A stretch of 64,000 nt of DNA from assembly GCA_042570405.1 (NCBI GenBank), contig JBHPGR010000002.1, positions 5,992-69,991 of the forward strand, read 5' to 3'. The stretch comes from Candidatus Omnitrophota bacterium. GTDB taxonomy: Bacteria; Omnitrophota; Gorgyraeia; Gygaellales; Profunditerraquicolaceae. The translations under genes were made by a program, and so were the position numbers. Shown one piece after another: positions 1 to 64,000 of this stretch. How positions within the stretch are numbered: the first letter of the stretch is position 1; every line of letters starts with the position of its first letter. Below the pieces are notes generated by a model. That model was not told the DNA's origin and searched no databases. It worked only from the letters and a program-made list of their open reading frames with translations.

Positions 1-1
1 A

Positions 2-1048
2 GAGTCATTCGCCGAAGGCCTGGATATTCAGGACGGGAATGCCGCTTTTCGGGTAAACTTTGCCACCGTAGATAGCGATGGTAAGAAGATAAAGGACCGC
101 AGGGTTGGCAGGAATTTATCTACCGAGGAAGCAAACGGCCTAGCACAAGAGATAAATTCCAAGGTCACGTTATCAAGTGCGACATTTGAGTTTAAGAGTA
201 CTATCGGCCACCGGGGGATCCTGGTGATCAGGGGGATGCGCTCAAAATTATCCGGATGGATCACCAACACTGATCCTGCCTACGACCGCGAGGGTGTCTT
301 TGGAGTTGCCAAGGAGAAGTTTGAAATGCAAGTGATGCAGTCTGAGCCAATGCCGGGTTATGAGGAATCGACCGAGGCAAAGGAGGCGGCAAAGCTGTTA
401 AATGAATTTACTCAAGAATCGCATAAAGTCCTCGATGCCTCAGCCATAAATAAGAAGCGCGTATCTGAAGGCAAGCTTCCCGGCAACCTGATTCTCTCTC
501 GCGATGCCGGAGACCATCTGCCGGATTTCCCAAAGATCGGCGAAGCGCACGGCTTGAAGTTCGGTTCTTTCGTTGAGATGCCGGTTGAAAAGGGGATCGC
601 GCTCTTGACGGGAATCGACGTGATCTCGGTGCCAAAGGCAACCGGCCACTATGACGTGGATTATCCGGTGTGGGCAAAGGTGGCGATTGAATCTCTGGCA
701 AAATATGACGGCATCTATATCCACATCAAGGGGCCGGATGAGCCGGCGCATGACGGAGATTTTCAGAAGAAGAAGGAGATCATCGAAGCAATAGATAAAT
801 TTTTCTTTGCCCAGCTCCTGCCAAAGCTGGATACGGCAAATACTATCATTGCAGTAACCGCTGACCACTCCACTGTCTGCGCGATCAAGGCGCACTCGGC
901 TGATCCGGTACCACTATTAGTCCGCGGCGGGGGAATCCTGCCGGATGGCTCGATGAGTTTTTCCGAGAAGGCTGCGAAGCTCGGCTCGATCGGAGAGCTC
1001 CTTGGCAAAGATATCATGCCCCTCCTGGTCAAGTACGCGAAAGAATAA
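2..1048 (+). CDS. apgM: 2,3-bisphosphoglycerate-independent phosphoglycerate mutase, archaeal ApgM type (5' end cut by window edge)
   Basis: The frame of the listed ORF (224..1048) stays open back to nt 2 when translated by hand. The C-terminal VTADHSTVCAIKAHSADPVPLLV matches the metalloenzyme-superfamily ApgM pattern. Confidence 0.8.
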   Translation, partial: ESFAEGLDIQDGNAAFRVNFATVDSDGKKIKDRRVGRNLSTEEANGLAQEINSKVTLSSATFEFKSTIGHRGILVIRGMRSKLSGWITNTDPAYDREGVFGVAKEKFEMQVMQSEPMPGYEESTEAKEAAKLLNEFTQESHKVLDASAINKKRVSEGKLPGNLILSRDAGDHLPDFPKIGEAHGLKFGSFVEMPVEKGIALLTGIDVISVPKATGHYDVDYPVWAKVAIESLAKYDGIYIHIKGPDEPAHDGDFQKKKEIIEAIDKFFFAQLLPKLDTANTIIAVTADHSTVCAIKAHSADPVPLLVRGGGILPDGSMSFSEKAAKLGSIGELLGKDIMPLLVKYAKE

Positions 1049-1054
1049 TATAAT

Positions 1055-1177
1055 AAATTCTAAATCCTAAGCACTAAATACTAAACAAATCCTAAGCACT
1101 AAATACTAAATTTGGGATTTGGAATTTGGGATTTAGAATTTGTTTAGGATTTCGGATTTAGAATTTAGGATTTAAAA
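1055..1177. repeat. AT-rich imperfect palindromic intergenic element, copy A
   Basis: The left arm holds two tandem copies of AAATCCTAAGCACTAAATACTAAA. The right arm is built from the complementary TTTAGGATTT/TTTGGGATTT units. It shares TAGAATTTGTTTAGGATTT (1134-1152) with copies B and C and fills the whole apgM-mnmG spacer. Confidence 0.7.
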
Positions 1178-1179
1178 TC

Positions 1180-3045
1180 ATGTCTGATTACGAAGTCATA
1201 ATTATTGGAGCAGGGCACGCAGGTATCGAGGCCGCGCTTGCGGCCTCCCGTATGGGCGCAAGGACTCTCTTTTTGACCATGAAGAAGGAAAGAGTAGGCT
1301 GGATGAGTTGTAATCCGGCGATCGGCGGAATAGGTAAGGGGCAGCTGGTAAAGGAGATCGATGCCTTAGGGGGCGAGATGGCCCGCGCTGCTGATGCCTG
1401 TGGAATACAGTTCCGAATTCTCAATGCCTCTAAGGGAGCGGCAGTGCAGTCATCCCGGGCTCAAGAAGACCGCAGGCTTTATCAGAAAAGAATGCAGAGC
1501 ACGGTAGAAAAACAAAGGAATCTTACGCTCAGGGAAGCCGAAGTAACAGGAATAACCGTCAAGGATGGCCGCATCGCAGGTATTACCACCCTGAAGGGAA
1601 GTTTTAGCGCAAAGTGTGTTGTGATCTGTAGCGGTACATTTTTAAACGGAGTGATATATATAGGTAAAGAAAAATATCAGGCAGGCAGAAGGAATGAGCC
1701 GGCAAGTATCAGGCTATCTGCGAGCCTTAAAAAAGCAGGTCTTGAGCTTTCGCGCCTTAAGACCTGCACTCCCTGCCGCCTTGACGCTAAGACGATCGAT
1801 TTCTCCGTGATGAAGGAACAACCCGGCGATAAAAAGATCCAGCCTTTCTCATTTTCGAATAAGAAGGTGCCGCTGCGCCAAGTATCATGTTATCTTACTT
1901 ATACGAATCTTCGTACGCACAAAGTGATCAAAGATTCCCTGAAAGATAAAGAGCTTTTGCAGATTATCAGCACCGGTGTAAATCCGCGCTACTGCCCTTC
2001 AATTGAGGAAAAGGTTAGGCGTTTTCCCGATAAAGAACGCCACCAGCTCTTTATTGAGCCGGAGGGGCTGGATATCAATGAATATTATGCTAACGGGCTG
2101 TTTACGTTCTTACCAGTCAAGGTACAGGAGAGGATCTTAGCGACTATCCCCGGTCTTGAGAGAGCAAAGATGACTAAGCCCGGTTACGGTATTGAATACG
2201 ATTTTGTTCTGCCTACACAGCTCTTTCTTACGCTGGAGGCAAAGTGCGTTAAGAATTTATTCCTCGCCGGCCAGATCAACGGCACGACCGGCTATGAAGA
2301 GGCAGCTGCGCAGGGGTTGATCGCCGGGATCAATGCCGCTTTGAGGGTTAAGGGAAGAGAGCTGTTGGTGTTAGACCGCAGCTCTAGCTATATAGGTGTT
2401 CTGATCGATGACCTGGTGACCAAGGGGACAGAGGAGCCTTACCGGATGTTCACCTCGCGCGTAGAGTACCGGTTGATCCTGCGCGAGGATAACGCTGACC
2501 TGCGCCTTAACGGGATCGGCCGCAAGATTGGATTGGTTTCTGAGGCGGTTTATCGAAAGACAGAGATGAAGAAGGAAGCGATCCAACGCGGATTCCAATT
2601 TCTGAGGGAAACCAGGCTCAAGCCTACTTCCCGGATTAATCAGGGGTTAAGAGATCTGCAGAGCGCGCCCCTAAAAAAACCGACCACATTAGAGGCGCTG
2701 CTGAAGAGGCCGCAGCTGGATATAAGAGCGATAAAAGGCCTGGATCATCTGAAGATCAATATACCGGAAATTGCTTTGCGTCAGGTGGAAATTGAGGTAA
2801 AATATGCTGGGTTTATCCGCAGGCAGCGTAAGGAGGTAGAGCGCTTTAAGCACTTGGAGAAGATCAGGCTGCCGCAGGATCTGGATTATAATATCAGCGG
2901 GCTTTCTTCCGAGATCAGGGAGAAATTAAAGAAATTTAGGCCGGTTAACTTAGGGCAGGCATCCCGGATATCCGGAGTTACTCCGGCGGCGGTTTCACTT
3001 TTAATGGTCTATTTAAAAAAGGTCAAGGGAGAGAAGGATGGGTAA
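1180..3045 (+). CDS. mnmG: tRNA uridine 5-carboxymethylaminomethyl modification enzyme MnmG (GidA)
   Basis: 621 aa. It has the N-terminal FAD fold [20 protein letters not shown] and the GidA-family pattern [23 protein letters not shown] along its full length. Confidence 0.95.
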
Positions 3046-4657
3046 AGAAATAATCTTCGGTATCATCGGAGGCCTGGGGCTGTTTATTTACGGCTTAAAG
3101 CAGATGAGCGACGGCCTGCATAAGGCAAGCGGCGAGAGGATGCGCCGCATCCTGCACGGGCTTACCGGAGGCCGTTTAAAGGGAGTGTTGGTCGGCACGG
3201 GTATCACCAGCGTAATCCAGTCTTCATCGGCGACAACCGTGATGGTGGTAGGGTTTGTCAACGCCGGACTGATGACCCTGGTGCAGGCATTAGGGGTGAT
3301 ATTGGGTGCCCACATCGGTACCACGATCACCGCCCAGTTGATCGCCTTTAAGCTTACGGATTACGCCCTGCCGATCATCGGCGTGGGGATGCTTTTGATG
3401 CTTATCGGTAGGAGAAAGACCCACAAATACGTCGGTGAATTCCTGCTCGGGTTTGGTATTTTGTTTCTCGGCTTAAGTATCCTGACTACGGTAGTCAAGC
3501 CTTTAGGTCAGTATCCACTCTTTACCGAGATTATGGTCTCTTTTAGCAGGAATCCGCTTTTGGGCGTACTTGCCGCAGCACTCGTTACCGCGGTAGTCCA
3601 GAGCAGCTCTGTGACCACCGGTATGGTGATAAGTCTTGCTATGGCAAATCTAATCGACCTGGGAGCTGCGATACCATTGATCTTTGGTTGTAATATCGGT
3701 ACCTGCGTTACAGCATTGATCGCTTCCATCGGGGTAAGTATCAACGCAAAGAGAGCAGCCTTTGCCCATATTATAATGCGGGTCATCGCGGTAGCTGTAT
3801 TTTTACCGTTTTTGTCTCCGTTTATCAGGCTGGTCAGTTCCACATCTGCCGAGCTACCGCGGCAGATCGCAAACGCCCATACCTTATTTAACGTGATCGC
3901 AACTCTGCTCTTTCTGCCCTTTGTGCGGGTATTCGCCGGATGGCTTACCAGGGTGATCAAAGGGGAAGAGGAGGAGGAGGTCGAGTATCTGCCGAAATAC
4001 CTGGAACCGCACCTATTGAATACTCCGCCTATAGCTATAGAGGCGGCGATCAAGGAGATCATCAGGGCCCTGGAATTGACCCGGAAGATGGTCAGCCTGG
4101 CAATGGAGAGCTTCTTTAAAAATGACCCAAGGGCTTTAGAAGGAGTAACCCGCAGGGAAGAGGCGGTGGATTCATTGAGAGAGGCGATCACCAAGTACCT
4201 GGTCGAGATCATGCAGAGGGAGTTAAGCGCCGATGAATCAAGGAAGATCCCCCCACTATTACATGCGATCAATGATGTGGAGAGGATCGGCGACCACGCC
4301 GAGAATTTAAGGGACCTGGCAGAGCAGAAGATCGAGAACCGCATGCCTTTTTCAAAGGAAGCCGCATCAGAGCTGGAGAAGATGTACGAGGATGTGATCA
4401 AGATGGCTAATTATTCTATCAGCGCGCTGGGGATCAATATCCAGGATGCAAAACTCGTCCTTGAGCAGGAGGCAGTGATCAACGATCTCAGAAACAGTTT
4501 AAAGGATAGCCACACCCGGCGCCTTGAGAAGGGGGATTGTAATGTCCTTTCCGGGGTAGTCTTTCTGGATATAATCAGCAACTTGGAGAAGATCGGCGAC
4601 CACCTCACCAACGTAGCCCAGGCAGTAATCGAGGGCCTGCAGTGGAACGGTAAGTAA
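3038..4657 (+). CDS. Na+/phosphate cotransporter family protein with C-terminal PhoU-like repeats
   Basis: 539 aa. It has a polytopic N-terminal half with duplicated QSSSATT/QSSSVTT Na/Pi-cotransporter motifs. The C-terminal half has two PhoU-like ERIGDHAEN / EKIGDHLTN repeats. Confidence 0.9.
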
Positions 4658-4673
4658 AGCCCCCAACATCCCC

Positions 4674-4702
4674 TTGACCCCCAATTACTTAGGTGCTATA
4701 AT
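4674..4702 (+). promoter_or_regulatory. sigma70-like promoter candidate for nadE
   Basis: TTGACC (4674-4679), a 17-nt spacer, then TATAAT (4697-4702), located 45 nt upstream of the nadE ATG. Confidence 0.45.
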
Positions 4703-4747
4703 TTTCTATCTATATTCCAGCTCGATATAAACGGCAATGAATTGGCT

Positions 4748-5464
4748 ATGAAGAGAAGAATAGTCTCCTGGATCAGAAAACAGGTTAAGCAGGCCGGGGC
4801 AAAAGGTATAGTCCTGGGTCTTTCCGGAGGAATAGATTCTTCTGTGGTCGCCTGCCTTTGTAAGGAAGCGGTAGGCAGAAATAGGGTTTTAGGCCTTTTT
4901 CTGCCCTGCTATAGCAAGAAGCAGGACCTTGATGATGCAAAGATTATCGCCAAAAAACTTGGTATAAAGACACGGATGGTCGATTTATGTAAGATGTATG
5001 ATAGGCTCATAAAGACACTTCCCAGGGGCAGTAAATTAGCCAAGGCAAACCTGAAACCCCGACTGAGGATGATTACTTTATATTATTTGGCCAATACATT
5101 AAATTATATCGTTTGCGGTACGGGTAATAAGTCAGAGTTAATGGTGGGCTATTTTACTAAGCATGGAGATGGAGCAACCGATATCCTGCCAATCGGCGGG
5201 TTATTAAAGAAGGACGTGCGGAGACTCGCCAGGCAATTGAAGATCCCGGAGTGGATAATCACTAAAGCCCCTTCAGCAGGTCTTTGGCTCGGCCAGACCG
5301 ATGAAGGGGAGATGGGGATTAGTTACCCTGAGCTGGATGATATATTATCAAGGATGCAGAGAAAAAGAAAACAGTTTGCATCGGCAAAGAAGGTGAATAA
5401 AGTCAAAGGGATGATCAGGCGCTCTGAGCATAAGCGCCAGGGGCCGCCTATTTGCAATATATAG
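4748..5464 (+). CDS. nadE: NH3-dependent NAD+ synthetase
   Basis: It has the PP-loop motif LGLSGGIDSSVV and the small (~240 aa) NadE architecture. The first ATG is at 4748; the ORF track begins at a TTG at 4742. Confidence 0.9.
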   Translation: MKRRIVSWIRKQVKQAGAKGIVLGLSGGIDSSVVACLCKEAVGRNRVLGLFLPCYSKKQDLDDAKIIAKKLGIKTRMVDLCKMYDRLIKTLPRGSKLAKANLKPRLRMITLYYLANTLNYIVCGTGNKSELMVGYFTKHGDGATDILPIGGLLKKDVRRLARQLKIPEWIITKAPSAGLWLGQTDEGEMGISYPELDDILSRMQRKRKQFASAKKVNKVKGMIRRSEHKRQGPPICNI

Positions 5465-5475
5465 TGGAGACTAAG

Positions 5476-5642
5476 TTAAATCCTAAATTCGAAATCCTAA
5501 TGGTTCGACTCCGCTCACCATTAGTACTGAGCGAAGCCGAAGTACTAAATTCTAAACAAATCCCAAATTCTAAATCCCAAACTTTAGAATTTAGAGCTTA
5601 GAATTTGTTTAGGATTTAGATATTAGGATTTAGAATTTAAAT
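5476..5642. repeat. AT-rich imperfect palindromic intergenic element, copy B (with a GC-rich insert)
   Basis: It shares an identical 37-mer, CTAAATTCTAAACAAATCCCAAATTCTAAATCCCAAA (5545-5581), with copy C (8688-8724). It also shares an identical 24-mer, GCTTAGAATTTGTTTAGGATTTAG (5596-5619), with copy C (8743-8766). Confidence 0.7.
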
Positions 5643-5669
5643 TATATTAAAACAGGGGAGGGCAAAAAG

Positions 5670-6155
5670 ATGGATGAAATACTGGAGATCTTAACAAAAG
5701 ACGCGCGTACGACTGCTGAAGAGATCGCGAAAATGCTTAAGAAGAAGACCCAGACGATAAAAGAGGCGATCAAGAAGTTCGAGAAGTCTGGTGTGATCTT
5801 AAAGTATAAGGCGGTGATCAATAAGGAGATCCTCAAAGATACAAAGAAAGATGTCCGCGCCCTGATCGAAGTAAATATCACTCCGCAAAAGGACCTCGGA
5901 TTCGATAAGATCGCAGAGCGCATCTATTCGTTCCCCGAGGTGGTAAGCTGTTACCTGCTTTCAGGGACGTATGACCTGCTTCTGATCGTCGAAGGAAAAG
6001 ACCTGCATACGGTCTCAAGCTTTGTTGCAGAGAAACTGGCTCCATTAGAGAATGTCAGGAGGACCACCACGCACTTTCTGCTGAAGAAATACAAAGAGGA
6101 CGGGGTGATCTTAAAACACAGGGATGAGAATAAGAGGATAGCGATTAGTTATTAG
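5670..6155 (+). CDS. Lrp/AsnC family transcriptional regulator
   Basis: 161 aa. It has an N-terminal HTH (ILEILTKDARTTAEEIAKML) and a C-terminal AsnC-type ligand-binding domain (VSCYLLSGTYDLLLIV). Confidence 0.85.
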   Translation: MDEILEILTKDARTTAEEIAKMLKKKTQTIKEAIKKFEKSGVILKYKAVINKEILKDTKKDVRALIEVNITPQKDLGFDKIAERIYSFPEVVSCYLLSGTYDLLLIVEGKDLHTVSSFVAEKLAPLENVRRTTTHFLLKKYKEDGVILKHRDENKRIAISY

Positions 6156-6171
6156 CGAGTAGTTTATTGTT

Positions 6172-7323
6172 ATGAAAGAGTACATATCAGGAAAAGTCGG
6201 CCAGATGCAGCCTTCGGGGATCAGGAAGTTTTTTGACCTGGTGCTCGGAATGGAGGATGTGATCTCTTTGGGCGTCGGAGAGCCGGATTTTGTCACCCCC
6301 TGGCAGATCCGGGAGGAGGGGATCTATTCCTTAGAGCAGGGGTTTACCTCCTATACTTCGAATAAGGGGCTGTATAAACTACGCCTTTCTATCAGCCGTT
6401 ACCTGAAGAATAAGTTTGATCTCGAGTACTGCCCTGACGAGGAGATCCTGATCACCGTTGGGGTGAGCGAGGGGATGGATCTGGTCTTGCGTTCGGTGAT
6501 CGATCCCGAAGATAAGATCCTGATCCCTACGCCCGGTTACGTCTCATACGGTCCGCTCACAGAGCTTGCAGGAGGCATTCCCGTCTATATCGATACAAAA
6601 AATGATGATTTTAAATTAACGCCTAAGAACCTAGAGAAGCATATTGATAATAAGACTAAGGCGATCATTTTTAATTACCCGGTGAATCCCACCGGGACAT
6701 CTTACACAAAGAAGGAGCTGGAAGCGCTTAAAAAGGTCTTAGTAAGCAATAAGGTACTTTGTATTTCCGATGAGATCTACGGTGACCTGACCTTTGATTT
6801 TGCGCATACGCCATTTGCAACACTTGCAGGAGCAAAGCCGAACACTCTTTATCTTGACGGATTCTCAAAGTCATACGCAATGACCGGATGGCGCGTGGGT
6901 TTTGCCTGCGGGCCTAAGGAGATCATCGCGGCGATGACCAAGATCCATCAGTACAGCATCATGTGCGTTCCGATAACCTCCCAGATGGCTGCCTGCGAGG
7001 CTCTGCACTCCGGCCGCAGGTCAGTCGAAGAGATGAAGCGTGAATATAAGCGGCGCCGGGAGTTTGTGGTTGATAAGCTGAATGATCTGGAGCTTAGCAG
7101 TAGAAAGCCGGAAGGGACGTTTTATGTCTTTCCATCAATTAAAAATACCGGCATGAATGATCTTGACTTTGCGCAAAAGTTGCTCAAGGAGCAGAAAATC
7201 GCGGTTGTGCCGGGAAGCGCATTTGGAAGCGGGCTTGAAGACCATATCCGTATATCCTATGCCTCAAGCCTGAGTAATCTTAAGGAGGCATTGGCAAGGA
7301 TAGGGAAATTTCTAAAGAGATAA
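6172..7323 (+). CDS. class I/II PLP-dependent aminotransferase (aspartate-aminotransferase-like)
   Basis: 383 aa. It has the PLP-lysine motif FSKSYAMTGWRVGF and the NYPVNPTG motif. The substrate cannot be assigned from sequence. Confidence 0.85.
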   Translation: MKEYISGKVGQMQPSGIRKFFDLVLGMEDVISLGVGEPDFVTPWQIREEGIYSLEQGFTSYTSNKGLYKLRLSISRYLKNKFDLEYCPDEEILITVGVSEGMDLVLRSVIDPEDKILIPTPGYVSYGPLTELAGGIPVYIDTKNDDFKLTPKNLEKHIDNKTKAIIFNYPVNPTGTSYTKKELEALKKVLVSNKVLCISDEIYGDLTFDFAHTPFATLAGAKPNTLYLDGFSKSYAMTGWRVGFACGPKEIIAAMTKIHQYSIMCVPITSQMAACEALHSGRRSVEEMKREYKRRREFVVDKLNDLELSSRKPEGTFYVFPSIKNTGMNDLDFAQKLLKEQKIAVVPGSAFGSGLEDHIRISYASSLSNLKEALARIGKFLKR

Positions 7324-7333
7324 AGGAGCGAGC

Positions 7334-8665
7334 ATGAAGAAGCCGAAAACAAAACAGGATGTGATCAGGTTAGCTAAAAAGGAGAAGGTCCGGTACATCA
7401 GGCTTTGGTTTACCGATGTCCTGGGGTTCCTTAAAGGTTTTACTATAACTATCGATGAGCTGGAGCGCGCGCTCTCTGATGGGATGGGTTTTGACGGCTC
7501 CTCGATCGAAGGCTTTGCGCGGATCGAGGAATCGGATATGACCGCAATGCCGGACCCGACAACTTTTGCGATCCTGCCCTGGGAGTCAAAGGATAAGAAG
7601 GTGGCGCGGATGCTCTGCGATATCTATACGCCTAAGGGAAAGCCATTTGAGATCGACCCGCGTTATGTTTTAAAAAAGAACTTGGCCCGGGCGAAAAATA
7701 AAGGCTTTACCTTTTATGTCGGGCCGGAGCTGGAATATTTTTATTTCAATAATCCCAAGAACACGATCATCCTGGATAAGGGCGGGTATTTTGACTTGAC
7801 TCCGCTGGATCTGGCCCAGAACGTCAGGAATGAAACGGTCAGTGCCCTGGAGGGCTTAGGGATCGTCGTCGAATACAGCCATCATGAAGTCGCCTCCAGC
7901 CAGCATGAGATCGACCTGCGTTACGGCGAAGCCCTGGCGATGGCCGATAATGTGATGACCTACAGGCTGGCGGTAAAGGAGATCGCTTTATCCAAGGGGC
8001 TGCATGCGACCTTTATGCCGAAACCTATATACGGGATAAACGGTTCGGGGATGCACACGCACATGTCATTATTTAAGGGCGCAAAAAACGCTTTTTACGA
8101 TCCTAAAGACAAATATTTCCTTTCAAAAGTGGCTAAGCATTTCATTGCCGGTATCATAAGGCATGCCGCTGAGTTGACAGCGGTGACTAACCAGTGGGTG
8201 AATTCTTATAAGAGGCTGGTCCCCGGATACGAGGCGCCGGTCTATATCTCCTGGGCGCGGATGAACCGTTCGGCCCTGGTGCGCGTTCCAATGACAAAGA
8301 CCGGCAGACAGAAGGCGACCCGCATCGAGTACCGCGCGCCTGACCCTGCCTGCAACCCGTATCTGGCATTTTCAGTATTACTTGCCGCAGGCCTTGAGGG
8401 GATCGAGAAGAAGTATCCTCTGCCTAAGCCGGCAAATGACAATATCTACAAGATGTCAGCTAAAGAGCGGGAGCGCGCAGGGATAAGATCTTTGCCGGAG
8501 GACCTTTTGGAGGCGATTAAGCTTACCGAGAAGTCAAGCCTGGTAAGGAAGGCCCTGGGCGATGAGCTTTTTGACTACTTTATCCGCAATAAGAAGATGG
8601 AGTGGGATGAGTACAAGGCCCAGGTCACCAAGTACGAAATAGACAAATATTTACCGATTCTTTAG
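7334..8665 (+). CDS. glnA: glutamine synthetase type I (443-aa form), copy 1
   Basis: It has GS motifs FDGSSIEGF, GPELEYF, HHEVA..QHEIDLRY, NGSGMHTHMS and NSYKRLVPGYEAP. Confidence 0.93.
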   Translation: MKKPKTKQDVIRLAKKEKVRYIRLWFTDVLGFLKGFTITIDELERALSDGMGFDGSSIEGFARIEESDMTAMPDPTTFAILPWESKDKKVARMLCDIYTPKGKPFEIDPRYVLKKNLARAKNKGFTFYVGPELEYFYFNNPKNTIILDKGGYFDLTPLDLAQNVRNETVSALEGLGIVVEYSHHEVASSQHEIDLRYGEALAMADNVMTYRLAVKEIALSKGLHATFMPKPIYGINGSGMHTHMSLFKGAKNAFYDPKDKYFLSKVAKHFIAGIIRHAAELTAVTNQWVNSYKRLVPGYEAPVYISWARMNRSALVRVPMTKTGRQKATRIEYRAPDPACNPYLAFSVLLAAGLEGIEKKYPLPKPANDNIYKMSAKERERAGIRSLPEDLLEAIKLTEKSSLVRKALGDELFDYFIRNKKMEWDEYKAQVTKYEIDKYLPIL

Positions 8666-8667
8666 AC

Positions 8668-8788
8668 CAAATACTAAATACTAAATTCTAAATTCTAAAC
8701 AAATCCCAAATTCTAAATCCCAAATAATGTTTAGGATTTAGTGCTTAGAATTTGTTTAGGATTTAGTGCTTAGGATTTCGAATTTAAA
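8668..8788. repeat. AT-rich imperfect palindromic intergenic element, copy C
   Basis: The left arm (about 8670-8725) and right arm (about 8730-8785) pair imperfectly, roughly 3 of 4 positions by hand alignment, around a TAATG loop. It shares the 37-mer and 24-mer with copy B. Confidence 0.7.
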
Positions 8789-8793
8789 ATATT

Positions 8794-9522
8794 ATGTCCA
8801 GGCCCAGCAAGCAAAATCATTACAAAATCTACCTGAAGCAGATCGAGGCGATCTCTAAGATCGCAGACCTGATCTCATCGGGAATGTACCTCGAGGAGCT
8901 CCTGCGTTTGGTGGTGCAGGTGACTGCCGAGCTTATGAATTCCAAGATCTCCTCGCTGATGCTGCTTGACTCTGACGGTAAGGAGCTTGTAGTCAGGGCC
9001 ACGCAGTCGATCTCTGAGGAATACAATAAGAAACCCAACATATTATTAGGCGAAGGTATTGCCGGAAGGGTCGCAAGCGGGAAGAAACCGATCTGTGTGA
9101 TGGATATCCGGGAGGATGAACGTTACTTGAATTGTGATATCGCCAAGAAAGAAGGACTTTGTTCTCTGGCCAGCGTTCCTTTGGCTGTGAGGGGGAGGAT
9201 TATCGGCGTGCTTAACTGTTATACATCGCGCAGGCATAAGTTCAGCAAACCGGAATTAGATGTTTTGACTGCCCTTGCTAATCAGGCGGCAGTAGCGATT
9301 GAGAATGCGGAATTAGACATTAGGGCGCGCAGCGCCGAAGAAGCATTGACCACGCGCAAGCTTATAGAGCGGGCAAAGGAGATACTTGCGCAGGAGGCAA
9401 ATATCCTGCCTGCCCAGGCATACAGGCTGATCCAGAAGCAGAGCATGGATACCCGTAAGTCCATGCGCGAAGTTGCAGAAGCTATAATCCTGGCTAAAGA
9501 TATAAAAGGGAAAAGAGCATAA
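8794..9522 (+). CDS. GAF sensor domain + ANTAR RNA-binding antiterminator domain protein
   Basis: The GAF core reads LLGEGIAGRVASGKKP...SLASVPLAVRGRIIGVLNCY. The C-terminal ANTAR signature reads LTTRKLIERAKEILAQ...AQAYRLIQKQSMDTRKSMREVAEAI. Confidence 0.85.
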   Translation: MSRPSKQNHYKIYLKQIEAISKIADLISSGMYLEELLRLVVQVTAELMNSKISSLMLLDSDGKELVVRATQSISEEYNKKPNILLGEGIAGRVASGKKPICVMDIREDERYLNCDIAKKEGLCSLASVPLAVRGRIIGVLNCYTSRRHKFSKPELDVLTALANQAAVAIENAELDIRARSAEEALTTRKLIERAKEILAQEANILPAQAYRLIQKQSMDTRKSMREVAEAIILAKDIKGKRA

Positions 9523-9528
9523 TAGGGC

Positions 9529-9556
9529 TTGACAAATCCGCAAAATATTTTATATT
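9529..9556 (+). promoter_or_regulatory. sigma70-like promoter candidate for the nfnAB-gdhA leader
   Basis: TTGACA (9529-9534), a 16-nt spacer, then TATATT (9551-9556). Confidence 0.5.
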
Positions 9557-9619
9557 GTTTATACAGCGGATCAGGTGATTTTACTGCGTTAAAACCGGTT
9601 GAAGGTTGAGAGGATTTTA

Positions 9620-9665
9620 GGACAAAGGCGTCCACCAAGATAGAGCAGGGAGGGCGTCTTTTTTA
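9620..9665 (+). promoter_or_regulatory. leader attenuator: mini-hairpin GGAC-AAAGGC-GTCC overlapping an intrinsic terminator
   Basis: The mini-hairpin spans 9620-9633. The terminator arms AAAGGCGTCC (9624-9633) and GGGCGTCTTT (9652-9661) pair over 10 bp including 2 G-U, followed by a T-run to 9664. The two folds are mutually exclusive. Confidence 0.5.
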
Positions 9666-9672
9666 TTATCTG

Positions 9673-10521
9673 ATGAGAATAATAAATAGGCAAAATCTGG
9701 TACATAATAAGCAGGCTAAGGTGTGCAGGATGGCGCTGGAGGCTCCGGCAATAGCTGCCAAAGCCCGACCAGGCCAGTTTGTGGTGGTAATGGCGGTTAA
9801 GGAAGGGGAGCGGATACCCCTTACTATAGTCGATGCCGATAAGGATAAAGGCACGATCACCCTGATCTTTCAGGCAGTAGGTTTTACCACGGAGCTGCTC
9901 TGTAAATTTAAGGAGGGTGATTCATTGTACGCCCTAAGCGGCCCGCTTGGCCATGCCACAGAGATAAAGAAATACGGCACTGTGGCCGTTGTAGGAGGAG
10001 GGGTAGGGATAGCAGAGGTTCTTCCGGTAGCCAAGGCTTTTAAAGCAGCAGGCAACCGCGTGATCTCTATATTGGGGGCAAGGAGTAAAGAGCTCTTGAT
10101 ACTGGAAGAAGAAATGCGAGCTGTATCTGATGAATTGCATATTACTACTGACGACGGCTCATATGACCGGAAGGGTTTTGTCACTGATATCCTAAAGGAA
10201 TTAATAGCTCCGCAGACCACAGACCCGGGAGTGGACTTGGTTTACGCGGTGGGACCGATCCCAATGATGCAAAGGGTAGCTCAAATCACCCTGGAACCAA
10301 AGATCAAGACTCTGGTTTCTTTAAATGCGTTGATGGTCGATGCTACCGGTATGTGCGGATGCTGCCGCGTGACCGTGGGGGGTAAGGTAAAATTCAGCTG
10401 CGTGGACGGCCCGGAGTTTGACGCGCATCAGGTTGACTGGGAGGAGTTGGAGAGGAGGGGCAAGATCTACGGCGAGAAGGAGAAACATATCTGTAAGTTA
10501 GCAGGAAGAGTGGGACTTTAG
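9673..10521 (+). CDS. NfnA/SudB-like FAD/NAD(P)-binding [2Fe-2S] oxidoreductase subunit (PyrK fold)
   Basis: 282 aa. It has the ferredoxin-reductase-type fold (ARPGQFVVV, VVGGGVGIA) and a C-terminal Cys cluster CGCCRVTVGGKVKFSCVDGPEF. It is adjacent to a GltD-like subunit, as in NfnAB/sulfide dehydrogenase. Confidence 0.8.
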   Translation: MRIINRQNLVHNKQAKVCRMALEAPAIAAKARPGQFVVVMAVKEGERIPLTIVDADKDKGTITLIFQAVGFTTELLCKFKEGDSLYALSGPLGHATEIKKYGTVAVVGGGVGIAEVLPVAKAFKAAGNRVISILGARSKELLILEEEMRAVSDELHITTDDGSYDRKGFVTDILKELIAPQTTDPGVDLVYAVGPIPMMQRVAQITLEPKIKTLVSLNALMVDATGMCGCCRVTVGGKVKFSCVDGPEFDAHQVDWEELERRGKIYGEKEKHICKLAGRVGL

Positions 10522-11946
10522 ATGAAGAAAATGCCGGTTCACCCTAAAGAATTAGATCCCGCCGTAAGGACAGGCGGTTTTAAAGAGGTAGTCTCGGTCT
10601 ATACTGAGCAGCAGGCGCTGGAGGAGGCCTCGCGCTGCCTGCAGTGTAAGGAGCCAGTCTGCATATCCGGATGCCCTGTAGGAATTGATATAAAGAAATT
10701 TATCCATCAGATCACTCAAAAGGATTATGAGGGAGCTTATTTTACGATCAGAGACAAAAATAATTTTCCTTCAATGTGCGGAAGGGTGTGTCCTGCGGAG
10801 TATCAGTGCCGCAAGACCTGTGTTATGACCAAGAAGGGGGAGCCTTTTGCATCTGAGCAGACGATCAATATACACCTTCTGGAGAGGTTTGCCGGAGATT
10901 ACGGGATCAAGAATAAGTTGGATCTTACGGTTAAGAAAGACAGAAAGTTTTCCCATGCTAAGGTTGCTGTGGTAGGTTCCGGACCTGCAGGCCTCTGCTG
11001 CGCCGGAGAGCTTGCCAGGCAGGGCATAAGGGTAGATATCTTTGAGAGCCTGCATCAGCCGGGAGGGGTCTTAAGGTACGGGATCCCGCCCTTCAGGCTG
11101 CCGGCAGAAGTGCTGGATTTCGAGATAGATTATCTTAAGAAATTAGGCGTTACGATCACTAAGAACTTTACCATAGGAAGGACCAGGACGCTGGATGACC
11201 TTTTTAACGATGATTATTCCTGTGTTTTTTTAGGGTTGGGAGCCGGGGTCCCCTCTTTCATGGGGTTGCCGGGCGAGACGCTCTGTAATGTATATTCTGC
11301 CAATGAATTCCTTACCCGCGCCAACTTGATGTCGGCCTATAAATTCCCGGAGTACCATACGCCTATTAATATAGGTAAACATGCTTTAGTGATCGGTGGA
11401 GGCAATACAGCGATGGATTCAGCCAGGGTGGCTCTACGACTGCAGAAGATCAACGGTTTTGCTGCGAATACTTCGATCCTTTATAGGCGCACAGAGGTGG
11501 AGATGCCGGCAAGGAGGCCGGAGATCGCTCACGCCGGGGAGGAAGGGGTAAAGTTCGAATTTCTGGTCCAGCCTAAGGAGTTTATCGGCGATGAGGCCGG
11601 TTTTGTAAAGAAGGTGCGCTGTTTAAGGTGCAAGCTGGGTGAGCCGGATGCCTCCGGTAGAAGGAGGCCGTTTCCTATCGAGGGGAGCGATTTCGAGATA
11701 GACTGCGACCTGGCAGTGATCGCTGTCGGGCTTCATGCAAATCATATCCTGACCGGTGCGACCCCGAATTTAAAGACGGATAAATATAAGGATATCGTAG
11801 TCAATCCCGATTCAATGGAGACTTCGATCAAGGGTGTATTCGCAGGCGGGGATATCGTAGGGGGTGAAGGCACGGTAATCGAGGCAATGGGTATGGCAAA
11901 AAAGGCGGCTTGTGGTATAATTGAGCGTATTAAAACCAACAGTTAA
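10522..11946 (+). CDS. NfnB/SudA-like (GltD-family) NADPH-dependent iron-sulfur flavoprotein subunit
   Basis: 474 aa. It has N-terminal Fe-S cysteines (CLQCKEPVCISGCPVGIDI, CGRVCPAEYQC) and two dinucleotide folds (VAVVGSGPAGL, LVIGGGNTAMD). Confidence 0.8.
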   Translation: MKKMPVHPKELDPAVRTGGFKEVVSVYTEQQALEEASRCLQCKEPVCISGCPVGIDIKKFIHQITQKDYEGAYFTIRDKNNFPSMCGRVCPAEYQCRKTCVMTKKGEPFASEQTINIHLLERFAGDYGIKNKLDLTVKKDRKFSHAKVAVVGSGPAGLCCAGELARQGIRVDIFESLHQPGGVLRYGIPPFRLPAEVLDFEIDYLKKLGVTITKNFTIGRTRTLDDLFNDDYSCVFLGLGAGVPSFMGLPGETLCNVYSANEFLTRANLMSAYKFPEYHTPINIGKHALVIGGGNTAMDSARVALRLQKINGFAANTSILYRRTEVEMPARRPEIAHAGEEGVKFEFLVQPKEFIGDEAGFVKKVRCLRCKLGEPDASGRRRPFPIEGSDFEIDCDLAVIAVGLHANHILTGATPNLKTDKYKDIVVNPDSMETSIKGVFAGGDIVGGEGTVIEAMGMAKKAACGIIERIKTNS

Positions 11947-11956
11947 AGGAGGAGAT

Positions 11957-13294
11957 ATGACTAAGAGAATCGAAGATTTCATGAGCAAGGTAAAGGCAAG
12001 AGACGGCGACCAGCCTGAATTCATCCAGGCAGTGCAGGAGGTCGTAGAGTCAGTGATGCCCTTTATCGAGGAGAATCCCAAGTACGAGGAGCATAAGATC
12101 CTGGAGAGGATAGTTGAGCCGGAGCGGGTGCTGATGTTCCGCGTCCCCTGGCTGAATGATAAGGGGGAGATCCAGGTAAACCGCGGCTATCGCATCGAGA
12201 TGAACAGCGCGATCGGGCCTTACAAGGGGGGATTACGTTTTCATCCCAGCGTCTACCTGGGGATCTTAAAATTCTTGGCTTTTGAGCAGGTATTCAAGAA
12301 TGCGCTGACTACCCTGCCTATGGGCGGCGGAAAGGGCGGCTCTGATTTCGATCCTAAAGGTAAATCAGACAATGAAGTGATGAAGTTCTGCCAGAGTTTT
12401 ATGACTGAGCTCTCTAGGCATATCGGCCCGGATACGGATGTTCCTGCCGGAGATATCGGCGTTGGCGGCCGCGAGATCGGTTATATGTTTGGCCAGTACA
12501 AGAGGCTGCGCAATGAGTTTACCGGCGTCCTGACCGGTAAGGGGCTGAATTGGGGCGGAAGCCTGATCCGTCCGGAAGCTACCGGTTACGGATGCACCTA
12601 TTTCGTTGAGGAGATGCTCAAGACTAGGGGTGAGACCTTGAAGGGTAAGGTGTGCGCGGTCTCCGGTTCGGGCAATGTCGCCCAGTATACAGTAGAGAAA
12701 TGCCTTCAGCTGGGCGCTAAGGTAGTCACTTTATCTGATTCCAACGGGTTCATCCATGACGAAAAGGGGATCGGAGAGAAGGAGCTTAAGTATGTGATGG
12801 AGCTTAAGAACGTCCGGCGCGGCAGGATTAAAGATTGCGTTAAGGAGTTTAACTGCGAATACCATGAAGGCAAGAAGCCGTGGCATGTCAAGTGCGATAT
12901 CGCCTTCCCAAGTGCCACCCAGAACGAGATCAACGCAGAGGATGCCAAGGTATTGGTGAAAAACGGTTGTATCGCCGTTGGTGAAGGTGCAAATATGCCG
13001 ACTACTCCTGGAGGTGTCGAGGTCTTCCAGAAGGCGAAGATCCTTTATGCTCCGGGTAAGGCAGCCAATGCCGGCGGGGTTGCCACTTCAGGCCTTGAGA
13101 TGTCACAGAACAGTCAGATGATGTCATGGAGCAGGGAAGAGGTGGATAAGAAACTGCATCAGATCATGATCAACATCCATGAGACTTGCGTAAGGTATGG
13201 AAAGGAAGATAAGCACATCGATTACGTCAAGGGGGCTAACCTCGGCGGGTTTGTCAAGGTCGCCGATGCGATGATCGACCAGGGATTAGTATAG
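11957..13294 (+). CDS. gdhA: NADP-specific glutamate dehydrogenase
   Basis: It has the GDH catalytic motif LPMGGGKGGSDFDPKG and the dinucleotide fold VSGSGNVAQY. The ATG at 11957 is preceded by AGGAGG. The track's earlier TTG start at 11921 overlaps the upstream gene. Confidence 0.93.
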   Translation: MTKRIEDFMSKVKARDGDQPEFIQAVQEVVESVMPFIEENPKYEEHKILERIVEPERVLMFRVPWLNDKGEIQVNRGYRIEMNSAIGPYKGGLRFHPSVYLGILKFLAFEQVFKNALTTLPMGGGKGGSDFDPKGKSDNEVMKFCQSFMTELSRHIGPDTDVPAGDIGVGGREIGYMFGQYKRLRNEFTGVLTGKGLNWGGSLIRPEATGYGCTYFVEEMLKTRGETLKGKVCAVSGSGNVAQYTVEKCLQLGAKVVTLSDSNGFIHDEKGIGEKELKYVMELKNVRRGRIKDCVKEFNCEYHEGKKPWHVKCDIAFPSATQNEINAEDAKVLVKNGCIAVGEGANMPTTPGGVEVFQKAKILYAPGKAANAGGVATSGLEMSQNSQMMSWSREEVDKKLHQIMINIHETCVRYGKEDKHIDYVKGANLGGFVKVADAMIDQGLV

Positions 13295-13313
13295 TCTAGT
13301 CTCGCGGATGTGA

Positions 13314-13347
13314 TTCAGGGGCACACTCATTGTGCCCCTGAATTTTT
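13314..13347 (+). terminator. Rho-independent terminator after gdhA
   Basis: TTCAGGGGCACA-CTCAT-TGTGCCCCTGAA forms a 12-bp perfect stem, followed by TTTTT. Confidence 0.8.
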
Positions 13348-13349
13348 AC

Positions 13350-13377
13350 TTGACAAAAAAAGAATCGGTGTTATACT
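13350..13377 (+). promoter_or_regulatory. sigma70-like promoter candidate for the amtB-glnK-glnA leader
   Basis: TTGACA (13350-13355), a 16-nt spacer, then TATACT (13372-13377). Confidence 0.5.
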
Positions 13378-13404
13378 TTAAGTAACTACAGTGATGTAGT
13401 TGAT

Positions 13405-13448
13405 GACGCTGAAGTCTTTCGGTGGTTGGATTGCCGGAGGACTTTTTT
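13405..13448 (+). promoter_or_regulatory. leader attenuator module 1 (mini-hairpin + terminator)
   Basis: The mini-hairpin GAC-GCTGAA-GTC (13405-13416) overlaps the 5' arm AGTCTTTCGG (13413-13422). That arm pairs with CCGGAGGACT (13434-13443) over 10 bp including 2 G-U, followed by TTTTT. Confidence 0.5.
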
Positions 13449-13453
13449 GTTGC

Positions 13454-13501
13454 AGGACGGCGAAGTCCTTTATCCGAATGGCCGGATAGAGGATTTTTTT
13501 T
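13454..13501 (+). promoter_or_regulatory. leader attenuator module 2 (mini-hairpin + terminator)
   Basis: The mini-hairpin AGGAC-GGCGAA-GTCCT (13454-13469) overlaps the 5' arm TCCTTTATCCG (13466-13476). That arm pairs with CGGATAGAGGA (13483-13493) over 11 bp. The hexaloop is AATGGC, followed by 8 T. Confidence 0.6.
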
Positions 13502-13507
13502 GAATTT

Positions 13508-13565
13508 GGACAGAGGCGTCCAATTTAACGCGCAAAGATCTGCGCATTAATTGGGCGCTTTTTTT
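13508..13565 (+). promoter_or_regulatory. leader attenuator module 3 (mini-hairpin + extended terminator)
   Basis: The mini-hairpin GGAC-AGAGGC-GTCC (13508-13521) overlaps the 5' arm AGAGGCGTCC (13512-13521). That arm pairs with GGGCGCTTTT (13553-13562). An inner GCGCA/TGCGC hairpin is present and the T-run extends to 13565. The motif is nearly identical to the one at 9620-9661. Confidence 0.5.
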
Positions 13566-13583
13566 GTGCCCGGGAAGGGAGAT

Positions 13584-14831
13584 ATGGAGACGATTATAAC
13601 AGGACTTGATACTTTGTGGGTGATGATCGCGGCATTTTTGGTGTTTATTATGCAGGCGGGTTTTGGCATGCTTGAGGCAGGATTAGTCAGGACAAAGAAT
13701 ACCTGCAATATTTTGATGAACAACTTTCTCGATTTCTGTATGGCATCGGTAGGGTTCTTTGTCTTTGGTTATGCGATCATGTTCGGCACCGGAAACGGTT
13801 TTATGGGTTTCAGCGGATGGGCGCTGATCAACGCCAATTCCGGAGGACATTTGCCATTGTATGCGGAGTGGTTGTTTCATGCGGTCTTTTGCGGGGCAGC
13901 AGCGACAATTGTAGCCGGAGGAGTTGCAGAAAGGATGAAGTTTAAGGTCTACCTTATATATTCTTTCCTGATCTCTGCCTTGATATATCCGATCGTAGGG
14001 CATTGGATATGGGGAGGGGGCTGGCTTTCGAAATTGGGTTTTGCGGATTTCGCCGGCTCTACGGTGGTGCATGCTGTCGGCGGCACCGCTGCTTTAGTGG
14101 GCACGATATGCCTGGGCCCCAGGATAGGCAAATTTAATAAAGACGGCTCAGCCAATGCGATTCAGGGTCATTCTATGGCCTTAGCTTCTCTGGGGACCCT
14201 GGTACTTTGGTTTGCCTGGTTTGGTTTTAATCCCGGTTCGACCTTAAGCGTCGGTGACGGAAGCAAAATCGCACATGTAGCGGTGACTACGAATATGGCG
14301 GCTGTCTCCGGAGCGCTGGTGGCGATGTTTTTTGCCTGGAGGAAGTTCGGCAAGCCGGATCTTACCATGACCATGAACGGAGCTTTGGCAGGATTAGTGG
14401 CGATAACCGCTCCCTGCGCCTTTGTCATGCCTTTAGAGGCGATGGCAATCGGAGCGATAGGCGGGATCATCGTAGTGCTGGGAACGGTATTTCTGGATAA
14501 AATGCATATTGACGATCCGGTGGGCGCTGTCCCGGTGCATGCAATGAACGGGATCTGGGGGACTTTAGCAATCGGAATCTTCGGGCACCAGTCATTAGGG
14601 CTGGCCAGGGAGGGACTATTGCACGGAGGAGGCTTTTCGCAATTAGGAGTGCAGGCTTTAGGCGTGGGATCAGCAGTCATATTTGTGCTGATTGCGATGT
14701 TTACAATCTTTAAGACGTTAGACAGGTTTGTGGGTTTAAGGGTTTCAAGAGAGGATGAATTAAAGGGCCTGGATATCAGCCAGCACGGGATGGAATCCTA
14801 CGCCGGATTTGAGATATTCACTACGCAATAA
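13584..14831 (+). CDS. amtB: ammonium transporter AmtB
   Basis: It is polytopic and has the Amt signature [13 protein letters not shown]. Downstream [15 protein letters not shown] is also present. The ATG at 13584 is preceded by GGGAAGGGAG. It is followed directly by a P-II gene. Confidence 0.93.
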
Positions 14832-14841
14832 GGAGGGGATG

Positions 14842-15192
14842 ATGAAACTTATAATCGCGCTGATACAGCCGCATAAACTTCCTGATGTAAAAAAGGAGCT
14901 CTTTGATACAGAGGTTTATAAGATGACGGTCTCAAACGCCCTGGGTTGCGGACAACAGAAGGGATACACCGAGACCTACCGTGGGGTTGTGCATGAGGTA
15001 AACCTGCTGAAAAAAGTCAGGCTTGAGATCGCGGTAAATGATAACTTTGTCAGGCCTACGATCGATGCGATCATCAAGGGTGCCCGTAACGGTTCCCAGG
15101 GCAGGATCGGTGACGGAAAGATATTTGTATTAGATCTGCCCGAATGTATCAGGATCAGGACAGGGGAGCGGGGAGGTGAAGCGATAGGATGA
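14842..15192 (+). CDS. glnK: P-II nitrogen regulatory protein GlnK
   Basis: It starts [17 protein letters not shown] and has a T-loop [14 protein letters not shown] and the C-terminal GDGKIFV motif. AGGAGG lies 5 nt upstream of the ATG at 14842. An alternative ATG is at 14839. Confidence 0.9.
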
Positions 15193-15248
15193 ACAAAAAG
15201 CTAAACAACAAGATCAGTCAACAGACTAAAACAAAAAAGGAGGAGAAG

Positions 15249-16580
15249 ATGGCAAAGAGGACGAAACAGGACATTATGAAGTTAGTAAAGGAAAATGATG
15301 TAAAGTTCATTAGGCTCTGGTTTACGGATCTTCTCGGCCAGGTAAAGAGCTTTGCGATTACTGATGGCGAATTAGAGGGGGCTCTTAGTAATGGTATGGG
15401 TTTTGACGGCTCATCGATCACCGGCTATCAGGACATCGAAGAGTCTGATATGATCGCCATGCCCGATCCGGACACATTCGTACTGCTCCCCTGGAGGCCG
15501 AAGGAGAAGGCGGTCGCCAGGATGATCTGCGATGTGCTTAATCCGGATAAGACGCCTTATGAAGGGGATCCGCGTTATGTACTCAAAAGGGCACTGGCCA
15601 GGGCAAAGAAGATGGGGTTTGACCATTACTATGTCGGCCCCGAGCTTGAATATTTTTATTTCAAGAACAGTGATTCGACCGAGATCCTGGATAAGGGAGG
15701 TTATTTTGATCTGACAACTTTAGATGTGGCAAGCGATCTTAGGCGTGAAACAGTGCTGGCGCTTGAACAGATGGGCATCCAGGTAGAGTATTCCCATCAT
15801 GAGGTCGCTCCTTCCCAGCACGAAGTAGATATGCGTTATAAGGATGCGCTGCAGATGGCTGACAGCGTGATCACCTACAGGGTGGCAGTCAAAGAGATCG
15901 CCAGCAAGTTAGGAGTTTATGCCACCTTTATGCCTAAGCCGATCTTTGGGCAAAACGGCTCGGGGATGCATACCCATCAGTCGCTGTTTAAGGGGGATAA
16001 GAATGCCTTCTTTGATGCAAAGTCCAATGATAATCTGTCGGCCACCGGGCATAACTATATCGCCGGACTCCTGAAGCACGCAAAGGAGATATGCTCCATC
16101 TTTGCCCAGACGACTAACTCTTACAAGAGGCTAGTCCCGGGTTATGAGGCGCCGGTTTACATCGCCTGGAGCCGCAGGAACCGAAGCGCCCTGATCCGTG
16201 TGCCGCAATATCATCCCGGACAGGAGAAGGCAACGCGTTGCGAGTTTAGGGCATGCGATCCAGTATGCAATCCATATCTAACCTTTGCGGCGATGCTTCA
16301 CGCCGGCCTTGAAGGAATAGAGAAGGGGTATAAAGCTCCCGCCCCTATGGAGCAGAACCTTTATCATCTGACAGAAAGCGAGAGAAAGGCCAAGGGTATT
16401 CAGACCCTGCCGGACAGCCTGGGAAAAGCTATTTCGATCACCGAAGACAGCGCGCTGGTGAAAAAGATCCTGGGTGAGCACATCTTTCCCAGGTTCGTTG
16501 AGTTAAAACAGAAGGAGTGGAATGAATACAGGATCCAGGTTCCTAAGTATGAACTGGATAAGTATCTTTCGACCACTTAA
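15249..16580 (+). CDS. glnA: glutamine synthetase type I (443-aa form), copy 2
   Basis: It has the same motif set as copy 1 (FDGSSITGY, GPELEYF, HHEVAPSQHEVDMRY, NGSGMHTHQS, NSYKRLVPGYEAP). The ATG at 15249 is preceded by AAGGAGGAG. The track's start at 15189 adds a non-conserved 20-aa extension. Confidence 0.93.
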   Translation: MAKRTKQDIMKLVKENDVKFIRLWFTDLLGQVKSFAITDGELEGALSNGMGFDGSSITGYQDIEESDMIAMPDPDTFVLLPWRPKEKAVARMICDVLNPDKTPYEGDPRYVLKRALARAKKMGFDHYYVGPELEYFYFKNSDSTEILDKGGYFDLTTLDVASDLRRETVLALEQMGIQVEYSHHEVAPSQHEVDMRYKDALQMADSVITYRVAVKEIASKLGVYATFMPKPIFGQNGSGMHTHQSLFKGDKNAFFDAKSNDNLSATGHNYIAGLLKHAKEICSIFAQTTNSYKRLVPGYEAPVYIAWSRRNRSALIRVPQYHPGQEKATRCEFRACDPVCNPYLTFAAMLHAGLEGIEKGYKAPAPMEQNLYHLTESERKAKGIQTLPDSLGKAISITEDSALVKKILGEHIFPRFVELKQKEWNEYRIQVPKYELDKYLSTT

Positions 16581-16590
16581 GGCGATAGGT

Positions 16591-16634
16591 TATGTGCGTC
16601 CTTCATTGAAAGGAGGACGCACATAAAATTTTTT
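16591..16634 (+). terminator. Rho-independent terminator after glnA copy 2
   Basis: TATGTGCGTCCT ... AGGACGCACATA forms a 12-bp perfect stem, followed by AAATTTTTT. Confidence 0.75.
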
Positions 16635-16685
16635 GTGCAGGGGAGTCTAAATTTTGGGCAGGATTAGCGTTTAATTTAAACAGAG

Positions 16686-16952
16686 ATGAACAAAGAGATT
16701 TATACACAAGAAAAAAAAGAAAGACTCCAGGAGCTGGTTGCCCAGATCGATGAGGAGTTTATCCGGAATAACCGGACACGCCTCTACAAGTTTTTTGTTG
16801 AGGCGCTGGAGAAGCCGTTGATCGAGAGGATCCTGGAGAAGACTGATGGCAATCAGCTTAGGGCAGCCAGGATATTAGGCATCAACCGCAACACCCTAAG
16901 AAGTAAGATAAAGAAGTTCGCAATCAACACCGCGAGGTGGAAGATAGGATGA
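16686..16952 (+). CDS. Fis-family small DNA-binding protein (HTH_8 type)
   Basis: 88 aa. LYKFFVEALEKPLIERILEKTDGNQLRAARILGINRNTLRSKIKKF aligns with the Fis/NtrC C-terminal HTH. Its stop overlaps the gltB ATG (ATGA at 16949-16952). Confidence 0.7.
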   Translation: MNKEIYTQEKKERLQELVAQIDEEFIRNNRTRLYKFFVEALEKPLIERILEKTDGNQLRAARILGINRNTLRSKIKKFAINTARWKIG

Positions 16953-19900
16953 GTAGAACTAGCCATTTTCCAGAAAAACAGGGCTTGTATGATCCGAGGT
17001 TCGAACATGATTCCTGCGGCGTAGGATTTGTCTGCGACATAAAGGGCAGGAAATCAAACCGGTTGATTAAACAGGGACTGGAGGTCCTAAGACGCCTGTC
17101 GCACAGGGGGGCTGTAGGCGCTGACCCTAAGACCGGCGACGGCGCCGGTATCCTGATCCAAATTCCGCATGATTTCTTGGGCAGAGAGTGCGCTAATCAG
17201 GGGATCACCCTGCCTAAACCCGGAACTTACGGAACCGGACTTGTATTTCTTCCTACCGAGGAGAAGGATAGGAATTTCTGTGTCCAACTGTTTGAAGAGA
17301 GGGTAAGACAGGAGGGGCAGGATGTCCTGGGTTGGCGCGATCTGCCATTGGATGATTCGATAATCGGTGAGACAGCCAGGGAAACCGAACCTATGATCAG
17401 GCAGATCTTCATCGCCAGTAACTCAAGTATCAGTAATCAGCTTGAATTTGAGCGTAAGCTCTATGTCATCCGCAGGCAGGTGGAGAACGCGGTGCGCAGA
17501 TCCGCGATCAGGCAGAAGACATTCTTCTACATAACCAACCTTTCCTGCCGGACGCTGAGCTATAAAGGATTATTGATGCCTGCCCAGGTCGGCGAATATT
17601 TTCTTGATTTAAAGGATGATTCGTTGGAGAGCGCGATTTGCCTGGTGCATTCCCGCTACAGCACTAACACCTTTCCGACCTGGGATCTGGCGCAGCCTTT
17701 TAGGATGCTTGCTCACAACGGAGAGATAAATACCCTGCGCGGAAACATCAACTGGATCCGCGCCAGGGAGCGCCTGTTGGTCAGCGAGCTGTTCGGTGAG
17801 GATATCGAAAAGATAAAGCCGGTGATCTTAGAGGGGGGAAGTGATTCAGCAGCGATAGATAATGTCTTCGAGCTTTTGGTGCTTTCAGGAAGGACGCTTG
17901 ATCATGCGATGATGATGTTGATCCCCGAGGCCTGGGAGCATAATAGATTAATCAGCGAGGAACTCAAAGAATTCTATAAGTTCCATGCCTGCTTGATGGA
18001 GCCCTGGGATGGGCCGGCAGCGATCGCTTTTACCGATGGCAAGAATATCGGGGCAGTGCTTGACAGGAATGGTCTGAGGCCTGCGCGCTATATTGTGACT
18101 AATGATGATTTCGTAGTAATGGCCTCTGAGGTGGGCGTGCTTGATATAGATCCTAAAAACATCAAGAACTCCGGTAGGCTTAAGCCGGGGAGGATCTTTT
18201 TTATCGATACGGAATCAGGACGGATAGTAGAGGATCGCCAGATTAAAGATAGACTTTGTAGGCGCTCTCCCTATGGAAGCTGGAATGGAGATAATTTAGT
18301 CGATCTTGACCGGCTTCCGGATAGCGGCACCAGCCGTAATGACGCGAAGGATCTGATCCTGCAATTGAAGGCCTTTGGTTACTCCCGCGAGGACCTTAAG
18401 ATGATCATAAAGCCGATGGCGCAGGAGCGTAAGGAGCCGGTGGGGTCAATGGGTAGCGATATTCCGCATGCCTTTCTCTCAAAGAAGCCGCAGCTGCTAT
18501 ATGACTATTTCAAACAGCTCTTTGCCCAGGTGACTAATCCGGCCATAGACCCGATCAGGGAGAAGCTGGTGATGAGCCTGGAGAGTTTTATCGGTCTTGA
18601 GAAAAATATCCTTACCGAGAGCCCCCAGCACAGCCATAAGCTGCGGGTAAGAAATCCGATTTTGACTGATGCCCAGCTGGAGAAGATCCGCGATATCAGC
18701 ATCAACAATTTTAAGACCAAGGTGATCTACACCTTTTTTGACGCCGCAAGCGCAGGGGAAGGGTTTATCCGGGCTCTGGAGAGGGTATGTTTTGAAGCAG
18801 AATATGCGATCGAGCAGGGTTATTCTTTTCTTATCCTGAGCGACCGGGGTGCAAACAAAGATAATATAGCGCTTCCCGCGCTTTTGGCGATGAGCGCGGT
18901 GCATCAGCATCTGGTAAGAAAGACGATCCGTTCGCAGGTAGGGATCATCGTTGAGAGCGGTGAGCCCAGGGAGGTGCATCACTTTGCTCTGCTCTTTGGT
19001 TACGGAGCGGATTGCGTAAATCCATATCTTGCCCATCAGCTGATCGGGCATCTGATCGAAGAAAGAGAGCTTTCCCTAGGGCGTACAGTTGCGCTGGGAA
19101 ACTACCATAAGGCCCTGACTGACGGAATACTAAAGATACTATCGAAGATGGGGATATCTACTCTGCGCAGCTACCGCGGGGCGCAGATATTTGAGGCGCT
19201 GGGATTGGAGGGGGGCTTTATCGAGAGGTATTTTACCGGCACTGTTTCGCGTATCGGGGGTGTAAACCTTGAAGGAATAGCGGATGAGACAATTAAGAGG
19301 CACCGGGAGGCATATTCTGATATATCTTCATCTACGCCTTATTTGAAGAGCGGAGGGGTCTACCAATGGAAGAGGGATGGGGAGTTCCATCTTTGGAACC
19401 CCGCAAGCATCGCTGCCCTGCAGGATGCCGCACGCAACAATGATTACGCAAGATACAAAGAGTTTGCCGGGTCGATCAATGATCAATCAGAGAATCCCAC
19501 TACATTAAGGAGCTTATTGAGGTTTAAGCATTCTCAGTCGGTTCCGATCGATGAAGTCGAGCCGGTCGAAGGGATTTTAAAACGTTTTGCTACAGGCGCG
19601 ATGAGTTTTGGTTCGATCAGCAGCCTGGCGCATGAGACGATCGCTATCGCGATGAACCGTATCAGCGGCAAGTCTAACACCGGTGAAGGCGGAGAGGACC
19701 CGAGCAGGTTTATCCCTTTACCTAATGGTGATTCAAAGCGCAGCGCGATCAAACAGGTAGCCTCCGGAAGGTTCGGGGTGACGATCAATTATCTGGTCAA
19801 TGCCGATGAGTTGCAGATCAAGATCGCCCAAGGCGCTAAACCGGGTGAAGGCGGCCAGTTGCCGGGGCATAAGGTGAGCGAAATGATCGCGCGCACCCGG

Positions 19901-21475
19901 CATACCACTGCCGGGGTGACATTGATCTCTCCTCCTCCGCACCACGATATATATTCCATAGAGGACTTAGCGCAGCTTATCTTTGACTTGAAGTGCGCTA
20001 ATCCGCAGGCGCGGGTGAGCGTAAAATTAGTCTCTGAGATCGGCGTGGGAACGGTAGCAGCGGGTGTTGCCAAAGGACATGCTGATATGATTTTGATTTC
20101 CGGAGGGGACGGCGGTACAGGCGCATCCCCCAGGAGCTCGATCAGGTATGCGGGATTACCTTGGGAGCTGGGGTTGTCTGAGACGCACCAGACACTGGTG
20201 CTGAATAATCTGCGCTCCCGGGTCAAATTGCAGACTGACGGACAGATGCGCACCGGCCGGGATGTGGCGATAGCGGCTCTCTTGGGGGCAGAGGAATTTG
20301 GTTTTTGCAGCGTCGTGCTGGTGGTGATCGGCTGTGTGATGTTGAGGCACTGCCACCTGAACAACTGTTCGGTGGGAGTAGCAACGCAGGATGATGTCCT
20401 CTTGAGAAGGTTTACAGGTAGACCTGAGCATATCGTCAATTATTTCTACTTTGTCGCTCAAGAGCTGCGCGAGATCCTGGCTAGCCTTGGTCTGCGCAGT
20501 ATAGAGGAGATGGTCGGCCGCACGGATCTTCTTGAGTTGAACAAAGAGATCATCCCGCAAAAGGCAAAAGCAGCTGATTATTCAAGGATCCTTTATAAAC
20601 CCCAAAAGCCACAACGCAGTTGTGCATCTGTAAGAACGGGTTTATTAGATTCAGTGCTCGACCGGCAACTGATCAGAAAGGCAAAGGCTTCCTTTTCCGG
20701 TAAGCAGCCGGTTAAGATCAGCTCCGGGATCAATAATACTGACCGGGCTGTGGGAGCGATGTTAAGCGGAGAAATTATAAAGAGGTGCGGTGAGGGGGCT
20801 CTTTTAGAGGATACCATAAGTTGTAAATTCAAAGGTATTGCCGGACAGAGTTTCGGAGCCTTTCTTGCCAAGGGTATCACCTTTGAGCTTGAGGGTATGG
20901 CTAATGATTATGTGGGCAAGGGTATTTCCGGAGGAAAGATAATCATCTATCCTGACAGGCAGGCTCTTTATCAGCCGGATCAAAACATGATCATCGGTAA
21001 TACCACTTTCTACGGAGCTACCTCAGGGGAGGCCTATATCCTGGGTATTGCCGGAGAAAGATTCTGCATCAGGAACTCCGGCTTATATGCGGTCGTGGAG
21101 GGCGTGGGGGATCACGGTTGCGAGTATATGACCGGCGGTAGGGTTGTGGTCTTAGGAAGGACCGGGAGGAATTTTGCAGCTGGCATGTCAGGCGGGATCG
21201 CCTATGTATATGATGAAAAAAATGATTTTCAGGAGAGGTGCAATCCGGATATGGTGAATCTAGAGGAGGTAACCGAAGAGGATAAAGATACCATATATAA
21301 CCTGCTCCACAACCACTTTAAGTATACCAAAAGCAGTAAGGCAAAAAGGGTAATCGATAATATGCCGCAGGAGCTTGAGAAATTCGTCAAGGTGATGCCG
21401 GTAGAGTATAAGCGTATCCTGGAGGGCGTCAAGATAGAAGAGCAGCTGGGTTTGACGGAGGTTTCCGATGGGTGA
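16949..21475 (+). CDS. gltB: glutamate synthase large subunit
   Basis: It has the N-terminal amidotransferase Cys (FEHDSCGVGF) and FMN and GXGXG domains across about 1500 aa. ATG 16949 is preferred over the track's GTG at 16937. Confidence 0.95.
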   Translation: MSRTSHFPEKQGLYDPRFEHDSCGVGFVCDIKGRKSNRLIKQGLEVLRRLSHRGAVGADPKTGDGAGILIQIPHDFLGRECANQGITLPKPGTYGTGLVFLPTEEKDRNFCVQLFEERVRQEGQDVLGWRDLPLDDSIIGETARETEPMIRQIFIASNSSISNQLEFERKLYVIRRQVENAVRRSAIRQKTFFYITNLSCRTLSYKGLLMPAQVGEYFLDLKDDSLESAICLVHSRYSTNTFPTWDLAQPFRMLAHNGEINTLRGNINWIRARERLLVSELFGEDIEKIKPVILEGGSDSAAIDNVFELLVLSGRTLDHAMMMLIPEAWEHNRLISEELKEFYKFHACLMEPWDGPAAIAFTDGKNIGAVLDRNGLRPARYIVTNDDFVVMASEVGVLDIDPKNIKNSGRLKPGRIFFIDTESGRIVEDRQIKDRLCRRSPYGSWNGDNLVDLDRLPDSGTSRNDAKDLILQLKAFGYSREDLKMIIKPMAQERKEPVGSMGSDIPHAFLSKKPQLLYDYFKQLFAQVTNPAIDPIREKLVMSLESFIGLEKNILTESPQHSHKLRVRNPILTDAQLEKIRDISINNFKTKVIYTFFDAASAGEGFIRALERVCFEAEYAIEQGYSFLILSDRGANKDNIALPALLAMSAVHQHLVRKTIRSQVGIIVESGEPREVHHFALLFGYGADCVNPYLAHQLIGHLIEERELSLGRTVALGNYHKALTDGILKILSKMGISTLRSYRGAQIFEALGLEGGFIERYFTGTVSRIGGVNLEGIADETIKRHREAYSDISSSTPYLKSGGVYQWKRDGEFHLWNPASIAALQDAARNNDYARYKEFAGSINDQSENPTTLRSLLRFKHSQSVPIDEVEPVEGILKRFATGAMSFGSISSLAHETIAIAMNRISGKSNTGEGGEDPSRFIPLPNGDSKRSAIKQVASGRFGVTINYLVNADELQIKIAQGAKPGEGGQLPGHKVSEMIARTRHTTAGVTLISPPPHHDIYSIEDLAQLIFDLKCANPQARVSVKLVSEIGVGTVAAGVAKGHADMILISGGDGGTGASPRSSIRYAGLPWELGLSETHQTLVLNNLRSRVKLQTDGQMRTGRDVAIAALLGAEEFGFCSVVLVVIGCVMLRHCHLNNCSVGVATQDDVLLRRFTGRPEHIVNYFYFVAQELREILASLGLRSIEEMVGRTDLLELNKEIIPQKAKAADYSRILYKPQKPQRSCASVRTGLLDSVLDRQLIRKAKASFSGKQPVKISSGINNTDRAVGAMLSGEIIKRCGEGALLEDTISCKFKGIAGQSFGAFLAKGITFELEGMANDYVGKGISGGKIIIYPDRQALYQPDQNMIIGNTTFYGATSGEAYILGIAGERFCIRNSGLYAVVEGVGDHGCEYMTGGRVVVLGRTGRNFAAGMSGGIAYVYDEKNDFQERCNPDMVNLEEVTEEDKDTIYNLLHNHFKYTKSSKAKRVIDNMPQELEKFVKVMPVEYKRILEGVKIEEQLGLTEVSDG

Positions 21476-22883
21476 CCCAAGGGGTTTCTTAAAAGTTGCA
21501 AGGCAGGATTTTGAATACAGGCCGGTCTGTGAGCGCATCCGTGACTTTAAGCATGTAGCGGCTCCCAGGACTGGGAGCCAGTCTCAGGAGCAGGCCTCGC
21601 GCTGTATGGATTGCGCAACGCCCTTCTGTCACTGGGGCTGCCCGGCAGGAAATTATATCCCTGAGTGGAATGACTATATGCACCGCGGGGATTGGAAGAA
21701 GGCGCTTGCTTTATTGGAGGCGACGAACAACCTGCCTGAGATAACCGGGAGGGTTTGTCCGGCGCCCTGCGAATATGCCTGCGTTTTGGGCCTTAATGAT
21801 GATGCTGTGACGATCCGCGAAAATGAGCTGGCAGTCATAGAATACGGATTTAAATCGGGACTGATCGAGCCGCTGCCTGTCAGCAGCAGGAGCGGTAAAA
21901 AAATCGCTGTAGTCGGTTCTGGGCCGGCAGGGCTCTGTTGCGCGGCGCAGCTTAACCGCGCAGGGCATAGAGTTATTGTATTTGAGCGCGATGATAGGAT
22001 CGGAGGAATCTTAAGATACGGTATCCCTGATTTTAAACTGGAGAAGTCTATCCTGGACCGGCGTCTTCAGATCTGGAGGAAGGAGGGGATCGAGTTTAAG
22101 GCCGGGATTGAAGTGGGTAAGGATTATCCGGCCAGGAGATTATCTAAGGAGTTTGACGCTGTATGCATTGCCGCTGGTTCCCGGATCCCCAGGGACCTTA
22201 AGATCGATGGGAGGGATTTTAAAGGGATACATTTTGCTATGGATTATCTGGTACAGTCCAACCGCAGGGTAGCAGGAGAGAAGATACCCGCAGCCAAGCT
22301 GATCGATGCCAAGGGTAAGAGGGTCGTAGTGATCGGCGGGGGGGACACCGGCTCGGATTGCGTGGGTGTTGCGCATAGGCAGGGAGCAAGTTGCGTGGCG
22401 CAGATTGAGATTCTTGCGCAGCCTCCGGAATGCAGGACAGAGAATCAACCATGGCCGGCCTATCCGTTGCTTTTGAAGGCCTCCAGCTCTCATCAGGAGG
22501 GGGGAGAGCGGCACTGGGCGGTAGCGACAAAGCGCTTTATCGGAGAGAATGGGGCTGTAAAAAAGCTTTGCTGTGTAAAATTAGATTCTAAGAAAGAGAT
22601 TCCGGGAAGCGAATTTGAGATCGCAGCAGACCTGGTAATCCTGGCGATGGGTTTCCTATGCCCTAAAAAGGAAGGATTGCTTGAGGAGTTGGGGGTTGAA
22701 TTAGACGAACGCGGGAATGTGAAATGCGATGACAATTTCATGACCAGTGAGAAGAATATCTTTGCCTGCGGCGATATGCGCCGCGGACAGTCGCTGGTAG
22801 TCTGGGCGATATCCGAGGGCAGGCGCTGTGCCTATAATATGGATAAATTTTTGATCGGGGAGAGTAATCTACCAACTATATAA
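21468..22883 (+). CDS. gltD: glutamate synthase small subunit (NADPH)
   Basis: 471 aa. It has Fe-S cysteines (CMDCATPFCHWGCP, GRVCPAPCEYAC) and dinucleotide folds (IAVVGSGPAGL, VVVIGGGDTGSD). It overlaps the gltB stop. Confidence 0.93.
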   Translation: MGDPRGFLKVARQDFEYRPVCERIRDFKHVAAPRTGSQSQEQASRCMDCATPFCHWGCPAGNYIPEWNDYMHRGDWKKALALLEATNNLPEITGRVCPAPCEYACVLGLNDDAVTIRENELAVIEYGFKSGLIEPLPVSSRSGKKIAVVGSGPAGLCCAAQLNRAGHRVIVFERDDRIGGILRYGIPDFKLEKSILDRRLQIWRKEGIEFKAGIEVGKDYPARRLSKEFDAVCIAAGSRIPRDLKIDGRDFKGIHFAMDYLVQSNRRVAGEKIPAAKLIDAKGKRVVVIGGGDTGSDCVGVAHRQGASCVAQIEILAQPPECRTENQPWPAYPLLLKASSSHQEGGERHWAVATKRFIGENGAVKKLCCVKLDSKKEIPGSEFEIAADLVILAMGFLCPKKEGLLEELGVELDERGNVKCDDNFMTSEKNIFACGDMRRGQSLVVWAISEGRRCAYNMDKFLIGESNLPTI

Positions 22884-22895
22884 AGAGGTGGCAAG

Positions 22896-25472
22896 ATGAT
22901 TAGCACAGGGATTAAAGGATTGGATAACGTGATCACGGGCCTAAGGGCGGGGGATAACGTAGTCTGGCAGATAGATGATATAAAAGACTATATTGACCTT
23001 GTAAAGCCGTTTGTCAAAGAGGCGCTGAAGCAGAAGAAGAGGGTGGTCTATATGAGGTTTGCCTCGCATAAAGAGGTGCTTAAACCCTTAAAGCGGATCA
23101 AGCGCTATGAGCTTAATGCCCATGCCGGCTTCGAATCCTTTGCCACGAAAGTAAACCGGATTATCACGCAGGAGGGGGAGGGAGCCTATTATGTGTTTGA
23201 CTGCCTTTCAGAGCTGCTTTCAGCCTGGGCAAATGACTTGATGATCGGTAACTTTTTTATGGTCACCTGTCCCTATCTTTACGAGCTGAAGACCCTGACC
23301 TACTTTTCCATATTACGCAACAATCATTCCTTTAAGTCTGTTGCGCGCATCCGGGAGACCACGCAGTTACTGATGGATGTGTACCACTGTGAAAGGAACT
23401 TCTATATTCACCCCTTAAAGGTCTGGAACCGTTATTCTTCCACGATGTTCCTTCCTCATCAAAGAAAAAAGGAAAACTTTATTCCGATTGTAGACAGCGT
23501 AAATGCGGCAAAGTTCTTATCATACATCCGCGAGCACGGAGCAGAGAGTGCCAAGCGCAACCTCGATTACTGGGACCGTTTATTCTTAGAGGCAGAGGAG
23601 CTGCTAAAAAAAGGTGCTCCCAAAAAGAAGATTAAGGCGATGGTTAAGAAGCTTTGCAGCATCATGGTGACCAAGAATAAAAAGATCATGGATCTGGCAG
23701 TACGTAATTTTTCGCTTGATGAGCTGGTTGATATGAAGGCCAGGCTGATCGGTACGGGTTTTATCGGAGGCAAGACTGTAGGGATGCTTCTGGCCCGAAA
23801 GATGCTCGGTAAAAACAGGAACCTTGACTGGCAAAGGCTCTCTGAACCGCACGATTCGTTTTTTGTCGGCTCGGATATATTCTATTCTTACATTGTCCAG
23901 AACCGCTGGTGGAAGCTGCGCATGCAGCAGAAGACAGAGGGAGACTATTTTAAGGCCGCTCAGATCCTGAGGGAGAAGATGCTTTACGGGGTCTTTCCGG
24001 AGGAGATCATGGAGCACTTTCAGCAGATCATCGAGTATTTCGGCTCATCACCGATCATCATCCGCTCAAGTTCTCTTCTTGAGGATGGTTTCGGCAATGC
24101 CTTTGCCGGTAAATACGAAAGCATATTCCTGGCAAATCAGGGCACTCCGGAGGAGAGGTATATCCGTTTTGCCGAGGCGGTGAAAAGGATTTACGCTAGC
24201 ACGATGAGCGAGGATGCCCTGGCTTACAGGAAGCAGAGGGGGCTGGATAAATTAGATGAACAGATGGCGCTTTTGGTGCAGCGGGTCTCAGGGGCGCACC
24301 ACAAGAATTATTTCTTTCCTGATCTGGCCGGAGTGGGAGTCTCCTATAATACTTATGTCTGGAACGAGAGCATGGATTCCAAGGCGGGGATGCTCAGGCT
24401 TGTCTTTGGCCTGGGCACTAGGGCGGTCAACCGCGTGGAAGGAGATTATCCGCGGATGGTCGCGCTTGACGAGCCCCTACGCAGGCCCTATGCCGAGAAG
24501 GATGACCTGAGAAAATATTCCCAGCATGAGGCGGACCTGATCAATACCAAGGAGAATGCGCTTAGGACCGTATCGCTTGAGAGGATAATCAGCGAGAAGG
24601 CCTACAGCGGCATCGAGCGCCTTGCGGTAAGGGACGATGAAGCAATGCGGATGATGGAGCGGGTCAGAGGCAATAAAGAGTATTGGATTCTGACATTGGA
24701 TAAGCTCTTTTCAGGTAACGGACTGGCCGGATCATTCAGTAAGATCCTTAAGGCGCTTGAGCAGAGCTACCGCTATCCGATCGAAATAGAATTTACGGTA
24801 AATTTCACCGAGGATAACGCCTATAAGATAAACCTGCTGCAGTGCAGGCCGCTGCAGACGCGCGGATTAGGCCGTAAGGTCTACATACCGGATCAGGTCA
24901 AAAGCGGCGATAAATTCTTTGAATCACGCGGATATTTCCTGGGCGGGAACATATCGCAGAAGATCGACTGGATAATCTATGTCGATCCTCAAAAGTATAG
25001 CGAACTCGCTTTATCGGATAAGCATGAGATCGCCCGCACAGTGGGAAAATTAAACCGGATGATCATGAGCAGGGAAGAATTGCCTACTCTCTTGATGGGG
25101 CCGGGCAGGTGGGGTACCACAACGCCTTCTTTAGGCGTGCCGGTCAAATTTGCCGAGATCAATAATGTAGCAGTGCTTGCCGAGGTGGCTTTTTCAGCGG
25201 GGAATCTGGCGCCGGAACTATCATTCGGGACGCATTTCTTCCAGGACCTGGTGGAGACTAATATTTTCTATACTGCGCTTTTCCCCGAAAAGAAGGAGGT
25301 CTTATTAAACGGGCAAAAGTTGAGTGAGTTTAACGATCTGTTCGCAAAACTTGTGCCGGAGTCGTTAAGGTATAAGGGGCTGATCAGTGTTTATGATGTC
25401 AGTCAAAAGGGGATGAGGGTCATGTCAGATGTTGTATCCCAGAGGGTAGTCTGTTTTTCCAAAAATGATTGA
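22896..25472 (+). CDS. PEP/pyruvate-binding (PPDK_N ATP-grasp) domain protein with a degenerate RecA/KaiC-like N-terminal domain
   Basis: 858 aa. PPDK_N motifs are GFIGGKTVGMLLA, IIRSSSLLEDGFGNAFAGKYES, MALLVQRV and IEIEFTV. The N-terminus STGIKGLDNVITGLRAGDNVVW resembles the KaiC/RadA lead-in, but no GxxGxGKT follows. No GG.TSHAAI swivel-His motif was found. Confidence 0.6.
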   Translation: MISTGIKGLDNVITGLRAGDNVVWQIDDIKDYIDLVKPFVKEALKQKKRVVYMRFASHKEVLKPLKRIKRYELNAHAGFESFATKVNRIITQEGEGAYYVFDCLSELLSAWANDLMIGNFFMVTCPYLYELKTLTYFSILRNNHSFKSVARIRETTQLLMDVYHCERNFYIHPLKVWNRYSSTMFLPHQRKKENFIPIVDSVNAAKFLSYIREHGAESAKRNLDYWDRLFLEAEELLKKGAPKKKIKAMVKKLCSIMVTKNKKIMDLAVRNFSLDELVDMKARLIGTGFIGGKTVGMLLARKMLGKNRNLDWQRLSEPHDSFFVGSDIFYSYIVQNRWWKLRMQQKTEGDYFKAAQILREKMLYGVFPEEIMEHFQQIIEYFGSSPIIIRSSSLLEDGFGNAFAGKYESIFLANQGTPEERYIRFAEAVKRIYASTMSEDALAYRKQRGLDKLDEQMALLVQRVSGAHHKNYFFPDLAGVGVSYNTYVWNESMDSKAGMLRLVFGLGTRAVNRVEGDYPRMVALDEPLRRPYAEKDDLRKYSQHEADLINTKENALRTVSLERIISEKAYSGIERLAVRDDEAMRMMERVRGNKEYWILTLDKLFSGNGLAGSFSKILKALEQSYRYPIEIEFTVNFTEDNAYKINLLQCRPLQTRGLGRKVYIPDQVKSGDKFFESRGYFLGGNISQKIDWIIYVDPQKYSELALSDKHEIARTVGKLNRMIMSREELPTLLMGPGRWGTTTPSLGVPVKFAEINNVAVLAEVAFSAGNLAPELSFGTHFFQDLVETNIFYTALFPEKKEVLLNGQKLSEFNDLFAKLVPESLRYKGLISVYDVSQKGMRVMSDVVSQRVVCFSKND

Positions 25473-25497
25473 CTTAAGGATTAGCTTATGTTATATT
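25469..25497 (+). promoter_or_regulatory. sigma70-like promoter candidate for the pyrG leader
   Basis: TTGACT (25469-25474, overlapping the upstream stop codon), a 17-nt spacer, then TATATT (25492-25497). Confidence 0.45.
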
Positions 25498-25537
25498 TTA
25501 CAGTGATAGTTCGAAGCAGCACTATTAATAAACAATG

Positions 25538-28269
<2,732 letters not shown>

Positions 28270-28292
<23 letters not shown>

Positions 28293-29931
28293 AAAAATAT
28301 TGGTCATCGGTTCAGGCCCGATCATCATCGGGCAGGCCTGCGAGTTTGATTACTCAGGCAGCCAGGCCTGCAAGGTCTTAAAGCAGGAGGGGTATGAAGT
28401 GATCGTAGTCAACTCCAATCCTGCTACGATAATGACTGACCCTGAGATGGCGGATAAGACCTATATCGAGCCCATAAATGTAAGCCTGATCGAGAAGGTG
28501 ATCGCTAAGGAAAAACCAGATGCCTTGCTTCCCACCCTAGGCGGCCAGACTGCATTAAATACTGCCGTAGAATTGGAGAAGCAGGGAATACTCAAGAAGT
28601 ATGATCTCGAGACCATAGGCGCAAATATTACTGCTATCAAAAAGGGTGAAGACCGGGAATTATTCAAGGAATCAATGCTTAAGATCGGTCTGGAGGTGCC
28701 TAAGAGCGATAAGGCCTATAGCCTTAAAGAGGCGATGAAGGTCGCCCAAGAGATAGGATTTCCTCTGATCATCAGACCAAGTTTTACCTTAGGTGGTACA
28801 GGCGGAAGTGTTGCCTATAACATTGAGGATTTTAAGGATTTGGCCCGGCGTGGACTTGAGGCAAGCATGATCAGTGAGATCCTGATCGAGCAATCAGTCT
28901 TGGGCTGGAAGGAGTTTGAGCTTGAGGTGATGCGCGATTTAAAGGATAACGTAGTGATCATCTGCTCGATCGAGAACTTTGACCCTATGGGGATCCATAC
29001 CGGAGATAGCATCACTGTGGCGCCTGCACAGACGCTTACTGATAAAGAGTATCAGAGGATGCGGGATGCGGCGATCGCCTGTATCAGGGAGATCGGGGTT
29101 GAAACCGGGGGGTCTAACATTCAGTTTGCAGTCAATCCTGAAGATGGTAGGATGGTGATTATCGAAATGAATCCCAGGGTATCACGGAGCTCTGCGCTCG
29201 CCTCTAAGGCAACTGGATTTCCCATCGCCAAGATTGCAGCCAAATTAGCTGTCGGCTATACGCTTGATGAGATCCCCAACGATATCACTAAGGAGACGCC
29301 CGCCTGCTTTGAGCCAGCGATCGATTACTGTGTAGTCAAGATACCGCGCTTTGTCTTTGAGAAATTTTCCACTCTTGAGCCGACTCTGACAGTGCAGATG
29401 AAATCAGTAGGCGAGGTGATGGCGATCGGAAGGACTTTTAAGGAGGCGCTCCAGAAGGGCTTGCGTTCTCTTGAAATCGGCAAATATGGCTTAGAGAGCG
29501 TGTTATTTAGAGATTATGCCCTTAAACCAAAGATTAATAATCGCAATATGGAATTGCTTTACAGGAAATTAAGGATCGCCAATCCGGAAAGGTTATTTTA
29601 TATAGCCGATGCCTTAAGGGTAGGGATTGATCTGGATGAGATCTCTGCTTTGACCAAGATCGACAAATGGTTTTTATATAATATTAAGGAGATTATTGAC
29701 CTTGAGAGGCAGATGATTAAGTCCAAAAAAAATATTAAGCCTGAACTTTTGCGTAAGGCAAAGGAGTTCGGCTTTAGCGATAGAATTTTAGGGAAGCTTT
29801 TAGATAAGAAGGAGGGGGAGGTTTTTAAGTTAAGGAAGTCGCTGGGGATCAAGCCTGATTTTAAGCTGGTTGATACCTGCGCCGCCGAATTTCAGGCCTT
29901 CACCCCTTACTATTATTCGACATATAGTTAG
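28270..29931 (+). CDS. carB: carbamoyl-phosphate synthase large subunit, N-terminal half only (carboxyphosphate + oligomerisation domains)
   Basis: 553 aa with a GTG start overlapping carA. It is collinear with residues 1 to about 553 of the full-length CarB at 39681. It ends cleanly at ...[10 protein letters not shown], and no CPS-like sequence follows in any frame. Confidence 0.85.
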
Positions 29932-30022
29932 GAAATTATGGAGCAATCCCCTTAGAGCTGAAGTAATATATTTGGCGGGGACAGTCCCGTCTTAAGAAAA
30001 GCTGAATTCTTAGGAGGAAGCT

Positions 30023-30271
30023 ATGTTAAGTGCGCAAATCTATATTACTATAAAAAAGACAGTGGCTGACCCGCAAGGCCTAACCATTAAGCATGCCTTA
30101 GAATCATTGGGCTATAAAGATTTAGCGGACGTACGCCTCGGCAAGCTGGTGGTCGTTAAATTAAACTTTAATGATAAGAAAAGAGCAGAACAGCAAATTA
30201 AGCAGATGTGCAAGAAGCTATTGGTCAACCCGATCATAGAAGATTATGATTTTAAGATAAAAGATGAGTAG
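30023..30271 (+). CDS. purS: phosphoribosylformylglycinamidine synthase subunit PurS
   Basis: It is 82 aa, matches the PurS size, has the pattern VADPQG..I...L..LGY, and lies directly upstream of purQ-purL. Confidence 0.85.
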
Positions 30272-30965
30272 AATAAAATTCGGAATCGTGGTTTTCCCCG
30301 GATCTAATTGCGATCAGGACTGTTTTTATATAATAAAGAACGTTTTAAGGCAGTCCGTTAAGTATCTCTGGCATCAGGACACTGATTTAAGCCGCCTTGA
30401 CTGCGTTGTGTTGCCAGGAGGATTTAGCTACGGGGACTACCTACGCACTGGCGCCATCGCCAGATTTTCTCCGATAATGAAGGCCATCGCCGGTTTTGCC
30501 AAAAAAGGCAAAACGGTCATAGGGATTTGTAATGGTTTTCAGGTGCTCCTGGAGGCAGGGCTTCTGCCGGGATCGATGTTAAGAAACAGGGGCCTACATT
30601 TTATCTGTCGGCAGGTTTATATCAAGGCAGAGAACAATCAGACCAGATTCACCAATCTTTATAATGCGGGACAAATTTTAAGAATACCTATCGCGCATAA
30701 CGAAGGCAATTTTTATATTCCCGCAGCCGGACTCAGAGAGTTAAAAGGGAATAATCAAATAGTATTCCGTTATTGTTCTGCCGAAGGGGAAGCCAACGGA
30801 AGATTTAATCCCAATGGCGCATTGGATAATATTGCGGGCATAATTAACAAAAAAGGCAATGTCTTAGGGGTGATGCCGCACCCTGAAAGGAGTTCAGAAA
30901 GAGGGCTCGGCAGTCAAGATGGTTATCTTATATTTAAGTCGATAGCCGATTGGTTAAAAACTTAA
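30264..30965 (+). CDS. purQ: phosphoribosylformylglycinamidine synthase glutaminase subunit PurQ
   Basis: 233 aa. It starts [12 protein letters not shown] and has [16 protein letters not shown] and MPHPER. Confidence 0.93.
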
Positions 30966-30970
30966 AAGAT

Positions 30971-33178
30971 ATGGTGAAACCGGATATATATCATTCCTTA
31001 GGTTTAAGCAATCAGGAATACAAGTCTATATTAAAGATTCTTAAGCGTAGGCCCACCAATACAGAGCTAGCGATGTTTTCCGTAGAGTGGTCTGAGCATT
31101 GCGGATACCCGCGTTCCCGTAGGTGGCTGGGGATTTTGCCTAAGACCGGTAAATACAAGACGTTGATAGGCGAAGATTCCGGAGGGATCATTCTTGATGG
31201 CTTGGCCATAATTTTTAAGATGGAGAGCCATAATCATCCCTCGCAGGTTGAACCGAAGCAGGGAGCGGCTACCGGAGTGGGAGGGATTATAAGGGATATA
31301 TTTACCGCCGGAGCCAGACCGATAGCACTATTAGATTCTTTACGTTTTGGGCCGTTGAATCAAGCGTATAATAAATACCTGTTTATGGGGGTGGTCGATG
31401 GAATCCAGTTTTACGGAAATTGCGTAGGCGTTCCCACAGTCGGCGGTGAGATCTACTTTGATTCAAGCTACACGGGAAATTGCCTGGTCAATGCGATGTG
31501 TATCGGCATTGCTAAGAAGGATAAGTTAGTCCGGGCACGTGCAAGCGGCTTAGGAAATTCGATTATCTATGTGGGTTCGAGCACCGGACGGGACGGCATC
31601 GGCGGATGCAGCATCCTTGCCTCGCGTGAATTTAAAGAAGGCGAAGAAAAGAGGCCGGCAGTGCAGATAGGAGATCCTTTCACAGAAAAGTGTTTGATCG
31701 AGTCGACTTTAGAGGCGATCAAGACAGGATATATAGTAGGGATTAAAGATATGGGGGCAGCAGGGCTTACTTGCTGCACCAGTGAAATGGCGTATGCGGG
31801 AAATTCCGGCATAGACATAGAATTACAGGCAATACCAAGAAGGGAAGAAAATATGCAACCCTGGGAATTAATGATGTCTGAGTCTCAGGAAAGGATGCTT
31901 ATCTGTGTAAAGAAGGGGAAGGAAGAGCAAATAAAGAAAATATTTTTAAAATGGGGACTGAATGCTTCTATTGTCGGTAAAGTGACCAAGGACGGTTTAG
32001 TCACGATTAGAGACAGCGGACAGATAGTCGCTCAGGTCCGGGCGCGCTCTTTAGCTCGGGCGCCAATATATGATATGCCTTACAGAAAACCGCGGCGTCT
32101 TAATAAACTAAATAAAATTGCGCTAAGCCAGATTCCAGAACCGAAAGATCTCAAACGGGCCTTATTAACGCTTATGGTTTCGCCATCCATCGCCAATAAG
32201 GCCTGGGTCTATGAACAGTACGACCATATGGTACAGACTAATACCGTAGTCTTACCCGGTTCGGACGCAGCGGTGCTCAGGCTAAAAGGGACAAATAAAG
32301 CAATAGCCGCTACCACCGATTGTAATAGCCGTTATTGTTTGCTTAATCCTTACCGGGGAGCACAGATCGCCGTAGCCGAGGCAGCGAGGAACTTGGTTTG
32401 TGCCGGCGCTCATCCTGCAGGGGTTAGCGATTGTCTTAATTTTGGCAATCCGGAAAAACCGGAAAGCTTCTGGTACTTTAAAAATTGCGTGAAAGGAATT
32501 CGGGATGCTTGCAAGTCATTTAATATTGCTGTGGTCAGCGGAAACGTCTCTTTCTATAATGAAAGCCCCAAGTCTGCTATAAATTCAACTCCTACTATTG
32601 GCATGATCGGTATTATCAATGACATAAAGAAATCCTGTACGCAGAATTTCAAACAGGATGGCGATGCGGTTATTCTTTTGGGTTATTGTAAAGAGGAACT
32701 GGGCGCAAGCGAGTATTTGAAAGAGGTCCATAATTTAACCAGAGGCGATGTTCCGCGATTGGATTTAGTATTAGAAAAAGCAGTTCAAGAAGCAACCCTT
32801 AAAGCGATAGAGAGGGGGGTTGTAAATTCAGCACACGATTGTTCCGAAGGAGGCTTAGCAGTAGCTCTGGCTGAATGTTGTATTTCAAATAGAGATAAGA
32901 TGATCGGGGCTAATATAAACAATTTAAATTATGAGATGAGAGCGGATACTTTGCTTTTTGGCGAGTCACAGTCTAGGATTATTCTTTCCTGTAATCAGGA
33001 TTCGGTGGGGAAAGTTAAAAAAATCGCCCAAGAATTTAAGGCACCTTTCTCAATCATCGGTAAGACTGGTGGCAATGCCCTCAGGATTATAAATAGTATA
33101 GAAGAGTTGATCTATTTACCGTTGGAAGTTTTATCTGAAGAATGGCACGGGTCTTTAAAGAGAAAAATCGAAGAGTAA
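30971..33178 (+). CDS. purL: phosphoribosylformylglycinamidine synthase subunit PurL
   Basis: It has the small-PurL pattern LGLSNQEYKSI...EWSEHCGY...ESHNHPS. The ATG at 30971 lies just after the purQ stop. The track uses a TTG at 30950. Confidence 0.93.
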   Translation: MVKPDIYHSLGLSNQEYKSILKILKRRPTNTELAMFSVEWSEHCGYPRSRRWLGILPKTGKYKTLIGEDSGGIILDGLAIIFKMESHNHPSQVEPKQGAATGVGGIIRDIFTAGARPIALLDSLRFGPLNQAYNKYLFMGVVDGIQFYGNCVGVPTVGGEIYFDSSYTGNCLVNAMCIGIAKKDKLVRARASGLGNSIIYVGSSTGRDGIGGCSILASREFKEGEEKRPAVQIGDPFTEKCLIESTLEAIKTGYIVGIKDMGAAGLTCCTSEMAYAGNSGIDIELQAIPRREENMQPWELMMSESQERMLICVKKGKEEQIKKIFLKWGLNASIVGKVTKDGLVTIRDSGQIVAQVRARSLARAPIYDMPYRKPRRLNKLNKIALSQIPEPKDLKRALLTLMVSPSIANKAWVYEQYDHMVQTNTVVLPGSDAAVLRLKGTNKAIAATTDCNSRYCLLNPYRGAQIAVAEAARNLVCAGAHPAGVSDCLNFGNPEKPESFWYFKNCVKGIRDACKSFNIAVVSGNVSFYNESPKSAINSTPTIGMIGIINDIKKSCTQNFKQDGDAVILLGYCKEELGASEYLKEVHNLTRGDVPRLDLVLEKAVQEATLKAIERGVVNSAHDCSEGGLAVALAECCISNRDKMIGANINNLNYEMRADTLLFGESQSRIILSCNQDSVGKVKKIAQEFKAPFSIIGKTGGNALRIINSIEELIYLPLEVLSEEWHGSLKRKIEE

Positions 33179-33181
33179 TAT

Positions 33182-34549
33182 ATGTGCGGGATATTCGGAG
33201 TTTATCCACATAAGGATGCAGCCAGACTTGCCTATTTAGGGCTTTATGCACTCCAGCATCGCGGAGAGGAAGCCAGCGGCATTGTCGCGCGTAACGGCAA
33301 TAAGGTTTATTTGCATAAGGCTCCCGGATTAGTCAGTGACGTTTTTAATGAAAAGATAATCCGCAGCCTGCGCGGAGAGATGGCGGTCGGCCACGTCAGA
33401 TACTCGACCACCGGCAGCAGCAACGCCAAGAATACCCAGCCGTTTTACGTAAAGACTAAGATCGGCGATGTGGCGATCGCCCATAACGGTAATCTTACTA
33501 ATAGCCTTGCGCTGCGCAGGAGATTACAGGATAACGGAGCTCTTTTCCAGACTACGATGGATTCGGAGATCATCGCCCATCTTTTGGCGCACAGTGCGAA
33601 GAAAACCAATCGGGAGGCGATGATTGACTCCCTGGCGCAGTTGGAGGGGGCATATTCGCTGGTGATTATGTTGCAGGATACACTGATCGGGGCAAGGGAT
33701 AGTTTTGGTTGGCGGCCGCTCTGCTTAGGGAAATTAGACGGGTCATATATTTTAGCAAGTGAGACCTGCGCCCTCGATCTGATCGGAGCGGAATATGTCA
33801 GGGATGTCCATCCGGGTGAGGTAGTATTTATAGATAAGGATAAACTTACATCAGCCAGGATTTCAGATAGTAAAAAGCGCTCCTTTTGCATATTCGAATA
33901 TATTTATTTTGCCCGTCCGGACAGCAATATCTTTGACCATAATGTATATTTGGCGCGTAAGGCGCTTGGCGAACAGTTAGCGATCGAATATCCTATCGAG
34001 GCTGACCTGGTGATACCGATACCGGATTCGGGAAATTTTGCCGCATTAGGCTTCGCGGAGAAATCAAGGATCCCATTTGATTTTGGGATGATCCGTAACC
34101 ATTATATAGGCAGGACTTTTATTCAACCCAGCCAGCTGGTCAGAGATTTCCGGGTCAAGGTGAAATTGAATCCCTTAAGGGAAGTGTTAAAAGGTAAGCG
34201 GATAATAGTAGTCGAAGATTCCATTGTGCGCGGGACGACCAGCCGGGCGCGAGTGCGGGCCTTGCGCGAGGCAGGGGCTAAAGAGGTACACATGCGCATC
34301 AGCTGTCCGCCCTTACGATACCCCTGTTTTTTTGGGATCGATTTTCCTACGCAAAAGGAATTAGTCGCTTCCAGCCATGAAATAGAATGGATCCGCGATT
34401 TTATCAGCGCCGACAGCCTTAAATATCTGAGCCTTGAAGGCATGCTTAAGGCGATGCCGATGGACAGGGAGAATTTCTGCACTGCCTGTTTTACGGGAGA
34501 ATACCCGATAAAGTTTCCCCGTCAACTCACCAAAACAATCCTCGAGTAA
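33182..34549 (+). CDS. purF: amidophosphoribosyltransferase
   Basis: It has the N-terminal nucleophile MCGIFGV and the PRPP motif VVEDSIVRGTT. Confidence 0.95.
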   Translation: MCGIFGVYPHKDAARLAYLGLYALQHRGEEASGIVARNGNKVYLHKAPGLVSDVFNEKIIRSLRGEMAVGHVRYSTTGSSNAKNTQPFYVKTKIGDVAIAHNGNLTNSLALRRRLQDNGALFQTTMDSEIIAHLLAHSAKKTNREAMIDSLAQLEGAYSLVIMLQDTLIGARDSFGWRPLCLGKLDGSYILASETCALDLIGAEYVRDVHPGEVVFIDKDKLTSARISDSKKRSFCIFEYIYFARPDSNIFDHNVYLARKALGEQLAIEYPIEADLVIPIPDSGNFAALGFAEKSRIPFDFGMIRNHYIGRTFIQPSQLVRDFRVKVKLNPLREVLKGKRIIVVEDSIVRGTTSRARVRALREAGAKEVHMRISCPPLRYPCFFGIDFPTQKELVASSHEIEWIRDFISADSLKYLSLEGMLKAMPMDRENFCTACFTGEYPIKFPRQLTKTILE

Positions 34550-34628
34550 TCCGGAATTATTTTTAATAGTAGTTTTTTTCTTTCGTGTTATAATATGAAC
34601 TTGTGTGTGACCGAAGGAGGAGGATAAG

Positions 34629-35282
34629 ATGGTAAAGATCTCTAAAAAGATAGGCTGGGAGATAGCAAAGAATACGCTTTTGCCGGTAATCGTGCTTTTT
34701 TCCTTTATCGGCGCTTATATAGCTTACCGGATCAAAATCCAGCCTTTTATCCCTGAACGGGTCCATTTGGATATCAGGAAGTATATAAGCACACTCCTGG
34801 TCGTCTGTGTAGCATTTATTCTGCACAGGATCGCAAGGGCGGTGGTGAACTGGTATAAGGAGAACGTCGCTGCAAAGACCGTCTCTCAGCTTGATGATGA
34901 CCTGATCCCTATCGTCAGCAGGACGCTAAAGATAGTGATCTGGGTGATAGCGTTATTAGTGATCCTTCCTTTTTATGGGGTAAATATCAGTGCCCTGATC
35001 ACTGCCTTGGGCGTAGGTTCTCTGGCTATAGCGCTGGCTGCCCAGGATACGATCGCCAATATAATAGCGGGATTTATGATCATGGTCGATCGTCCCTTTC
35101 GGATGGGGGACAGGATCAAGCTTGTGACAGGGGAGGTTGTCAAGGTATTGAATATCGGCGTCAGAAGGACGGAGTTTTTGGCTGAGGACGGATCGATCGT
35201 CATCCTCCCTAACGTTGACTTGAGCAGGAATAAGATCGTAAACTACACCTACGGGGAAGAGAGAAAAAGAAATGGCCTTTAA
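34629..35282 (+). CDS. mechanosensitive channel (MscS) family protein, short form
   Basis: 217 aa. It has 3-4 TM helices, the pore helix LGVGSLAIALAAQDTIANIIAGFMIMVDRPFRMGD, and a beta domain. It appears to lack the usual C-terminal alpha/beta domain. Confidence 0.65.
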   Translation: MVKISKKIGWEIAKNTLLPVIVLFSFIGAYIAYRIKIQPFIPERVHLDIRKYISTLLVVCVAFILHRIARAVVNWYKENVAAKTVSQLDDDLIPIVSRTLKIVIWVIALLVILPFYGVNISALITALGVGSLAIALAAQDTIANIIAGFMIMVDRPFRMGDRIKLVTGEVVKVLNIGVRRTEFLAEDGSIVILPNVDLSRNKIVNYTYGEERKRNGL

Positions 35283-35925
35283 GGGGGCGGTCTTTGACGT
35301 TGACGGAGTGCTAGTTGATACGGTGCCGCTGCATTTTAAGGCATGGAAGAAGATGTTCGCAGAATACGGGATAGATTTTAACTTTGAGGATTATAAGGCC
35401 AAGGTGGACGGGATCCCCCGCAATGACGGGGCAAGGGCGATCTTAACCGATTTAAGCGATGAGGAGCTTAAAAAGGCAGCAGCCAGGAAGCAGGATCATT
35501 TTCTTGAATTCATCGATAAGGAAGAGATCCCAGTATACGATTCTTCTGTAAGTCTGGTAAAAGAGATAAAAAAGCGCGGGAGGAAACTTGCATTTGCTTC
35601 ATCAAGCCGCAATTGCAAGAGAGTCTTGCAGCGTGTTGGCATAATCGAACTGGCTGATGCGGTCGTAGACGGAAACGATATTACAAAGGGAAAACCAGAT
35701 CCGCAGATATTTCAGATGGCAGCAGAACGCTTAGGCTGCGATTTTGGCGAGTGCGTTGTCTTTGAAGACGCTGTATTAGGCGTGGAGGCGGCAAAGAACG
35801 GTAATATGCTTTGCGTGGGGATAGACCGCTATAAAGATCCTGCGCGGCTTGCAAAGGCTGATCTTGTGGTCAGCGATCTCTCGGAGACGGACTATAATTC
35901 ATTAGAGGAGCTTTTTAATAAATGA
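35272..35925 (+). CDS. pgmB: beta-phosphoglucomutase (HAD superfamily)
   Basis: It has the HAD motif I FDVDGVLVDT and the motifs KGKPDP and FEDAVLGVEAA. It is adjacent to a GH65 phosphorylase. Confidence 0.8.
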   Translation: MAFKGAVFDVDGVLVDTVPLHFKAWKKMFAEYGIDFNFEDYKAKVDGIPRNDGARAILTDLSDEELKKAAARKQDHFLEFIDKEEIPVYDSSVSLVKEIKKRGRKLAFASSSRNCKRVLQRVGIIELADAVVDGNDITKGKPDPQIFQMAAERLGCDFGECVVFEDAVLGVEAAKNGNMLCVGIDRYKDPARLAKADLVVSDLSETDYNSLEELFNK

Positions 35926-38258
35926 AAGATTTTTATTCAAAATACACCGGAAAATATTCCTGGCTGATAAAGGAGGAGGGGTGGGTGAGGTCCCTTCAGG
36001 GGGTCAGGGAGACCCAGCTTGCATTGGGCAACGGCCTTTTAGGCAGCCGGGGGATCTTAGAGGAGCTTCCCTATGATGCAAAGCCGGGGACTTTTGTTGC
36101 CGGCTTATACGATGATGTCGCCTCGCAGGTGGATGAGCTGGTGAACTGGCCGAACCCCTTTAATTTTAAGCTTACCGCTGACGGTGAGAAGGTCGGCGTA
36201 GTGACGATGGATACCGTCAGCCACCGCAGGACCCTGAATTTAAAACACGGCCTGCTTTGCCGCCACACTGTTTTACAGGATACCAAGGCAAGAAAATACG
36301 ATTACCAGAGCATGAGATTTTTGTCGATGCATGATAAACGTGTCGGGGTGATGCAGGTAGTTTTTACGCCTTTGGACAGCGACGTAGTTATAAATATCGA
36401 AACAGGGATAGATACCTCTGTATATAACGCCGGGACCGTCACTGAGGGCCGTAAAAAACACTTCCGGGTAAGAGAGCTGGGGCAGTTTAAAAAAGAAGGC
36501 TTTTTGATCACGGAATCATTCGGCAGGCAGCATAAGGTCATATTCCGCAGCGGGCTTTATTATGTTACCAACGGCAGAAAGACTTATGCCAAGGATAATA
36601 TATTCGAATTAAAGCTGAAGAAGAACCAGACAGTCACATTTACCAAGACCTTTCATATATATGCCGCCTCTACAAATTCTGACCTTAAAGAGATAAAGAC
36701 CATATCTAGAAAGGGGTTCAGGGGGGCTTTTCAAAGCAGCTTTCAGTCTTTATTAAAAAAGCATATAAACGCCTGGGAGAAGCTCTGGGATACCGCGGAA
36801 GTAACTATCTGGGGCGACCCGGAGATAGAAAAGAATTTCAGGTTTAATATCTACCATCTTTTGATCTGCGCCCCGCAGGATCAGGGCCTGTCAAGTATCG
36901 GGGCAAAGGCGCTTACGGGTGAGGGTTACCGGGGGCATATATTCTGGGATACAGAGATATTCATGTTCCCCTTTTATTTATATACGCTTCCCAATGCGGC
37001 AAGAAATATGCTTTTGTACAGATATAAGAGGCTGGATTCAGCAAGGGAACTGGCTAAAAAATCAGGGTATAAGGGGGCGATGTTCCCCTGGGAATCTGCC
37101 TCTTCGGGGGAGGAAGAGACCCCTGCCTATGCCCGGGATCTAGACGGCAAGGTGATCCGCATACATACGGGAGAGTTGGAGCATCATATAACCGCAGACG
37201 TTGCCTATGCCTTTTATCATTATTATAACGCTACGCGCGATGAGAAGTTTATGAAGGAGTGCGGCTATGAGGTGTTTTTTGAAAGCGCAAGGTTCTGGGC
37301 CAGCCGCGTTGAATACAATAAGAAGAGGAAAAAATACGAGATAAAACACGTGATCGGCCCGGATGAGTTTCATAAAGACGTAGATAACAACGCCTTTACC
37401 AATATGGCGGCAAAGTGGAATCTTTTGACTGCCGAGAAGATGTTTTATAAACTAAAAAGGTCGGATGCTGCTACTTATAAAAGATTAAGCAAGGCCAGCC
37501 TGGGCGTATCCGCTGCGGAAGCGCGCCAATGGAAGAAGATCGCGGCGCGGATGTATATAAACATTAACCGCCAGCAGATAATCGAGCAGTTTGACGGTTA
37601 TTTTAAGAAGAAATACATAAGATTAAACGGCTGGGATGAGAATTCAGTCCCCACGCCGCCCAAGGGTTTGACGCCGCGAAGCTATGAAAAGACCCAGCTG
37701 GTTAAACAGGCGGATGTGTTGATGTTGATGTACCTTTTTATGGACGTCTTTAACTCTAAGAGTAAGAAGAATAATTACGAATATTATGTCAACCGCACCC
37801 TGCATAAGTCTTCCTTAAGCCTGCCGATCTATGCGCTGATGGCGATCGAGGTCGGCGACAGGGGCAGGGCTGTGCGTTATTTTAATTCAGCGCTGCATAT
37901 GGATATTAGTAATATCAACAGTAATACCGACCACGGCATCCATGCCGCCGCTATCGGGGCGACCTGGCAGGTATTGATCAACGGATTTTGCGGGGTGAGG
38001 ATCGAGAAGGAGCTGCTTCTAGTAAGGCCGAGATTAATGAAGACCTGGAGAAAGGTCCTTTTTAATATCCACTGGAGGGGAAGATTATTGAGATTTGAGA
38101 TAGATAATGACAGGGTGAAGGTGCAGGTTGTCTCGAAAATAAAGAGAAAATTCAAGATAAAGGTATTCGGCGCTTTCCGCGATTTATCGGCAAATAAAAG
38201 TTACATATTCTCAAGGACAAAGGCCGCAAGATCCGGGAGCAAGGATTATTATCTGTAA
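35922..38258 (+). CDS. glycoside hydrolase family 65 disaccharide phosphorylase (maltose/trehalose/kojibiose type)
   Basis: 778 aa. It has the GH65 catalytic-region pattern GEGYRGHIFWDTEIF and FPWESASSGEE. Substrate is not assignable. Confidence 0.85.
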   Translation: MKDFYSKYTGKYSWLIKEEGWVRSLQGVRETQLALGNGLLGSRGILEELPYDAKPGTFVAGLYDDVASQVDELVNWPNPFNFKLTADGEKVGVVTMDTVSHRRTLNLKHGLLCRHTVLQDTKARKYDYQSMRFLSMHDKRVGVMQVVFTPLDSDVVINIETGIDTSVYNAGTVTEGRKKHFRVRELGQFKKEGFLITESFGRQHKVIFRSGLYYVTNGRKTYAKDNIFELKLKKNQTVTFTKTFHIYAASTNSDLKEIKTISRKGFRGAFQSSFQSLLKKHINAWEKLWDTAEVTIWGDPEIEKNFRFNIYHLLICAPQDQGLSSIGAKALTGEGYRGHIFWDTEIFMFPFYLYTLPNAARNMLLYRYKRLDSARELAKKSGYKGAMFPWESASSGEEETPAYARDLDGKVIRIHTGELEHHITADVAYAFYHYYNATRDEKFMKECGYEVFFESARFWASRVEYNKKRKKYEIKHVIGPDEFHKDVDNNAFTNMAAKWNLLTAEKMFYKLKRSDAATYKRLSKASLGVSAAEARQWKKIAARMYININRQQIIEQFDGYFKKKYIRLNGWDENSVPTPPKGLTPRSYEKTQLVKQADVLMLMYLFMDVFNSKSKKNNYEYYVNRTLHKSSLSLPIYALMAIEVGDRGRAVRYFNSALHMDISNINSNTDHGIHAAAIGATWQVLINGFCGVRIEKELLLVRPRLMKTWRKVLFNIHWRGRLLRFEIDNDRVKVQVVSKIKRKFKIKVFGAFRDLSANKSYIFSRTKAARSGSKDYYL

Positions 38259-38276
38259 GAGGAGGAAGGTGTCAAG

Positions 38277-39455
38277 ATGAAAAAGAAGAGATTAAGCATA
38301 GCGCATTTTCACTGGGGATTTCCTCCGGTGATCGGCGGCGTTGAGACGCACCTTACGATAATCCTGCCGACATTTGTAGGTATGGGCCATAAGGTCAATC
38401 TTCTGACTTGCCCTTTTGAAGGGGTAAAGGCACGAGAAGATTACAAGGGCGTCGGGATCTTCCGCGAGCCGGTGATGGATCTGAACTGGTTGACCAAGAG
38501 GGGTACCCACGGGCTGATGGAGGAGGTAAGCGGCGCATTTAAGATTTTTGTCGATAAGGTAAAGCCGGATTGCCTGCACGCGCACAACATGCATTATTTC
38601 AGCAAGACCCATGCCTGGGCGTTGAAGAACATATCGATTAGAAAGGGGATACCGTTATTTTTGACTGCGCATAATGTCTGGGATGACAACCTATTTTTGG
38701 ACCTGACAAAGAATATCAAGTGGACGCACATCATCGCCGTAAGCCACTTCATAAAAAGGGAGATCATCGGCACCGGCTATGCCCATAAGAACATAACCGT
38801 AGTGCATCATGGCATAGACCACCGCCTTTATTCACCAGGTATAGACCCTGAGCCGGTATTTAAAAAATACCCGATCCTGCGCGGAAAAAAAATAGTCTTT
38901 CATCCGGCGCGTATGGGCCTGGCCAAGGGCTGCGATGTCAGCATTAAGGCGATGCATGTGATCAAGAGAAGGTTCCCCGGCGTCGTGCTTGTCCTGGCCG
39001 GCACAAAGAATATCATCGACTGGGCGCAGTCGCAGCAGAAGGATATTGCTTACATGGTAAGCCTGGTCAAATTCTTGAAATTAGAGAAGAATGTTTTGAT
39101 CGATTCCTTCAAGCTCAGTGATATGCCTAAGCTTTATGCTGCTTCTTCAGTCTGCGTTTATCCTTCAACCGCTTCCGAGCCGTTCGGCCTGACCATGCTT
39201 GAGGCATTAGCTTCTGCCAGACCGATGGTAGTCACCGAGGCAGGCGGGATGCCGGAGATAATTAAGGACGGCATCAATGGGTTTATCGTGCCGGTAAAAG
39301 ACTTCGAGTCTTTAGCATCCCGGGTTATCCAGCTTCTTGCCGATAACCAACTGAGGGAGAGGCTGGGCCAGACGGGAAGACAGATAGTGGAGCAGCAGTA
39401 CACCAAGGAGATCGTCGCCAATAACACCCTGGACCTCTACCGGAAATTCTGCTAA
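38277..39455 (+). CDS. glycosyltransferase family 4
   Basis: 392 aa. It has the GT-B fold with the E-x7-E region SEPFGLTMLEALASARPMVVTEAGG. Confidence 0.8.
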   Translation: MKKKRLSIAHFHWGFPPVIGGVETHLTIILPTFVGMGHKVNLLTCPFEGVKAREDYKGVGIFREPVMDLNWLTKRGTHGLMEEVSGAFKIFVDKVKPDCLHAHNMHYFSKTHAWALKNISIRKGIPLFLTAHNVWDDNLFLDLTKNIKWTHIIAVSHFIKREIIGTGYAHKNITVVHHGIDHRLYSPGIDPEPVFKKYPILRGKKIVFHPARMGLAKGCDVSIKAMHVIKRRFPGVVLVLAGTKNIIDWAQSQQKDIAYMVSLVKFLKLEKNVLIDSFKLSDMPKLYAASSVCVYPSTASEPFGLTMLEALASARPMVVTEAGGMPEIIKDGINGFIVPVKDFESLASRVIQLLADNQLRERLGQTGRQIVEQQYTKEIVANNTLDLYRKFC

Positions 39456-39505
39456 AACCAAAAAACGCTTCCAGATTCAAAGCCTGTGAGTAATTAAAAA
39501 AATCT

Positions 39506-39533
39506 TTGACATAATTAAAAAATCTAGTATACT
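39506..39533 (+). promoter_or_regulatory. sigma70-like promoter candidate for the carB leader
   Basis: TTGACA (39506-39511), a 16-nt spacer, then TATACT (39528-39533). Confidence 0.45.
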
Positions 39534-39572
39534 TATAGGTAGTCCAATAGCGTACTACTAAACAAAACAATG

Positions 39573-39615
39573 GCGTTTGGAGGCTGAGATTATCGGTGCT
39601 TCAAGCGCTTTTTTT
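39573..39615 (+). promoter_or_regulatory. carB leader attenuator (terminator hairpin + T-run), conserved with the pyrG leader
   Basis: GCGTTTGGA (39573-39581) pairs with TTCAAGCGC (39600-39608) over 9 bp, followed by 7 T. It is preceded by AACAATGGCG, as at pyrG. Confidence 0.55.
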
Positions 39616-39680
39616 GTAAGTTTTACCAGGGATTTATTATTTAATCAACAGCAGTATAAAACTTCTCGCAGGAGGAGAGC

Positions 39681-42600
39681 ATGCCAAGACGCAAAGACAT
39701 CAAGAAGGTCCTGATCATAGGTTCCGGACCGATCATCATCGGCCAGGCCTGCGAGTTTGACTATTCGGGAACTCAGGCCTGTAAGGCATTAAAAGAAGAG
39801 GGCTACGAGGTAGTATTAGTAAATTCTAACCCGGCAACGATCATGACTGATCCGGGGATGGCGCATAAGACTTATATCGAGCCGCTTAATGAAGAAAGCT
39901 TAGAGCGGATCATCGAAAAGGAGCGGCCGGATGCGCTGCTTCCTAATTTAGGGGGGCAAACAGGCCTTAATCTATCTTCGAGCCTTCATAAGTCCGGAGT
40001 ATTGAAGAAATACGGTATTAAAGTGATCGGCGTTCAGACTGATGCGATCGAGCGCGGGGAGGACCGTCTGGCTTTTAAGGAGACGATGAAGAAGCTCAAT
40101 ATCCCCGTTCCTAAGTCTGATGTCAGCCATTCGGTAGAGGAGGCGCAGAAGATAGCCGAAGAGATCGGTTATCCCGTAGTACTGAGGCCGGCATACACCA
40201 TGGGGGGGACCGGGGGCGGGATCGCTTATAATGTAGAAGAATTAAGGGTGATCGTAAATCGCGGCCTTAACGTAAGTATCGTTCATCAGGTTTTAGTAGA
40301 AGAGGCAGTGATCGGCTGGGAGGAGCTGGAGCTTGAGGTGGTACGCGATACAAAGGATCAGAAGATCACCGTTTGTTTCATCGAAAATATTGACGCCATG
40401 GGGGTGCATACAGGAGACAGCTTCTGCGCGGCGCCGATGTTGACTGTGCCCAAACCTTTACAGAAGAAGATGCAGGATTTATCTTACAAGATCGTAGATG
40501 CGATCGGCGTGGTCGGAGGTACTAATATCCAGTTTGCCCATAACCTTAAGACTGACCGCCTGGTGGTGATTGAGATCAACCCGCGGACTTCACGCTCATC
40601 GGCGCTTGCTTCCAAGGCAACCGGTTTTCCTATTGCCAGGATCTCAACCAAGTTGGCTGCTGGTTTGACCATGGATGAGATCCCTTACTGGAAAGAGGGG
40701 ACGCTTGAGAAGTATGAGCCAAGCGGAGATTATGTGGTGATCAAGTTTGCCCGTTGGGCATTTGAGAAATTCCCCGGAGCCAAGGATATACTTGGGACTC
40801 AGATGAGGGCGGTAGGGGAAGTAATGAGTATAGGTAAGACTTACAAGGAGGCCTTCCAGAAGGCAATCCGCTCCCTTGAGATAGGAAGATATGGCTTGGG
40901 CGTTGCAAAATTTAAGGCGCTTGCTGATGAGGTGTTAAAGGGAAGGATCGCTACTCCTTCGAGCGAACGGATATTTCTGATGTATGAAGCACTGCGCCGG
41001 GGCGCTTCGGTCGAGGAGCTATATAGAGTAACCCACATCGGCCGCTGGTTCATCCAGGAGATGAAGGATCTCGTAGATTTCGAGGAGGAGATCTCAAAGA
41101 ATAAATGGAAGGACCTTTCTGATCAGAAGCTGGCTAAGGCGAAAGAGTTAGGTTTTTCTGACAGATACCTTGCCGGATTGTTTGACGTCAAAGAAGCCGA
41201 GGTAAGAAAGCGCAGGATCAAGATCGGCAAGGCCGGGCGTTTTGATGCGGTTCCGGTCAGCGGCGTTGAGAATGCAGCTTATTATTACTCTACCTATATA
41301 AAGGAGGATAAGGTACCTGTTTCACCAAATAAAAAAGTATTGATCTTAGGGGGTGGCCCGAATAGGATCGGCCAGGGGATAGAATTTGACTATACCTGTG
41401 TGCATGCGGCCTTTGCGCTTCGCGATGAAGGATATGAATCGATCATGGTCAACTGTAACCCCGAGACCGTATCTACAGATTATGATACTTCCAACAAACT
41501 GTATTTTGAGCCTTTGACCGTAGAAGATGTGCTGACGATCTGGGAGAAGGAGAAGCCGATGGGCGCGATCGTGCAGTTTGGAGGGCAGACCCCCTTAAAC
41601 ATCGCACAGGAGCTTAAGGATAACGGGGTGAAGATCCTCGGGACTTCTCCTGAAAGTATCCGCCTGGCAGAGGACAGGGAGTATTTCCGTAAGCGGATGA
41701 TCGAGCTTAAGATCCCGCAGCCGGAGAGCGGGGCAGCGCGCTCCATGGAAGAAGCTTTAAAGATAGCAAAAAAAATAGGTTATCCTTTGATGGTGCGTCC
41801 TTCATTTGTGCTTGGCGGAAGGGGGATGCAGGTAGTTTATGACGAACAGATGCTGCGCAAATACACCGAGGAGGCGATCGAGATAACCCCGGAATATCCG
41901 ATGTTGATCGATAAGTTCCTGGAGCAGGCAGTTGAGACTGAAGTCGATGCGCTTGCTGACGGTAAGGACTGCTTTGTGGCATCGATCATGGAGCATATCG
42001 AGCTTGCCGGAGTCCACTCCGGAGATTCTGCCTGCGCCATCCCCACCAGGACGATCAAGGAAGAGCATCTAAAAACAATAGAGAAATATACTGCCCAGAT
42101 CGCAAAGGAGCTTAAGGTCGTGGGCCTGATGAATATTCAGTATGCGATCTGCGATAACAAGGTCTATATCTTAGAGGCAAATCCACGGGCATCGCGGACT
42201 GTGCCTTTAGTCTCTAAGATCACGAATATTGCGATCGCCAGGATAGCTACGCAGGTGATGCTCGGGAAAAAGCTAAAGGATTTTCCGGAGTTGAAAAAAT
42301 ATAAGCTTCCTTATGTCGGGGTCAAGGAAGCGGTGTTCCCTTTTAATATGTTTCCCGAGGTAGATCCGGTCCTCGGCCCTGAGATGAGAGCTACCGGGGA
42401 GGTGATGGGGATCGGCGAGACCTTTGGTATGGCCTTTTACAAGGCGCAGGAAGCTGCAGGAGTCAAATTACCGTTGGAGGGAAGCGTATTGTTGACTGTA
42501 GCAGAAAAAGATAAGCAGAAATTGCTTCCTATAGCCAAGCGGCTAGAGAAGGCAGGCTTTAAGATCCTGGCTACAGAGGGGACCGGCCGTTTCTTGAGTG

Positions 42601-42878
42601 AAAACGGGGTCAAGAATAACCAGATCAAAAAGTTGTACGAGGGAAGGCCGAATATTACCGATGCGATCAAGAACAAAGATGTCCAGCTGATTGTAAATAC
42701 GCCGATCGGTAGAGGTAGTAAGTATGATGACAGCTACATACGGATGATGGCGATCCAGCATAAGCTGCCTTACATTACTTCAATCGCTGCTGCAGAGGCG
42801 AGCATCGAGGGGATCGAGGCGGCAAAGAAGAATAAGATCACTGCTACCTCTTTACAGGATTATTACAAGAAGCTATAA
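39681..42878 (+). CDS. carB: carbamoyl-phosphate synthase large subunit (full length)
   Basis: 1065 aa. It has both ATP-grasp halves and the C-terminal MGS-like allosteric domain. GGAGGAG precedes the ATG. Confidence 0.95.
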   Translation: MPRRKDIKKVLIIGSGPIIIGQACEFDYSGTQACKALKEEGYEVVLVNSNPATIMTDPGMAHKTYIEPLNEESLERIIEKERPDALLPNLGGQTGLNLSSSLHKSGVLKKYGIKVIGVQTDAIERGEDRLAFKETMKKLNIPVPKSDVSHSVEEAQKIAEEIGYPVVLRPAYTMGGTGGGIAYNVEELRVIVNRGLNVSIVHQVLVEEAVIGWEELELEVVRDTKDQKITVCFIENIDAMGVHTGDSFCAAPMLTVPKPLQKKMQDLSYKIVDAIGVVGGTNIQFAHNLKTDRLVVIEINPRTSRSSALASKATGFPIARISTKLAAGLTMDEIPYWKEGTLEKYEPSGDYVVIKFARWAFEKFPGAKDILGTQMRAVGEVMSIGKTYKEAFQKAIRSLEIGRYGLGVAKFKALADEVLKGRIATPSSERIFLMYEALRRGASVEELYRVTHIGRWFIQEMKDLVDFEEEISKNKWKDLSDQKLAKAKELGFSDRYLAGLFDVKEAEVRKRRIKIGKAGRFDAVPVSGVENAAYYYSTYIKEDKVPVSPNKKVLILGGGPNRIGQGIEFDYTCVHAAFALRDEGYESIMVNCNPETVSTDYDTSNKLYFEPLTVEDVLTIWEKEKPMGAIVQFGGQTPLNIAQELKDNGVKILGTSPESIRLAEDREYFRKRMIELKIPQPESGAARSMEEALKIAKKIGYPLMVRPSFVLGGRGMQVVYDEQMLRKYTEEAIEITPEYPMLIDKFLEQAVETEVDALADGKDCFVASIMEHIELAGVHSGDSACAIPTRTIKEEHLKTIEKYTAQIAKELKVVGLMNIQYAICDNKVYILEANPRASRTVPLVSKITNIAIARIATQVMLGKKLKDFPELKKYKLPYVGVKEAVFPFNMFPEVDPVLGPEMRATGEVMGIGETFGMAFYKAQEAAGVKLPLEGSVLLTVAEKDKQKLLPIAKRLEKAGFKILATEGTGRFLSENGVKNNQIKKLYEGRPNITDAIKNKDVQLIVNTPIGRGSKYDDSYIRMMAIQHKLPYITSIAAAEASIEGIEAAKKNKITATSLQDYYKKL

Positions 42879-42886
42879 TAGGTGCA

Positions 42887-44413
42887 ATGACGAAAAAAAC
42901 AGGTTTTGATAACGAGAAATACCTTAAAGAGCAGAGCGCTGCTATCCTTGACCGCGTAAAGAAGCTTGGAGATAAGCTCTACCTTGAATTCGGCGGGAAG
43001 CTTTGTTATGACTACCACGCCTCGCGCGTCCTGCCGGGGTATGATCCTAATGTTAAGATCAGGCTGCTGCAGTTATTAAAGAATAAGATCGATATCGTCC
43101 TGGCGATCTATGCCGGCGATATAGAAAAGGGTAGGGTCAGGGGTGATTTCGGGATCACCTATGATGCCGCCACCTTTAAGCTGATCGATGACTTAAGAGG
43201 GTGGGGCCTGGATATACTGGCTGTAGTGATCACGCGCTTTGCCAATCAGCCAAGTGCGGTGATCTTTAAGAATAAATTGGAGCGTAGAGGAGTCAAGGTC
43301 TACCTGCATTATCCAATAGATGGGTATCCGGTAAATGTAGATCTGGTGGCAAGCGACGAGGGATTTGGCAAGAATGATTATATCAAGACCAAGAGCCCGA
43401 TCGTGGTAGTTACTGCTCCGGGTCCTAATAGCGGGAAACTAGCCACTTGCCTCTCTCAGATCTATAATGAACATAAGCGCGGCGCAAACGTCGGGTATGC
43501 CAAGTTTGAGACCTTCCCGATCTGGAATATTCCGCTAAAGCATCCGGTAAACCTGGCCTATGAGGCGGCGACTGCCGATATCCTGGATTTTAACCTGGTG
43601 GATCCCTTTCACTTAAATACCTACAAAAAGACTGCTGTAAATTATAACCGTGATGTTGAATGCTTCCCGATAGTAAAATCGATATTAAGCAGGATCTTCG
43701 GCAAACAGAGTAATATCCCCACGTACAACTCTCCCACGGATATGGGGGTCAACCGCGCAGGTTTTGGCATTACCAATGATGAAGCAGTACAGGAAGCCGC
43801 AAGGCAGGAGATCATCAGGAGATATTTCAGGTATAATGCCGAATATGTCATGGGTATAGAAAGGAAGGAGACAGTAGACAAGGTATTATTATTGATGGAG
43901 GAGTTAAGTTTAAAGGTTACCGATCGGACGGTTGTTGGGCCGGCAAGAAAGGCAGCTGAGCAGGCCGAGAAGAAAAATAAGGTAAAGACCGGGATCTATT
44001 GCGGCTCGGCGATTCAATTTCCTGACGGGAGGATCATCACCGGTAAGAATTCTAAACTTATGCATGCGGCCTCAAGCCTGGTTTTGAATGCGGTTAAGAC
44101 CTTAGCCAATATTCCCGACGAGATCCTGCTTCTTTCTCCGCATATAATCGCCCAGATCGCAAAATTGAAGCAGGGAGTTTTAAATACTGAATCCGAAAGC
44201 CTTGATTTAGAGGAGACCCTGATCGCCCTGGCGATAAGCGCTACCACCAACCACACTGCCGAGGTAGCGATGGAGAAGCTGGAGGGGTTAAAGAACTGCG
44301 ATGTGCATATCACGCATATTCCGGCACCCGGCGACGAAGTCGGCCTGAAACGCCTGGGGGTTCGTCTTACCACTGACGGCAAATTCTCTTCCAGCAACCT
44401 ATTCCTTACCTAA
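42887..44413 (+). CDS. DUF1846 / UPF0371 family protein (function unknown)
   Basis: 508 aa. The N-terminus FDNEKYLKEQSAAILDRVKKLGDKLYLEFGGKL matches, from memory, the UPF0371 family of Firmicutes. It starts 8 nt after the carB stop. Confidence 0.75.
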   Translation: MTKKTGFDNEKYLKEQSAAILDRVKKLGDKLYLEFGGKLCYDYHASRVLPGYDPNVKIRLLQLLKNKIDIVLAIYAGDIEKGRVRGDFGITYDAATFKLIDDLRGWGLDILAVVITRFANQPSAVIFKNKLERRGVKVYLHYPIDGYPVNVDLVASDEGFGKNDYIKTKSPIVVVTAPGPNSGKLATCLSQIYNEHKRGANVGYAKFETFPIWNIPLKHPVNLAYEAATADILDFNLVDPFHLNTYKKTAVNYNRDVECFPIVKSILSRIFGKQSNIPTYNSPTDMGVNRAGFGITNDEAVQEAARQEIIRRYFRYNAEYVMGIERKETVDKVLLLMEELSLKVTDRTVVGPARKAAEQAEKKNKVKTGIYCGSAIQFPDGRIITGKNSKLMHAASSLVLNAVKTLANIPDEILLLSPHIIAQIAKLKQGVLNTESESLDLEETLIALAISATTNHTAEVAMEKLEGLKNCDVHITHIPAPGDEVGLKRLGVRLTTDGKFSSSNLFLT

Positions 44414-44424
44414 AAACTTCACTT

Positions 44425-44443
44425 AAAAAGGGACGCTCTTTTT
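44425..44443 (+). terminator. weak terminator-like motif AAAAAGGGACGCTCTTTTT after the carB-DUF1846 operon
   Basis: It starts 11 nt after the stop codon. The same 19-mer recurs in gene-sense orientation after lpxB (46183-46201, minus strand). The stem is short and A/U-rich. Confidence 0.3.
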
Positions 44444-44453
44444 GTAAATTCGA

Positions 44454-44482
44454 TTGCCTTGAAAAGCGTTTTGGAATATAAT
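44454..44482 (+). promoter_or_regulatory. sigma70-like promoter candidate for rpmA
   Basis: TTGCCT (44454-44459), a 17-nt spacer, then TATAAT (44477-44482). Confidence 0.45.
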
Positions 44483-44539
44483 ACTACATAGTTGTCGTAT
44501 TCAGATTGAGAAAGAAACCGGAAAAAGGAGAGGATTATT

Positions 44540-44773
44540 ATGGCGGGCGGAAAATCAAGGCCAAAAAAAGATAAGGCGGTAAAAGTTGTGGGCGGGCAAG
44601 CTGTTAAAACCGGACAGATCCTGGTAAGGGGCCTATGTACTTATAAGGCCGGAGTGAACGTCAAAGGCAAGGGAGCTATATATGCGCTCTGTGCCGGGAA
44701 AGTGAGCTTTACTAAAAGAAAGACCAGTCACGGAAGGGTGAGGACATTTTTGAACATAATACCCGCTAAGTGA
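44540..44773 (+). CDS. rpmA: 50S ribosomal protein L27 (divergent, short N-terminus)
   Basis: 77 aa. VVGGQAVKTGQILVRGLCTYKAGVNVKGKGAIYALCAGKVSF aligns with the L27 core (FGG..V..G.IIVRQRGT...AG.NVG.G.D.TLFA...G.V.F). AGGAGAGG precedes the ATG. Confidence 0.7.
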   Translation: MAGGKSRPKKDKAVKVVGGQAVKTGQILVRGLCTYKAGVNVKGKGAIYALCAGKVSFTKRKTSHGRVRTFLNIIPAK

Positions 44774-44786
44774 TGAAGGGCCGCTG

Positions 44787-46184
44787 ATGGGAAGATATAA
44801 ATTAAGAAGTTTCCGCGTAAAAGTCACGCTGGCTTTTATTATGCTGGTAGTTTTTTCAGCAGTAATCAGTAATTTCTTTATCTCTAAATTCTACATGGAG
44901 ACGCAATTCACGCAACTGCGCAACCAGCTGATGACTATTGCACAGACAGCGGCGCTGACGGTCGATGCACATATACTTTTGGGTATACCTTTAAACAGGG
45001 AGGGGATAAGTACTGCGCAATTCCAGATCGTCGCGGATAAACTGAGAAAGATCAAAGAGGCAAACCCTGATATCGAGTATATTTATACGATGACAAAGAC
45101 CGACCAGGAGGGCATCTGGCAGTATGTAGTCGATCCTGATCCCCTTTCGGAGGAGGAAGAGGAGGCGGGTCTGAGCAGTTTCCCGGGAGATAAATATGAT
45201 GCCTCGCGCTTTCCGCAGATGCTAAAGGGTTTTGAAGAGGCCTCGGCGGATCACGAATTTGAAGTAGATGAGTGGGGAGCAACGCTTTCGGGATACGCGC
45301 CGATTTATGATGCAAACGGCAAGGTAGTAGCTATGCTGGGAATCGATATGATGGCGGATAATATCCTTAAGGTGCAAAAGTTATTTTACAAGCGCCTGGC
45401 GGTTTTGTTGGGGTTGGGCGTGAGTATATCTATTTTTTTGGGCACGCTGCTTTCAATGCGCATTACCGGGCCAATCAATAAGCTGGTGGAAGGGACCCGT
45501 CATATCGCCGAAGGTGATCTCGATTATCACGTAATGGTCAAAGGAAAAGATGAGATAAATGAGTTGGGCGAGTCATTCAACCACATGGCGGAGAGCCTCT
45601 CTAGATCACGGAAGAGACTGAGTAATTACTTCTATAACGTGATGCATTCTTTCATCAGGATCCTTGAGGCAAAGGATAAATATACCAGGGGCCATTCCGA
45701 GAGGGTCTCTGAATATGCCGGCAAGGTCGCAGTAAAGATGGGGCTATCTCCCGAAAAAACAGAATTATTGAGAGAGGCAGGGCTGCTTCATGATATCGGT
45801 AAATTGGGGATCCAGGAGAGCATATTGAACAAACGGGATAAGCTTACCGATGAAGAATGGGAAGTTATCAAGCAGCATCCCCTGATAGCGGAGGATATTT
45901 TAAAGCCGATCATCTTGACCCCGGAGATGCTGGAGACGATCAAGGAGCATCATGAACGTTACGATGGCAAGGGTTATCCTAAGCACCTCAGCGGCGATCA
46001 CATCAACCTTTTTGCGCACATCCTTGCAGTAGTTGATTCGTATGACGCAATGACATCCCTCAGGGCCTATAGGCAGGAGCTAAGCAAGGAGACGGCCATC
46101 GAGGAGCTTAAGAAGAATAAGGGCACCCAGTTTAATCCCGGTGTAGTTGATATTTTTGTTCAGGTGCTACAGGAAGAAAGCTAA
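44787..46184 (+). CDS. membrane sensor with periplasmic Cache-like domain, HAMP and HD-GYP c-di-GMP phosphodiesterase domain
   Basis: It has two TM segments flanking a domain of about 170 aa, a HAMP domain (ITGPINKLVEGTRHIAEGDL), and an HD-GYP domain (HSERVSEYA, LLHDIGKLGI, HHERYDGKGYP). Confidence 0.85.
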   Translation: MGRYKLRSFRVKVTLAFIMLVVFSAVISNFFISKFYMETQFTQLRNQLMTIAQTAALTVDAHILLGIPLNREGISTAQFQIVADKLRKIKEANPDIEYIYTMTKTDQEGIWQYVVDPDPLSEEEEEAGLSSFPGDKYDASRFPQMLKGFEEASADHEFEVDEWGATLSGYAPIYDANGKVVAMLGIDMMADNILKVQKLFYKRLAVLLGLGVSISIFLGTLLSMRITGPINKLVEGTRHIAEGDLDYHVMVKGKDEINELGESFNHMAESLSRSRKRLSNYFYNVMHSFIRILEAKDKYTRGHSERVSEYAGKVAVKMGLSPEKTELLREAGLLHDIGKLGIQESILNKRDKLTDEEWEVIKQHPLIAEDILKPIILTPEMLETIKEHHERYDGKGYPKHLSGDHINLFAHILAVVDSYDAMTSLRAYRQELSKETAIEELKKNKGTQFNPGVVDIFVQVLQEES

Positions 46185-46201
46185 AAAGAGCGTCCCTTTT
46201 T
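46183..46201 (-). terminator. weak terminator-like motif (same 19-mer as 44425-44443, read on the minus strand) after lpxB
   Basis: The reverse complement of 46183-46201 is AAAAAGGGACGCTCTTTTT. It lies between the convergent HD-GYP and lpxB stops. Confidence 0.3.
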
Positions 46202-46208
46202 GGAGGAA

Positions 46209-47348
46209 TTATTTTTGGAGGAAAGTCAGGATGGAGCCGGCGGCGCGCAAGCTGGCCCCTTTTTCACCGAGTGAGGAGCTCAGATTGCTGAGCTCTTTTT
46301 TTATGCGCGCTGACTCAAGGGGATCGCGCAGGACCCTCAGCGCGAATTCAGCGATCTCTTGCGGGTTTGCCCCGGACTGGAGAAACTCCGGGATTATCAA
46401 TTTTTTTGCTACGATGTTTACCATCCCTATGTATGGCAGCCTGACCTGAGGTTTAAAGACTAAGTAATTTAGCGGATTAGTCTTGTAGATTATGGCAAAT
46501 GGTTTTTGCATGATCGCAGTCTCAAGGGTGGCGGTACCTGAAGCGACAAGGCAGAAATCCGCCGCTTCCAGGCAGTCGTAGGTCTTTCCGTCAATGATCT
46601 TAAGGTCAAGGCAAGTCCCTGCGATCAAGCGATCGTAGATTTCCTGTTCCAGATTAGGCGATTTAGCGATTATAAACTGTACGCCTTTTGAGCCTTTGGC
46701 GATCAAGGCGGCGCTTTTTAGCATAACCGGGAGGATGTATTTTATTTCTTGCCTGCGGGAGCCGGGGAGCAGGGCGACTGTGACTTTTGAGTCGCTTATG
46801 CCGAAAGTGCCGATAAATTTATCCTTACTCATACTGGGCCTGACTAGATCAAGCAGGGGATGACCGACGAAATCAACGCTTACTCCGTGCTTCCTATAAA
46901 ACTCCTCCTCAAACTTAAAGAGTACGACTACCTTATGGATAAACCTTTTTATAAATCTGATGCGCTTTGGCCTTGAAGCCCAGAGCTGCGGGCTGACATA
47001 GTAGATCGTCGGGACGCTCTTATTGATCTTTGCGGCTAGCCTTAAATTGAAACCTGAGTAATCGACGAGGATCACAGCGTCGGGCTTCTCCTCTTTGATC
47101 TTCCGCAGGATAGTTTTTTTAAGGGAGAAGAAGCGGGGGAGTTTTTTTAGGACATCAAAGAGGCCCATGACCGCGTAATCCTTTATATCGGCGAAGACTC
47201 TAGCGCCTGCAGAACGCAGATTCTCTCCGCCCACTGCCAGGATTTTGATTCCCGGATCAGTCTTTAATATTTCTTTAGTGAGGTTAGCAGCGTTTATGTC
47301 GCCTGATACCTCACCGCATACGATAATGATCTTTTTTATATTTGGCAT
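46209..47348 (-). CDS. lpxB: lipid-A-disaccharide synthase
   Basis: 379 aa. It has the N-terminal CGEVSGDINAANL motif and the GT19 family pattern. Confidence 0.9.
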   Translation of the reverse strand: MPNIKKIIIVCGEVSGDINAANLTKEILKTDPGIKILAVGGENLRSAGARVFADIKDYAVMGLFDVLKKLPRFFSLKKTILRKIKEEKPDAVILVDYSGFNLRLAAKINKSVPTIYYVSPQLWASRPKRIRFIKRFIHKVVVLFKFEEEFYRKHGVSVDFVGHPLLDLVRPSMSKDKFIGTFGISDSKVTVALLPGSRRQEIKYILPVMLKSAALIAKGSKGVQFIIAKSPNLEQEIYDRLIAGTCLDLKIIDGKTYDCLEAADFCLVASGTATLETAIMQKPFAIIYKTNPLNYLVFKPQVRLPYIGMVNIVAKKLIIPEFLQSGANPQEIAEFALRVLRDPLESARIKKELSNLSSSLGEKGASLRAAGSILTFLQK

Positions 47349-48253
47349 ATCTGTTTTTGGATCTCGAGGGCGACAGCGAGCGCCTCGCGGGCGACCTTAC
47401 CCGAGACGAGAGGGGGAATCCTGAGTGAAGCGCATTCAACGAAGGAGGCGAGCTCTTTCTGCAGCGGTTCCTCTTTTTCAATAGGAAGATCTTCTTTACT
47501 GATCTGAGTACCGCGCTTTCTGTAGATGGTCGCCTTAGCTTCCTTGTAATCCAGGGAGATGTAGGTATCCTTCTGGAATATCCTGATCTTTCGCATCACC
47601 TCATCCGAGACGCGGCTGGCAGTAAGATTACAGACGCAGCCGTTCTCGAATGCGATCCGGCTGCTTGCGATATCCTCAAAGGGAGTAAGGATCTTCACCC
47701 CTACGGACTCGATCTTTTTTATTTTAGAAGGGACAAGCCCGAGGATTATATCGATGTCGTGGATCATGATGTCTAACACCGCACCAACATCCAGCGAGCG
47801 ATGCGGGAAGGGGCTTAAGCGGTGGCACTCGATGAATTTAGGGTCATCGATCAACTTCAAGGTTGCGGCAAAGGCGGAGTTGAACCTTTCAATGTGGCCG
47901 ACCTGGAGGATAAGCTTATTCTTATCGGCAAGCTTAATCAGCGAGTCGGCTTCTTTTAAATCAGTGGTAAAGGGTTTTTCGACCAGCACATGAATATTAT
48001 TCTTGAGGAATCCTGAGGCGATCTCATAATGCAGGTTAGTCGGGGCGGCGATGCTGACCGCATCGACTTTTCCAAAAAGCTGCCGGTAATCTTTAAAGCC
48101 AGTAATCCCGAACTTTGAGGTGATTTCGTTGAGGCTATCCTCTTTCAGGTCACAGACTGCGGCGAGCCGGCAATCATCTATCTCTGAGTAGACCCGGGCG
48201 TGTTTGCTGCCCAGGTGTCCCAGCCCCACAACTCCTACCTTGAGTTTTGGCAT
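47336..48253 (-). CDS. Gfo/Idh/MocA family NAD-binding oxidoreductase (possibly lipid A-associated)
   Basis: 305 aa. It has the N-terminal Rossmann fold VGVVGLGHLGSKHA and the EKP motif (VLVEKPFT). It overlaps lpxB. A GnnA-like role is only an inference from context. Confidence 0.75.
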   Translation of the reverse strand: MPKLKVGVVGLGHLGSKHARVYSEIDDCRLAAVCDLKEDSLNEITSKFGITGFKDYRQLFGKVDAVSIAAPTNLHYEIASGFLKNNIHVLVEKPFTTDLKEADSLIKLADKNKLILQVGHIERFNSAFAATLKLIDDPKFIECHRLSPFPHRSLDVGAVLDIMIHDIDIILGLVPSKIKKIESVGVKILTPFEDIASSRIAFENGCVCNLTASRVSDEVMRKIRIFQKDTYISLDYKEAKATIYRKRGTQISKEDLPIEKEEPLQKELASFVECASLRIPPLVSGKVAREALAVALEIQKQICQI

Positions 48254-48265
48254 ATTAATAAGATG

Positions 48266-48490
48266 ATATCAGAGTAAGGATTAGGTTGCAACAAATTTTT
48301 TAGGGCCCTCACCTGCGCGTGCTGAAATTTTTTGCCGTGCACTTGCGGTTTACACCTCTCTCCCGTAACGTCTTACGTAATCCTTCGGTACTCCCGTTCG
48401 GCGTAATCCCTTGTGCACTATTGCCAAAAAATTTCTAATGCACGCTCCGGCAAGGACCCTAAAATTTGTTGGCCATATCTACTCTGATAT
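48266..48490. repeat. 225-bp nested imperfect palindrome in the divergent lpx / msbA intergenic region
   Basis: Outer arms ATATCAGAGTA (48266-48276) / TACTCTGATAT (48480-48490). Middle arms CAACAAATTTT..AGGGCCC (48289-48308) / GGACCCTAAAATTTGTTG (48454-48471). Inner arms GCGTGC..GAAATTTTTTG..GTGCAC (48317-48342) / GTGCAC..CAAAAAATTTC..GCACGC (48413-48445). Confidence 0.7.
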
Positions 48491-48526
48491 TTGAGCGTGA
48501 AGGGTTAAAAAAGGGCATAAAATCAC

Positions 48527-48555
48527 TCGACAAGGAATAAAAGATGTGATATAGT
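48527..48555 (+). promoter_or_regulatory. sigma70-like promoter candidate for msbA
   Basis: TCGACA (48527-48532), a 17-nt spacer, then TATAGT (48550-48555). Confidence 0.35.
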
Positions 48556-48624
48556 AGCAACTTACGTAAAAAGGCCGTTTAAAGGCAGAAAAAACCCCTC
48601 AAAAAGTCCAATAAAAGGCAAAAA

Positions 48625-50418
48625 ATGAGGAATTATCGAAAATTATTCAGTTTTGCGCGCCCTTATTATGGGTGGCTGGTTATTTCCGGCGTCTTTATGG
48701 GCATTGTAACGCTCCTGGATGTATTTCGCCTGAGCTCGATCGTGCCGGTGATAGACAGGATATTTACCAATAAGCAGATCGTCTACACTGAGGGGAAGTT
48801 TCCCGCGGTAATCGAGCAGGTCCTGGCCCGGCTGAACAGCCTGGAGCCGCTGCAGGTGCTTACCCTGCTTCTGATCGTGATGCCCGTGGCGCTGGTGACA
48901 CGCGCTCTTTTTGAGTTCCTGCATTCTTATATAATGTCGGATGTGGGGCAGAAGGTGATCCGTGATGTGCGGGATATGGTCTATGGCAAATTACAGGTCT
49001 TATCCCTCGACTATTTTACCCAGAAGAGGAGCGGGGAATTGGTCTCGCGGATCACTAATGACGTTAAGCTGATCGAGAACGCGGTCTCTTACGCGCTTAC
49101 GGATCTGGTCTATCAGTCATTCCAGGTGATCTGTTTTGCGGTGTTGACCTTTGTGATCAACTGGAGGCTGGCGCTGATCTCGATAGTGGTACTGCCGATA
49201 GTGGCGGTGCCGATGATAGTAGTAGGTAGGGTGCTTCGCGCCTTAAGCAAGCGCTCGCAGGAGAGGATGGCTGATATCAACTCTATTCTGGTTGAGACTT
49301 TCTCCGGAGTGAGGATCGTGCGGGCGTTTTGCGCCGAGAAAATCGAGGCGGCAAAGTTCGGAAAGCATAATCATGAGTATTACCGGCTGGCGATGAAATC
49401 GATAAAGAGGATGCTGCTTCTGGGGATCACTACGGAATTAGTCGGCGTGGGGATGGCGCTCTTTATAATATTCTATGCCGGCAGGCAGGTTGTGGACGGA
49501 GTCTTCTCCTTCGGCGTATTCGCGCTTTTTATGGCGGCGTTGCTTTCACTGATAAAGCCTTTTAAGAAATTAAGCCAGGTGAATTCGATCCTGCAGAAGG
49601 CGCTGGCAGCGAGCATTCGAGTCTATGAGGTGCTGGATGCCCCTTTGAGCGTTAATGAGAAGCCGCAAGCAGTGGATTTATCCGCCTTTAAACAGGGTAT
49701 TAAATTTGAGGATGTCTGGTTCAGTTATACTGATCAGGATGTCTTGAAGGGGATTAACCTTGAGGTAAGAATGGGCCAGATGCTTGCGATCGTGGGGCCC
49801 AGCGGCGTGGGTAAGACTACACTTGTCGATCTCATCCCGCGCTTCTGGGAGCCAAAGAGCGGAAGGATCCTGATCGACGGCAAAGATATAAGCGAAGTCA
49901 CCTTTAAATCGCTGCGCAGGCAGATCGGTATCGTCACGCAAGAGGTCGTGCTCTTTAACGATACGATCAGGGGCAATATCGCCTACGGTAAACCGGATGC
50001 CTCCGGTAAAGAAATCGAGGAGGCGGCGGTCAAGGCGCACGCGGATGAGTTTATCAAGGATTTCCCTGAAGGCTATGAAACGGTGATCGGCGATAGAGGG
50101 ATGAAGCTCTCCGGAGGAGAGCGTCAGCGGATCGCGATCGCGCGGGCGCTGTTAAAGAACGCGCCGATTTTGATCCTGGATGAGGCGACATCGCAGCTGG
50201 ATTCGCAATCCGAACGCATCGTGCAGGAGGCGCTGGACAGGTTAATAAAGGGAAGAACGGTATTTGTGATCGCACACCGGCTCTCTACGGTAAGGGGGGC
50301 GAATAAAGTGATCGTGCTTGATAGGGGCCAGATCGTAGAGCAGGGCAGCCACGCCCAGCTGATCGAAAACGACGGCCTTTACAAGCGGCTTTACCAGATG
50401 CAGGAGATCCAAAAATAG
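48625..50418 (+). CDS. msbA: ABC transporter permease/ATPase, MsbA-like lipid A exporter
   Basis: 597 aa. It has a six-TM domain plus an NBD with Walker [10 protein letters not shown], signature LSGGERQR and Walker [10 protein letters not shown]. It is divergent from the lpxB operon. Confidence 0.88.
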
Positions 50419-50446
50419 TTGAAACTCAAAGATATTATGATATACT
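50419..50446 (+). promoter_or_regulatory. sigma70-like promoter candidate for rpsB-tsf-pyrH
   Basis: TTGAAA (50419-50424), a 16-nt spacer, then TATACT (50441-50446). Confidence 0.45.
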
Positions 50447-50483
50447 TAACCATTTCAACAATCTTAAAAAGGAGGAACAAATA

Positions 50484-51392
50484 GTGCCATCAGAACTAAT
50501 CAAGCAGCTTTTGGAAGCAGGGGTGCATTTCGGACATAAATCTTCGCGCTGGAATCCGAAGATGAATCAGTATATCTTTGGTAAGAGGAGCGGGATTCAC
50601 GTGGTCGATCTTGAGCGGACCGAAGAGTGCCTGAACAAAGCAAGGGATTATCTCTTGGAGATCACCGCTAAGGGAGAGATGGTACTCTTTGTCGGGACGA
50701 AAAAGCAGGCCCAGGAGATCGTCAGGGCCGAGGCCACACGCTGCGGCATGTATCATGTTACTGAGCGCTGGCCGGGGGGGTTGCTGACAAACTTTGCTAC
50801 GATCAAGAAGAGCATAAACCGCCTGAAAGAGATAGAGCGGATGAAAGAGGATGGGACCTTTGAGAAGCTGACCAAGAAAGAGGTAGCCGGCCTTGAAAAG
50901 GAGCTGGGAAAGTTTATGAAAAGCTTCAGTGGGATTATCGATATGGAGCGGATGCCCGGGGCGGTTTTTATCGTAGACACTAAAAAGGAAGATACTGCAG
51001 TGAAGGAAGCGAGGCGCCTATCAATACCGATCATCGCGTTGCTTGACACAAATTCAAACCCGGACAAGATCGATTACCCGATACCGGGTAATGATGACGC
51101 GATAAAATCCATACGCCTGATCAGTTCGCTGATCGCAGATACATCTATAGCAGGAAGGAATAAGTTCCTAAATTATCTTTCTGAGAGCGGAGAGGCGATA
51201 AAGAAAAAGAAGCAGGAGGCACAACCTGAGATCGTGGTCCCTCAGGAAGAGGAGGCGATCAAAGAGATAGAAGAGGATGTGGAGTCAAAGCAGCCTGAAG
51301 AAGAGCATCCAAAGCCAAAAGAGAAAGAGGCCCCAGAGAAGCATGGGCCTCAGGCAAAGACAACCAGGACAAAGAGAAAGGCACAACTATAA
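50484..51392 (+). CDS. rpsB: 30S ribosomal protein S2 (with Lys/Glu-rich C-terminal extension)
   Basis: It has a GTG start after AAGGAGG and the family pattern [10 protein letters not shown]...RWNPKM. The tail of about 70 aa is acidic/basic. Confidence 0.95.
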
Positions 51393-51916
51393 TGAAGAGT
51401 TCACTGGACTCAGTCAGGGAGTTAAGGAGGATTACCGCCGCAAGCATATCAGATTGCAACAAGGCGCTTAAGGATGCCAAGGGCGATATCAAGAAGGCCG
51501 CTGAGCTGATCCGCAAACGAGGATTACAGATCGCAAGCAAAAAATCTCTCAGGGCCGCCAATGAGGGCAGGATCGAGGCCTATGTGCATTTAGGAAATAA
51601 GACCGGAGTATTGCTTGAGGTCAATTGTGAGACAGACTTCGTAGCGCGCAACAGCGACTTTTGCCAGTTTACCAAGGATGTTGCCATGCATATCGTAGCG
51701 TGCGAGCCAGCTTATTTAAGTAAAAAAGAGGTGCCCGCTAAGGATCTGAAGAAAGAAAAGAACAAAGAAGAGTTTTGCAAGCAGAATTGCCTGTTGGAGC
51801 AGGCCTTTGTCAAAGATCCCTCCGTCACCGTAAAGGACCTCCTGACAGGCCTGGTCGCTAAGACCGGAGAAAATATCGTTATCCGCAGATTCATGCGCTA
51901 CAGAATCGGAGAATGA
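51392..51916 (+). CDS. tsf: translation elongation factor Ts (short form)
   Basis: 174 aa. It has the N-terminal UBA-like [37 protein letters not shown] and the core [15 protein letters not shown]. Confidence 0.85.
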
Positions 51917-52638
51917 GCCTTAAACCAGCCTATAAGAGGATAGTCTTAAAACTGAGCGGCGAAGCCCTGCAGGGGCTTAAGCGGCACGGGATCGATCATG
52001 CTGTTTTGGCCTCTATCGCAGGCCAGATCAAAGAGGTCAAGGACCTGAAGGTCGACATTGCGATCGTCCTGGGCGCCGGGAATATCTTCCGCGGACAGGA
52101 GAATATCGCCTCGCGCGGATTAGGGATGGACCGGTCGGTTGCCGACTACATGGGGATGCTGGCGACCGTGATAAACGGCTTGGCGCTTCAGGATGCCCTG
52201 GAGAAGGCAGGGGTCCCCACCCGGGTGATGACGGCGATCGAAATAGAAAGGGTCGCTGAGACCTACATCAGGCGCCGGGCGATCAGGCATTTGGAGAAGG
52301 GGCGGGTAGTGATCTTTGTCGCCGGAACCGGGAATCCTTATTTTACGACCGATACCGCCGCAGCTCTGCGCGCGATGGAGATAAACGCGCAGGCGATCCT
52401 AAAAGGCACAAAGGTCGATGGCGTTTACAATGCTGATCCGGTCAAGGTAAAGAGGGCTAAGAAATTTAAGCAGTTAAAATATATCGACGTATTAAAGAAG
52501 GGCCTTAAGGTGATGGATGCAACCGCGGTAAGCCTGTGCATGGATAATAACCTGCCGATAGTGGTATTTAACCTCAATAAAAAGGGTAATATCAAGCGTG
52601 CGGTTTTAGGACAGAGGTTAGGGACGGTTGTCAAATAA
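51913..52638 (+). CDS. pyrH: UMP kinase
   Basis: 241 aa. It has [19 protein letters not shown] and the context tsf-pyrH-frr. Confidence 0.93.
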
Positions 52639-52839
52639 AGGCGTAAGTTATGTATGGAACTTTCCCGGCTCATAAGCCGCGGGAAAATTCTCTTTGATAA
52701 TTTTCCCGCATTCGCCGGGATTAATTCGCCCAGACAACTTACGTCACTAGCGTTCCGTAAGTTGTGGGCTCATTATCGCACTTATAACTTACTCACACTT
52801 TTAGTGTTCGTAAGTTATGTGCTCATTAAGGAGGTATTG
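52639..52839 (+). repeat. motif-dense structured pyrH-frr spacer (CGTAAGTTRT repeats in both orientations)
   Basis: Direct copies lie at 52642, 52756 and 52809, the last two extended to CGTAAGTTRTG(G)GCTCATTA. Inverted copies are ACAACTTACG (52734-52743) and ATAACTTAC (52784-52792). These give two strong hairpins, at 52734-52765 and 52784-52819. Confidence 0.6.
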
Positions 52840-53400
52840 ATGACTACCAAAGAGATCTTGCATACGGCTGAAGAAAAGATGAAGAAATCGCTGGAATCAG
52901 TAGCCCGCGAATATGCCGAGGTTCGTACAGGAAGGGCGCATCCGGGCTTAGTTGAAGGATTGCATGTAGATTATTACGGGACCCCGACCCTCTTTAAGCA
53001 GTTGGCCTCGATCTCAGTGCCGGATGCACATCTGATCGTGATCCAACCTTGGGATCCGAATGCGATCCCCGAGATGGAGAAGGCGATCATGAAGTCAAAT
53101 ATCGGGATCACGCCCTCCAACGACGGCAAGTTGATCCGCCTGGCTGTACCGCCATTATCCAAAGAGAGGCGGCAGGAGCTGGTGAAATTGGTGCATCAGA
53201 TGAGCGAGGAGGGGAGGATCTCGCTGCGCACGATCAGAAGAGATATCAAGGAGGCGCTGGAGAAGACAGAGAAAGAAAAGAAGATCTCAGAAGATGATAA
53301 ATTCCGCGGCGTTGATTCCCTGCAGAAGATCACTGATAAATACATCTTAAAAATAGAAGAGTTACTAAAGAGCAAAGAGAAGGAGATCCAGGAGTTTTAG
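52840..53400 (+). CDS. frr: ribosome recycling factor
   Basis: MTTKEILHTAEEKMKKSLE... matches the Frr N-terminus. AAGGAGG lies at 52828-52834. The 62-codon upstream extension in the ORF track is non-homologous and lies in the repeat region. Confidence 0.92.
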   Translation: MTTKEILHTAEEKMKKSLESVAREYAEVRTGRAHPGLVEGLHVDYYGTPTLFKQLASISVPDAHLIVIQPWDPNAIPEMEKAIMKSNIGITPSNDGKLIRLAVPPLSKERRQELVKLVHQMSEEGRISLRTIRRDIKEALEKTEKEKKISEDDKFRGVDSLQKITDKYILKIEELLKSKEKEIQEF

Positions 53401-53410
53401 GGCAATATTC

Positions 53411-54259
53411 ATGACAAAGAAATTAGAAGTAAAAATAATTAAAAGATCCAGAAAATTACGTACTAATGGCTTATCTTTTGGGGAAATCTCCTTTATTACA
53501 GGCGTACCAAGAAGCACGCTTTATGGTCACCTAAGAGATATATCCCTAACAGTTGAGCAGAGACATAATTTAGATATTAGAAATAGAGAACGAAATATGC
53601 ATAAGATAAATCCCCGAAAAGATAAATGTCTTGCGGGTAGAGAAATTGTAAAGCCTAGGGCGTGGTCAACTGATTTAGTTCATACTGTAGCTCATTTTAT
53701 GTTTGACGGCAGAGTAAGTGATGATTGTTGTATTTACTATAGTAACAGTAAGTACCAAATCAACCATATGAGAATGCTTTTGCATAAAATTTTTAATGCT
53801 GAACCTAAAGTTCATTCGAGAGATAATAACGTCTATGGGTTGGTTTTCTATCATGTCGAACTCGCTAATTATCTTAAGAAGCGTAAGAAGGAGCTAGTTG
53901 ATTACCTAAACAATGGTGCTTCACGAATGGAAAAGAGGGTATTTTTGAAGGCATTTTTTGACGACGAAGGGAACGTTTTTTATAAAGGTAGTACTCGGCG
54001 AGTACGAGGCTACCAACAATTATCTTCTGTACTGGAACAAATAAAAGATTTACTAAGGGATTTTAGAGTAGAGTGCAAAATTGATAAAAGCAATACCGAT
54101 ATTGAAATTACAGGTCAGAAAAATTTGTTAAACTTTAGCAAAGAGATAAACTTTTCTCCTAAAATCTATATTAACCATAGGAGAAAAAATGGAATTTGGA
54201 AGAAGAGGATTTCTAAGAGCAAGATTTTAGAAGCTTCATTGAAGTCTTATAAGAAATAG
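53411..54259 (+). CDS. free-standing LAGLIDADG-type homing-endonuclease-like protein with N-terminal HTH
   Basis: 282 aa. The second motif FLKAFFDDEGNV is canonical LAGLIDADG-like. A degenerate first motif VAHFMFDGRV lies about 85 aa upstream. The N-terminal LSFGEISFITGVPRSTLYGHL looks like an HTH. The ORF is visibly AT-rich relative to its neighbours. Confidence 0.6.
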   Translation: MTKKLEVKIIKRSRKLRTNGLSFGEISFITGVPRSTLYGHLRDISLTVEQRHNLDIRNRERNMHKINPRKDKCLAGREIVKPRAWSTDLVHTVAHFMFDGRVSDDCCIYYSNSKYQINHMRMLLHKIFNAEPKVHSRDNNVYGLVFYHVELANYLKKRKKELVDYLNNGASRMEKRVFLKAFFDDEGNVFYKGSTRRVRGYQQLSSVLEQIKDLLRDFRVECKIDKSNTDIEITGQKNLLNFSKEINFSPKIYINHRRKNGIWKKRISKSKILEASLKSYKK

Positions 54260-54306
54260 AGGTAAAGTAATTTCGTTCATTGATAATGAGTTAAAGAATT
54301 AATTCT

Positions 54307-54640
54307 GGGCCACTAGCTCATCCGGTAGAGCACCGCCCTCAGCCTAAGGGGGCGCTACTGGGAAACCAGTAGTAGTGAATCTTGTAAATTGCGGGGAAAT
54401 CTGGTGTATTTCAAGATACTCTGTGAATAGAGTAATAATTCTTGAATGCAGATAATCCGCAGCCAAGCCCTTTTTATCAGGAAGGTAAGGGAAGGTTCAA
54501 CGACTATAATCAAGATTCCCTTCATTTTTGAAATTAATAATAAATGGGGGAAATGGAATAGTCTGATCTGTATGGCGACATACAGCTAACACAAATGTTT
54601 AAGGCGGGTGTGCCGTGTTCGAGTCACGGGTGGCCCACCA
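54307..54640 (+). tRNA. tRNA-Lys(UUU) interrupted by a 258-nt group I intron in the anticodon loop
   Basis: The exons are 54307-54339 and 54598-54640. The acceptor is GGGCCAC/GTGGCCC, the D arm GCTC-ATCCGGTA-GAGC, the anticodon stem CCGCC/GGCGG, and the T arm CCGTG-TTCGAGT-CACGG, followed by A-CCA. The spliced anticodon loop is CU|UUUAA. Confidence 0.85.
54340..54597 (+). ncRNA. group I self-splicing intron (tRNA-type, IC3-like), no internal ORF
   Basis: Hand-folded in the canonical order. P1 is 54334-54339/54349-54354 with a U.G pair at the 5' splice site. P2 is 54355-54372 with a GAAA loop. P3 is AATCTTG/CAAGATT (54378/54511). J3/4 is TAAATT. P4 is GCGG/CCGC. P5 is ATCTG/CAGAT, followed by P5a and P5b. 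P6 is CCCTT/AAGGG. P7 is GACTA/TAGTC (54502/54559). P8 is present. P9 is CTGTATG-GCGA-CATACAG. The terminal G is at 54597. Confidence 0.85.
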
Positions 54641-54655
54641 AGTTTCAAGTTTCAA

Positions 54656-54831
54656 GGTTCGAGGCTCTCCCGCCGAAGGCGGGATAAGCTTTTGAGAGCC
54701 GAGAACCTAAAGAGAGGATTCTTAAGGAGAGAAGACCGTTCTCTCCTTAAGATTGCTGTTCTTTGATTGCTAAGGAAGGGGTGACCGCCCCGCAAAGCGG
54801 GGCACCAGAGGGGAAACCATATGGGTTTCCC
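54656..54831 (+). other. cluster of strong GC-rich hairpins between tRNA-Lys and tRNA-Leu (candidate structured RNA)
   Basis: H1 is 54656-54707 (GGTTC..GGCTCTC[CCCGCC-GAAG-GGCGGG]..GAGAGCC..GAACC). H2 is 54720-54752, a 14-bp perfect stem. H4 is 54787-54803 (GCCCCGC-AAA-GCGGGGC). H5 is 54811-54831 (GGGAAACC-ATAT-GGGTTTCCC). There is no ORF. Confidence 0.4.
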
Positions 54832-54930
54832 TATGGGGAGTGAGCGTCAGTAGATAGCGAGATAAGCATAGATACAGCTTTAAGCTTGATTTGTTTACTT
54901 GCAAGTACTGAACCAGCTATAGCGAACGAC

Positions 54931-55012
54931 GCGGACGTGGTGGAATTGGCAGACACGATAGCCTTAGGAGCTATTGGGGCAACCCTTGGGGGTTCAAATC
55001 CCTCCGTCCGCA
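54931..55012 (+). tRNA. tRNA-Leu(UAG)
   Basis: It folds by hand into an 82-nt cloverleaf. The acceptor is GCGGACG/CGTCCGC, the anticodon loop is CTTAGGA, the variable arm is long (TGGGGCAACCCTTG), and the T arm is GGGGG-TTCAAAT-CCCTC. CCA is not encoded. Confidence 0.93.
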
Positions 55013-55139
55013 TATTTCGTTGATTCGTTCTTCGTTATTTCGTTAACGGGTTGATTTGTTGATGGGTTGTTGTGTAAATACACGGCAACAAGTCAACACT
55101 TCAACGCGTCAACTAATTTCGTTTTTTTTATTGAAGAAT

Positions 55140-55217
<78 letters not shown>

Positions 55218-55266
55218 GTATTCATAAAATTTAACCTGTCAATTTCAGTCGAAGAGGAGACTTGCT

Positions 55267-55737
55267 ATGAAGATCATGGATTTTCTTGCACCAAAGGCAA
55301 TCGCAACTGACATCAAATCGACAAAGAAAGAGGAAGTGATCAGCGAGCTGGCGGATCTATTGATCGATGCCGGGGAGATCGATAAGCGCAACCGCGACAA
55401 GCTCGTTGTTGCCATGATGGCCAGGGAGTCCCTGGGCTCAACCGCTATCGGCCAGGGCGTTGCCATCCCGCACGCAAAGTCTGAATGCGTCAAGAAACTT
55501 GTAGCGGCCTTTGCGCTTTCTAAAAAAGGAGTGAAGTTTGATTCTTTAGATGATGAGCCGGTGCACATATTTTTTACGTTACTTGCGCCACTGGATTCTG
55601 CCGGGCCGCATCTTAAGGCCCTGGCCAGGATCTCAAGACTCCTGAAGGATAAATATTTCCGCGACAGCCTACGCGCTTGCGAGAATAGCGAGGCGATCGT
55701 AAAGATAATCATACAGGAAGATGAAAAGAAGGTTTGA
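55267..55737 (+). CDS. ptsN: PTS EIIA-Ntr (nitrogen regulatory IIA, fructose/mannitol-type EIIA)
   Basis: 156 aa. The active-site His context is GSTAIGQGVAIPHAK. It is adjacent to the HPr and EI genes. Confidence 0.85.
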   Translation: MKIMDFLAPKAIATDIKSTKKEEVISELADLLIDAGEIDKRNRDKLVVAMMARESLGSTAIGQGVAIPHAKSECVKKLVAAFALSKKGVKFDSLDDEPVHIFFTLLAPLDSAGPHLKALARISRLLKDKYFRDSLRACENSEAIVKIIIQEDEKKV

Positions 55738-56971
55738 AAAATTTGAAAAGTTTAAGTGGCTGTATCCAGGCATCGGCATAAAGCGCTGGATCGGCCTGAC
55801 CGGGTTCGGAGTGATCCTGGTAATCGCAGGCTCGCTTAGCCTGCAGGCGCAGGATTTTTGGGTATTAAAGGCGCTTGATTCTATAGTCCTGGCCTCCGGG
55901 ATCATCATCCTGGTCTTAGGCATCAAGCAGATGATCCGTTCATTTATGGCGGCATTTGTGCCCGGGTCAAAGGATGCCGAGATAGTCGATATTTTATACC
56001 AGAAGAAACAGCTCAGCCGGGGTCCTAAGGTAGTTACTGTCGGCGGGGGCACAGGGCTATCGGTCCTTTTAAGCGGTTTAAAGGAGTACAGCTCGAATAT
56101 CTCGGCGATCGTGACGGTTGCAGATAGCGGCGGTTCATCGGGCCGCCTAAGAGAGCAGTTTGATATCCTGCCGCCGGGAGATATCCGCAACTGCCTGGTG
56201 GCTTTGGCTGATGCCCCCACGTTGATGCGTGATCTCTTCCAGTTCCGTTTTGAAAAGGGCACGGAGCTTTCCGGACATAGCTTTGGCAATCTTTTTATCA
56301 CGGTAATGACCAGGCTCACCGGTGATTTTGAAAAGGCGATCAAAGAAACGAGCAAGGTCCTGGCCCTGCGCGGACAGGTAATACCATCAACGTTGGATAA
56401 TGTAGGGTTAGTGGCAAAACATACCGACGGTTCGATCACTGTGGGTGAGGACAAGATCCCGAAGGCGCAAAAAGCAATAGAGATGGTCAGCCTACAGCCT
56501 GAGCATCCGCTGGCGACACCCGAGGCGGTAAAGGCGATAAGAGAGGCTGAGATAATCGTCCTGGGTCCGGGTTCGCTATATACCAGCATCATACCGAATC
56601 TTTTGATCAAGGAGATCGCGGAAGCAATCGTTGCTTCCAATGCGATCAAGATATACGTATCTAACGTGATGACCCAGCCGGGAGAGACTGACGGATACAG
56701 CGTCTGTGACCATATAAAGACGCTGGCAAAACACAGCCACCCGCGTATTTTTGACTATTGCGTGGTAAACAGCGGTGTGGTGCCCGAGGAGATGCTTAAG
56801 CGTTACGCCAGTGAGAAATCTCACCCCGTAAAGAGAGACGTTGATAAGATCAGGAAACTCGGATACCGCCTGATCGAAGATAATTTTATCATCGTCGATG
56901 ATGTGGTCAGACATAACGCGGTAAAATTAGCCGAGATAATCTTCGGGATCATGGAAGAGGTAAGAAGTTAA
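55721..56971 (+). CDS. YvcK/CofD-family (UPF0052) protein with an N-terminal two-TM extension
   Basis: The core is VVTVGGGTGLSVLLSGLK...ILPPGDIRNCLVAL. It is preceded by about 95 aa containing two hydrophobic helices. Confidence 0.8.
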   Translation: MKRRFEKFEKFKWLYPGIGIKRWIGLTGFGVILVIAGSLSLQAQDFWVLKALDSIVLASGIIILVLGIKQMIRSFMAAFVPGSKDAEIVDILYQKKQLSRGPKVVTVGGGTGLSVLLSGLKEYSSNISAIVTVADSGGSSGRLREQFDILPPGDIRNCLVALADAPTLMRDLFQFRFEKGTELSGHSFGNLFITVMTRLTGDFEKAIKETSKVLALRGQVIPSTLDNVGLVAKHTDGSITVGEDKIPKAQKAIEMVSLQPEHPLATPEAVKAIREAEIIVLGPGSLYTSIIPNLLIKEIAEAIVASNAIKIYVSNVMTQPGETDGYSVCDHIKTLAKHSHPRIFDYCVVNSGVVPEEMLKRYASEKSHPVKRDVDKIRKLGYRLIEDNFIIVDDVVRHNAVKLAEIIFGIMEEVRS

Positions 56972-57241
56972 ATGCCCTTATTGACTAAGAAACTGACAGT
57001 AATGAATAAGCAGGGGCTGCATGCCAGGCCGGCGGCGATATTCGTACAGATCGCCAATAAATTTGATTCACGTATCACGGTCAGGCGCGAGAAGGAAGAG
57101 ATAAACGGAAAATCGATCATGGGGATCCTTACACTTGGCGCTGAACAGGGCAGTGAGATCATCGTCGAGGCAGAAGGCGAGGACGCCCAGGAGGCGATAG
57201 ACGCACTGGAGCGGCTGGTGAGCAGTGAGGCAGGTGAATGA
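56972..57241 (+). CDS. ptsH: phosphocarrier protein HPr/NPr
   Basis: 89 aa. It has GLHARPAA (His15) and the GKSIMGILTLG (Ser46) region. Confidence 0.88.
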   Translation: MPLLTKKLTVMNKQGLHARPAAIFVQIANKFDSRITVRREKEEINGKSIMGILTLGAEQGSEIIVEAEGEDAQEAIDALERLVSSEAGE

Positions 57242-58968
57242 TAAGACTTAATGGTATAGCGGCGGCTTCAGGGATAGCTATCGGGCCTGCTTACAGGGTG
57301 GGCAAGGAGGTCTTTAGCATCCAGAAACAGTCGATCAAAGAGGAGGATATTCCTTTTCAGATCCAACTCTTTGAAGAGGCGCTGATCCAGACGCGCAAGG
57401 AGATCATTGACCTTCAAAAGCGCATCGCTTCGGACATGGGCCAGGATGAGGCGCAGATATTTGACGCGCACCTGTTGGTCCTTGAGGACCGGATGTTGAT
57501 CGAGGAGGTGATCTCGCGCCTTAAAAAAGAACTTGTATGCGTCCCCTTCATCTTCTCGGAGGTACTGAAGAAATATATCGGGGTATTCTCCAAGATCGAG
57601 GATGAATATATCAAGGAACGCATGACCGATATCAATGATGTAGGCAGGAGGATCCTGCGCAACCTCCTGGGCAAAAAGAGGTCGACGCTTGAGGATATCA
57701 AGGAGAAGGTGGTAGTGGTGGCGCACGACCTTTCTCCTTCGGATACTGCAGCGATGTATAAAAAGAGCGTTGCCGCCTTTATCACTGATATCGGCGGAAA
57801 GACGTCGCACAGCGCGATCATGGCCAAGTCCTTAGAGATACCTGCCGTAGTCGGAGCGGAAGAGGCGACGACGATGATAAACGCCGATGACCTGCTGATA
57901 GTTGACGGCAGTACTGGTGTGGTGATCGTCAATCCGGATCAGAAGACGCTGGAGTTTTACCGGGCCGAGGAAGAGAAGTTAAAGGGGATCAGCAGGAGAT
58001 ACCTGCCGGCCAAAAACCTCCCGGCGACCACACTTGACGGGAAGACGATCAAGATAAAGGCGAACATCGAGTTTCCCGATGAGGTGCCGGCAGCCAAGAC
58101 CCATGGCGCCGAGGGGATAGGGCTTTACCGCACCGAGTTCTTTTATATGAATAGGAGGGACCTGCCTACCGAGGAGGAGCATTATCAGGCTTATAGGTAT
58201 GTGGCAAGAGAGATGAAGCCGGATGCGGTTACGATCCGCACGCTTGACCTGGGCGGAGATAAGTTCCTTTCGCAATTTCAGATTCCCAGCGAGATGCAGC
58301 CGTTTTTGGGGTGGCGGGCGATCCGCTTCTGCCTTGCCCGGCCCGATATATTCAAGCTGCAGCTGCGTGCGATCCTGCGCGCTTCAGTGCACGGCTCTTT
58401 GAACCTGATGTATCCGATGATCTCCGGGGTCGATGAGTTGATACAGGCAAACATGATTTTGGATGAGGCAAAGAGAGAATTAAAGAAGGAGGGCCGGGAT
58501 TTTAATCAAGATATCGAGGTCGGGGCGATGATCGAGGTGCCTTCGGCGGCGATAACCGCAGACCTCCTGGCTAAGGAAGCGGATTTCTTCAGTATAGGAA
58601 CAAATGACCTGATCCAGTACTCGCTGGCGGTGGACCGCGTAAATGAAAAGGTGGCTTATCTGTATGATCCCCTGCATCCGGCGGTGTTGCGGATGATCAA
58701 GGGTATCTGCCTAGCCGCTAACAAGGCTAAGATCTGGGTAGGGATGTGCGGAGAGATGGCAGGTGAGCCAAGCATGGTCCTTTTGCTCGTGGGTCTTGGG
58801 CTTGACGGATTGAGCATGCCGCCTTCGATGATCCCGGAGGTAAAGTACGTCATCCGCAGCGTGACGATAAAGCAGGCGAAGAGCTTTGCGGATGAAGCGC
58901 TTAAATTATCCACCGGCAAGGAGATCGAGAAGTTCTGCCAGAGCAAGATAAAGGAGATCCTGAAATGA
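57238..58968 (+). CDS. ptsI: phosphoenolpyruvate-protein phosphotransferase (PTS Enzyme I)
   Basis: 576 aa. The phospho-His motif is GGKTSHSAIMAKSLEIPAVVG. The C-terminal PEP-utilizer barrel has GIGLYRTEF and FFSIGTNDLIQY. Confidence 0.92.
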   Translation: MIRLNGIAAASGIAIGPAYRVGKEVFSIQKQSIKEEDIPFQIQLFEEALIQTRKEIIDLQKRIASDMGQDEAQIFDAHLLVLEDRMLIEEVISRLKKELVCVPFIFSEVLKKYIGVFSKIEDEYIKERMTDINDVGRRILRNLLGKKRSTLEDIKEKVVVVAHDLSPSDTAAMYKKSVAAFITDIGGKTSHSAIMAKSLEIPAVVGAEEATTMINADDLLIVDGSTGVVIVNPDQKTLEFYRAEEEKLKGISRRYLPAKNLPATTLDGKTIKIKANIEFPDEVPAAKTHGAEGIGLYRTEFFYMNRRDLPTEEEHYQAYRYVAREMKPDAVTIRTLDLGGDKFLSQFQIPSEMQPFLGWRAIRFCLARPDIFKLQLRAILRASVHGSLNLMYPMISGVDELIQANMILDEAKRELKKEGRDFNQDIEVGAMIEVPSAAITADLLAKEADFFSIGTNDLIQYSLAVDRVNEKVAYLYDPLHPAVLRMIKGICLAANKAKIWVGMCGEMAGEPSMVLLLVGLGLDGLSMPPSMIPEVKYVIRSVTIKQAKSFADEALKLSTGKEIEKFCQSKIKEILK

Positions 58969-60035
58969 GCCGTCAATCGATGAGCGAAGCGAACATCAAA
59001 AAACTTGATAAGTCGGGGATGCTGGGGCTGTTGCTTGAATTTCCTCTGCAGTGCGTCAGGGCAAGAGAGATAGCTGCAGGGGTAAGGATACTCTTTGAGA
59101 AAAGGGATTTTAGTAAAATAGTCTTCGCCGGTTTAGGGGGTTCGGCGATCGGCGCTGACCTGGTGAGATCGTATCTTTATTTTGAGAGTAAGATCCCGGT
59201 CCTGGTCTTTCGCGAATACGATCTGCCCGGCCTTGTAGATGAATCGACGCTTGTCTTCATCACGAGCTATTCAGGAAATACCGAAGAAACGCTCTCGGCT
59301 TTCCGTCAGGCAAAAGAGAAGAACGCCACGATCGTTGCCATATCCTCTGACGGTTCATTAAAGGAGTCTGCGGCCAAATACGGGCTTACCTTTATTGAGA
59401 TACCAAAGGGGCTGCCCCCAAGATGCGCTTTGGGGTACCTGAGCCTGATACCTTTATGCGTATTATCGAGGCTAGGGTTGGTCAAGGAGATCGGTCCCCA
59501 GATAAACAGCATGGTGGCGACATTAGATGAGTTAAAAAAGCGCAGCCTTCGGCCGGGGATCGGGCAGAAGGATAATATCGCTAAGTCTATCGCTTCCAGG
59601 CTCTATAATAAGTTTGCTGTGATCTATGCGCCTTGTGTGCACTTTGACGTGACTGCGCTGAGGTTTCGCGGACAGTTGAATGAAAACTCAAAGGCGCTTG
59701 CCTCAAGCCATGTATTCCCGGAGATGAACCATAATGAGATCGTAGGCTGGCAGAACCCGAAGAAAGTTTTTAAGAATTTAAGCGTTGTAATGCTGCGTGA
59801 TAATAAGATGCACCCGCGCACCTCAATACGGATGGATATCACGTGCGATATGATCAAGAAAGAGGGCGTAGAGGTGACCGAGGTCAATTCACGCGGGGAG
59901 GACCTGTTAAGCAGGATTTTTTCCCTGATATACATCGGGGATTTTGTCTCGTTTTACCTGGCGATACTTTACGGCATAGACCCGACGCCGGTAGAGCGGG
60001 TGACTTATTTAAAGAAGGAGCTGATAAAGGCTTAA
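58965..60035 (+). CDS. SIS-domain bifunctional phosphoglucose/phosphomannose isomerase
   Basis: 356 aa. It has the SIS motif FAGLGGSAIGADL and SYSGNTEET, and the C-terminal PGI/PMI-type domain. Confidence 0.75.
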   Translation: MSRQSMSEANIKKLDKSGMLGLLLEFPLQCVRAREIAAGVRILFEKRDFSKIVFAGLGGSAIGADLVRSYLYFESKIPVLVFREYDLPGLVDESTLVFITSYSGNTEETLSAFRQAKEKNATIVAISSDGSLKESAAKYGLTFIEIPKGLPPRCALGYLSLIPLCVLSRLGLVKEIGPQINSMVATLDELKKRSLRPGIGQKDNIAKSIASRLYNKFAVIYAPCVHFDVTALRFRGQLNENSKALASSHVFPEMNHNEIVGWQNPKKVFKNLSVVMLRDNKMHPRTSIRMDITCDMIKKEGVEVTEVNSRGEDLLSRIFSLIYIGDFVSFYLAILYGIDPTPVERVTYLKKELIKA

Positions 60036-60778
60036 TGAAAGCGCTGATCCTGGCCGCAGGTTACGCCACGCGGCTATATCCAATAACCTTGAATTTCCCC
60101 AAGCCGCTCTTGAGCGTGGGCAGGCGCAGGATGATCGATTATATTATGGATAAGGTGAAGGCGCTGGATGAGGTAGATGAGATCTTCGTAGTGGTCAATC
60201 ATAGATTCATATCGCTCTTTAAAAAGTGGAAGAAAAGGCAGGGAACAAAGGTTAAGATCAGCCTGGTGGATGACGGCTCAGTAGGCCTGGATGACAGGCT
60301 GGGAGCGATCGGCGATATGAATTTCGCGATCACCAGGAAGAAGGTCAAGGATGATCTTTTGGTGATCGGAGGGGATAACCTCTTTGACAGCGGCCTTGAA
60401 GGATTTTTGTCTTTTGCCAAACGCAACAGCCCGAGCCCTTCGATCGGAGTCTTTGACGTAAAGAGTAGATCTAATGCAAGGAAGTACGGCATAATAAAGG
60501 CCGATAAATCCGGGAGGATTCTGGATTTTCAGGAGAAGCCGAAGAAGCCCAAGGCGACGTTAGCTGCGATGTGCGTATATTTTTTCCCTAAGAAGGGCCT
60601 GAAGTTATTTAAGGAATACTTTAAGGATATGAAAAACAAGAGGGATGCAACCGGTTTTTATATAGATTGGTTAAGGAGGAGGACGCCGACTTTTGCATTT
60701 GCCTTCGGCGGACGCTGGCATGATATCGGAGATAAGAAGACCTACAAGGAGGTAAAAAGAAGCTATGGGAGGACGTAG
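60035..60778 (+). CDS. sugar-phosphate nucleotidyltransferase (NTP_transferase family)
   Basis: It starts [18 protein letters not shown] (G-x-G-T-R-L type). The ATG overlaps the upstream stop (TAATG). The track's longer ORF from 59843 overlaps the isomerase in another frame. Confidence 0.75.
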
Positions 60779-61943
60779 ACATTTTTTCACATCGGAAGCG
60801 GTAGGAGAGGGGCATCCGGATAAGGTCTGTGACCAGATCTCTGATGCGATCTTAGATAATATATTGGCCAATGATAAGAGGAAGGAGCTTGCTAGAGTCG
60901 CCTGCGAGACCTATGTGACTATGGGGCTCCTGGTTATTGGCGGAGAGATCACCACCACTGCCTATGTCGATATACAGAAATTAGCGCGCAAAGTCGTAAA
61001 GGAGATCGGTTATGACCATCCTAAATACGGTTTTAACTATAAGACCTGCGCTATCGTAAATACCATAAACCGCCAATCTCCGAATATTGCTCAGGGGGTC
61101 GATAAGGGCGGGGCAGGGGATCAGGGGATCATGTTCGGGTATGCCTGTCGCGAGACTAAGGAGTTGATGCCTTTGCCGATCATGCTTTCTCAGGAGCTGG
61201 TGAGAAGAATGGCTGAGGTACGCAGAAAGAAGATCCTTAATTATCTTGGGCCTGACTGTAAATCACAGGTTACCGTTGAATATGACCGCGGGAAACCCAA
61301 ACGCGTGAGTTCCTGCGTTTTAGCCTGTCAGCACTCCGAAGAGATACTTGATTCTACCGGAGATAATATCACAAAAAAGGCGCGCCGGGAGATCATCGAT
61401 GTCGTGGCAAAGCCGATATTGAAAAAGTATATGGATAAAAAAACCAAGTTTTACGTAAACCAGACGGGCAAGTTTGTCATCGGCGGTCCGCAGTCGGATA
61501 CCGGGATGACCGGAAGAAAAATAATCGTCGATACCTACGGCGGCACTGTCGCGCACGGCGGAGGGGCATTTTCCGGGAAGGATCCGACTAAGGTCGACCG
61601 CTCAGCTACTTATATGTGCCGTTATGTCGCGAAGAACATAGTCGCCTCCGGATTAGCAGACAGTTTTCTGGTGCAGCTTTCCTATGTAATAGGATACCCG
61701 GAACCTCTCTCCATATTTGTCGATAGCTATGGAACGGGAAAATTGTCTGATCAGAAGTTTGTCAAACTTATAAGAAAAAGTTTTGATCTTACACCCAGGG
61801 GGATCATCAAGTCCCTGAAGTTGTTGCGGCCTGTATATAGGAAGACTGCCTGCTACGGACATTTCGGCAGGAAGGGCCCTGGTTTTACCTGGGAAAGAAC
61901 CGATAAGGCAGAGAGCCTTAAGAGAGAGGCGGGAAGGATATGA
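60765..61943 (+). CDS. metK: S-adenosylmethionine synthase
   Basis: It has [36 protein letters not shown] and [16 protein letters not shown]. Confidence 0.95.
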
Positions 61944-63199
61944 GTTACGACATTAAGGATATTAAATTAGCTAAAAAGGGTGCTTTAAGGGTCGAATGGG
62001 CGCGCAATAACATGCCGGTCCTGCAGTTGATCGCGGCGCGCTTTAAGAGGCAAAAGCCTTTAGAGGGGTATAAGGTAGCTGCCTGTCTGCATGTGACTAC
62101 CGAGACCGGGGTGCTGATGGAGGCCCTAAAAGCAGGCGGGGCAAAGGTGGCAGTTTGCGCATCTAATCCGTTATCTACGCAGGATGATGTCGCAGCATAC
62201 CTTGCCAAAGGGCTGGGGGTCGACGTATATGCGATCAAGGGTGAAGATACAAAGACCTACTATAAGCATATCAGGTCAGTCTTGGCGATACGCCCTAGCA
62301 TCACTATGGATGACGGAGCCGACCTTGTATCTACGATCCACCGTCAGCCGGCAAAATATAATATGGATGATATCATCGGAGGTACGGAGGAGACGACTAC
62401 AGGCGTGATACGCTTGCGCGCACTTTCCAGCGAGGGAAAGCTGGGTTATCCGATTATCGCAGTCAATGACGCGCAGACTAAACATCTTTTTGATAACCGC
62501 TACGGGACAGGCCAGTCCACGGTCGACGGCATAATCCGCGCTACAAATAAACTTCTGGCCGGGAGCAACTTCGTGGTCTGCGGTTACGGCTGGTGCGGTA
62601 GGGGTGTTGCCATGCGCGCAAAAGGGATGGCGGCGAGAGTGGTCATTGTAGAGGTAGATCCCCTGCGCGCCCTTGAGGCGACGATGGACGGGTATGAGGT
62701 GATGCCGATAGCCCGCGCCGCAAGGACAGGTGAGATATTTGTCACTACAACCGGTGACACCAGCGTTATCCGTAAGGAGCACTTTAAATCGATGAAGGAT
62801 GGCGCGATCGTCTGCAATGCCGGGCACTTCAACGTCGAGATCGATATCCCGGGATTGAAGAAACTAAGCAGGTCCAGGAGGCGGATCCGGGAATTTGTCG
62901 ATGAATATACACAGAGGGACGGACGCAAGATCTATCTGTTAGGCGAAGGGAGGCTGATCAATCTGGCAGCGGCAGAGGGCCACCCGGCGCAGGTGATGGA
63001 TATGTCCTTTGCCAACCAGGCGTTAAGCGCTGAGTATCTGGCAAAGCACCACCGAAAACTGGAGCCTGTAGTGTATGGGGTCCCGAAAGATATCGATAAG
63101 GAGATCGCGCGCTTAAAGTTGAAATCAATGGGGATCAGGATCGATTCCCTGACGCACGAACAGGAAAAATACCTTTCCAGCTGGGAGATCGGCACATGA
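61940..63199 (+). CDS. ahcY: adenosylhomocysteinase
   Basis: 419 aa. It has the short-form SAHH pattern ([30 protein letters not shown]) and is adjacent to metK. Confidence 0.95.
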
Positions 63200-64000
63200 C
63201 CAAAAGAATCGCGGTTTTGACTTCAGGGGGTGAAAGTTCAGGCATGAACGCTGCTATCCGCAGCGTGGTGCGTTTTGCAACGCATAATAAACTCCAAGTG
63301 TTGGGAGTCTTCCGCGGTTACGAGGGCCTAATCAAGGGGGATCTGAAATTAATGGACCGCCGTTCGGTGTCAAATATAATCAGCCTGGGCGGGACTATTC
63401 TTAAGACCTCGCGCTGCCCTGAATTTCTGGAGGAATCCGGGCAGAAGAAGGCAGTTGAGGTTATCAGGAAGAATAAGATCGACGGCCTGGTCCTGATCGG
63501 AGGAGACGGGACATACCGCGGCGGGATAGCTTTGTCAAAAAAATGGAAGATTCCCTGTATCGGAGTCCCCGGCACGATCGATAATGATATAAACGGGACT
63601 GATTTTACGGTCGGCTCGGATACGGCGATAAATGTCGCGCTTGAGGCGATCGATAAGATCAGGGATACCGCCACCTCAATGGAGCGGATATTTGTCGTAG
63701 AGGTAATGGGCAGGGAGTACGGCTACATTGCACTGCGCGTTGCTGTAAGCGCAGGGGTAGAAGAGGTTCTTCTGCCGGAGAGAAGATTTGACCTCGAGAA
63801 GATGTGCGCTGAGATAGTGCAAGGGAATAAGCGCGGCAAGGTCAGCTGGATCATCATCGTTGCCGAAGGCGCGGCAAAGGCATCAGGGATCGCCAAAAAG
63901 ATCTCTGACGGGACTTCATTAGAGACAAGAGAGGTCACCCTGGGCCATCTGCAAAGAGGTGGGGCTCCTTCTGCCAATGACAGGATCCTGGCTGCCCGGC
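63196..64000 (+). CDS. pfkA: ATP-dependent 6-phosphofructokinase (3' end cut by window edge)
   Basis: It is absent from the ORF track because no stop falls inside the window. Hand translation from ATG 63196 gives [22 protein letters not shown]...GGDGTYRG...PGTIDNDI...[10 protein letters not shown]...LGHLQRGG. Confidence 0.88.

Follow-up and report, generated by a model that had tools for sequence, protein, structure and literature searches.

The locus considered here carries a gene for a GAF-ANTAR protein directly upstream of a promoter and of the leader of an nfnAB-gdhA operon, which raises the question of whether this operon is controlled at the RNA level by antitermination, and by which protein. 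The present analysis suggests that the leader (9563–9672) is probably a protein-dependent ANTAR-type transcription attenuator, and that the GAF-ANTAR family would act in trans on a nitrogen/glutamine regulon. The window, i.e. the whole stretch of 64,000 nucleotides that was analyzed, contains several further leaders of the same kind, and the features discussed below are collected in Table 1.

The earlier note on this DNA had described a TTGACA-16-TATATT promoter shortly after the stop codon of the regulator, a leader of about 110 nt, a mini-hairpin whose hexaloop starts with A and has G as its fourth base (A1 and G4), and a terminator whose 5′ arm consists of the loop and the 3′ half of this hairpin. 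All of these features are found, with every coordinate correct. The promoter begins 6 nt past the stop codon, and the length of the leader matches a predicted transcription start near 9563. The T-run, located at 9659–9664, is followed by ATTAT, and the ATG of nfnA is at 9673. The mutual exclusion of the two folds, also claimed in the note, holds as well, because nucleotides 9624–9633 are common to both.

The energies of both folds were computed and amount to −5.5 kcal/mol for the hairpin and −12.1 kcal/mol for the 10-bp terminator helix, the MFE of the region being −15.8 kcal/mol. The nascent RNA up to 9645, i.e. before the 3′ arm is made, adopts the hairpin fold. With −15.8 kcal/mol for the terminator versus −5.5 kcal/mol for the hairpin, the default is therefore termination, and the hairpin wins only with outside help, which is the logic of protein-stabilized antitermination.

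The hairpin at 9620–9633 agrees with the hexaloop definition of Ramesh 2012 (short stem, A1, G4), and its 3′ part overlaps the 5′ arm of the terminator at 9624–9633, as the same definition demands. The two tandem hexaloops of that definition, P1 and P2, are absent from the window's nfnA leader, and the reservation made beforehand that only one clear hexaloop is visible is justified, no second A1/G4 hexaloop being present. The gap between the −10 box and the hairpin is unusually long here (63 nt) and is without a conserved P1. We have also considered AACC-GGTTGAA-GGTT (9593–9607, a heptaloop) and GGAT-CAGGTG-ATTT as P1 candidates in this leader; neither is kept in the orthologous leaders.

Table 1. 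Positions of the genes and leader elements of the window.
Feature	Position	Strand	Details
glnA1	7334–8665	+	Pfam
GAF-ANTAR one-component regulator, 242 aa	8794–9522	+	Pfam; stop codon 9520–9522
Sigma-70-type promoter TTGACA-16-TATATT, nfnAB-gdhA leader	9529–9556	+	TTGACA 9529–9534, TATATT 9551–9556; 11/12 consensus positions
ANTAR-type hexaloop hairpin (putative antiterminator)	9620–9633	+	GGAC 9620–9623, AAAGGC 9624–9629, GTCC 9630–9633; A1 9624, G4 9627
Intrinsic terminator	9624–9664	+	5′ arm 9624–9633, 3′ arm 9652–9661, 10 bp including 2 G-U, T-run
Putatively regulated operon nfnA-like, nfnB/gltD-like, gdhA	9673–13294	+	nfnA 9673–10521, nfnB/gltD 10522–11946, gdhA 11921–13294; Pfam
Promoter TTGACA-16-TATACT, amtB-glnB-glnA2 leader	13350–13377	+	from sequence
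P1-type hexaloop TAACTAC-AGTGAT-GTAGTTG	13383–13402	+	A1, G4; has no terminator of its own; separated from unit A by 2 nt
Unit A, amtB leader, GAC-GCTGAA-GTC	13405–13451	+	hairpin 13405–13416 overlaps terminator 13411–13445 + T-run
Unit B, amtB leader, GGAC-GGCGAA-GTCC	13455–13505	+	hairpin 13455–13468 overlaps terminator 13462–13497 + T-run
Unit C, amtB leader, GGAC-AGAGGC-GTCC	13508–13566	+	hairpin 13508–13521 overlaps terminator 13512–13562 + T-run
PII gene	14809–15192	+	Pfam
pyrG-carA leader	25469–25579	+	promoter TTGACT-17-TATATT 25469–25497; hairpin AAAC-AATGGC-GTTT 25530–25543; terminator 25537–25573 + T-run
carB leader	39506–39615	+	promoter TTGACA-16-TATACT 39506–39533; hairpin AAAC-AATGGC-GTTT 39565–39578; terminator 39572–39609 + T-run

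According to Pfam, the + strand of the window begins with nadE, an Lrp/AsnC regulator, an aminotransferase, glnA1, and the GAF-ANTAR ORF, and continues with the nfnA-like, nfnB/gltD-like, and gdhA genes, amtB, the PII gene, and glnA2. A Fis-type HTH ORF, gltB, gltD, and a gene for a PPDK_N-domain protein come after glnA2, then pyrG, carA, a half-size carB, purQ, purL, and purF, and further on a full-length carB and a DUF1846 gene. The HTH regulators encoded nearby, at 5670 and 16680, are of the Lrp and Fis types. In agreement with the earlier note, the Pfam sweep, which covered the main + strand ORFs and two ORFs of the − strand, finds no domain of NtrBC, GlnD, or GlnE in the window.

The 242-aa ORF indeed combines a GAF and an ANTAR domain, with Pfam matches to GAF_2/GAF at residues 33–170 (E 1e-22) and to ANTAR (PF03861) at residues 181–232 (E 5.4e-18). 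In its AF2 model (pLDDT 83), the GAF domain spans about 30–150 and is followed by a single long helix (152–202) and by helices 206–220 and 224–241. This predicted C-terminal three-helix arrangement matches that of EutV and Rv1626, which, together with NasR, are also the PDB sequence matches of the ANTAR part. The alignment to the EutV structure 6wsh shows that the RNA-contact residues R188, K189, E192, K195, Y210, M218, and R221 are kept. Among them, Y210 corresponds to the EutV Tyr164 that stacks on G4 and M218 to the Met172 "plug", while Arg142, Lys143, Lys149, and Arg175 of EutV likewise have equivalents. In the same alignment, E160, R168, and R177 of EutV are not kept, being replaced by P, Q, and S. 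The regulator has 4748 homologues, and the best 120 of these 4748 are about 80% identical and belong to Omnitrophota. One Omnitrophota protein at NCBI matches it at 100% identity, in keeping with the origin of the window from a Candidatus Omnitrophota MAG, whereas a search of the assembly index for its exact sequence gave no match.

The GAF domain of EI-Ntr responds to glutamine and 2-oxoglutarate, and that of NifA to 2-oxoglutarate. In Foldseek, the GAF fold of the regulator matches the PtsP GAFs 3ci6 and 3trc with TM 0.82–0.83. The solved GAFs closest to it are those of PtsP (EI-Ntr), then GAFs of the cAMP/cGMP type such as Lcd1 (cAMP) and CyaB2, and the NifA-like Nlh1/2, the match to NifA 9qq6 being weak (E 0.0055). 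The ligand 2-oxoglutarate is a guess, and, the PtsP-type GAFs being the closest, glutamine is an equally plausible one. We would guess at 2-oxoglutarate and/or glutamine as the signal sensed by the domain, and at a protein active under nitrogen limitation, the latter because three terminators precede amtB.

The arrangement of the nfnA leader is repeated in the window, where six hairpin/terminator units are found in four leaders, namely one each in those of nfnAB-gdhA, pyrG-carA, and carB and three tandem units in that of amtB-glnB-glnA. The window has 4 copies of the pattern GGAC-N6-GTCC where 0.39 would be expected, a count reached by 0/100 shuffles, and three of the 4 sites fall in two leaders. 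The pyrG-carA and carB units were found by a relaxed pattern scan. These two leaders have a single hexaloop each and strong terminators, and their isolated hairpins (AAAC/GUUU) are very weak, at −0.4 and −0.7 kcal/mol, respectively. The amtB leader carries the canonical dual hexaloop, formed by the P1 element at 13383–13402 and unit A. This stem-AGYGAT-stem element recurs in three related loci (L007, L014, and L025), and in a fourth (L005) a GAGGTT loop occupies the same position. A family covariance model puts the six units on top and nothing else of note, the highest score going to 9620–9633 (23.9 bits, E 0.003), with pyrG-carA at 23.2 bits and carB at 20.9 bits; since the window's sites are in the training set, this ranking shows merely the absence of further sites in the window. 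As judged from its sequence, the element would work like an ANTAR attenuator, the classical pair of hairpins being present in the amtB leader and missing from the nfnA, pyrG, and carB leaders.

Among the 80 loci retrieved when metagenomes were scanned with NfnA, 38, mostly loci at ≥59% identity, have the hairpin ≤150 nt upstream of nfnA. Together with the window and the loci L002, L030, L043, and L056, they make up a set of 43 leaders. The earlier note had set the absence of the motif from orthologous operons of relatives with the same regulator as grounds for giving the idea up; promoter, hexaloop, and overlapping terminator in fact precede nfnA in the 42 other loci, among them four (L002, L098, L123, and L132) in which the regulator is directly upstream. 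The overlapping helix is found in 43/43 hairpin-bearing leaders, folded with the 5′ half of the hairpin withheld, and a good T-rich tail in 40/43, the tail being weak in L116, L124, and L128. A1 is present in 37 of the 39 leaders that pass the automated terminator test. The RNAalifold consensus of 32 leaders is the terminator, with 13 pairs, 7 of which show compensatory changes; 0/500 shuffles reach the observed score, and the pair count is above that of all 500 shuffles and all slid controls. Covariation of the hairpin within the nfnA leaders alone is not significant, because its three inner pairs are invariant, partly by the selection of the leaders. An upstream A1/G4 hexaloop is seen in 3/42 orthologous leaders, and the hairpin follows the end of the −10 box after 5–63 nt, the median being 22 nt. 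For these two reasons, the nfnA leaders are taken to be single-hexaloop attenuators without P1.

The scan for the regulator in species-representative genomes gave 77 loci, mostly from Omnitrophota, the other taxa being Aerophobetes, Firestonebacteria, Desulfuromonadales, and some MAGs labeled Clostridia. With the relaxed pattern, these loci and the window contain 88 units, nearly all on the strand of the regulator and upstream of nitrogen-assimilation genes. The genes 3′ of the units are nfnA, gdhA, amtB, PII, glnA of types I and III, and glutamine-dependent nadE, as well as carA, carB, pyrG, DUF1846, BBP2 porins, and a small sigma-70-like protein. The targets thus appear, from sequence, to form a nitrogen-assimilation regulon. 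In addition, 26 units precede a paralogous GAF-ANTAR gene, which implies autoregulation. The suggestion of a main nitrogen switch, made from the nfnA leader, is strengthened by the units before amtB-glnB-glnA, pyrG-carA, and carB and before many nitrogen genes in the relatives.

As to the protein involved, it is conceivable, although we regard it as unlikely, that the attenuator is bound by a paralogous GAF-ANTAR protein (a group at 55–60% identity) or by another ANTAR protein, the adjacency in the window being incidental. The binder could be a paralogue because some relatives carry 2–3 GAF-ANTAR paralogues (several MAGs, e.g., L013/L068 and L011/L054/L058). Moreover, the two hairpin classes, GAC/GTC with ARAGRC loops and AAC/GTT with AATGGC loops, could map to different paralogues. 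The regulator is directly 5′ of the hairpin-bearing nfnA leader in just 3/38 metagenome loci (L098, L123, and L132), in addition to the window and L002, which means that the cassette belongs to nfnAB and that the regulator must act in trans. However, the order of regulator stop, promoter, hairpin, terminator, and nfnA recurs in precisely these four relatives carrying the same regulator, many group-A loci have a unit directly 3′ of the regulator, before sigma-like, nadE, and carA genes, and the RNA-contact residues of the window's regulator are intact.

A second alternative is that the structure simply ends transcription of the upstream glnA and GAF-ANTAR genes, or serves as an insulator, and that the small hairpin has arisen as a by-product and regulates nothing. 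The terminator does lie 130 nt past the stop codon of the regulator, and the promoter is merely a consensus match. This explanation is nevertheless highly improbable, as the cassette accompanies nfnA irrespective of the upstream gene, and in 42/43 leaders the hairpin is separated from the upstream gene by a strong promoter (TTGACA-16/17-TAnnnT, at least 9/12 positions). Furthermore, the 5′ GAC, not itself part of the terminator, never varies in the nfnA leaders, the loop G4 is conserved, and equivalent units are located inside the amtB, pyrG, and carB leaders.

The core of the element is palindromic, and GAC-N6-GTC could be a DNA operator that lies 3′ of the promoter and is recognized by a transcription factor such as the Lrp or Fis-type proteins encoded in the window. 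The strand specificity is, however, strong. GAC-N6-GTC with a terminator occurs about 40 times on the strand of the regulator versus 4–5 times, mostly weakly, on the opposite one, and G4, which the scan did not impose, is present in 40/41 of these units. In a generic scan for any hexaloop with a 4-bp stem and an overlapping terminator, G4 is found 74 times on the + strand versus 15 on the − strand, and the stems GAC/GTC, AAC/GTT, GAC/GTT, and GAT/GTC occur on the + strand only. The loop is asymmetric (ARAGRC, G4), the 88 units having A1 in 59/88, A2 in 60/88, a purine at position 5 in 86/88, and C6 in 68/88, and the element always overlaps the terminator 5′ arm. Hairpin pair 3 is GC in 45, AU in 25, GU in 16, and other in 2 of the units (Fisher 3.7e-9), pair 4 is AU in 31, GC in 29, GU in 8, and other in 19, and 0/500 shuffles reach the covariation score of the 88-unit alignment. 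The G-U pairs of the stem (16 + 8 + 8 cells) would be mismatches in DNA; their frequency and the strand asymmetry argue for an RNA structure, and we give the operator almost no credence.

A riboswitch for a metabolite, a T-box, or attenuation of the PyrR or leader-peptide type, as a 5′ leader with alternative folds before nitrogen and pyrimidine genes might suggest, is equally hard to credit, since Rfam gives no match at the gathering score in the whole window and only noise at E up to 10 in 9480–9720, the median gap of 22 nt from the −10 box in the nfnA leaders is too short for an aptamer, and no leader ORF was seen on reading the leader sequence.

The reading of the nfnA leader as a site of ANTAR antitermination is thus well supported computationally. 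In the mechanism that we propose, the promoter just past the regulator gene would start transcription of the leader, and by default the RNA would form the terminator 9624–9661 with its U-run, transcription stopping 8 nt before nfnA. A GAF-ANTAR dimer in the RNA-binding state would capture the nascent hexaloop hairpin at 9620–9633, G4 (9627) probably stacking on Tyr210 of the regulator, as G4 does on Tyr164 of EutV. The captured hairpin would keep 9624–9633 from the terminator 3′ arm, and RNA polymerase would read into nfnAB-gdhA. The GAF-ANTAR family would also act in trans on the units before amtB-glnB-glnA2, pyrG-carA, and carB, forming one nitrogen and glutamine regulon. Protein binding and antitermination at the nfnA leader are expected on this basis; we infer, in addition, that the regulator at 8794–9522 rather than a paralogue is the binder, and likewise which way control runs and what the ligand is.

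ANTAR proteins bind A1/G4 hexaloops in a dual-hairpin motif, the second hairpin of which overlaps a terminator, and the targets predicted for them are concentrated in front of nitrogen genes (PMC3369931). The predicted regulons of Ramesh et al. 2012 resemble the present one in having sites upstream of genes for PII, an ammonium transporter, and glutamate and glutamine synthases, and also in having multiple sites per transcription unit, e.g., in Desulfotomaculum acetoxidans. Those sites were found by a dual-hairpin model, and Omnitrophota were not covered. The EutV-RNA structure established a single hexaloop as the minimal ANTAR binding unit, P1 and the correct P1–P2 spacing still being needed for antitermination (PMC8934654). 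The hairpin of the nfnA leader fits this redefinition (2022, PMC8934654), whereas the P1 requirement of EutV antitermination would, by analogy, count against the single-hexaloop nfnA leaders. In EutV/EutW of Enterococcus faecalis, as here, the 3′ half of the A1/G4 hexaloop overlaps a terminator and the regulon has several terminators (PMC3369931, PMC8934654), and the window's protein keeps the Tyr that stacks on G4 in EutV as well as its Met "plug" and its Arg/Lys contacts. The EutV targets, however, are dual hexaloops, while only one hexaloop is present in each of the nfnA, pyrG, and carB leaders, and the sensor of EutV is a REC domain instead of a GAF domain.

A close parallel in the RNA target is GnfK/GnfR of Geobacter sulfurreducens, a REC-ANTAR system in which antitermination likewise controls nitrogen genes, namely those of nitrogen fixation (PMC2995071). 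The conserved sequence targeted by GnfR, CAGGCAANGGCGCC, forms a GGC-AANGGC-GCC hexaloop that overlaps termination signals (PMC2995071). Its loop consensus AANGGC equals the window loops AAAGGC and AATGGC, whereas the stem is GGC/GCC instead of GAC/GTC or AAC/GTT. GnfR, a response regulator that is phosphorylated, is under the control of sigma-54/GnfLM, while the window has a one-component GAF sensor and sigma-70-type promoters. In Geobacter, unlike what is proposed for the window, gdhA is under DNA-level repression by GnfM, and the ANTAR protein is not involved.

Like the window's regulator, NasR (nasF leader, Klebsiella oxytoca), to be named here along with NasT, is a one-component protein that combines a small-molecule sensor with hexaloop binding and serves nitrogen assimilation. 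Unlike it, NasR senses nitrate or nitrite through a NIT domain, has one operon as its target, and, according to its description, binds two hairpins. A characterized GAF-ANTAR protein was not found in the ANTAR literature (publications of 2012, 2020, and 2025), the only one-component ANTAR proteins characterized there being NasR and the light sensor PAL. In solventogenic Clostridium, the genes are reportedly arranged as glnA-nitR-gltAB, i.e. glnA, an ANTAR regulator, and genes of glutamate-forming enzymes. This order resembles glnA1, GAF-ANTAR, and nfnAB-gdhA of the window, and the sensor domain of NitR is said not to be GAF, unlike that of the window's regulator.

ANTAR antitermination of nitrogen genes is thus known from GnfR, NasR, EutV, and the 2012 predictions; new here are the uncharacterized GAF sensor class, the single-hexaloop units, and the phylum Omnitrophota. 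A far more speculative proposal, which we put forward tentatively and think somewhat more apt to fail than to hold, is that the GAF-ANTAR family could be the master regulator of nitrogen in Omnitrophota and in the neighboring candidate phyla Aerophobetes and Firestonebacteria, replacing DNA-level control of the NtrBC/GlnR/NtcA type. The PtsP-like GAF would then read 2-oxoglutarate or glutamine directly, and antitermination would operate on modular single-hexaloop units, as many as three of them in a row, and would do without the P1 "recruitment" hairpin required by EutV.

The units are short and modular, consisting of a promoter, a 14-nt hairpin, and a terminator, and may be reusable as synthetic attenuators. 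The nfnA leaders are a natural test of whether one hexaloop suffices for ANTAR antitermination, a question raised, but not settled, by the 2022 EutV structure. If the reading proposed here is true, it would be the first functional assignment for the large GAF-ANTAR class of 4748 homologues. It would also give a first view of nitrogen regulation in Omnitrophota, a phylum that to our knowledge is without a cultured representative.

The gene of a paralogous GAF-ANTAR group (55-60% identity) has one or two units of its own upstream, in which an ANTAR-type hexaloop hairpin overlaps the 5' arm of an intrinsic terminator. These units, found in the related loci L030, L033, L035, L037, L043, L051, L054, L057, L065, and L068, lie ~100-250 nt 5' of the match (at ~8000 in each locus), in the order GGAC-AAAGGC-GTT..., then AAAC-AATGGC-GTTTT. 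Because the gene has its own hairpin/terminator units upstream, autoregulation of the group is suggested. The gene that often comes next encodes an archaeal-type glutamate synthase (MNLGRPNANDA...), the leader of which has a different structure, with two hairpins within an outer helix. Homologues of the small Fis-family HTH ORF of the window (see the table) are located directly 3' of the paralogous gene in L038, L039, L044, L048, and L059, and this protein may be a second regulator linked to the GAF-ANTAR system.

The closest solved relatives of the GAF domain of the window regulator are the GAFs of EI-Ntr (PtsP), an enzyme defined by its N-terminal GAF domain. The PTS Enzyme I encoded in the window differs from EI-Ntr in that it lacks this domain.

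Concerning the translation signals, the start codon of nfnA is located 8 nt past the T-run of the terminator, and no Shine-Dalgarno sequence is seen between the two (9664-9675). The only GGAGG near nfnA (9650-9654) is part of the terminator 3' arm, ~20 nt upstream, and both observations hold likewise for the related locus L002. The mechanical ORF starts of pyrG (25546) and amtB (13551) fall within the leader terminators; translation of pyrG probably begins instead at ATG 25585 (MTKYIF...), and that of amtB at the Met of ORF residue 12 (METIITG..., ~13584).

The window contains two carB-type genes, and in L060 a DUF1846 gene has a unit of its own. A group I intron, matching Rfam RF00028 at 92.5 bits, splits a tRNA gene within the anticodon loop; the exons read GGGCCAC...ACCGCCCUCA / intron / ...AAGGCGGG...GUGGCCCACCA. 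The anticodon looks like CAU; ARAGORN makes no call for this tRNA gene, which is followed on its 3' side by tRNA-Leu(tag) and tRNA-Gly(gcc). Two intergenic gaps are occupied by long AT-rich imperfect inverted repeats, which may represent REP/MITE-like elements, or may serve as terminators or as protein-binding arrays.

Coordinates of features in the window
Feature	Position	Strand	Remarks
AT-rich inverted repeat, nadE/Lrp gene gap	5477-5639		tandem 8-9-nt TAAATYCY-like units; arms 48 nt, 75% complementarity
AT-rich inverted repeat, glnA1/regulator gene gap	8669-8785		tandem 8-9-nt TAAATYCY-like units; arms 56 nt, 77% complementarity
Fis-family HTH ORF	16680-16952	+	90 aa; overlaps gltB start
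carB, half-length	28270-29931		553 aa; directly after carA
carB, full-length	39681-42878		1065 aa; own ANTAR-type leader; DUF1846 next
Interrupted tRNA gene	54300-54655	+	
Group I intron	54330-54585	+	
PTS Enzyme I	57238-58968	+	

Downstream of the orthologous regulator gene, many relatives (L005, L007, L014, L025, L008, L029, and L058) carry a gene for a 175-aa sigma-70 region-2 protein, behind P1 (an upstream hexaloop hairpin without its own terminator) and two units. The gene that comes next, again with its own units, encodes either a BBP2 (OmpL-like) porin or a secreted protein that lacks an annotation. This arrangement suggests an ANTAR-to-sigma-factor cascade in the relatives.

Follow-up and report, generated by a model that had tools for sequence, protein, structure and literature searches.

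The leader of amtB in an uncultured Omnitrophota bacterium, about 200 nt long, contains three consecutive intrinsic terminators, ending at 13448, 13501, and 13565, and the question is what lets transcription pass them to reach the genes for ammonium transport. A small hairpin with a six-base loop, or hexaloop, overlaps the 5' arm of every one of these terminators. In our judgment the leader of the amtB-glnK-glnA operon is probably a series of three ANTAR-type transcription attenuators. This reading is based on what sequence and computation show: a promoter match followed by terminators, hairpins that overlap these, agreement with the ANTAR target family, RNA-contact residues conserved in a GAF-ANTAR protein, and, in relatives, both conservation and neighbouring GAF-ANTAR genes. 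All coordinates refer to the window, the whole 64-kb stretch of DNA that was analysed.

An earlier note on this DNA had described a TTGACA-16-TATACT promoter after the gdhA terminator and three mini-hairpin/terminator modules in the leader behind it. The promoter is present where it had been placed, as are all the features described for the modules. The layout of the locus is as follows.

13312-13349, + strand: terminator that closes the upstream operon after gdhA, a 14-bp stem (13312-13344) and then a T-run.
13350-13377, + strand: sigma-70-type promoter TTGACA-16-TATACT with an extended -10 TG, 11 of 12 consensus matches.
13584-16580, + strand: the putatively regulated operon amtB-glnK-glnA, assigned by Pfam.
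13584-14831, + strand: amtB (Pfam Ammonium_transp, 3e-129).
14809-15192, + strand: glnK (Pfam P-II, 1.6e-25).
15189-16580, + strand: glnA (Pfam Gln-synt_C, 4.6e-129).
About 16590-16636, + strand: terminator after glnA.

The promoter sits directly 3' of the gdhA terminator. Only 18 nt lie between the U-run of terminator 3 and the start codon of amtB, so there is no space for a second promoter before the gene. The leader itself is made up of the following elements, with predicted energies and z scores against shuffled sequence.

13384-13401, + strand: P1 hairpin AACUAC-AGUGAU-GUAGUU, 6 bp with a hexaloop, at the predicted 5' end of the transcript (-5.9 kcal/mol).
13405-13416, + strand: putative antiterminator hairpin (P2) of module 1, GAC-GCUGAA-GUC, with a C:G closing pair and G4, a G at the fourth loop position (-2.7 kcal/mol).
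13411-13448, + strand: terminator 1, stem 13411-13445, U-run 13443-13448 (T6) (-18.3 kcal/mol, z -4.9).
13454-13469, + strand: putative antiterminator hairpin of module 2, AGGAC-GGCGAA-GUCCU, 5 bp, with a C:G closing pair and G4 (-7.0 kcal/mol).
13462-13501, + strand: terminator 2, stem 13462-13497, U-run 13494-13501 (T8) (-20.6 kcal/mol, z -5.4).
13506-13523, + strand: putative antiterminator hairpin of module 3, UUGGAC-AGAGGC-GUCCAA (-7.3 kcal/mol).
13513-13565, + strand: terminator 3, stem 13513-13561, U-run 13559-13565 (T7) (-25.9 kcal/mol, z -5.4).

The U-runs confirm the three terminator ends that had been proposed. Each terminator taken singly has a z score near -5, and the predicted fold of the whole leader consists of all three (z -5.4). 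Given the 12 to 25 comparable terminators on the + strand of the window, the Poisson probability of finding three within 185 nt is about 1e-5. In three of three modules the terminator 5' arm begins within the loop or the 3' arm of the hairpin; that of terminator 1 includes the loop end and the 3' arm of the module 1 hairpin, which has a stem of just 3 bp and lies 3 nt downstream of P1. The hairpin at 13384-13401, absent from the list in the earlier note, is a canonical P1 and has the same loop, AGUGAU, as the E. faecalis eutA P1 seed. Module 3 had been likened to the module in the nfnA leader, and this similarity is significant (z 6.2).

All four leader hairpins (13384-13401, 13405-13416, 13454-13469, and 13506-13523) have a stem of at least 3 bp and a six-base loop, and all four have the C:G closing pair and G4, both of which are invariant in 14 published seed hairpins. 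Loop G4 stacks on Tyr164 of EutV (Walshe 2022, PMC8934654), and loop A1 is without protein contact in the ANTAR-RNA complex (PMC8934654). A1 is found in two of the four hairpins (AGUGAU and AGAGGC); the other two, in modules 1 and 2, have G1 (GCUGAA and GGCGAA), as does one published seed loop (GAUGAA). EutV requires both hairpins and a short linker (PMC8934654), and the minimal ANTAR-target motif has been redefined as one hexaloop (Walshe 2022, PMC8934654). The arrangement of P1, short linker, and P2 occurs in module 1 only (3-nt linker), and no convincing upstream P1 hairpin was found in the leader for modules 2 and 3.

The apical hairpins of terminators 2 and 3 (13471-13488 and 13530-13545) have no C:G closing pair; that of terminator 2, with the loop AAUGGC, is closed by G:C instead. 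The A1/G4 hexaloops that had been pointed out in AGAGGC and AATGGC are as described, but AAUGGC is probably not a binding site, because it lacks a C:G closing pair and orthologues have no conserved hexaloop at that position. We also considered the six hexaloop hairpins as three dual-hexaloop pairs, with the terminator tops (AAUGGC and AAGAUC) as second sites or as a shared P1; this grouping was rejected because neither top has a C:G closing pair and the terminator tops of orthologues are not hexaloops.

A covariance model, R1, was made from the 7 published eut seeds (Enterococcus/Listeria) only; the K. oxytoca nasF seed was left out, as MAFFT gave no in-register placement for it. In 128 kb of searched sequence, the first-ranked match of R1 in the window is 13506-13545 (24.6 bits, E 3e-4) and the third is 13384-13418, comprising P1 and module 1 (15.0 bits, E 0.08); module 2 was not reported in that search. 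The best four matches (13506-13545, 39540-39578, 13384-13418, and 25530-25565) are all leaders of nitrogen genes with terminators. Over 657 kb of loci, 9 of the 10 best matches were on the amtB strand, mostly in loci of Omnitrophota type. The R1 alignment that uses 13530-13545 as 'P2' is probably fortuitous, since this hairpin is one of those without a C:G closing pair.

The same type of ANTAR module stands before three more operons of the window, all concerned with nitrogen or glutamine, in each case behind a promoter as good as that of amtB.

9529-9556, + strand: promoter of the nfnA leader.
9620-9664, + strand: nfnA-like/gdhA leader module GGAC-AAAGGC-GUCC ... GGGCGTCTTTTTT, with overlapping terminator (R1 10.8 bits).
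25469-25497, + strand: promoter of the pyrG leader.
25529-25579, + strand: pyrG-carA-purQLF leader module UAAAC-AAUGGC-GUUUG, with overlapping terminator (R1 14.5 bits).
39506-39533, + strand: promoter of the carB leader.
39565-39615, + strand (39540-39615 with a P1-like hairpin upstream): carB leader module AAAC-AAUGGC-GUUU, with overlapping terminator (R1 22.2 bits, E 0.0013).

The pyrG and carB modules add two leaders to those in the earlier note. In the regulon, amtB and glnA, genes that nitrogen limitation usually induces, stand beside gdhA and enzymes that consume glutamine, a mix that counts against a clear sign for the signal.

The candidate for the protein that reads these modules is encoded 3.9 kb upstream of the amtB leader.

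8794-9522, + strand: gene for a GAF-ANTAR one-component regulator, the presumed trans-acting antiterminator (Pfam GAF_2, 1.1e-22; ANTAR, PF03861, 5.4e-18).

Aligned to EutV (6wsh), the GAF-ANTAR protein keeps all four RNA-contact residues, Arg142, Lys149, Tyr164, and Met172. Its GAF domain matches the GAF domains of PtsP, Nlh1, and NifA by sequence, matches that indicate no ligand. Orthologues about 80% identical are present in more than 100 Omnitrophota clusters. The only one-component ANTARs named by Goodson 2020 are NasR and PAL (PMC7496416), and no GAF-ANTAR protein is known to have been characterised.

Orthologous amtB-glnK-glnA leaders of Omnitrophota have two modules and often stand directly after a GAF-ANTAR gene. 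At four such operons (L166, L168, L169, and L170), P1, P2, and the first terminator are followed by GGAC-NNAGRC-GUCC and the second terminator, the last module being likewise without a P1. The third module of the window looks like a local duplication. Three modules before amtB are found also in an unrelated contig, L119. One module stands before each of nfnAB-gdhA, pyrG-carA-purQLF, and carB; amtB has two in most lineages and three here and in L119. An exact-protein look-up with AmtB gave no match, scans of genomes and metagenomes found relatives of no more than 84% identity, and a large protein search reached no more than 87%, the source contig itself aside. These best relatives (84-87% identical) have leaders with two modules, and covariation on the three-module leader itself is out of reach because no relative is close enough.

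Across 6 orthologous leaders the core of module 3, GGAC-NNAGRC-GUCC, is all but invariant, a single change from A-U to G-U aside, while the interior of the terminator varies. The basal helix of terminator 3 is 89.7% paired across 6 orthologues and has 2 compensatory pairs, and this pairing is register-specific. The P1 hairpin is kept with compensatory changes in 12 related leaders, a set that was picked by eye as hairpins and so carries a selection bias. Related Omnitrophota leaders of amtB retain the architecture, with two modules.

The family match, the conserved RNA-contact residues, the regulon, and the relatives all favour three serial attenuators that depend on the neighbouring GAF-ANTAR protein. 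These elements suggest the following working model. In the off state, the default, transcription would start near 13384 from a constitutive sigma-70 promoter and the polymerase would stop at one of the three terminators, leaving short RNAs predicted at about 65, 118, and 182 nt. The first bases of each terminator's 5' arm would pair within a small hairpin just before the terminator is complete; on their own these hairpins are predicted to be weak (-2.7, -7.0, and -7.3 kcal/mol) compared with the terminators (-18 to -26 kcal/mol). In the on state, a GAF-ANTAR dimer would bind the hairpins, using the upstream P1 as well in module 1, and the bound hairpins would not be displaced, so that the terminator stem would be blocked and transcription would go on. 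Since all three decisions must agree, basal read-through would be the product of three leak rates, and with active regulator the induction would be steeper than at the single-module leaders nfnA-gdhA, pyrG, and carB. Presumably the GAF domain senses nitrogen status, by way of 2-oxoglutarate, glutamine, or a P-II partner. We infer that the protein binds the hairpins, and likewise the direction and identity of the signal; a steep, multiplicative response can reasonably be inferred. Tandem riboswitches and tandem T-boxes, for example those reportedly described by Welz and Breaker in 2007, act as serial, independent attenuators in one leader, which tightens the off state and makes the response more switch-like; there the sensor is the RNA itself or a tRNA, whereas here a protein would bind small hairpins.

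It may be, though we think it unlikely, that only some of the modules respond, module 2 being a recent duplicate of module 1 that acts as a leaky constitutive terminator or is decaying, so that the leader would work as a one- or two-step switch as in the orthologues. Modules 1 and 2 do resemble each other (z 4.8, 0 of 500 shuffles); the two-module orthologues, the missing P1 of module 2, its loop GGCGAA with G1, and its absence from the R1 matches all point the same way. Module 2 nevertheless retains its hairpin, which has 5 bp, G4, and the C:G closing pair and sits precisely on the 5' arm of its terminator, and NNNGAA loops are common both in other GAF-ANTAR-linked leaders (L105 and L119) and in published seeds. 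Moreover, with -20.6 kcal/mol and a U8 run, terminator 2 would nearly silence the operon if it were constitutive.

A second possibility, which we rate as quite improbable, accepts the attenuators and assigns them to another trans factor, either a different ANTAR protein (e.g., a response regulator elsewhere in the genome) or separate proteins for the GNNGAA and ANAGGC loops. The loops of the window do fall into two differing classes, GCUGAA/GGCGAA and AGAGGC/AAAGGC/AAUGGC, but both classes occur within single published regulons. The visible genome amounts to 64 kb, within which the GAF-ANTAR gene is the sole ANTAR gene; known nitrogen ANTAR regulators are response regulators, yet five other loci (L077, L119, L010, L168, and L169) have a GAF-ANTAR gene right in front of a multi-module amtB leader.

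We see very little likelihood that the leader is not regulated at all, with terminators that act constitutively, as damper or insulator, and mini-hairpins that arise by chance from A-rich sequence before GC-rich stems. Chance alone yields 3-bp hairpins in a given register not infrequently, and a loose count of dual hexaloops across the window shows no excess (33 versus 30.7 in shuffles); the informative signal is solely the combination of hexaloops with short linkers, terminators, and loop identity. Against chance, hexaloop, G4, and C:G closing pair occur together far above background. Among 671 terminators scanned without bias, hexaloops were about twice as frequent at the 5' arms as 5- or 7-nt loops, AAAGGC was the commonest loop (n=13), and the closing C:G went with G4 (55 of 83 hairpins with G4 versus 18 of 86 without). 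The invariant hairpin core of the orthologues beside a changing terminator interior, and the recovery of leader sites by R1 from published seeds, also speak against this view, and three strong constitutive terminators would shut amtB off, because it has no other promoter.

A riboswitch, a PyrR-type element, or a leader-peptide attenuator in place of an ANTAR target is scarcely credible: pyrimidine genes (pyrG and carAB) carry a similar module and Rfam PyrR (RF00515) matches 13372-13501 weakly (26.8 bits, E 0.078), but at half the gathering threshold of 54 and with its binding-hairpin columns unpaired, an Rfam 15 search of the leaders (glutamine riboswitch and T-box included) found no family at gathering threshold, modules of about 50 nt are too small for an aptamer, and the leader ORFs (25-42 aa) have neither a Shine-Dalgarno sequence nor runs of regulatory codons.

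As a series of ANTAR-type attenuators, the amtB leader has clear counterparts. In the GnfK/GnfR system of Geobacter sulfurreducens, the ANTAR protein GnfR relieves intrinsic terminators in nitrogen-gene leaders: it recognises a GGC-AANGGC-GCC motif and brings about antitermination at nifH, and the same termination signals and motif are present at glnK/amtB (Ueki & Lovley 2010, PMC2995071). The Geobacter element CAGGCAANGGCGCC forms a hexaloop hairpin, GGC-AANGGC-GCC, which overlaps a terminator and equals GGAC-AGAGGC-GUCC here in shape; it was described without a P1. GnfR is a phosphorylated response regulator acting behind RpoN/GnfM-dependent promoters, with one terminator described per leader, whereas the Omnitrophota locus has a one-component GAF-ANTAR protein, sigma-70-like promoters, and three stacked terminators.

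The EutV/EutW system of Enterococcus faecalis shares the P1/P2 hexaloops, G4, the C:G closing pair, and the competition between terminator and downstream hairpin (PMC3369931, PMC8934654), and its ANTAR RNA-contact residues are those conserved in the GAF-ANTAR protein of the window. Four such terminators gate the eut operon, in four separate intergenic regions, whereas here the three are in one leader; modules 2 and 3 have a single hairpin where EutV needs both; and the eut sensor is a histidine kinase together with an AdoCbl riboswitch/EutX rather than a GAF domain. NasR at nasF (Klebsiella) and AmiR at amiE (Pseudomonas) also antiterminate by means of an ANTAR domain. NasR too is a one-component sensor-ANTAR protein, and the nasF P2 hairpin, GGAU-AAAGGC-GUCC, is almost identical in sequence to the nfnA and module 3 hairpins. 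These two systems differ in having a NIT-domain sensor or an AmiC partner, a single attenuator, and nitrate or amide genes as targets.

In many Firmicutes, ANTAR matches are found before amtB/P-II (Ramesh 2012 Table S2, PMC3369931), and the predicted regulons of Desulfotomaculum and other Firmicutes have overlapping terminators before amtB/P-II, glnA, gltB, asparagine synthase, and NAD synthetase. D. acetoxidans has 13 attenuators in six transcription units (Ramesh 2012 Table S2), and two ANTAR matches, at 34402-34448 and 34596-34642, lie 148 nt apart before one amtB-P-II unit (PMC3369931). This tandem is of two rather than three, was tabulated but left unanalysed, and belongs to response regulators in a different phylum. 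The amtB-glnK arrangement is not as novel as the earlier note suggested: ANTAR control at amtB/glnK is known experimentally (PMC2995071) and a two-match tandem before amtB is in print (PMC3369931). Given the GnfR precedent and the published two-match amtB tables, the leader is a multiplied case of a known nitrogen switch and reveals no new mechanism.

What the locus suggests is that Omnitrophota gate ammonium uptake and glutamine-dependent biosynthesis through constitutive promoters and attenuators under one small GAF-ANTAR sensor, a representative of an uncharacterised class of ANTAR regulators with RNA targets that are now mapped by sequence. A natural set of one, two, and three attenuators in series, served by one regulator, could test multiplicative, switch-like control, and such series could serve as tunable parts. 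It is also possible, if short of probable, that the phylum has its master nitrogen regulator in the GAF-ANTAR protein, which is co-transcribed with glnA and about 80% conserved among Omnitrophota and would act entirely post-initiation, with module number setting gene-specific thresholds and steepness and evolving fast by local duplication. If so, it would be the first well-defined ligand-to-RNA GAF-ANTAR system and would provide a natural setting in which to test multiplicative attenuation.

A nitrogen-assimilation supercluster fills the window, whose source is an uncultured Candidatus Omnitrophota genome. The first gene stretch runs from an AsnC regulator through an aminotransferase, glnA, a GAF-ANTAR gene (8794-9522) and an nfnAB-like pair to gdhA; the second comprises amtB (13584-14831), glnK, a second glnA, an 88-aa HTH_8 ORF and gltBD; pyrG-carA-carB'-purQLF and a second carB follow further downstream. 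At 54307-54640 a group I intron splits the anticodon loop of a tRNA with anticodon CAU; ARAGORN did not call this tRNA, but the intron (54330-54585) matches Rfam RF00028 with 92.5 bits, and the exon halves are readable on both flanks.

The promoter proposed in the earlier note, TTGACA-16-TATACT, is present at 13350-13377, directly after the gdhA terminator, with 11/12 matches and a TG extension. In the minimum-free-energy fold of 13385-13590 (-78.2 kcal/mol, z -5.4) one hairpin at the 5' end is followed by the three terminator hairpins, and the three stacked modules of mini-hairpin and terminator are found with all the features that had been described for them. The elements of the leader are as follows.

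13384-13401, hairpin AACUAC-AGUGAU-GUAGUU, at the predicted transcript start, separated by 3 nt from the module 1 hairpin
13405-13416, module 1 hairpin GAC-GCUGAA-GUC, -2.7 kcal/mol
13411-13445, terminator 1 stem, T6 U-run, -18.3 kcal/mol
13454-13469, module 2 hairpin AGGAC-GGCGAA-GUCCU, -7.0 kcal/mol
13462-13497, terminator 2 stem, T8 U-run, -20.6 kcal/mol
13506-13523, module 3 hairpin UUGGAC-AGAGGC-GUCCAA, -7.3 kcal/mol
13513-13561, terminator 3 stem, T7 U-run, -25.9 kcal/mol

For all three terminators the hexaloop mini-hairpin contains the start of the 5' arm, and with the terminator density of the window as base the Poisson probability of three such terminators in 185 nt is ~1e-5. The amtB start codon follows the last U-run after only 18 nt, so any amtB transcript has to run through all three terminators.

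The ANTAR substrate (Ramesh 2012, PMC3369931) comprises two hairpins, P1 and P2, each with a stem of >=3 bp and a hexaloop that has A at position 1 (A1) and G at position 4 (G4); a variable linker joins them, and the terminator overlaps the second hairpin. The hairpin at 13384-13401, overlooked in the earlier note, has the loop of the Enterococcus faecalis eutA P1 in the published seed alignment (PMC3369931), in which AAUGGC, also a window loop, is the P1 loop of nasF, eutG and eutP, and AAAGGC is the P2 loop of nasF (GGAU-AAAGGC-GUCC) and eutA. A loop-closing C:G pair and G4 are invariant in the published seeds, and both are present in 4/4 window hairpins. Two further modules had likewise been overlooked, in the leaders of pyrG (UAAAC-AAUGGC-GUUUG, 25529-25579) and carB (AAAC-AAUGGC-GUUU, 39565-39615); each has a near-consensus promoter in front, and the design is that of the nfnA leader. 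The genes pyrG, carA, the N-terminal half of carB (553 aa), purQ, purL and purF form one run (25529-34549) of glutamine amidotransferases or their partners, with one predicted ANTAR-type attenuator in front, and the full-length carB lies with a DUF1846 gene behind another (39540-44413).

A covariance model of the seven published eut seeds only (R1) was used to search the whole window with filters off. Its best match was 13506-13545 (24.6 bits, E 3e-4), and others were the carB leader (22.2 bits), 13384-13418 (15.0), the pyrG leader (14.5) and the nfnA leader (10.8); no match to module 2 was reported. Leaders first found by structure are thus recovered by a model of published seeds. No Rfam family reached threshold in these leaders, and a PyrR-like Rfam alignment, at half of the gathering score and with the binding hairpin unpaired, was rejected.

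To gauge the motif more widely, 164 sequences (163 loci and the window, ~1 Mb) were scanned for terminators and any hairpin overlapping a terminator 5' arm, yielding 671 terminators. Among stems of at least 4 bp, hexaloops (124) outnumbered loops of 5 nt (62) or 7 nt (80) about two to one. The top loops in the scan were AAAGGC (13), AAAGAC (5), AGAGGC (4) and AAUGGC (3). A C:G closing pair tracks G4, being found in 55/83 hairpins with G4 and 18/86 without; 40/49 hairpins with A1 and G4 have it, 38 of the 40 being on the amtB strand. The hairpins atop terminators 2 and 3 (AAUGGC, AAGAUC) lack this pair, and the tops of equivalent terminators in orthologues are not hexaloops, so terminator-top hairpins were not counted as binding sites. 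The AAUGGC loop of terminator 2, offered earlier as a hexaloop site, is dropped on these grounds, as is 13530-13545, a site in the R1 alignment.

The gene at 8794-9522 encodes a protein with a GAF and an ANTAR domain. Aligned to PDB 6wsh (chain numbering offset 2), the protein keeps Arg142, Lys149, Tyr164 and Met172 of EutV, which touch the hexaloop; G4 stacks on Tyr164, and A1 is uncontacted (Walshe 2022, PMC8934654). As of Goodson 2020 (PMC7496416), no GAF-ANTAR protein had been characterised. The protein is ~80% identical across >100 Omnitrophota protein clusters, and the block AsnC-aminotransferase-glnA-GAF-ANTAR around its gene is conserved. Its closest GAF domains by sequence are those of Nlh1/NifA type and of PtsP. 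The GAF domains of PtsP and NifA sense glutamine and/or 2-oxoglutarate, and this kinship offers a lead to glutamine/2-oxoglutarate as the possible signal here. On either side of the AsnC-aminotransferase-glnA operon, at 5534-5630 and 8669-8785, there is a copy of a long, imperfect AT-rich inverted repeat; the two belong to the same sequence family (…AAATTCTAAACAAATCCCAAATTCTAAATCCCAAA / TTTAGGATTTAG…; arms 48-56 nt, complementarity 75-77%), possibly a terminator, REP-like element or MITE.

Genome, metagenome and protein searches yielded no close relative sharing this leader; AmtB identities were <=87%. The amtB-glnK-glnA-HTH_8-gltB operon is conserved in the Omnitrophota loci L164, L166, L168 and L169. 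Its HTH_8-only ORF (Fis/NtrC C-terminal domain, 66-88 aa) is kept between glnA and gltB across the phylum (window 16686-16952; L164 6134-6334; L166 5939-6205; L168 6002-6244; L169 5759-5995). Many of the homologues nearest to the window's AmtB have an N-terminal signal-peptide-like extension (445-454 aa in all) that this protein (start 13584, 415 aa) lacks; Omnitrophota have AmtB of either length class, as seen with the upstream regions of L001-L022.

Two modules per leader occur in L166, L168, L169 and L170. In the first, P1 (e.g. GACAC-GUUGCA-GUGUC) and P2 (AAC-AAAGGC-GUU) precede a terminator; the second, GGAC-NNAGRC-GUCC with a terminator, is orthologous to window module 3. L081 is another relative of Omnitrophota type, and its module nearest to amtB aligns to module 3 with z 11.7. 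Window modules 1 and 2 are mutually similar (z 4.8, 0/500 shuffles) and module 3 is unlike both, a pattern that would be best explained by local duplication adding a third module to an ancestral two-module leader. Of the stem covariation that the earlier note proposed as a check, related leaders show compensatory changes in the module 3 terminator basal helix and in P1. Across six module-3-type leaders the four-pair core is near-invariant (one A-U to G-U change), the basal helix is 89.7% paired with two compensatory pairs, pairing falls to 27-51% in a slid register, and the terminator interior is rebuilt with different sequence. In 12 P1 hairpins, a set picked by eye as hairpins, G4 is invariant, 4/6 pairs show compensatory changes, and covariation is 0.39 vs 0.20 in shuffles (1/500).

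At least one module lies within 900 nt upstream of 33/181 amtB copies, and three modules precede 3 of the 181, L081 included, where a GerE-like gene intervenes. L119, with AmtB identity of only 56%, has three tandem modules behind a TTGACA-17-TATACT promoter, and L105 has two in tandem. A GAF-ANTAR gene is directly upstream of a multi-module amtB leader in L077, L119, L010, L168 and L169.

Several relatives have a GerE/sigma-region-4-like ORF of ~170 aa between the first attenuator group and the amtB-proximal attenuator (L081 270-778; L077 2173-2695; L164 2235-2780; L165 2331-2843; L167 1878-2390); the window has no such gene before amtB, and its attenuators are fused into a single leader. In L081 (75-113), L165 (2180-2215) and L166 (2413-2447) a conserved loop of 8 nt takes the place of the hexaloop in the hairpin that overlaps the first terminator, with the forms GAAC-AAUGUGGC-GUUC, GAAC-AAAGCGGC-GUUC and GAAC-AAAGGAGC-GUUC. 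Planctomycetota-labelled relatives (L012, L013, L014, L015, L017, L018) have TGGCAC-N5-TTGC (sigma-54-type) promoters ~150-250 nt before amtB and no attenuators; amtB would therefore be controlled at initiation in one lineage and after initiation in another.

ANTAR control of nitrogen-gene leaders is widely predicted in Firmicutes, with gene sets similar to the window regulon (PMC3369931). Table S2 of that paper gives two matches (34402-34448, 34596-34642) before one amtB-P-II unit of D. acetoxidans and two before one urea operon of D. carboxydivorans, so tandem ANTAR attenuators are already in the published record, though undiscussed; searches of the literature turned up no paper dealing explicitly with them or with ANTAR in Omnitrophota. 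The eut operon has four ANTAR-gated terminators in separate intergenic regions (PMC8934654), whereas the window has three in one leader. In Geobacter, GnfR was shown to bind the site GGC-AANGGC-GCC, which mediates antitermination at nifH, and glnK and amtB share such signals (PMC2995071); modules 2 and 3, which lack a P1 and have longer hairpins than module 1, are similar to that site. The novelty suggested earlier therefore holds for three copies in one leader, but not for ANTAR at nitrogen leaders or two-copy tandems; also new are the phylum, a one-component regulator of GAF type and the prevalence of modules with a single hairpin.

Since the terminators are thermodynamically dominant, the default state would be off. 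Each mini-hairpin would emerge before the 3' arm of its terminator, and an ANTAR dimer holding it would block the first 5-9 basal terminator pairs, so that the remaining stem would no longer adjoin the U-run. The weakest hairpin, of 3 bp, is that of module 1, the sole module with a canonical P1, 3 nt away; the pair fits the cooperative or successive hairpin binding proposed for EutV (PMC8934654). Besides amtB and glnA, gdhA and glutamine amidotransferases belong to the regulon, and the regulator may be active in nitrogen limitation, the likelier case, or in sufficiency. Protein binding, signal and steepness are what we infer for the amtB leader: read-through of the whole leader would be the product of three probabilities, so that the basal level would be very low and expression would depend more steeply on active regulator than in single-module leaders.

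Follow-up and report, generated by a model that had tools for sequence, protein, structure and literature searches.

By the window we mean the whole 64,000-nt stretch of a Candidatus Omnitrophota bacterium contig analysed here. It contains a free-standing gene (53411..54259, forward strand, ATG start, 282 aa) predicted to encode a LAGLIDADG homing endonuclease of the monomeric two-domain type with an N-terminal helix-turn-helix (HTH). On the same strand, the gene is preceded by its conserved upstream neighbour frr, encoding the ribosome recycling factor (52840..53400; frr stop and ORF start 10 nt apart), and followed, after a 47-nt spacer running from the ORF stop to the tRNA 5' end (54260..54306), by a split tRNA-Lys(UUU) gene. 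Related loci share a conserved spacer motif, TTGTTCTTTGA/G, which in the window takes the form TCGTTCATTGA; across the window, TTGTTCTTTGA is not enriched (25 matches versus 19 expected). Searches with the ORF protein found 138 homologs, and NCBI lists an identical protein under the name 'LAGLIDADG family homing endonuclease'.

The tRNA-Lys(UUU) gene consists of a 5' exon (54307..54339, forward strand) that comprises tRNA positions 1-33 with CCCU at its end, a 258-nt group I intron (54340..54597, forward strand) inserted between tRNA positions 33 and 34, and a 3' exon (54598..54640, forward strand) extending from the anticodon UUU through the encoded CCA. The intron matches Rfam RF00028 over its full length (92.5 bits, E=1.5e-23) and, in agreement with a sequence-only reading of this DNA that preceded our analysis, has no ORF of its own; its length leaves no room for a homing endonuclease gene. 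ARAGORN missed the split tRNA in its default mode and, with introns allowed, reported tRNA-Lys(ttt) with i(34,258). Because several anticodons were miscalled in the latter mode (Val, Ser, Stop, Phe, Asn), intron-exon boundaries were set by eye and from the spliced product. The joined exons form a canonical 76-nt tRNA-Lys(UUU), recognised as tRNA-Lys(ttt) and nearly identical to the intronless alleles of relatives, such as that at L153. Among 14 intron loci, both with and without the ORF, the U.G pair at the splice site in the P1 pairing CCCU/GGGG is invariant (14/14), and compensatory double changes occur at 32 of 77 consensus pairs; all introns compared, that of the window included, end in G. 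Judged by this covariation, selection acts on the intron as a ribozyme in ORF-bearing and ORF-less loci alike.

The ORF has a GC content of 0.335, whereas frr reaches 0.492 and the window as a whole 0.486; the ORF is thus more AT-rich than its surroundings, as the earlier reading had noticed. The recent acquisition which that reading derived from this contrast is not borne out: ORF GC lies about 10 points under that of the flanks in 80/80 homolog loci and correlates with host GC across them (r=0.84). AT-richness is therefore a property of the whole protein family and not a sign of recent arrival.

Motifs and predicted fold of the protein

The protein begins with a predicted helical, HTH-like DNA-binding domain (residues 2-64; 53414..53602, forward strand). 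It is followed by LAGLIDADG motif 1, VAHFMFDGRV (residues 93-102; 53687..53716, forward strand), with the putative catalytic D99 (nt 53705-53707), and motif 2, FLKAFFDDEGNV (residues 178-189; 53942..53977, forward strand), with the putative catalytic E186. The sequence-only reading had described two such motifs about 85 aa apart; the D99-G100 and E186-G187 dipeptides are spaced by 87 aa, and all four residues are invariant in an alignment of 42 sequences with 32-65% identity, as are H95 in motif 1 and F182, F183 and D185 in motif 2.

Sequence models recognise the protein only in part. Pfam PF14528 (LAGLIDADG_3) gives a marginal match (E=2.6e-5, 24.8 bits, cutoff 22.5) that is limited to the second motif region, although precomputed PF14528 matches are present on nearly all listed homologs; no NCBIfam model matches the ORF protein, a direct sequence search of the PDB returned nothing useful, and a profile search of the PDB yielded only weak matches to I-DmoI (E about 0.02). 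The AlphaFold2 (AF2) model (pLDDT 93.6, pTM 0.80) contains the alpha-beta-beta-alpha-beta-beta-alpha LAGLIDADG core twice in one chain: helix 87-99, two strands, helix 114-128, two strands and helix 149-168 in domain 1, and helix 172-186, two strands, helix 205-216, two strands and helix 236-245 in domain 2. The motif helices stop at D99 and E186, with strands starting from G100 and G187, respectively. The best Foldseek matches are the TliVMA intein endonuclease, I-DmoI, PI-PfuI and I-Tsp061I; the probability is 1.00 for I-DmoI, PI-PfuI, I-Tsp061I, I-SceI and I-AniI, with E=1.4e-9 for intein endonucleases and about 2e-7 for I-DmoI (TM 0.66-0.70 relative to target). At the N-terminus, sequence matches to HTH domains are sub-threshold (HTH_5, E=0.005; weak IclR and PF0610 matches), and profile matches include the HTH protein 2lvs (E=0.0011) and the Sleeping Beauty PAI HTH. 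In the model, residues 2-64 form a helical bundle of high confidence (helices 2-18, 23-30, 34-41 and 48-64), in line with the HTH that had been proposed for this region.

HMM search and structure prediction together thus uphold the LAGLIDADG identity. Given that the Pfam model reaches the second domain only, both domains are assigned on the strength of fold and family conservation; on the model, the assignment to the two-domain I-DmoI type is solid for both. Enzymes of this class recognise a target of 18-22 bp and cleave both DNA strands there site-specifically, so that 4-nt 3' overhangs result, and the catalytic pair of I-DmoI consists of a D in motif 1 and an E in motif 2. The window protein resembles I-DmoI and the intein LAGLIDADG enzymes (PF14528), its best structural matches, in the modelled monomeric two-domain fold and in the D of motif 1 and E of motif 2. 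It differs from them in sequence (identity 13-18%), in the additional N-terminal HTH of about 65 residues, and in being free-standing and bacterial, whereas those enzymes are intron- or intein-encoded and archaeal.

Foldseek also matches the bI3 maturase (E=2.4e-6), I-AniI and WhiA (E=7e-6 to 2e-5), and an HTH domain is common to WhiA and the ORF protein. The protein might accordingly be a domesticated, non-cutting LAGLIDADG/HTH protein acting either as a trans-acting intron maturase, like bI3 or I-AniI, or as a WhiA-like regulator of the locus, roles that would fit the good conservation of the family and the long residence suggested by the dependence of its GC content on that of the host. However, the catalytic acidic residues are lost in WhiA and the bI3 maturase, and both residues at the catalytic positions are invariant in the ORF family. 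We consider such domestication unlikely, and the distribution of the gene, described below, also argues against it; an endonuclease that doubles as a maturase is conceivable.

Distribution of the gene, the intron and empty sites

At nearly all of 80 homolog loci, from Omnitrophota and Patescibacteria, tRNA-Lys(UUU) is directly adjacent to the ORF on the same strand. In the Omnitrophota-type subfamily (about 15 loci: the window, L001-L009, L092, L115, L118, L159 and L201), the adjacent tRNA contains the intron at every locus, and the arrangement seen in the window, with the ORF outside and an ORF-less intron in the neighbouring tRNA, recurs at 14 further loci. We compared these loci with alleles picked by the tRNA 5' exon sequence, independently of the ORF, the metagenome part of this sample being the matches listed. 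Empty sites were defined by an frr stop 1-250 nt from tRNA-Lys in relatives lacking the ORF. Among the matches listed, at least 92 alleles with the frr stop 1-250 nt upstream of tRNA-Lys have neither intron nor ORF, 4 have the intron only (L131, L171, L132 and L144), 4 have both, and none has the ORF without the intron (Fisher p=1.8e-5 for the ORF-intron association among these matches).

On a neighbour-joining frr tree built from about 170 residues, the empty, intron-only and intron-plus-ORF states are interspersed: the nearest neighbour of the window is an empty site (L174), and L001 clusters with the intron-only L171 and the empty L187. No remnants of the ORF were found between frr and the tRNA in the intron-only loci. 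The ORF is frameshifted at L159, and homologs at L078 and L080 appear as split HSPs, degenerate copies being expected of a homing cycle. The comparison of the frr-tRNA locus among relatives, which the sequence-only reading had proposed, thus reveals strong ORF-intron linkage, sporadic distribution and, as detailed in the next section, footprints of invasion; in sequence terms, this pattern, drawn from some 200 related loci, suggests that the ORF and the intron spread together into intact tRNA-Lys genes.

The same survey bears on a maturase or regulatory role. The divergences of the ORF, the intron and frr are all intercorrelated (Spearman 0.61-0.72), and that between ORF and intron (0.72) is what a maturase and its intron might show. 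Yet the intron keeps its conserved structure in the four loci without the ORF, and hence does not need the ORF protein; most homologs adjoin an intronless tRNA-Lys, ruling out a general maturase role; and the sporadic occurrence among close relatives with so many empty sites, together with the frameshifted copy and the flanking orphan tRNA fragments, marks a mobile element, not a housekeeping gene. Loss of the acidic residues combined with a housekeeping distribution, as would characterise a maturase or a WhiA-like protein, was not observed.

The divergence correlations do not tell vertical from horizontal history. Because all three divergences correlate, much of the ORF-intron history could reflect vertical descent with losses instead of frequent transfer. 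Within the window's clade, the ORFs are 57-63% identical compared with 75% for frr, and so give no sign of very recent spread into this lineage; no ORF-bearing relative of the window exceeds 66% identity. The window copy, which also has no orphan fragment beside it, could be old and may not be mobile at present. A scan of viral contigs found no relatives of the ORF, so that a phage origin is not supported.

In Patescibacteria, about 65 homologs, 32-44% identical to the Omnitrophota-type proteins, are encoded directly downstream (3') of a tRNA-Lys(UUU) gene that lacks the intron. The sequence-only reading had held that an ORF present in relatives without the intron, with no linkage between them, would speak against it. 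The first part of this combination is indeed seen in Patescibacteria, but the linkage to tRNA-Lys remains tight, and the conserved partner of the family is accordingly the tRNA-Lys gene, not the intron. With its tRNA-Lys genes intronless, the Patescibacteria subfamily cannot rely on the intron for immunity, and its target may differ from that of the Omnitrophota type. About 8 of 70 Patescibacteria loci have orphan 3' tRNA fragments, extending from the T-arm to the acceptor end, behind the ORF stop (z=5.7-11.4). From the sequence comparisons, the logic of the intron as an immunity determinant appears supported for the Omnitrophota-type subfamily only, the window included.

These observations raise the alternative that the ORF encodes a homing endonuclease targeting the tRNA-Lys region or its flank, with the intron an independent occupant that has no role in immunity or co-mobility. 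The constancy of tRNA-Lys rather than the intron as partner across two phyla fits this view, and the Patescibacteria 3' fragments point to a break elsewhere in the tRNA. At L132, moreover, a different LAGLIDADG ORF lies downstream of the intron-containing tRNA-Lys, that is, on its other side. Group I introns also occur in tRNA-Lys(UUU) of Actinomycetota, at position 34/35 and of class IC3 or IB2 (Table S5, PMC13011429). These share the anticodon-loop location in the same tRNA with the introns studied here, which differ in insertion site (33/34), phylum and apparently intron lineage; no neighbouring endonuclease gene was reported for the Actinomycetota introns in that survey, where such genes were sought only inside introns >500 bp (PMC13011429). 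However, the Omnitrophota-type ORF without the intron is found at none of about 15 loci, the ORF is absent from all of the 92 intronless alleles listed, ORF and intron co-diverge, and the orphan 5' fragments suggest that the break lies where the intron sits. An intron unconnected to the endonuclease is thus improbable in the Omnitrophota-type loci.

Orphan tRNA-Lys 5' fragments

Seven ORF loci (L001, L002/L118, L004, L006, L008, L092 and L201) carry orphan tRNA-Lys 5' fragments between frr and the ORF, at various stages of decay. The fragments end at tRNA positions 26-42, the least-decayed one at position 42, 9 nt beyond the 33/34 junction. The orphan at L092 is identical to the spliced tRNA at 42/42 positions and reads CCCT|TTTAAGGTG over the intron site, where the L092 intron begins CAAAATAAG. 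As this orphan continues as tRNA and not as intron, it appears to come from an intronless allele broken near position 42. The CCCU splice-site sequence is kept in only three of the seven orphans, which are therefore probably relics and not maintained splice donors. A search for an orphan 5' exon in the window found none; a 9-mer that precedes the ATG by 7 nt, TTTTAGGGC, agrees with tRNA positions 33-41 at 8/9 positions and was not counted, since it overlaps the conserved C-terminal codons and stop of frr.

Direct repeats of tRNA fragments around an insert resemble attL and attR, and the ORF at L002 and L004 formally falls within a 1.2-kb 'intron' that ARAGORN can start from the orphan 5' exon. 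One could thus imagine that the ORF was displaced from inside the intron, or that an integrase-type island inserted itself at a tRNA-Lys attachment site and left the present locus as a scar. What the repeats enclose, however, is a single gene of about 0.85 kb with no integrase, and the viral-contig scan found no relatives of it. The L092 orphan runs on as intronless tRNA sequence, which means that the ORF does not derive from the interior of the intron, and retention of CCCU in so few orphans indicates that splice-donor function is not preserved in the upstream copy. We regard both histories as very unlikely indeed.

Loci with an orphan exon could also be natural intermediates in the birth of a mobile intron, with the order orphan exon, ORF, true 5' exon, intron and 3' exon. 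A transcript starting upstream of the orphan would then offer one ribozyme two alternative 5' splice sites, and splicing at the orphan exon would remove the ORF within an enlarged intron, making the free-standing ORF functionally intron-encoded. The orphan could, in addition, act as a left homology arm, in which case the ORF, a replacement 5' exon and the intron would home as one unit, and any intronless tRNA-Lys would be within reach, even in species without flanking homology. We assign this combination of dual splicing and a homology-arm role a distinctly small chance.

A collaborative-homing model for the Omnitrophota-type loci

The likely explanation, and the one that we favour, is collaborative homing, in which the free-standing endonuclease would cut intronless tRNA-Lys genes and the intron would shield its carrier. 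The sequence-only reading had recognised this arrangement beside the tRNA-Lys gene; the fold, linkage, sporadic distribution and footprints support it for the Omnitrophota-type subfamily. We infer that the protein is an active LAGLIDADG homing endonuclease, monomeric and with two domains, whose gene stands free and not within an intron. Its target would be tRNA-Lys(UUU) in its intronless form (in context, GAGCACCGCCCTTTTAAGGCGGGTGTG), and cleavage would fall within or directly 3' of the anticodon loop, at about tRNA positions 33-42. The intron at 33/34 would split this target in the carrier genome, and the sole functional tRNA-Lys(UUU) copy seen at the locus would thereby be immune to cleavage while yielding, as proposed here, a normal tRNA after splicing.

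When carrier DNA meets an intronless allele, the enzyme would introduce a double-strand break, the repair of which could follow two courses. With a short repair tract, the intron alone would be copied, the 33-nt 5' exon serving as homology. With a long tract, the ORF, the 5' exon and the intron would be copied together; where homology to the left of the ORF is missing, the broken 5' half of the recipient would be joined beside the ORF and persist as an orphan. The window copy would since have lost its orphan.

Collaborative homing, in which a free-standing endonuclease and an ORF-less intron share one target site, has been described for two phage systems, namely F-CphI with the psbA intron of cyanophage S-PM2 and mobE with the nrdA intron of Aeromonas phage Aeh1 (PMC3984707). 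As in these pairs, the cut site, inferred here, would coincide with the intron insertion site, the intron is proposed to protect its carrier, and joint inheritance of the intron and the endonuclease gene is possible. The phage pairs involve protein-coding genes and HNH or Endo VII-like enzymes, whereas the present locus combines a bacterial chromosome, a tRNA gene and a predicted LAGLIDADG enzyme. Unlike in the phages, some relatives of the window locus carry the orphan 5' exon copy, so that a substitute for the 5' half of the target gene forms part of the unit.

Among bacterial tRNA introns, that of cyanobacterial tRNA-fMet encodes I-Ssp6803I, a PD-(D/E)XK enzyme, and cyanobacterial tRNA-Arg(CCU) introns contain LAGLIDADG_2 genes (PMC13011429). 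Like these enzymes, that of the window is proposed to target a bacterial tRNA gene at the anticodon, where a group I intron is inserted. Those genes, however, lie within the intron; the gene in the window is external to it, ends 47 nt before the tRNA and encodes a LAGLIDADG_3 enzyme with an N-terminal HTH. SegB of phage T4 is a free-standing GIY-YIG endonuclease that is encoded among tRNA genes and cuts a tRNA gene region (cf. PMC13096335). The window ORF is likewise free-standing at a tRNA gene, with the difference that SegB is a phage GIY-YIG enzyme without an associated intron.

How self-splicing introns entered into partnership with homing endonucleases is an old open question, and the collaborative-homing model rests on two phage examples. 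The window locus and its relatives would add a cellular example at a tRNA gene, with a LAGLIDADG enzyme. At a single chromosomal site, they present a series of states, from empty through intron only to ORF plus intron, the latter with an additional orphan exon or with a decayed ORF, which makes the model testable by simple cleavage and splicing assays on synthetic substrates. The recent conclusion that bacterial tRNA introns are largely immobile because endonuclease genes are rare within them (PMC13011429) is to be qualified, because a survey of intron interiors would miss an endonuclease gene adjoining the tRNA. A family of enzymes that follows one tRNA gene across two phyla would, furthermore, supply new, naturally diversified meganuclease specificities.

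The ORF, its product and the split tRNA-Lys gene

The gene run rpsB-tsf-pyrH-frr is followed, 10 nt past the frr stop, by an AT-rich ORF of 282 codons (53411-54259, + strand), with a tRNA gene 47 nt beyond its stop. GC is 0.335 in the ORF, 0.492 in frr and 0.486 over the window as a whole. At default settings, ARAGORN found only tRNA-Leu(UAG) (54931-55012) and tRNA-Gly(GCC) (55140-55215) here, missing a split tRNA-Lys gene marked by a full-length Rfam group I intron match (54330-54585; 92.5 bits, E=1.5e-23). Boundaries follow from P1, in which exon CGCCCU pairs with intron GGGGCG and a U.G pair marks the junction, together with the sequences of the exons themselves: the 5' exon is at 54307-54339, the 258-nt intron, with G as its last base, at 54340-54597, and the 3' exon, including an encoded CCA, at 54598-54640. 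The spliced exons yield a 76-nt tRNA-Lys(UUU) with a canonical cloverleaf, and ARAGORN with introns allowed, independently of our exon joining, reported tRNA-Lys(ttt) i(34,258). The sequence-only reading was thus correct in all its factual elements: the ORF, its AT-richness, its motifs, and a tRNA gene 47 nt downstream with an ORF-less intron. At 258 nt, the intron is too short to accommodate a homing endonuclease gene. A consensus of 77 pairs was derived from 14 aligned introns, taken from loci with and without the ORF; 32 of these pairs show compensatory double changes, and all 14 introns keep the U.G wobble of the 5' splice site. By evolutionary criteria, the intron is predicted to be a working ribozyme.

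Two features of the surrounding DNA deserve mention. The mechanically called frr ORF has 62 extra codons (52654-52839) that precede the conserved MTTKEIL start and overlap the end of pyrH, so that the true start is most likely 52840. The 290 nt that separate tRNA-Lys from tRNA-Leu (54641-54930) are unusually rich in predicted structure, with several perfect GC-rich hairpins (MFE -121 kcal/mol, z=-7.5 relative to shuffles), and have no Rfam match; they could be a decayed insert, or contain hairpins for processing or termination.

Among 5.8 billion proteins searched, 138 are homologs of the ORF product. An identical NCBI entry, from a Candidatus Omnitrophota MAG, is already named 'LAGLIDADG family homing endonuclease' by automatic annotation; the second-best homolog is only 66% identical, and those from Patescibacteria are 33-40% identical. 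The LAGLIDADG assignment proposed from sequence was borne out by a marginal Pfam LAGLIDADG_3 match (residues 175-246; 24.8 bits, cutoff 22.5) and by an AlphaFold2 model built from a 42-member alignment (pLDDT 93.6, pTM 0.80). In that alignment, H95, D99 and G100 of motif 1 (VAHFMFDGRV) and F182, F183, D185, E186 and G187 of motif 2 (FLKAFFDDEGNV) are invariant. The model shows two alpha-beta-beta-alpha-beta-beta-alpha units, with D99 and E186 at the exact ends of the motif helices, each followed by Gly and a strand. The top-ranked Foldseek matches in the PDB were TliVMA (E=1.4e-9) and PI-PfuI, both intein-associated, I-DmoI (E about 2e-7, TM 0.66-0.70 on target) and I-Tsp061I, followed by bI3 maturase, WhiA, I-SceI and I-AniI. 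At the N-terminus, where an HTH had been proposed, the model shows four helices (residues 2-64), and the Pfam HTH matches are below threshold. By its Pfam match, invariant motifs, model and Foldseek matches, the product is a LAGLIDADG protein of the monomeric, double-motif kind that also has an HTH domain. Both acidic residues at the catalytic positions are retained in this putative nuclease.

Allelic states and orphan tRNA fragments

A metagenome scan with the tRNA-Lys 5' exon TAGCTCATCYGGTAGAGCACYRCCCT as the query, which samples alleles irrespective of ORF or intron, recovered at least 120 loci. Among the matches listed, about 107 are intronless tRNA-Lys(UUU) genes on contigs without an ORF match, and frr lies directly upstream in 99 of the matches, commonly with tRNA-Leu(UAG) and tRNA-Gly(GCC) next, as in the window. 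Among those listed with a resolved upstream side, 92 loci have neither intron nor ORF (1-250 nt from the frr stop to the tRNA), four have the intron only (L131, L171, L132 and L144), four have both (L092, L115, L118 and L159, the last with a frameshifted ORF), and no locus combines the ORF with an intronless tRNA (association by Fisher's exact test, p=1.8e-5). The frr genes of L131 and L171 are 78-80% identical to that of the window. In a neighbour-joining frr tree, loci with ORF and intron are scattered among empty ones: an empty locus is sister to the window (L174), to L002 (L189), to L005 (L108) and to L004 (L172), and L001 clusters with L171, which has only the intron, and with L187, which is empty. 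The divergences of ORF, intron and frr all correlate (Spearman 0.61-0.72) because of two deep clades, a pattern that fits vertical descent with loss and transfer within clades alike.

At five loci (L001, L002, L004, L006 and L008), the tRNA-Lys 5' exon occurs twice in direct orientation, once on either side of the ORF: a functional copy abuts the intron, and an orphan lies past the frr stop and ahead of the ATG. When the sequence upstream of each ORF was aligned with that locus's own spliced tRNA, orphans were delimited in L092 (tRNA positions 1-42, 42/42), L006 (1-40, 35/40), L001 (1-38, 37/39), L008 (1-36, 34/36), L004 (1-33, 33/33), L002 and L118 (1-29, 28/29) and L201 (1-26, exact); by the same alignment, none was found in the window, L005, L007, L009 or L115. 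L092 is the most informative locus: its orphan, joined 9 nt upstream of the ORF ATG, runs across the intron insertion site as CCCT followed by TTTAAGGTG, the intronless tRNA-Lys sequence. The L092 intron begins CAAAATAAG, so the orphan came from an intronless allele in which the break lay some 9 nt beyond the intron site on the 3' side.

In the window, TTTTAGGGC (53393-53401, 7 nt before the ATG) matches tRNA-Lys positions 33-41 (TTTTAAGGC) at 8/9, at the position where the L006 and L092 orphans end. It may be a vestige of microhomology deletion, or due to chance, as the Phe codon and stop of frr, both conserved in relatives, lie within the overlap. Separately, a motif, TTGTTCTTTGA/G, recurs in the spacers of L001, L003, L005, L007, L008 and L201, 25-45 nt ahead of the functional copy of the tRNA-Lys 5' exon, and also upstream of the L001 orphan, with variants TCGTTCATTGA and CTGTTCTTTGA in the window (54273-54283 and 54756-54766). 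It is not enriched across the window (25 matches, 19 expected) and may be a tRNA promoter element. In L201 (GCA_017973895.1, 5915-5953), gene calling places the start at ATG 6001 (267 aa); because the conserved N-terminus VKKLKAKLINKCRNLR is encoded from a GTG at about 5953, directly after the orphan, the annotated protein is probably N-terminally truncated.

Association of the family with tRNA-Lys(UUU)

Scanning one genome per species (185,579 species) identified 91 relatives, of which 80 were kept (L001-L080); a viral-contig scan found none. A same-strand tRNA-Lys(UUU) gene adjoins almost all 80. The nine loci L001-L009, from MAGs labelled Omnitrophota or Planctomycetia, share the layout of the window, with 41-59 nt from the ORF stop to a tRNA-Lys(UUU) containing a 250-316-nt group I intron (Rfam 79-110 bits). 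AT-richness had been taken to suggest recent acquisition; it is no such sign, given that the ORF has lower GC than its flanks in 80/80 loci, by 9.8 points on average, and that its GC varies with that of the host (r=0.84).

In about 70 Patescibacteria loci, the tRNA-Lys(UUU) gene is immediately 5' of the ORF, and in about 65 of these it is complete and intronless, mostly with the ORF ATG a few nt past its 3' end. Linkage of ORF and intron, seen in the Omnitrophota-type loci listed, does not extend to most of these Patescibacteria loci. Three others (L010, 3675-3943; L022, 1413-1700; L035, 3054-3372, minus strand, with tRNA-Lys divergent from the ORF) carry, in the neighbouring tRNA-Lys(UUU), a different group I intron of roughly 200-244 nt that resembles small IC3-like tRNA introns and appears to be inserted one position later, at 34/35. 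About 8 of the 70 show a mirror-image orphan, a tRNA 3' fragment from the T-arm to the acceptor end directly past the ORF stop (L012, L014, L016, L027, L034, L059 and L068 at z=5.7-11.4; L010 by eye), often from a tRNA-Lys variant other than the resident gene. The conserved partner of the family is the tRNA-Lys gene, not the intron.

In many of L019-L079, the ATG follows the tRNA-Lys 3' end by 0-3 nt, so tRNA 3' processing might release a leaderless endonuclease mRNA; in many, a convergent gene starts at the ORF stop (tag/tagctgaacgc...). L132, with no ORF between frr and the tRNA, has a smaller, second LAGLIDADG_3 gene downstream of its intron-containing tRNA-Lys (about 7035-7619, minus strand; ~195 aa, motifs LLASDGNL and GLFDGDGC, Pfam E=5e-9), which occupies the tRNA-Lys/tRNA-Leu spacer and extends into tRNA-Leu; the L144 intron is identical to that of L132. 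More than one endonuclease lineage seems to be drawn to the tRNA-Lys locus.

Homing as the proposed mechanism

Homing is the simplest account and, in our judgement, a probable one; we infer nuclease activity, cut position, immunity and repair route as follows. The enzyme would cut tRNA-Lys(UUU) genes that lack the intron, within the anticodon loop or slightly 3' of it, and repair from an element-bearing genome would copy either the intron alone, as expected where the 33-nt 5' exon serves as left homology, or a unit of ORF, 5' exon and intron. Orphan 5' halves would be remains of recipients whose left end found no homology beyond the ORF. By dividing the recognition sequence, the intron would shield its carrier, which would explain why, among the loci listed, the Omnitrophota-type ORF is never seen beside an uninterrupted tRNA-Lys. 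The main weakness of this account is the Patescibacteria subfamily: with ORFs adjoining intronless tRNA-Lys genes, it must have another target or another immunity.

Collaborative homing, the arrangement suggested in the sequence-only reading, is known from two phage systems (PMC3984707). The finding holds up and this interpretation is largely right, except that the partner conserved across the family is the tRNA-Lys gene; orphan exons, empty sites and intron-only alleles are visible only beyond the window. An intron in tRNA-Lys(UUU) is not new in itself, since a 2026 survey that covered group I introns in the tRNA genes of 4,934 complete genomes lists, in its Table S5, Actinomycetota cases at position 34/35; that survey sought endonuclease genes only inside introns >500 bp (PMC13011429). 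In the literature covered, which includes only a minority of subscription-journal papers, we found no account of a free-standing gene for an endonuclease next to a tRNA intron in bacteria, nor of a LAGLIDADG family tied to tRNA-Lys. The arrangement is that of the phage systems; what is new is a probable case of collaborative homing on a chromosome, in a tRNA gene and with a LAGLIDADG enzyme, the footprints left as orphan exons, and the tie of the family to tRNA-Lys(UUU) across two phyla.

Follow-up and report, generated by a model that had tools for sequence, protein, structure and literature searches.

The locus analysed here raises two questions: whether a tRNA-Lys(UUU) gene interrupted by a group I intron can still supply a working tRNA, and how an intron with no reading frame of its own could spread between genomes. 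A survey of 4,934 complete bacterial genomes detected 333 tRNA group I introns, with common sites at 33/34 in tRNA-fMet, 34/35 in tRNA-Leu and 36/37 in tRNA-Arg, and concluded that bacterial tRNA introns are mostly without homing endonucleases and therefore hardly mobile, having looked inside the introns only (PMC13011429, 2026). Other hosts in the bacterial anticodon loop are tRNA-Leu(UAA), at 34/35, and tRNA-Ile(CAU). We analysed a 64-kb stretch of DNA from a Candidatus Omnitrophota bacterium (hereafter the window), and consider it fairly probable that it holds both an active ribozyme within a functional tRNA-Lys gene and a mobile unit resembling those of collaborative homing, with the endonuclease encoded beside the intron.

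A tRNA-Lys(UUU) gene split by a group I intron

Joining positions 54307–54339 to 54598–54640 gives a perfect 76-nt cloverleaf for tRNA-Lys(UUU), with discriminator A73 and an encoded CCA, in ARAGORN as in the original prediction, which had been made from the sequence alone. With its intron search switched on, ARAGORN returns tRNA-Lys(ttt) at 54307–54640 with a 258-nt intron between positions 33 and 34, so that the predicted split between U33 and U34 (54340–54597) proved exact to the nucleotide. Default ARAGORN missed the split gene, its only calls there being tRNA-Leu(UAG) and tRNA-Gly(GCC). The features of this part of the window are:

54307–54339, + strand: exon 1 of tRNA-Lys(UUU), tRNA positions 1–33, of which 54334–54339 form the 5' strand of P1
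54340–54597, + strand: ORF-less group I intron, 258 nt (Rfam, covariation)
54598–54640, + strand: exon 2 of tRNA-Lys(UUU), tRNA positions 34–76, including the anticodon UUU and the encoded CCA
54931–55012: tRNA-Leu(UAG) (default ARAGORN)
55140–55215: tRNA-Gly(GCC) (default ARAGORN)

Comparison with the Rfam model Intron_gpI (RF00028), which had been proposed along with the original prediction, gave a full-length match (54330–54585, model positions 1–253) that, at 92.5 bits (E 1.9e-22), clears the gathering score of 50, and homologues scored 59–102 bits. No ORF longer than 56 aa is present in the intron. Folded alone, it reached z = -5.4 against shuffles, with P2, P4, P5, P5a, P5b, P8 and P9 recovered. 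The Rfam score and the covariation described below bear out every helix that had been drawn by hand, from P1 with its U33.G pair to P9 with its GCGA loop and the terminal G:

54345–54348: P10 guide UAAG
54349–54354: 3' strand of P1
54355–54372: P2, with GAAA loop at 54362–54365
54378–54384 with 54511–54517: P3
54390–54395 with 54456–54461: P4
54400–54403 with 54449–54452: P5
54410–54416 with 54440–54446: P5a
54418–54433: P5b
54462–54463 with 54495–54496: P6
54468–54472 with 54487–54491: P6a
54502–54506 with 54559–54563: P7, pseudoknotted with P3
54518–54522 with 54546–54550: P8
54568–54585: P9, with GCGA loop at 54575–54578
54597: terminal G of the intron, closing a 12-nt tail

In P1, the end of exon 1, CGCCCU (54334–54339), pairs with GGGGCG (54349–54354), placing a U33.G wobble at the splice site. 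The intron sequence UAAG (54345–54348), just 5' of the P1 guide, pairs with U34-U35-U36-A37 of exon 2 to form P10, and the guide therefore reads the anticodon itself.

For covariation we mapped the helices by hand onto an alignment (A2) of 12 Omnitrophota sequences, the window and 11 homologous loci, and then counted pairs. Standard pairs filled 94.7% of the pair cells, compared with 36–44% when the partners were slid by 1–3 columns, and 38 of the 86 pairs changed on both sides, a level of covariation that no shuffle reached. Changes on both sides occurred in P2 (7/7 pairs), P5a (6/7), P5b (3/5), P6a (4/5), P8 (3/4), P9 (4/7) and P3 (2/7), the P1 pair 30:47 flipped from C-G to G-C in three of the 12 sequences, U33.G was kept in all 12, and the terminal G, ahead of TTTAAG, was invariant. 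P4 and P7 were also invariant, as expected of the catalytic core, and therefore provide no covariation evidence. The Rfam score, the U.G pair in P1, the terminal G and a covarying P3–P9 core that includes the P3/P7 pseudoknot all place the element among group I introns. Across the same 12 sequences, compensatory changes were found in three of seven pairs of the tRNA acceptor stem and four of five pairs of the T stem.

The split tRNA-Lys(UUU) gene is almost certainly functional, for two reasons: its acceptor and T stems show compensatory change between species, and relatives have an intron-less orthologue at the same place. The intron must therefore be removed. Ribozyme and tRNA folds are both under selection across species, which itself implies that the intron is removed and the tRNA used, and we hold it as highly probable that this is an active ribozyme intron within a functional tRNA-Lys(UUU) gene. 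Self-splicing is predicted to be guanosine-dependent: the guide sequence of the intron aligns both exons through P1 and P10, and the ribozyme would leave the precursor via two guanosine-initiated transesterifications, yielding a normal tRNA.

Comparison with known bacterial tRNA introns

IC3 is the usual subgroup of bacterial tRNA introns. The window intron shares with known bacterial tRNA introns its form as a short, ORF-less ribozyme in the anticodon loop, the construction of P1 and P10 from anticodon stem-loop bases and the GNRA tetraloops of L2 and L9; as an intron, it is a further member of a well-known kind. Among the rows listed from Table S5 of the survey (PMC13011429), its J3/4-P4 and P6 strings (AAATTGCGGGGAAA, AATCCGCAGCCAAG) are close to those of the IC3-labelled introns, and the two GNRA loops also suit IC3. 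The original prediction had likened three strings to those of the Azoarcus and Anabaena tRNA introns, two of which, AAATT-GGGGAA and GCCAAGC, are indeed common to the IC3-labelled introns in these rows, whilst the third, ACGACTA, is not: the window P7 reads ACGACTA/TAGTCTG, where the IC3 introns listed have AGAGACTA/TAGTCC. The P5 of the window intron also differs from IC3 in bearing an extra P5a–P5b arm. An nhmmer profile of the intron gave no usable score against 13 subgroup-labelled tRNA introns taken from the listed Table S5 rows.

Both the host tRNA and an insertion 5' of the wobble base had been thought unusual. This was overstated, because 33/34 is the standard intron site of tRNA-fMet (PMC13011429) and, among the Table S5 rows listed, tRNA-Lys(TTT) introns labelled IC3 or IB2 occur in four Actinomycetota at 34/35, one nucleotide away. 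The sole Omnitrophota row among those listed is a tRNA-fMet intron at 33/34. Neither a tRNA-Lys intron at 33/34 nor any Omnitrophota tRNA-Lys intron was found in these rows, and the window intron differs from the known tRNA introns listed there in this pairing of host and site, tRNA-Lys(UUU) at 33/34 in Omnitrophota.

A phage origin was considered by comparing the 18-mer GGTTCAACGACTATAATC with viral contigs, and was rejected for lack of evidence, because the 14 matches, none with a tRNA or endonuclease gene, were unrelated group I introns sharing the core only.

A free-standing LAGLIDADG gene upstream of the tRNA

The more informative feature of the locus, a LAGLIDADG ORF ending 47 nt short of the tRNA, was overlooked in the original prediction. 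The upstream features are:

52840–53400, + strand: frr (ribosome recycling factor; Pfam RRF), the conserved upstream anchor, with synteny at L001–L009, L095 and L232–L238
53411–54259, + strand: free-standing LAGLIDADG homing-endonuclease gene, 282 aa (Pfam LAGLIDADG_3, alignment A1, AF2, Foldseek)
54275–54287, + strand: conserved box GTTCATTGATAAT, 19 nt upstream of the tRNA 5' end

The genes rpsB, tsf, pyrH and frr lie upstream, and PTS EIIA, a CofD-like gene, HPr and PtsI downstream. The ATG of the endonuclease gene stands 10 nt past the frr stop and its reading frame ends 80 nt before the insertion site of the intron. In alleles lacking the endonuclease gene the conserved box lies in the spacer that runs from frr to the tRNA, and in carriers it lies downstream of the endonuclease gene and ahead of the tRNA; it may be part of the tRNA promoter, and a sigma-70 scan called no promoter at the box or for the tRNA.

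The protein consists of an N-terminal helix-turn-helix followed by two LAGLIDADG motifs (..HFMFDG.. and ..FFDDEG..). An alignment of 22 family members from two phyla (A1, 33–66% identity) shows an intact reading frame throughout, a Pfam LAGLIDADG_3 (PF14528) match in all 22 (best E 3.6e-14), and invariant H95, F98-D99-G100 and F182-F183-D185-E186-G187, which include both catalytic acidic residues, D99 (FDG) and E186 (FFDDEG). The AF2 model (pLDDT 90.6) recovered I-DmoI (E 2e-7, TM 0.65–0.70), an intein endonuclease domain (E 1e-9), I-Tsp061I and PI-PfuI in Foldseek, with the bI3 maturase and WhiA as more remote matches. The two motifs, with one catalytic acidic residue each, and the alpha-beta-beta-alpha-beta-beta-alpha fold of the predicted model place the protein among LAGLIDADG enzymes, and an NCBI protein identical to it (100%) is named LAGLIDADG family homing endonuclease [Candidatus Omnitrophota bacterium]. 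NCBIfam holds no family for the protein, and a sequence-profile search of the PDB gave weak matches only.

The window enzyme shares its fold, two domains with a single catalytic acidic residue in each motif, with I-DmoI and other single-chain LAGLIDADG_3 enzymes of archaeal introns and inteins, yet it is only ~14% identical to I-DmoI, carries an extra ~65-residue N-terminal helix-turn-helix and, unlike the archaeal I-DmoI-type enzymes, is free-standing and bacterial. I-Ssp6803I is a homing endonuclease with a comparable tie to the anticodon region of a single tRNA species, whose intron sits at 33/34; it is, however, a PD-(D/E)XK enzyme encoded within its intron, whereas the window enzyme is a LAGLIDADG protein encoded outside.

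Three allelic states at one locus

The syntenic locus, ordered frr, tRNA-Lys, tRNA-Leu, tRNA-Gly, exists in three states. Four close relatives were sampled through frr alone (75–82% identity); three of them (L232, L233 and L237/L238) have a tRNA-Lys(UUU) with neither intron nor endonuclease gene at the same place, and the fourth (L235/L236) has the intron only, as have at least 10 metagenome loci. Intron and endonuclease gene are present together in the window and 11 other Omnitrophota loci. A metagenome scan with a P7'-P9 pattern added 37 intron-containing tRNA-Lys loci; the specificity of the pattern was low, 83 of 120 matches being related introns in 23S rRNA or protein genes. Among the 21 metagenome loci with at least 900 nt of upstream sequence the endonuclease gene was present in 11 and absent in 10, and at 11 loci (including L166 and L173, with shorter upstream sequence) frr is followed after 84–443 nt by the interrupted tRNA with no endonuclease gene between them.

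A three-way DNA alignment of the states resolves two clean, separate insertions ~80 nt apart. One, of 855 nt, consists of the ORF alone and separates the frr stop from the conserved box TGTTCTTTGA; the other is the intron, flanked by CACCACCCT and TTTAAGGTGG. Apart from one pair in the T stem, the empty allele L233 and the intron-containing L014 have identical exons. In a neighbour-joining tree of frr (a single gene, without bootstrap) the three states are interleaved: L095 (both elements), L173 (intron only) and L233 (neither) are nearest neighbours, and the window groups with two empty alleles.

All 12 Omnitrophota loci found via the endonuclease contain the intron, against one of the four endonuclease-less loci found via frr (one-sided Fisher p = 0.007, kinship ignored), and a further 16 Omnitrophota endonuclease loci, found via the intron, likewise carry it. 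An endonuclease gene without the intron was not seen in the Omnitrophota loci sampled, unlike in Patescibacteria. This comparison of relatives suggests that the endonuclease gene spreads together with the intron. Divergence of the endonuclease is correlated with that of frr (Spearman 0.64, 91 pairs), which fits long vertical residence as well as repeated homing.

Linkage to tRNA-Lys(UUU) across two phyla

Scanning one genome per species with alignment A1 yielded 80 loci in Omnitrophota and Patescibacteria, at 79 of which a tRNA-Lys(UUU) lies within ~125 nt of the endonuclease gene, the one exception being interrupted by a contig end; tRNA and endonuclease gene are on the same strand except in L049. 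The arrangement is particular to each phylum. Omnitrophota (some bins are labelled Planctomycetia) have frr, the endonuclease gene and then tRNA-Lys with the 33/34 intron, whilst Patescibacteria have an intron-less tRNA-Lys with the endonuclease gene directly 3' of it, in L010 and L013 with the ATG only 1 nt past the tRNA. This second arrangement, with an intron-less tRNA-Lys(UUU), was found at 66 Patescibacteria loci (65 called by ARAGORN plus L047, which it miscalled). Three others (L021, L036 and L049) have an intron of ~200–244 nt at 34/35 of the adjacent tRNA-Lys, one nucleotide off the window site; the L036 and L049 introns match Rfam Intron_gpI and that of L021 is like L036 in sequence. 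The chances seem to us evenly balanced that the family is a free-standing LAGLIDADG lineage which, in two bacterial phyla, has become dedicated to the tRNA-Lys(UUU) gene.

Most Patescibacteria carriers thus have no intron, which is a counterpoint to homing: protection there would be by other means, such as sequence differences, or the enzyme would have another target.

A second copy of exon 1 beside the endonuclease gene

Several Omnitrophota loci (L001/L015, L014, L017, L018 (identical to L007), L019, L033, L094 and L118) have exon 1 twice, the extra copy standing downstream of frr and ahead of the endonuclease gene. The extra copies run beyond U33 into intron-less anticodon sequence, with TTTAAGG in L018, TTTA in L094 and TTTAA in L014, and stop at about tRNA position 37–40, the endonuclease ATG following 10–30 nt further on. 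In L017 the first 33 bases of the copy are identical to the real exon and the later bases have decayed, the pattern to be expected of gene conversion that halts where homology ends at the intron. Many Logan contigs of 940–1000 bp contain the endonuclease gene alone; L094 begins in one exon-1 copy and ends in the other, and assemblies therefore break at the repeat. Among the 65 Patescibacteria loci no tRNA-fragment duplications of note were found; the copied exon is an Omnitrophota feature.

Such a scar would be expected where an intron-less gene had been broken close to the insertion site and homology had guided repair on one side only. The resident intron-less tRNA-Lys would have been broken a few bases 3' of the insertion site, homology would have served for repair on the exon-2 side, and the other side would have been joined non-homologously after synthesis through the intron, exon 1 and the endonuclease gene. 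The exon-1 copies could all stem from one ancient event and have been kept similar by gene conversion. Recombination between the two copies would delete the endonuclease gene precisely, and such deletion would account for the alleles that have the intron only.

The window itself has no exon-1 copy, a further counterpoint to homing: a 27-nt probe (54313–54339, most of exon 1) found no second copy in the 64 kb at up to three mismatches. In L017, ARAGORN proposed a 1.2-kb intron that would use the upstream exon-1 copy and thus enclose the endonuclease gene; we did not adopt this reading as a general one, since many carriers, the window among them, have a degenerate copy or none. In L017 and L033 the upstream copy may possibly act as an alternative 5' splice site.

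A possible collaborative homing unit and its alternatives

Collaborative homing is represented by F-CphI and the psbA intron in cyanophage S-PM2 and by the nrdA intron system of phage Aeh1 (compare PMC6083498). These two phage systems are the only ones so far described (review PMC3984707), and T4 mobE provides a related case of trans-homing (PMC2790892). At the Omnitrophota locus a free-standing endonuclease gene adjoins an ORF-less intron, and, in Omnitrophota only, the alleles are empty, intron-only or carry both elements, the endonuclease gene never occurring without the intron. We lean slightly towards reading the pair as a two-part mobile unit, a partnership like that of collaborative homing. 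Cleavage by the endonuclease would fall within the anticodon loop, or close to it, of tRNA-Lys(UUU) genes that lack the intron; the intron would split the target site and so protect the carrier, and repair of the cut allele from the carrier would copy both intron and endonuclease gene, with co-conversion over ~80 nt.

The arrangement is like the phage systems in that the endonuclease gene lies outside and beside an ORF-less intron, the intron of the carrier interrupts the presumed target, and presence and absence are polymorphic among relatives. It differs in that the host is a cellular bacterium, the interrupted gene encodes a tRNA and not a protein, and the enzyme is of the LAGLIDADG type, whose cleavage at the insertion site we infer from the genomic scar only, namely the truncated, intron-less exon-1 copies that end near position 37–40. 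The adjacent endonuclease and the three-state locus would, by a modest balance of probability, represent a variant of collaborative homing new for a cellular bacterium and for a tRNA gene.

It is also conceivable, though unlikely, that the intron is active but that both it and the LAGLIDADG gene are old vertical residents, the protein having been domesticated and no longer driving mobility, and serving either the splicing of the intron, as a helper (maturase), or the tRNA-Lys locus, as a factor that binds DNA or RNA. The fixed syntenic place of the gene, the correlation of its divergence with that of frr, a reading frame intact across two phyla, the N-terminal helix-turn-helix, and the presence of LAGLIDADG maturases and the LAGLIDADG-derived regulator WhiA among the structural matches would all suit such a history. 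A helper is evidently not needed for splicing at the 11 or more syntenic loci that keep the intron without the endonuclease gene, most Patescibacteria carriers have no intron to help, and near-identical hosts differ in whether they have the gene, carriers and non-carriers being interleaved. Unlike WhiA and pure maturases, the window family keeps both catalytic acidic residues without exception. A maturase role as the general function is thus unlikely, because intron and gene can each persist in the absence of the other, and both catalytic residues are invariant.

Distinctly unlikely, in our view, is that the intron and the endonuclease gene are independent selfish elements that happen to share a neighbourhood, the endonuclease targeting its own empty site (the frr–tRNA spacer or the 5' part of the tRNA) and the intron moving or persisting alone. 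That the elements are separate insertions ~80 nt apart, that the intron often occurs alone and that in Patescibacteria the gene follows the 3' end of a tRNA with no intron would all be natural for independent elements, but the Omnitrophota endonuclease gene was never seen without the intron (12 of 12 loci via the endonuclease plus 16 via the intron), the break in the exon-1 copy, at about position 37–40 of intron-less sequence, adjoins the intron site and lies outside the spacer, and three Patescibacteria carriers have an intron one nucleotide away. Finally, it is very improbable that the interrupted gene is a dead copy whose work is done by an intact tRNA-Lys(UUU) elsewhere in the genome, of which the 64-kb window is only part: no data support this directly, whilst tRNA stems and ribozyme helices keep their pairing through compensatory changes in 12 species, the catalytic core of the intron is invariant, and the gene occupies the site of the relatives' intron-less tRNA-Lys(UUU) in the same tRNA cluster.

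Implications

Default tRNA finders miss the split gene, and metagenome-assembled Omnitrophota genomes would therefore appear to be without tRNA-Lys(UUU). The compact, single-chain LAGLIDADG family, which probably recognises a highly conserved tRNA gene sequence, could add a new specificity to meganuclease engineering. For the mobility of bacterial tRNA introns, the locus offers a likely endonuclease partner just outside the intron, where the survey did not look (PMC13011429). Among close relatives this one locus preserves all three stages of gain and loss, and it provides a natural setting in which to study the pairing of an intron with an endonuclease. If the partnership of intron and neighbouring endonuclease holds true, cellular bacteria, and likewise RNA genes, would have their first two-part mobile unit of this kind, and many bacterial tRNA introns regarded as endonuclease-less may have partners encoded outside the intron.

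The tRNA-Lys intron and a wider group I lineage

The P7'-P9 module of the intron in the interrupted tRNA-Lys(UUU), ATAGTCTGAYCTG-N4-GCGA-N4-CAG, recurs among metagenome hits (L112–L231) in no fewer than 83 further group I introns, several of which carry long P9 extensions. On visual inspection of their 3' flanks, some of these introns lie in 23S rRNA and others in apparent protein-coding genes. Judged by this shared module, the tRNA-Lys intron is a member of a large, widespread lineage.

Introns were also found in Patescibacteria, where three carriers of the LAGLIDADG endonuclease gene possess an intron of ~200–244 nt at position 34/35 of the adjoining tRNA-Lys:

L021, 2675–2943: tRNA-Lys with 34/35 intron
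L036, 1413–1700: tRNA-Lys with 34/35 intron
L049, 2558–2876, minus strand: tRNA-Lys with 34/35 intron, on the opposite strand to the endonuclease gene

These introns are similar to the Actinomycetota tRNA-Lys introns labelled IB2 in PMC13011429 (Table S5).

Variability of the tRNA-Lys locus

The 290 nt spacer between tRNA-Lys and tRNA-Leu (window 54641–54930) has an unusually strong predicted fold (MFE −121 kcal/mol, z = −7.5) comprising four or five hairpins rich in G+C, of which one resembles a terminator, and an Rfam search of the spacer returned no family match.

Window 54720–54752: terminator-like hairpin in the tRNA-Lys/tRNA-Leu spacer

Among relatives the spacer differs widely in both length and sequence. 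At L005/L020 (7438–9378) the interrupted tRNA-Lys is separated from tRNA-Leu by ~2.3 kb of additional DNA with three small open-reading frames, one encoding a 97 aa GIY-YIG protein, and thus a second endonuclease-like gene within the same tRNA cluster.

On one metagenome contig (L218, 276–1477) the unit is rearranged: the interrupted tRNA-Lys precedes the endonuclease gene, and frr occupies the opposite strand. L238, an Omnitrophota relative, has an intact tRNA-Lys that lacks the intron, and ~200 nt downstream of this gene a partial repeat of its 3' end (T arm and acceptor strand, GCGTTCGAGTCGCAGGAGGCTCA; ~3400–3440), which resembles the trace left by a small insertion or an integration event. 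In one Omnitrophota lineage (L007/L018, 6281–8145) Archease and the RNA ligase RtcB directly follow the interrupted tRNA-Lys, and are followed in turn by seryl-tRNA synthetase. The anticodon nuclease PrrC cleaves tRNA-Lys(UUU) at the U33/U34 bond, the insertion site of the tRNA-Lys intron, a match which may be coincidence.

The listed frr open-reading frame (window 52654–53400) encodes 248 aa, compared to 186 aa in homologues, its Pfam match begins only at residue 85, and translation probably begins at the ATG near 52840. Every 2 kb block of the window (1–64000) has a positive GC skew and all ten annotated genes between 48.6 and 60 kb are on the plus strand, which together suggest that the window lies on one replichore arm whose genes are strongly biased to one strand.

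The endonuclease gene and tRNA-Lys in Patescibacteria

In the Patescibacteria loci L010–L013 and 60+ further loci (for example L010, 4927–5822) an intron-less tRNA-Lys(UUU) is followed by the homologous LAGLIDADG gene, which begins 1 nt past the tRNA 3' end in L010 and L013 and within ~90 nt of it in the other loci. At L010, a 16-nt partial repeat of the tRNA 5' end occurs just upstream. The closeness of tRNA-Lys and the LAGLIDADG gene in Patescibacteria suggests that the two are co-transcribed and that tRNA processing frees a nearly leaderless endonuclease mRNA.
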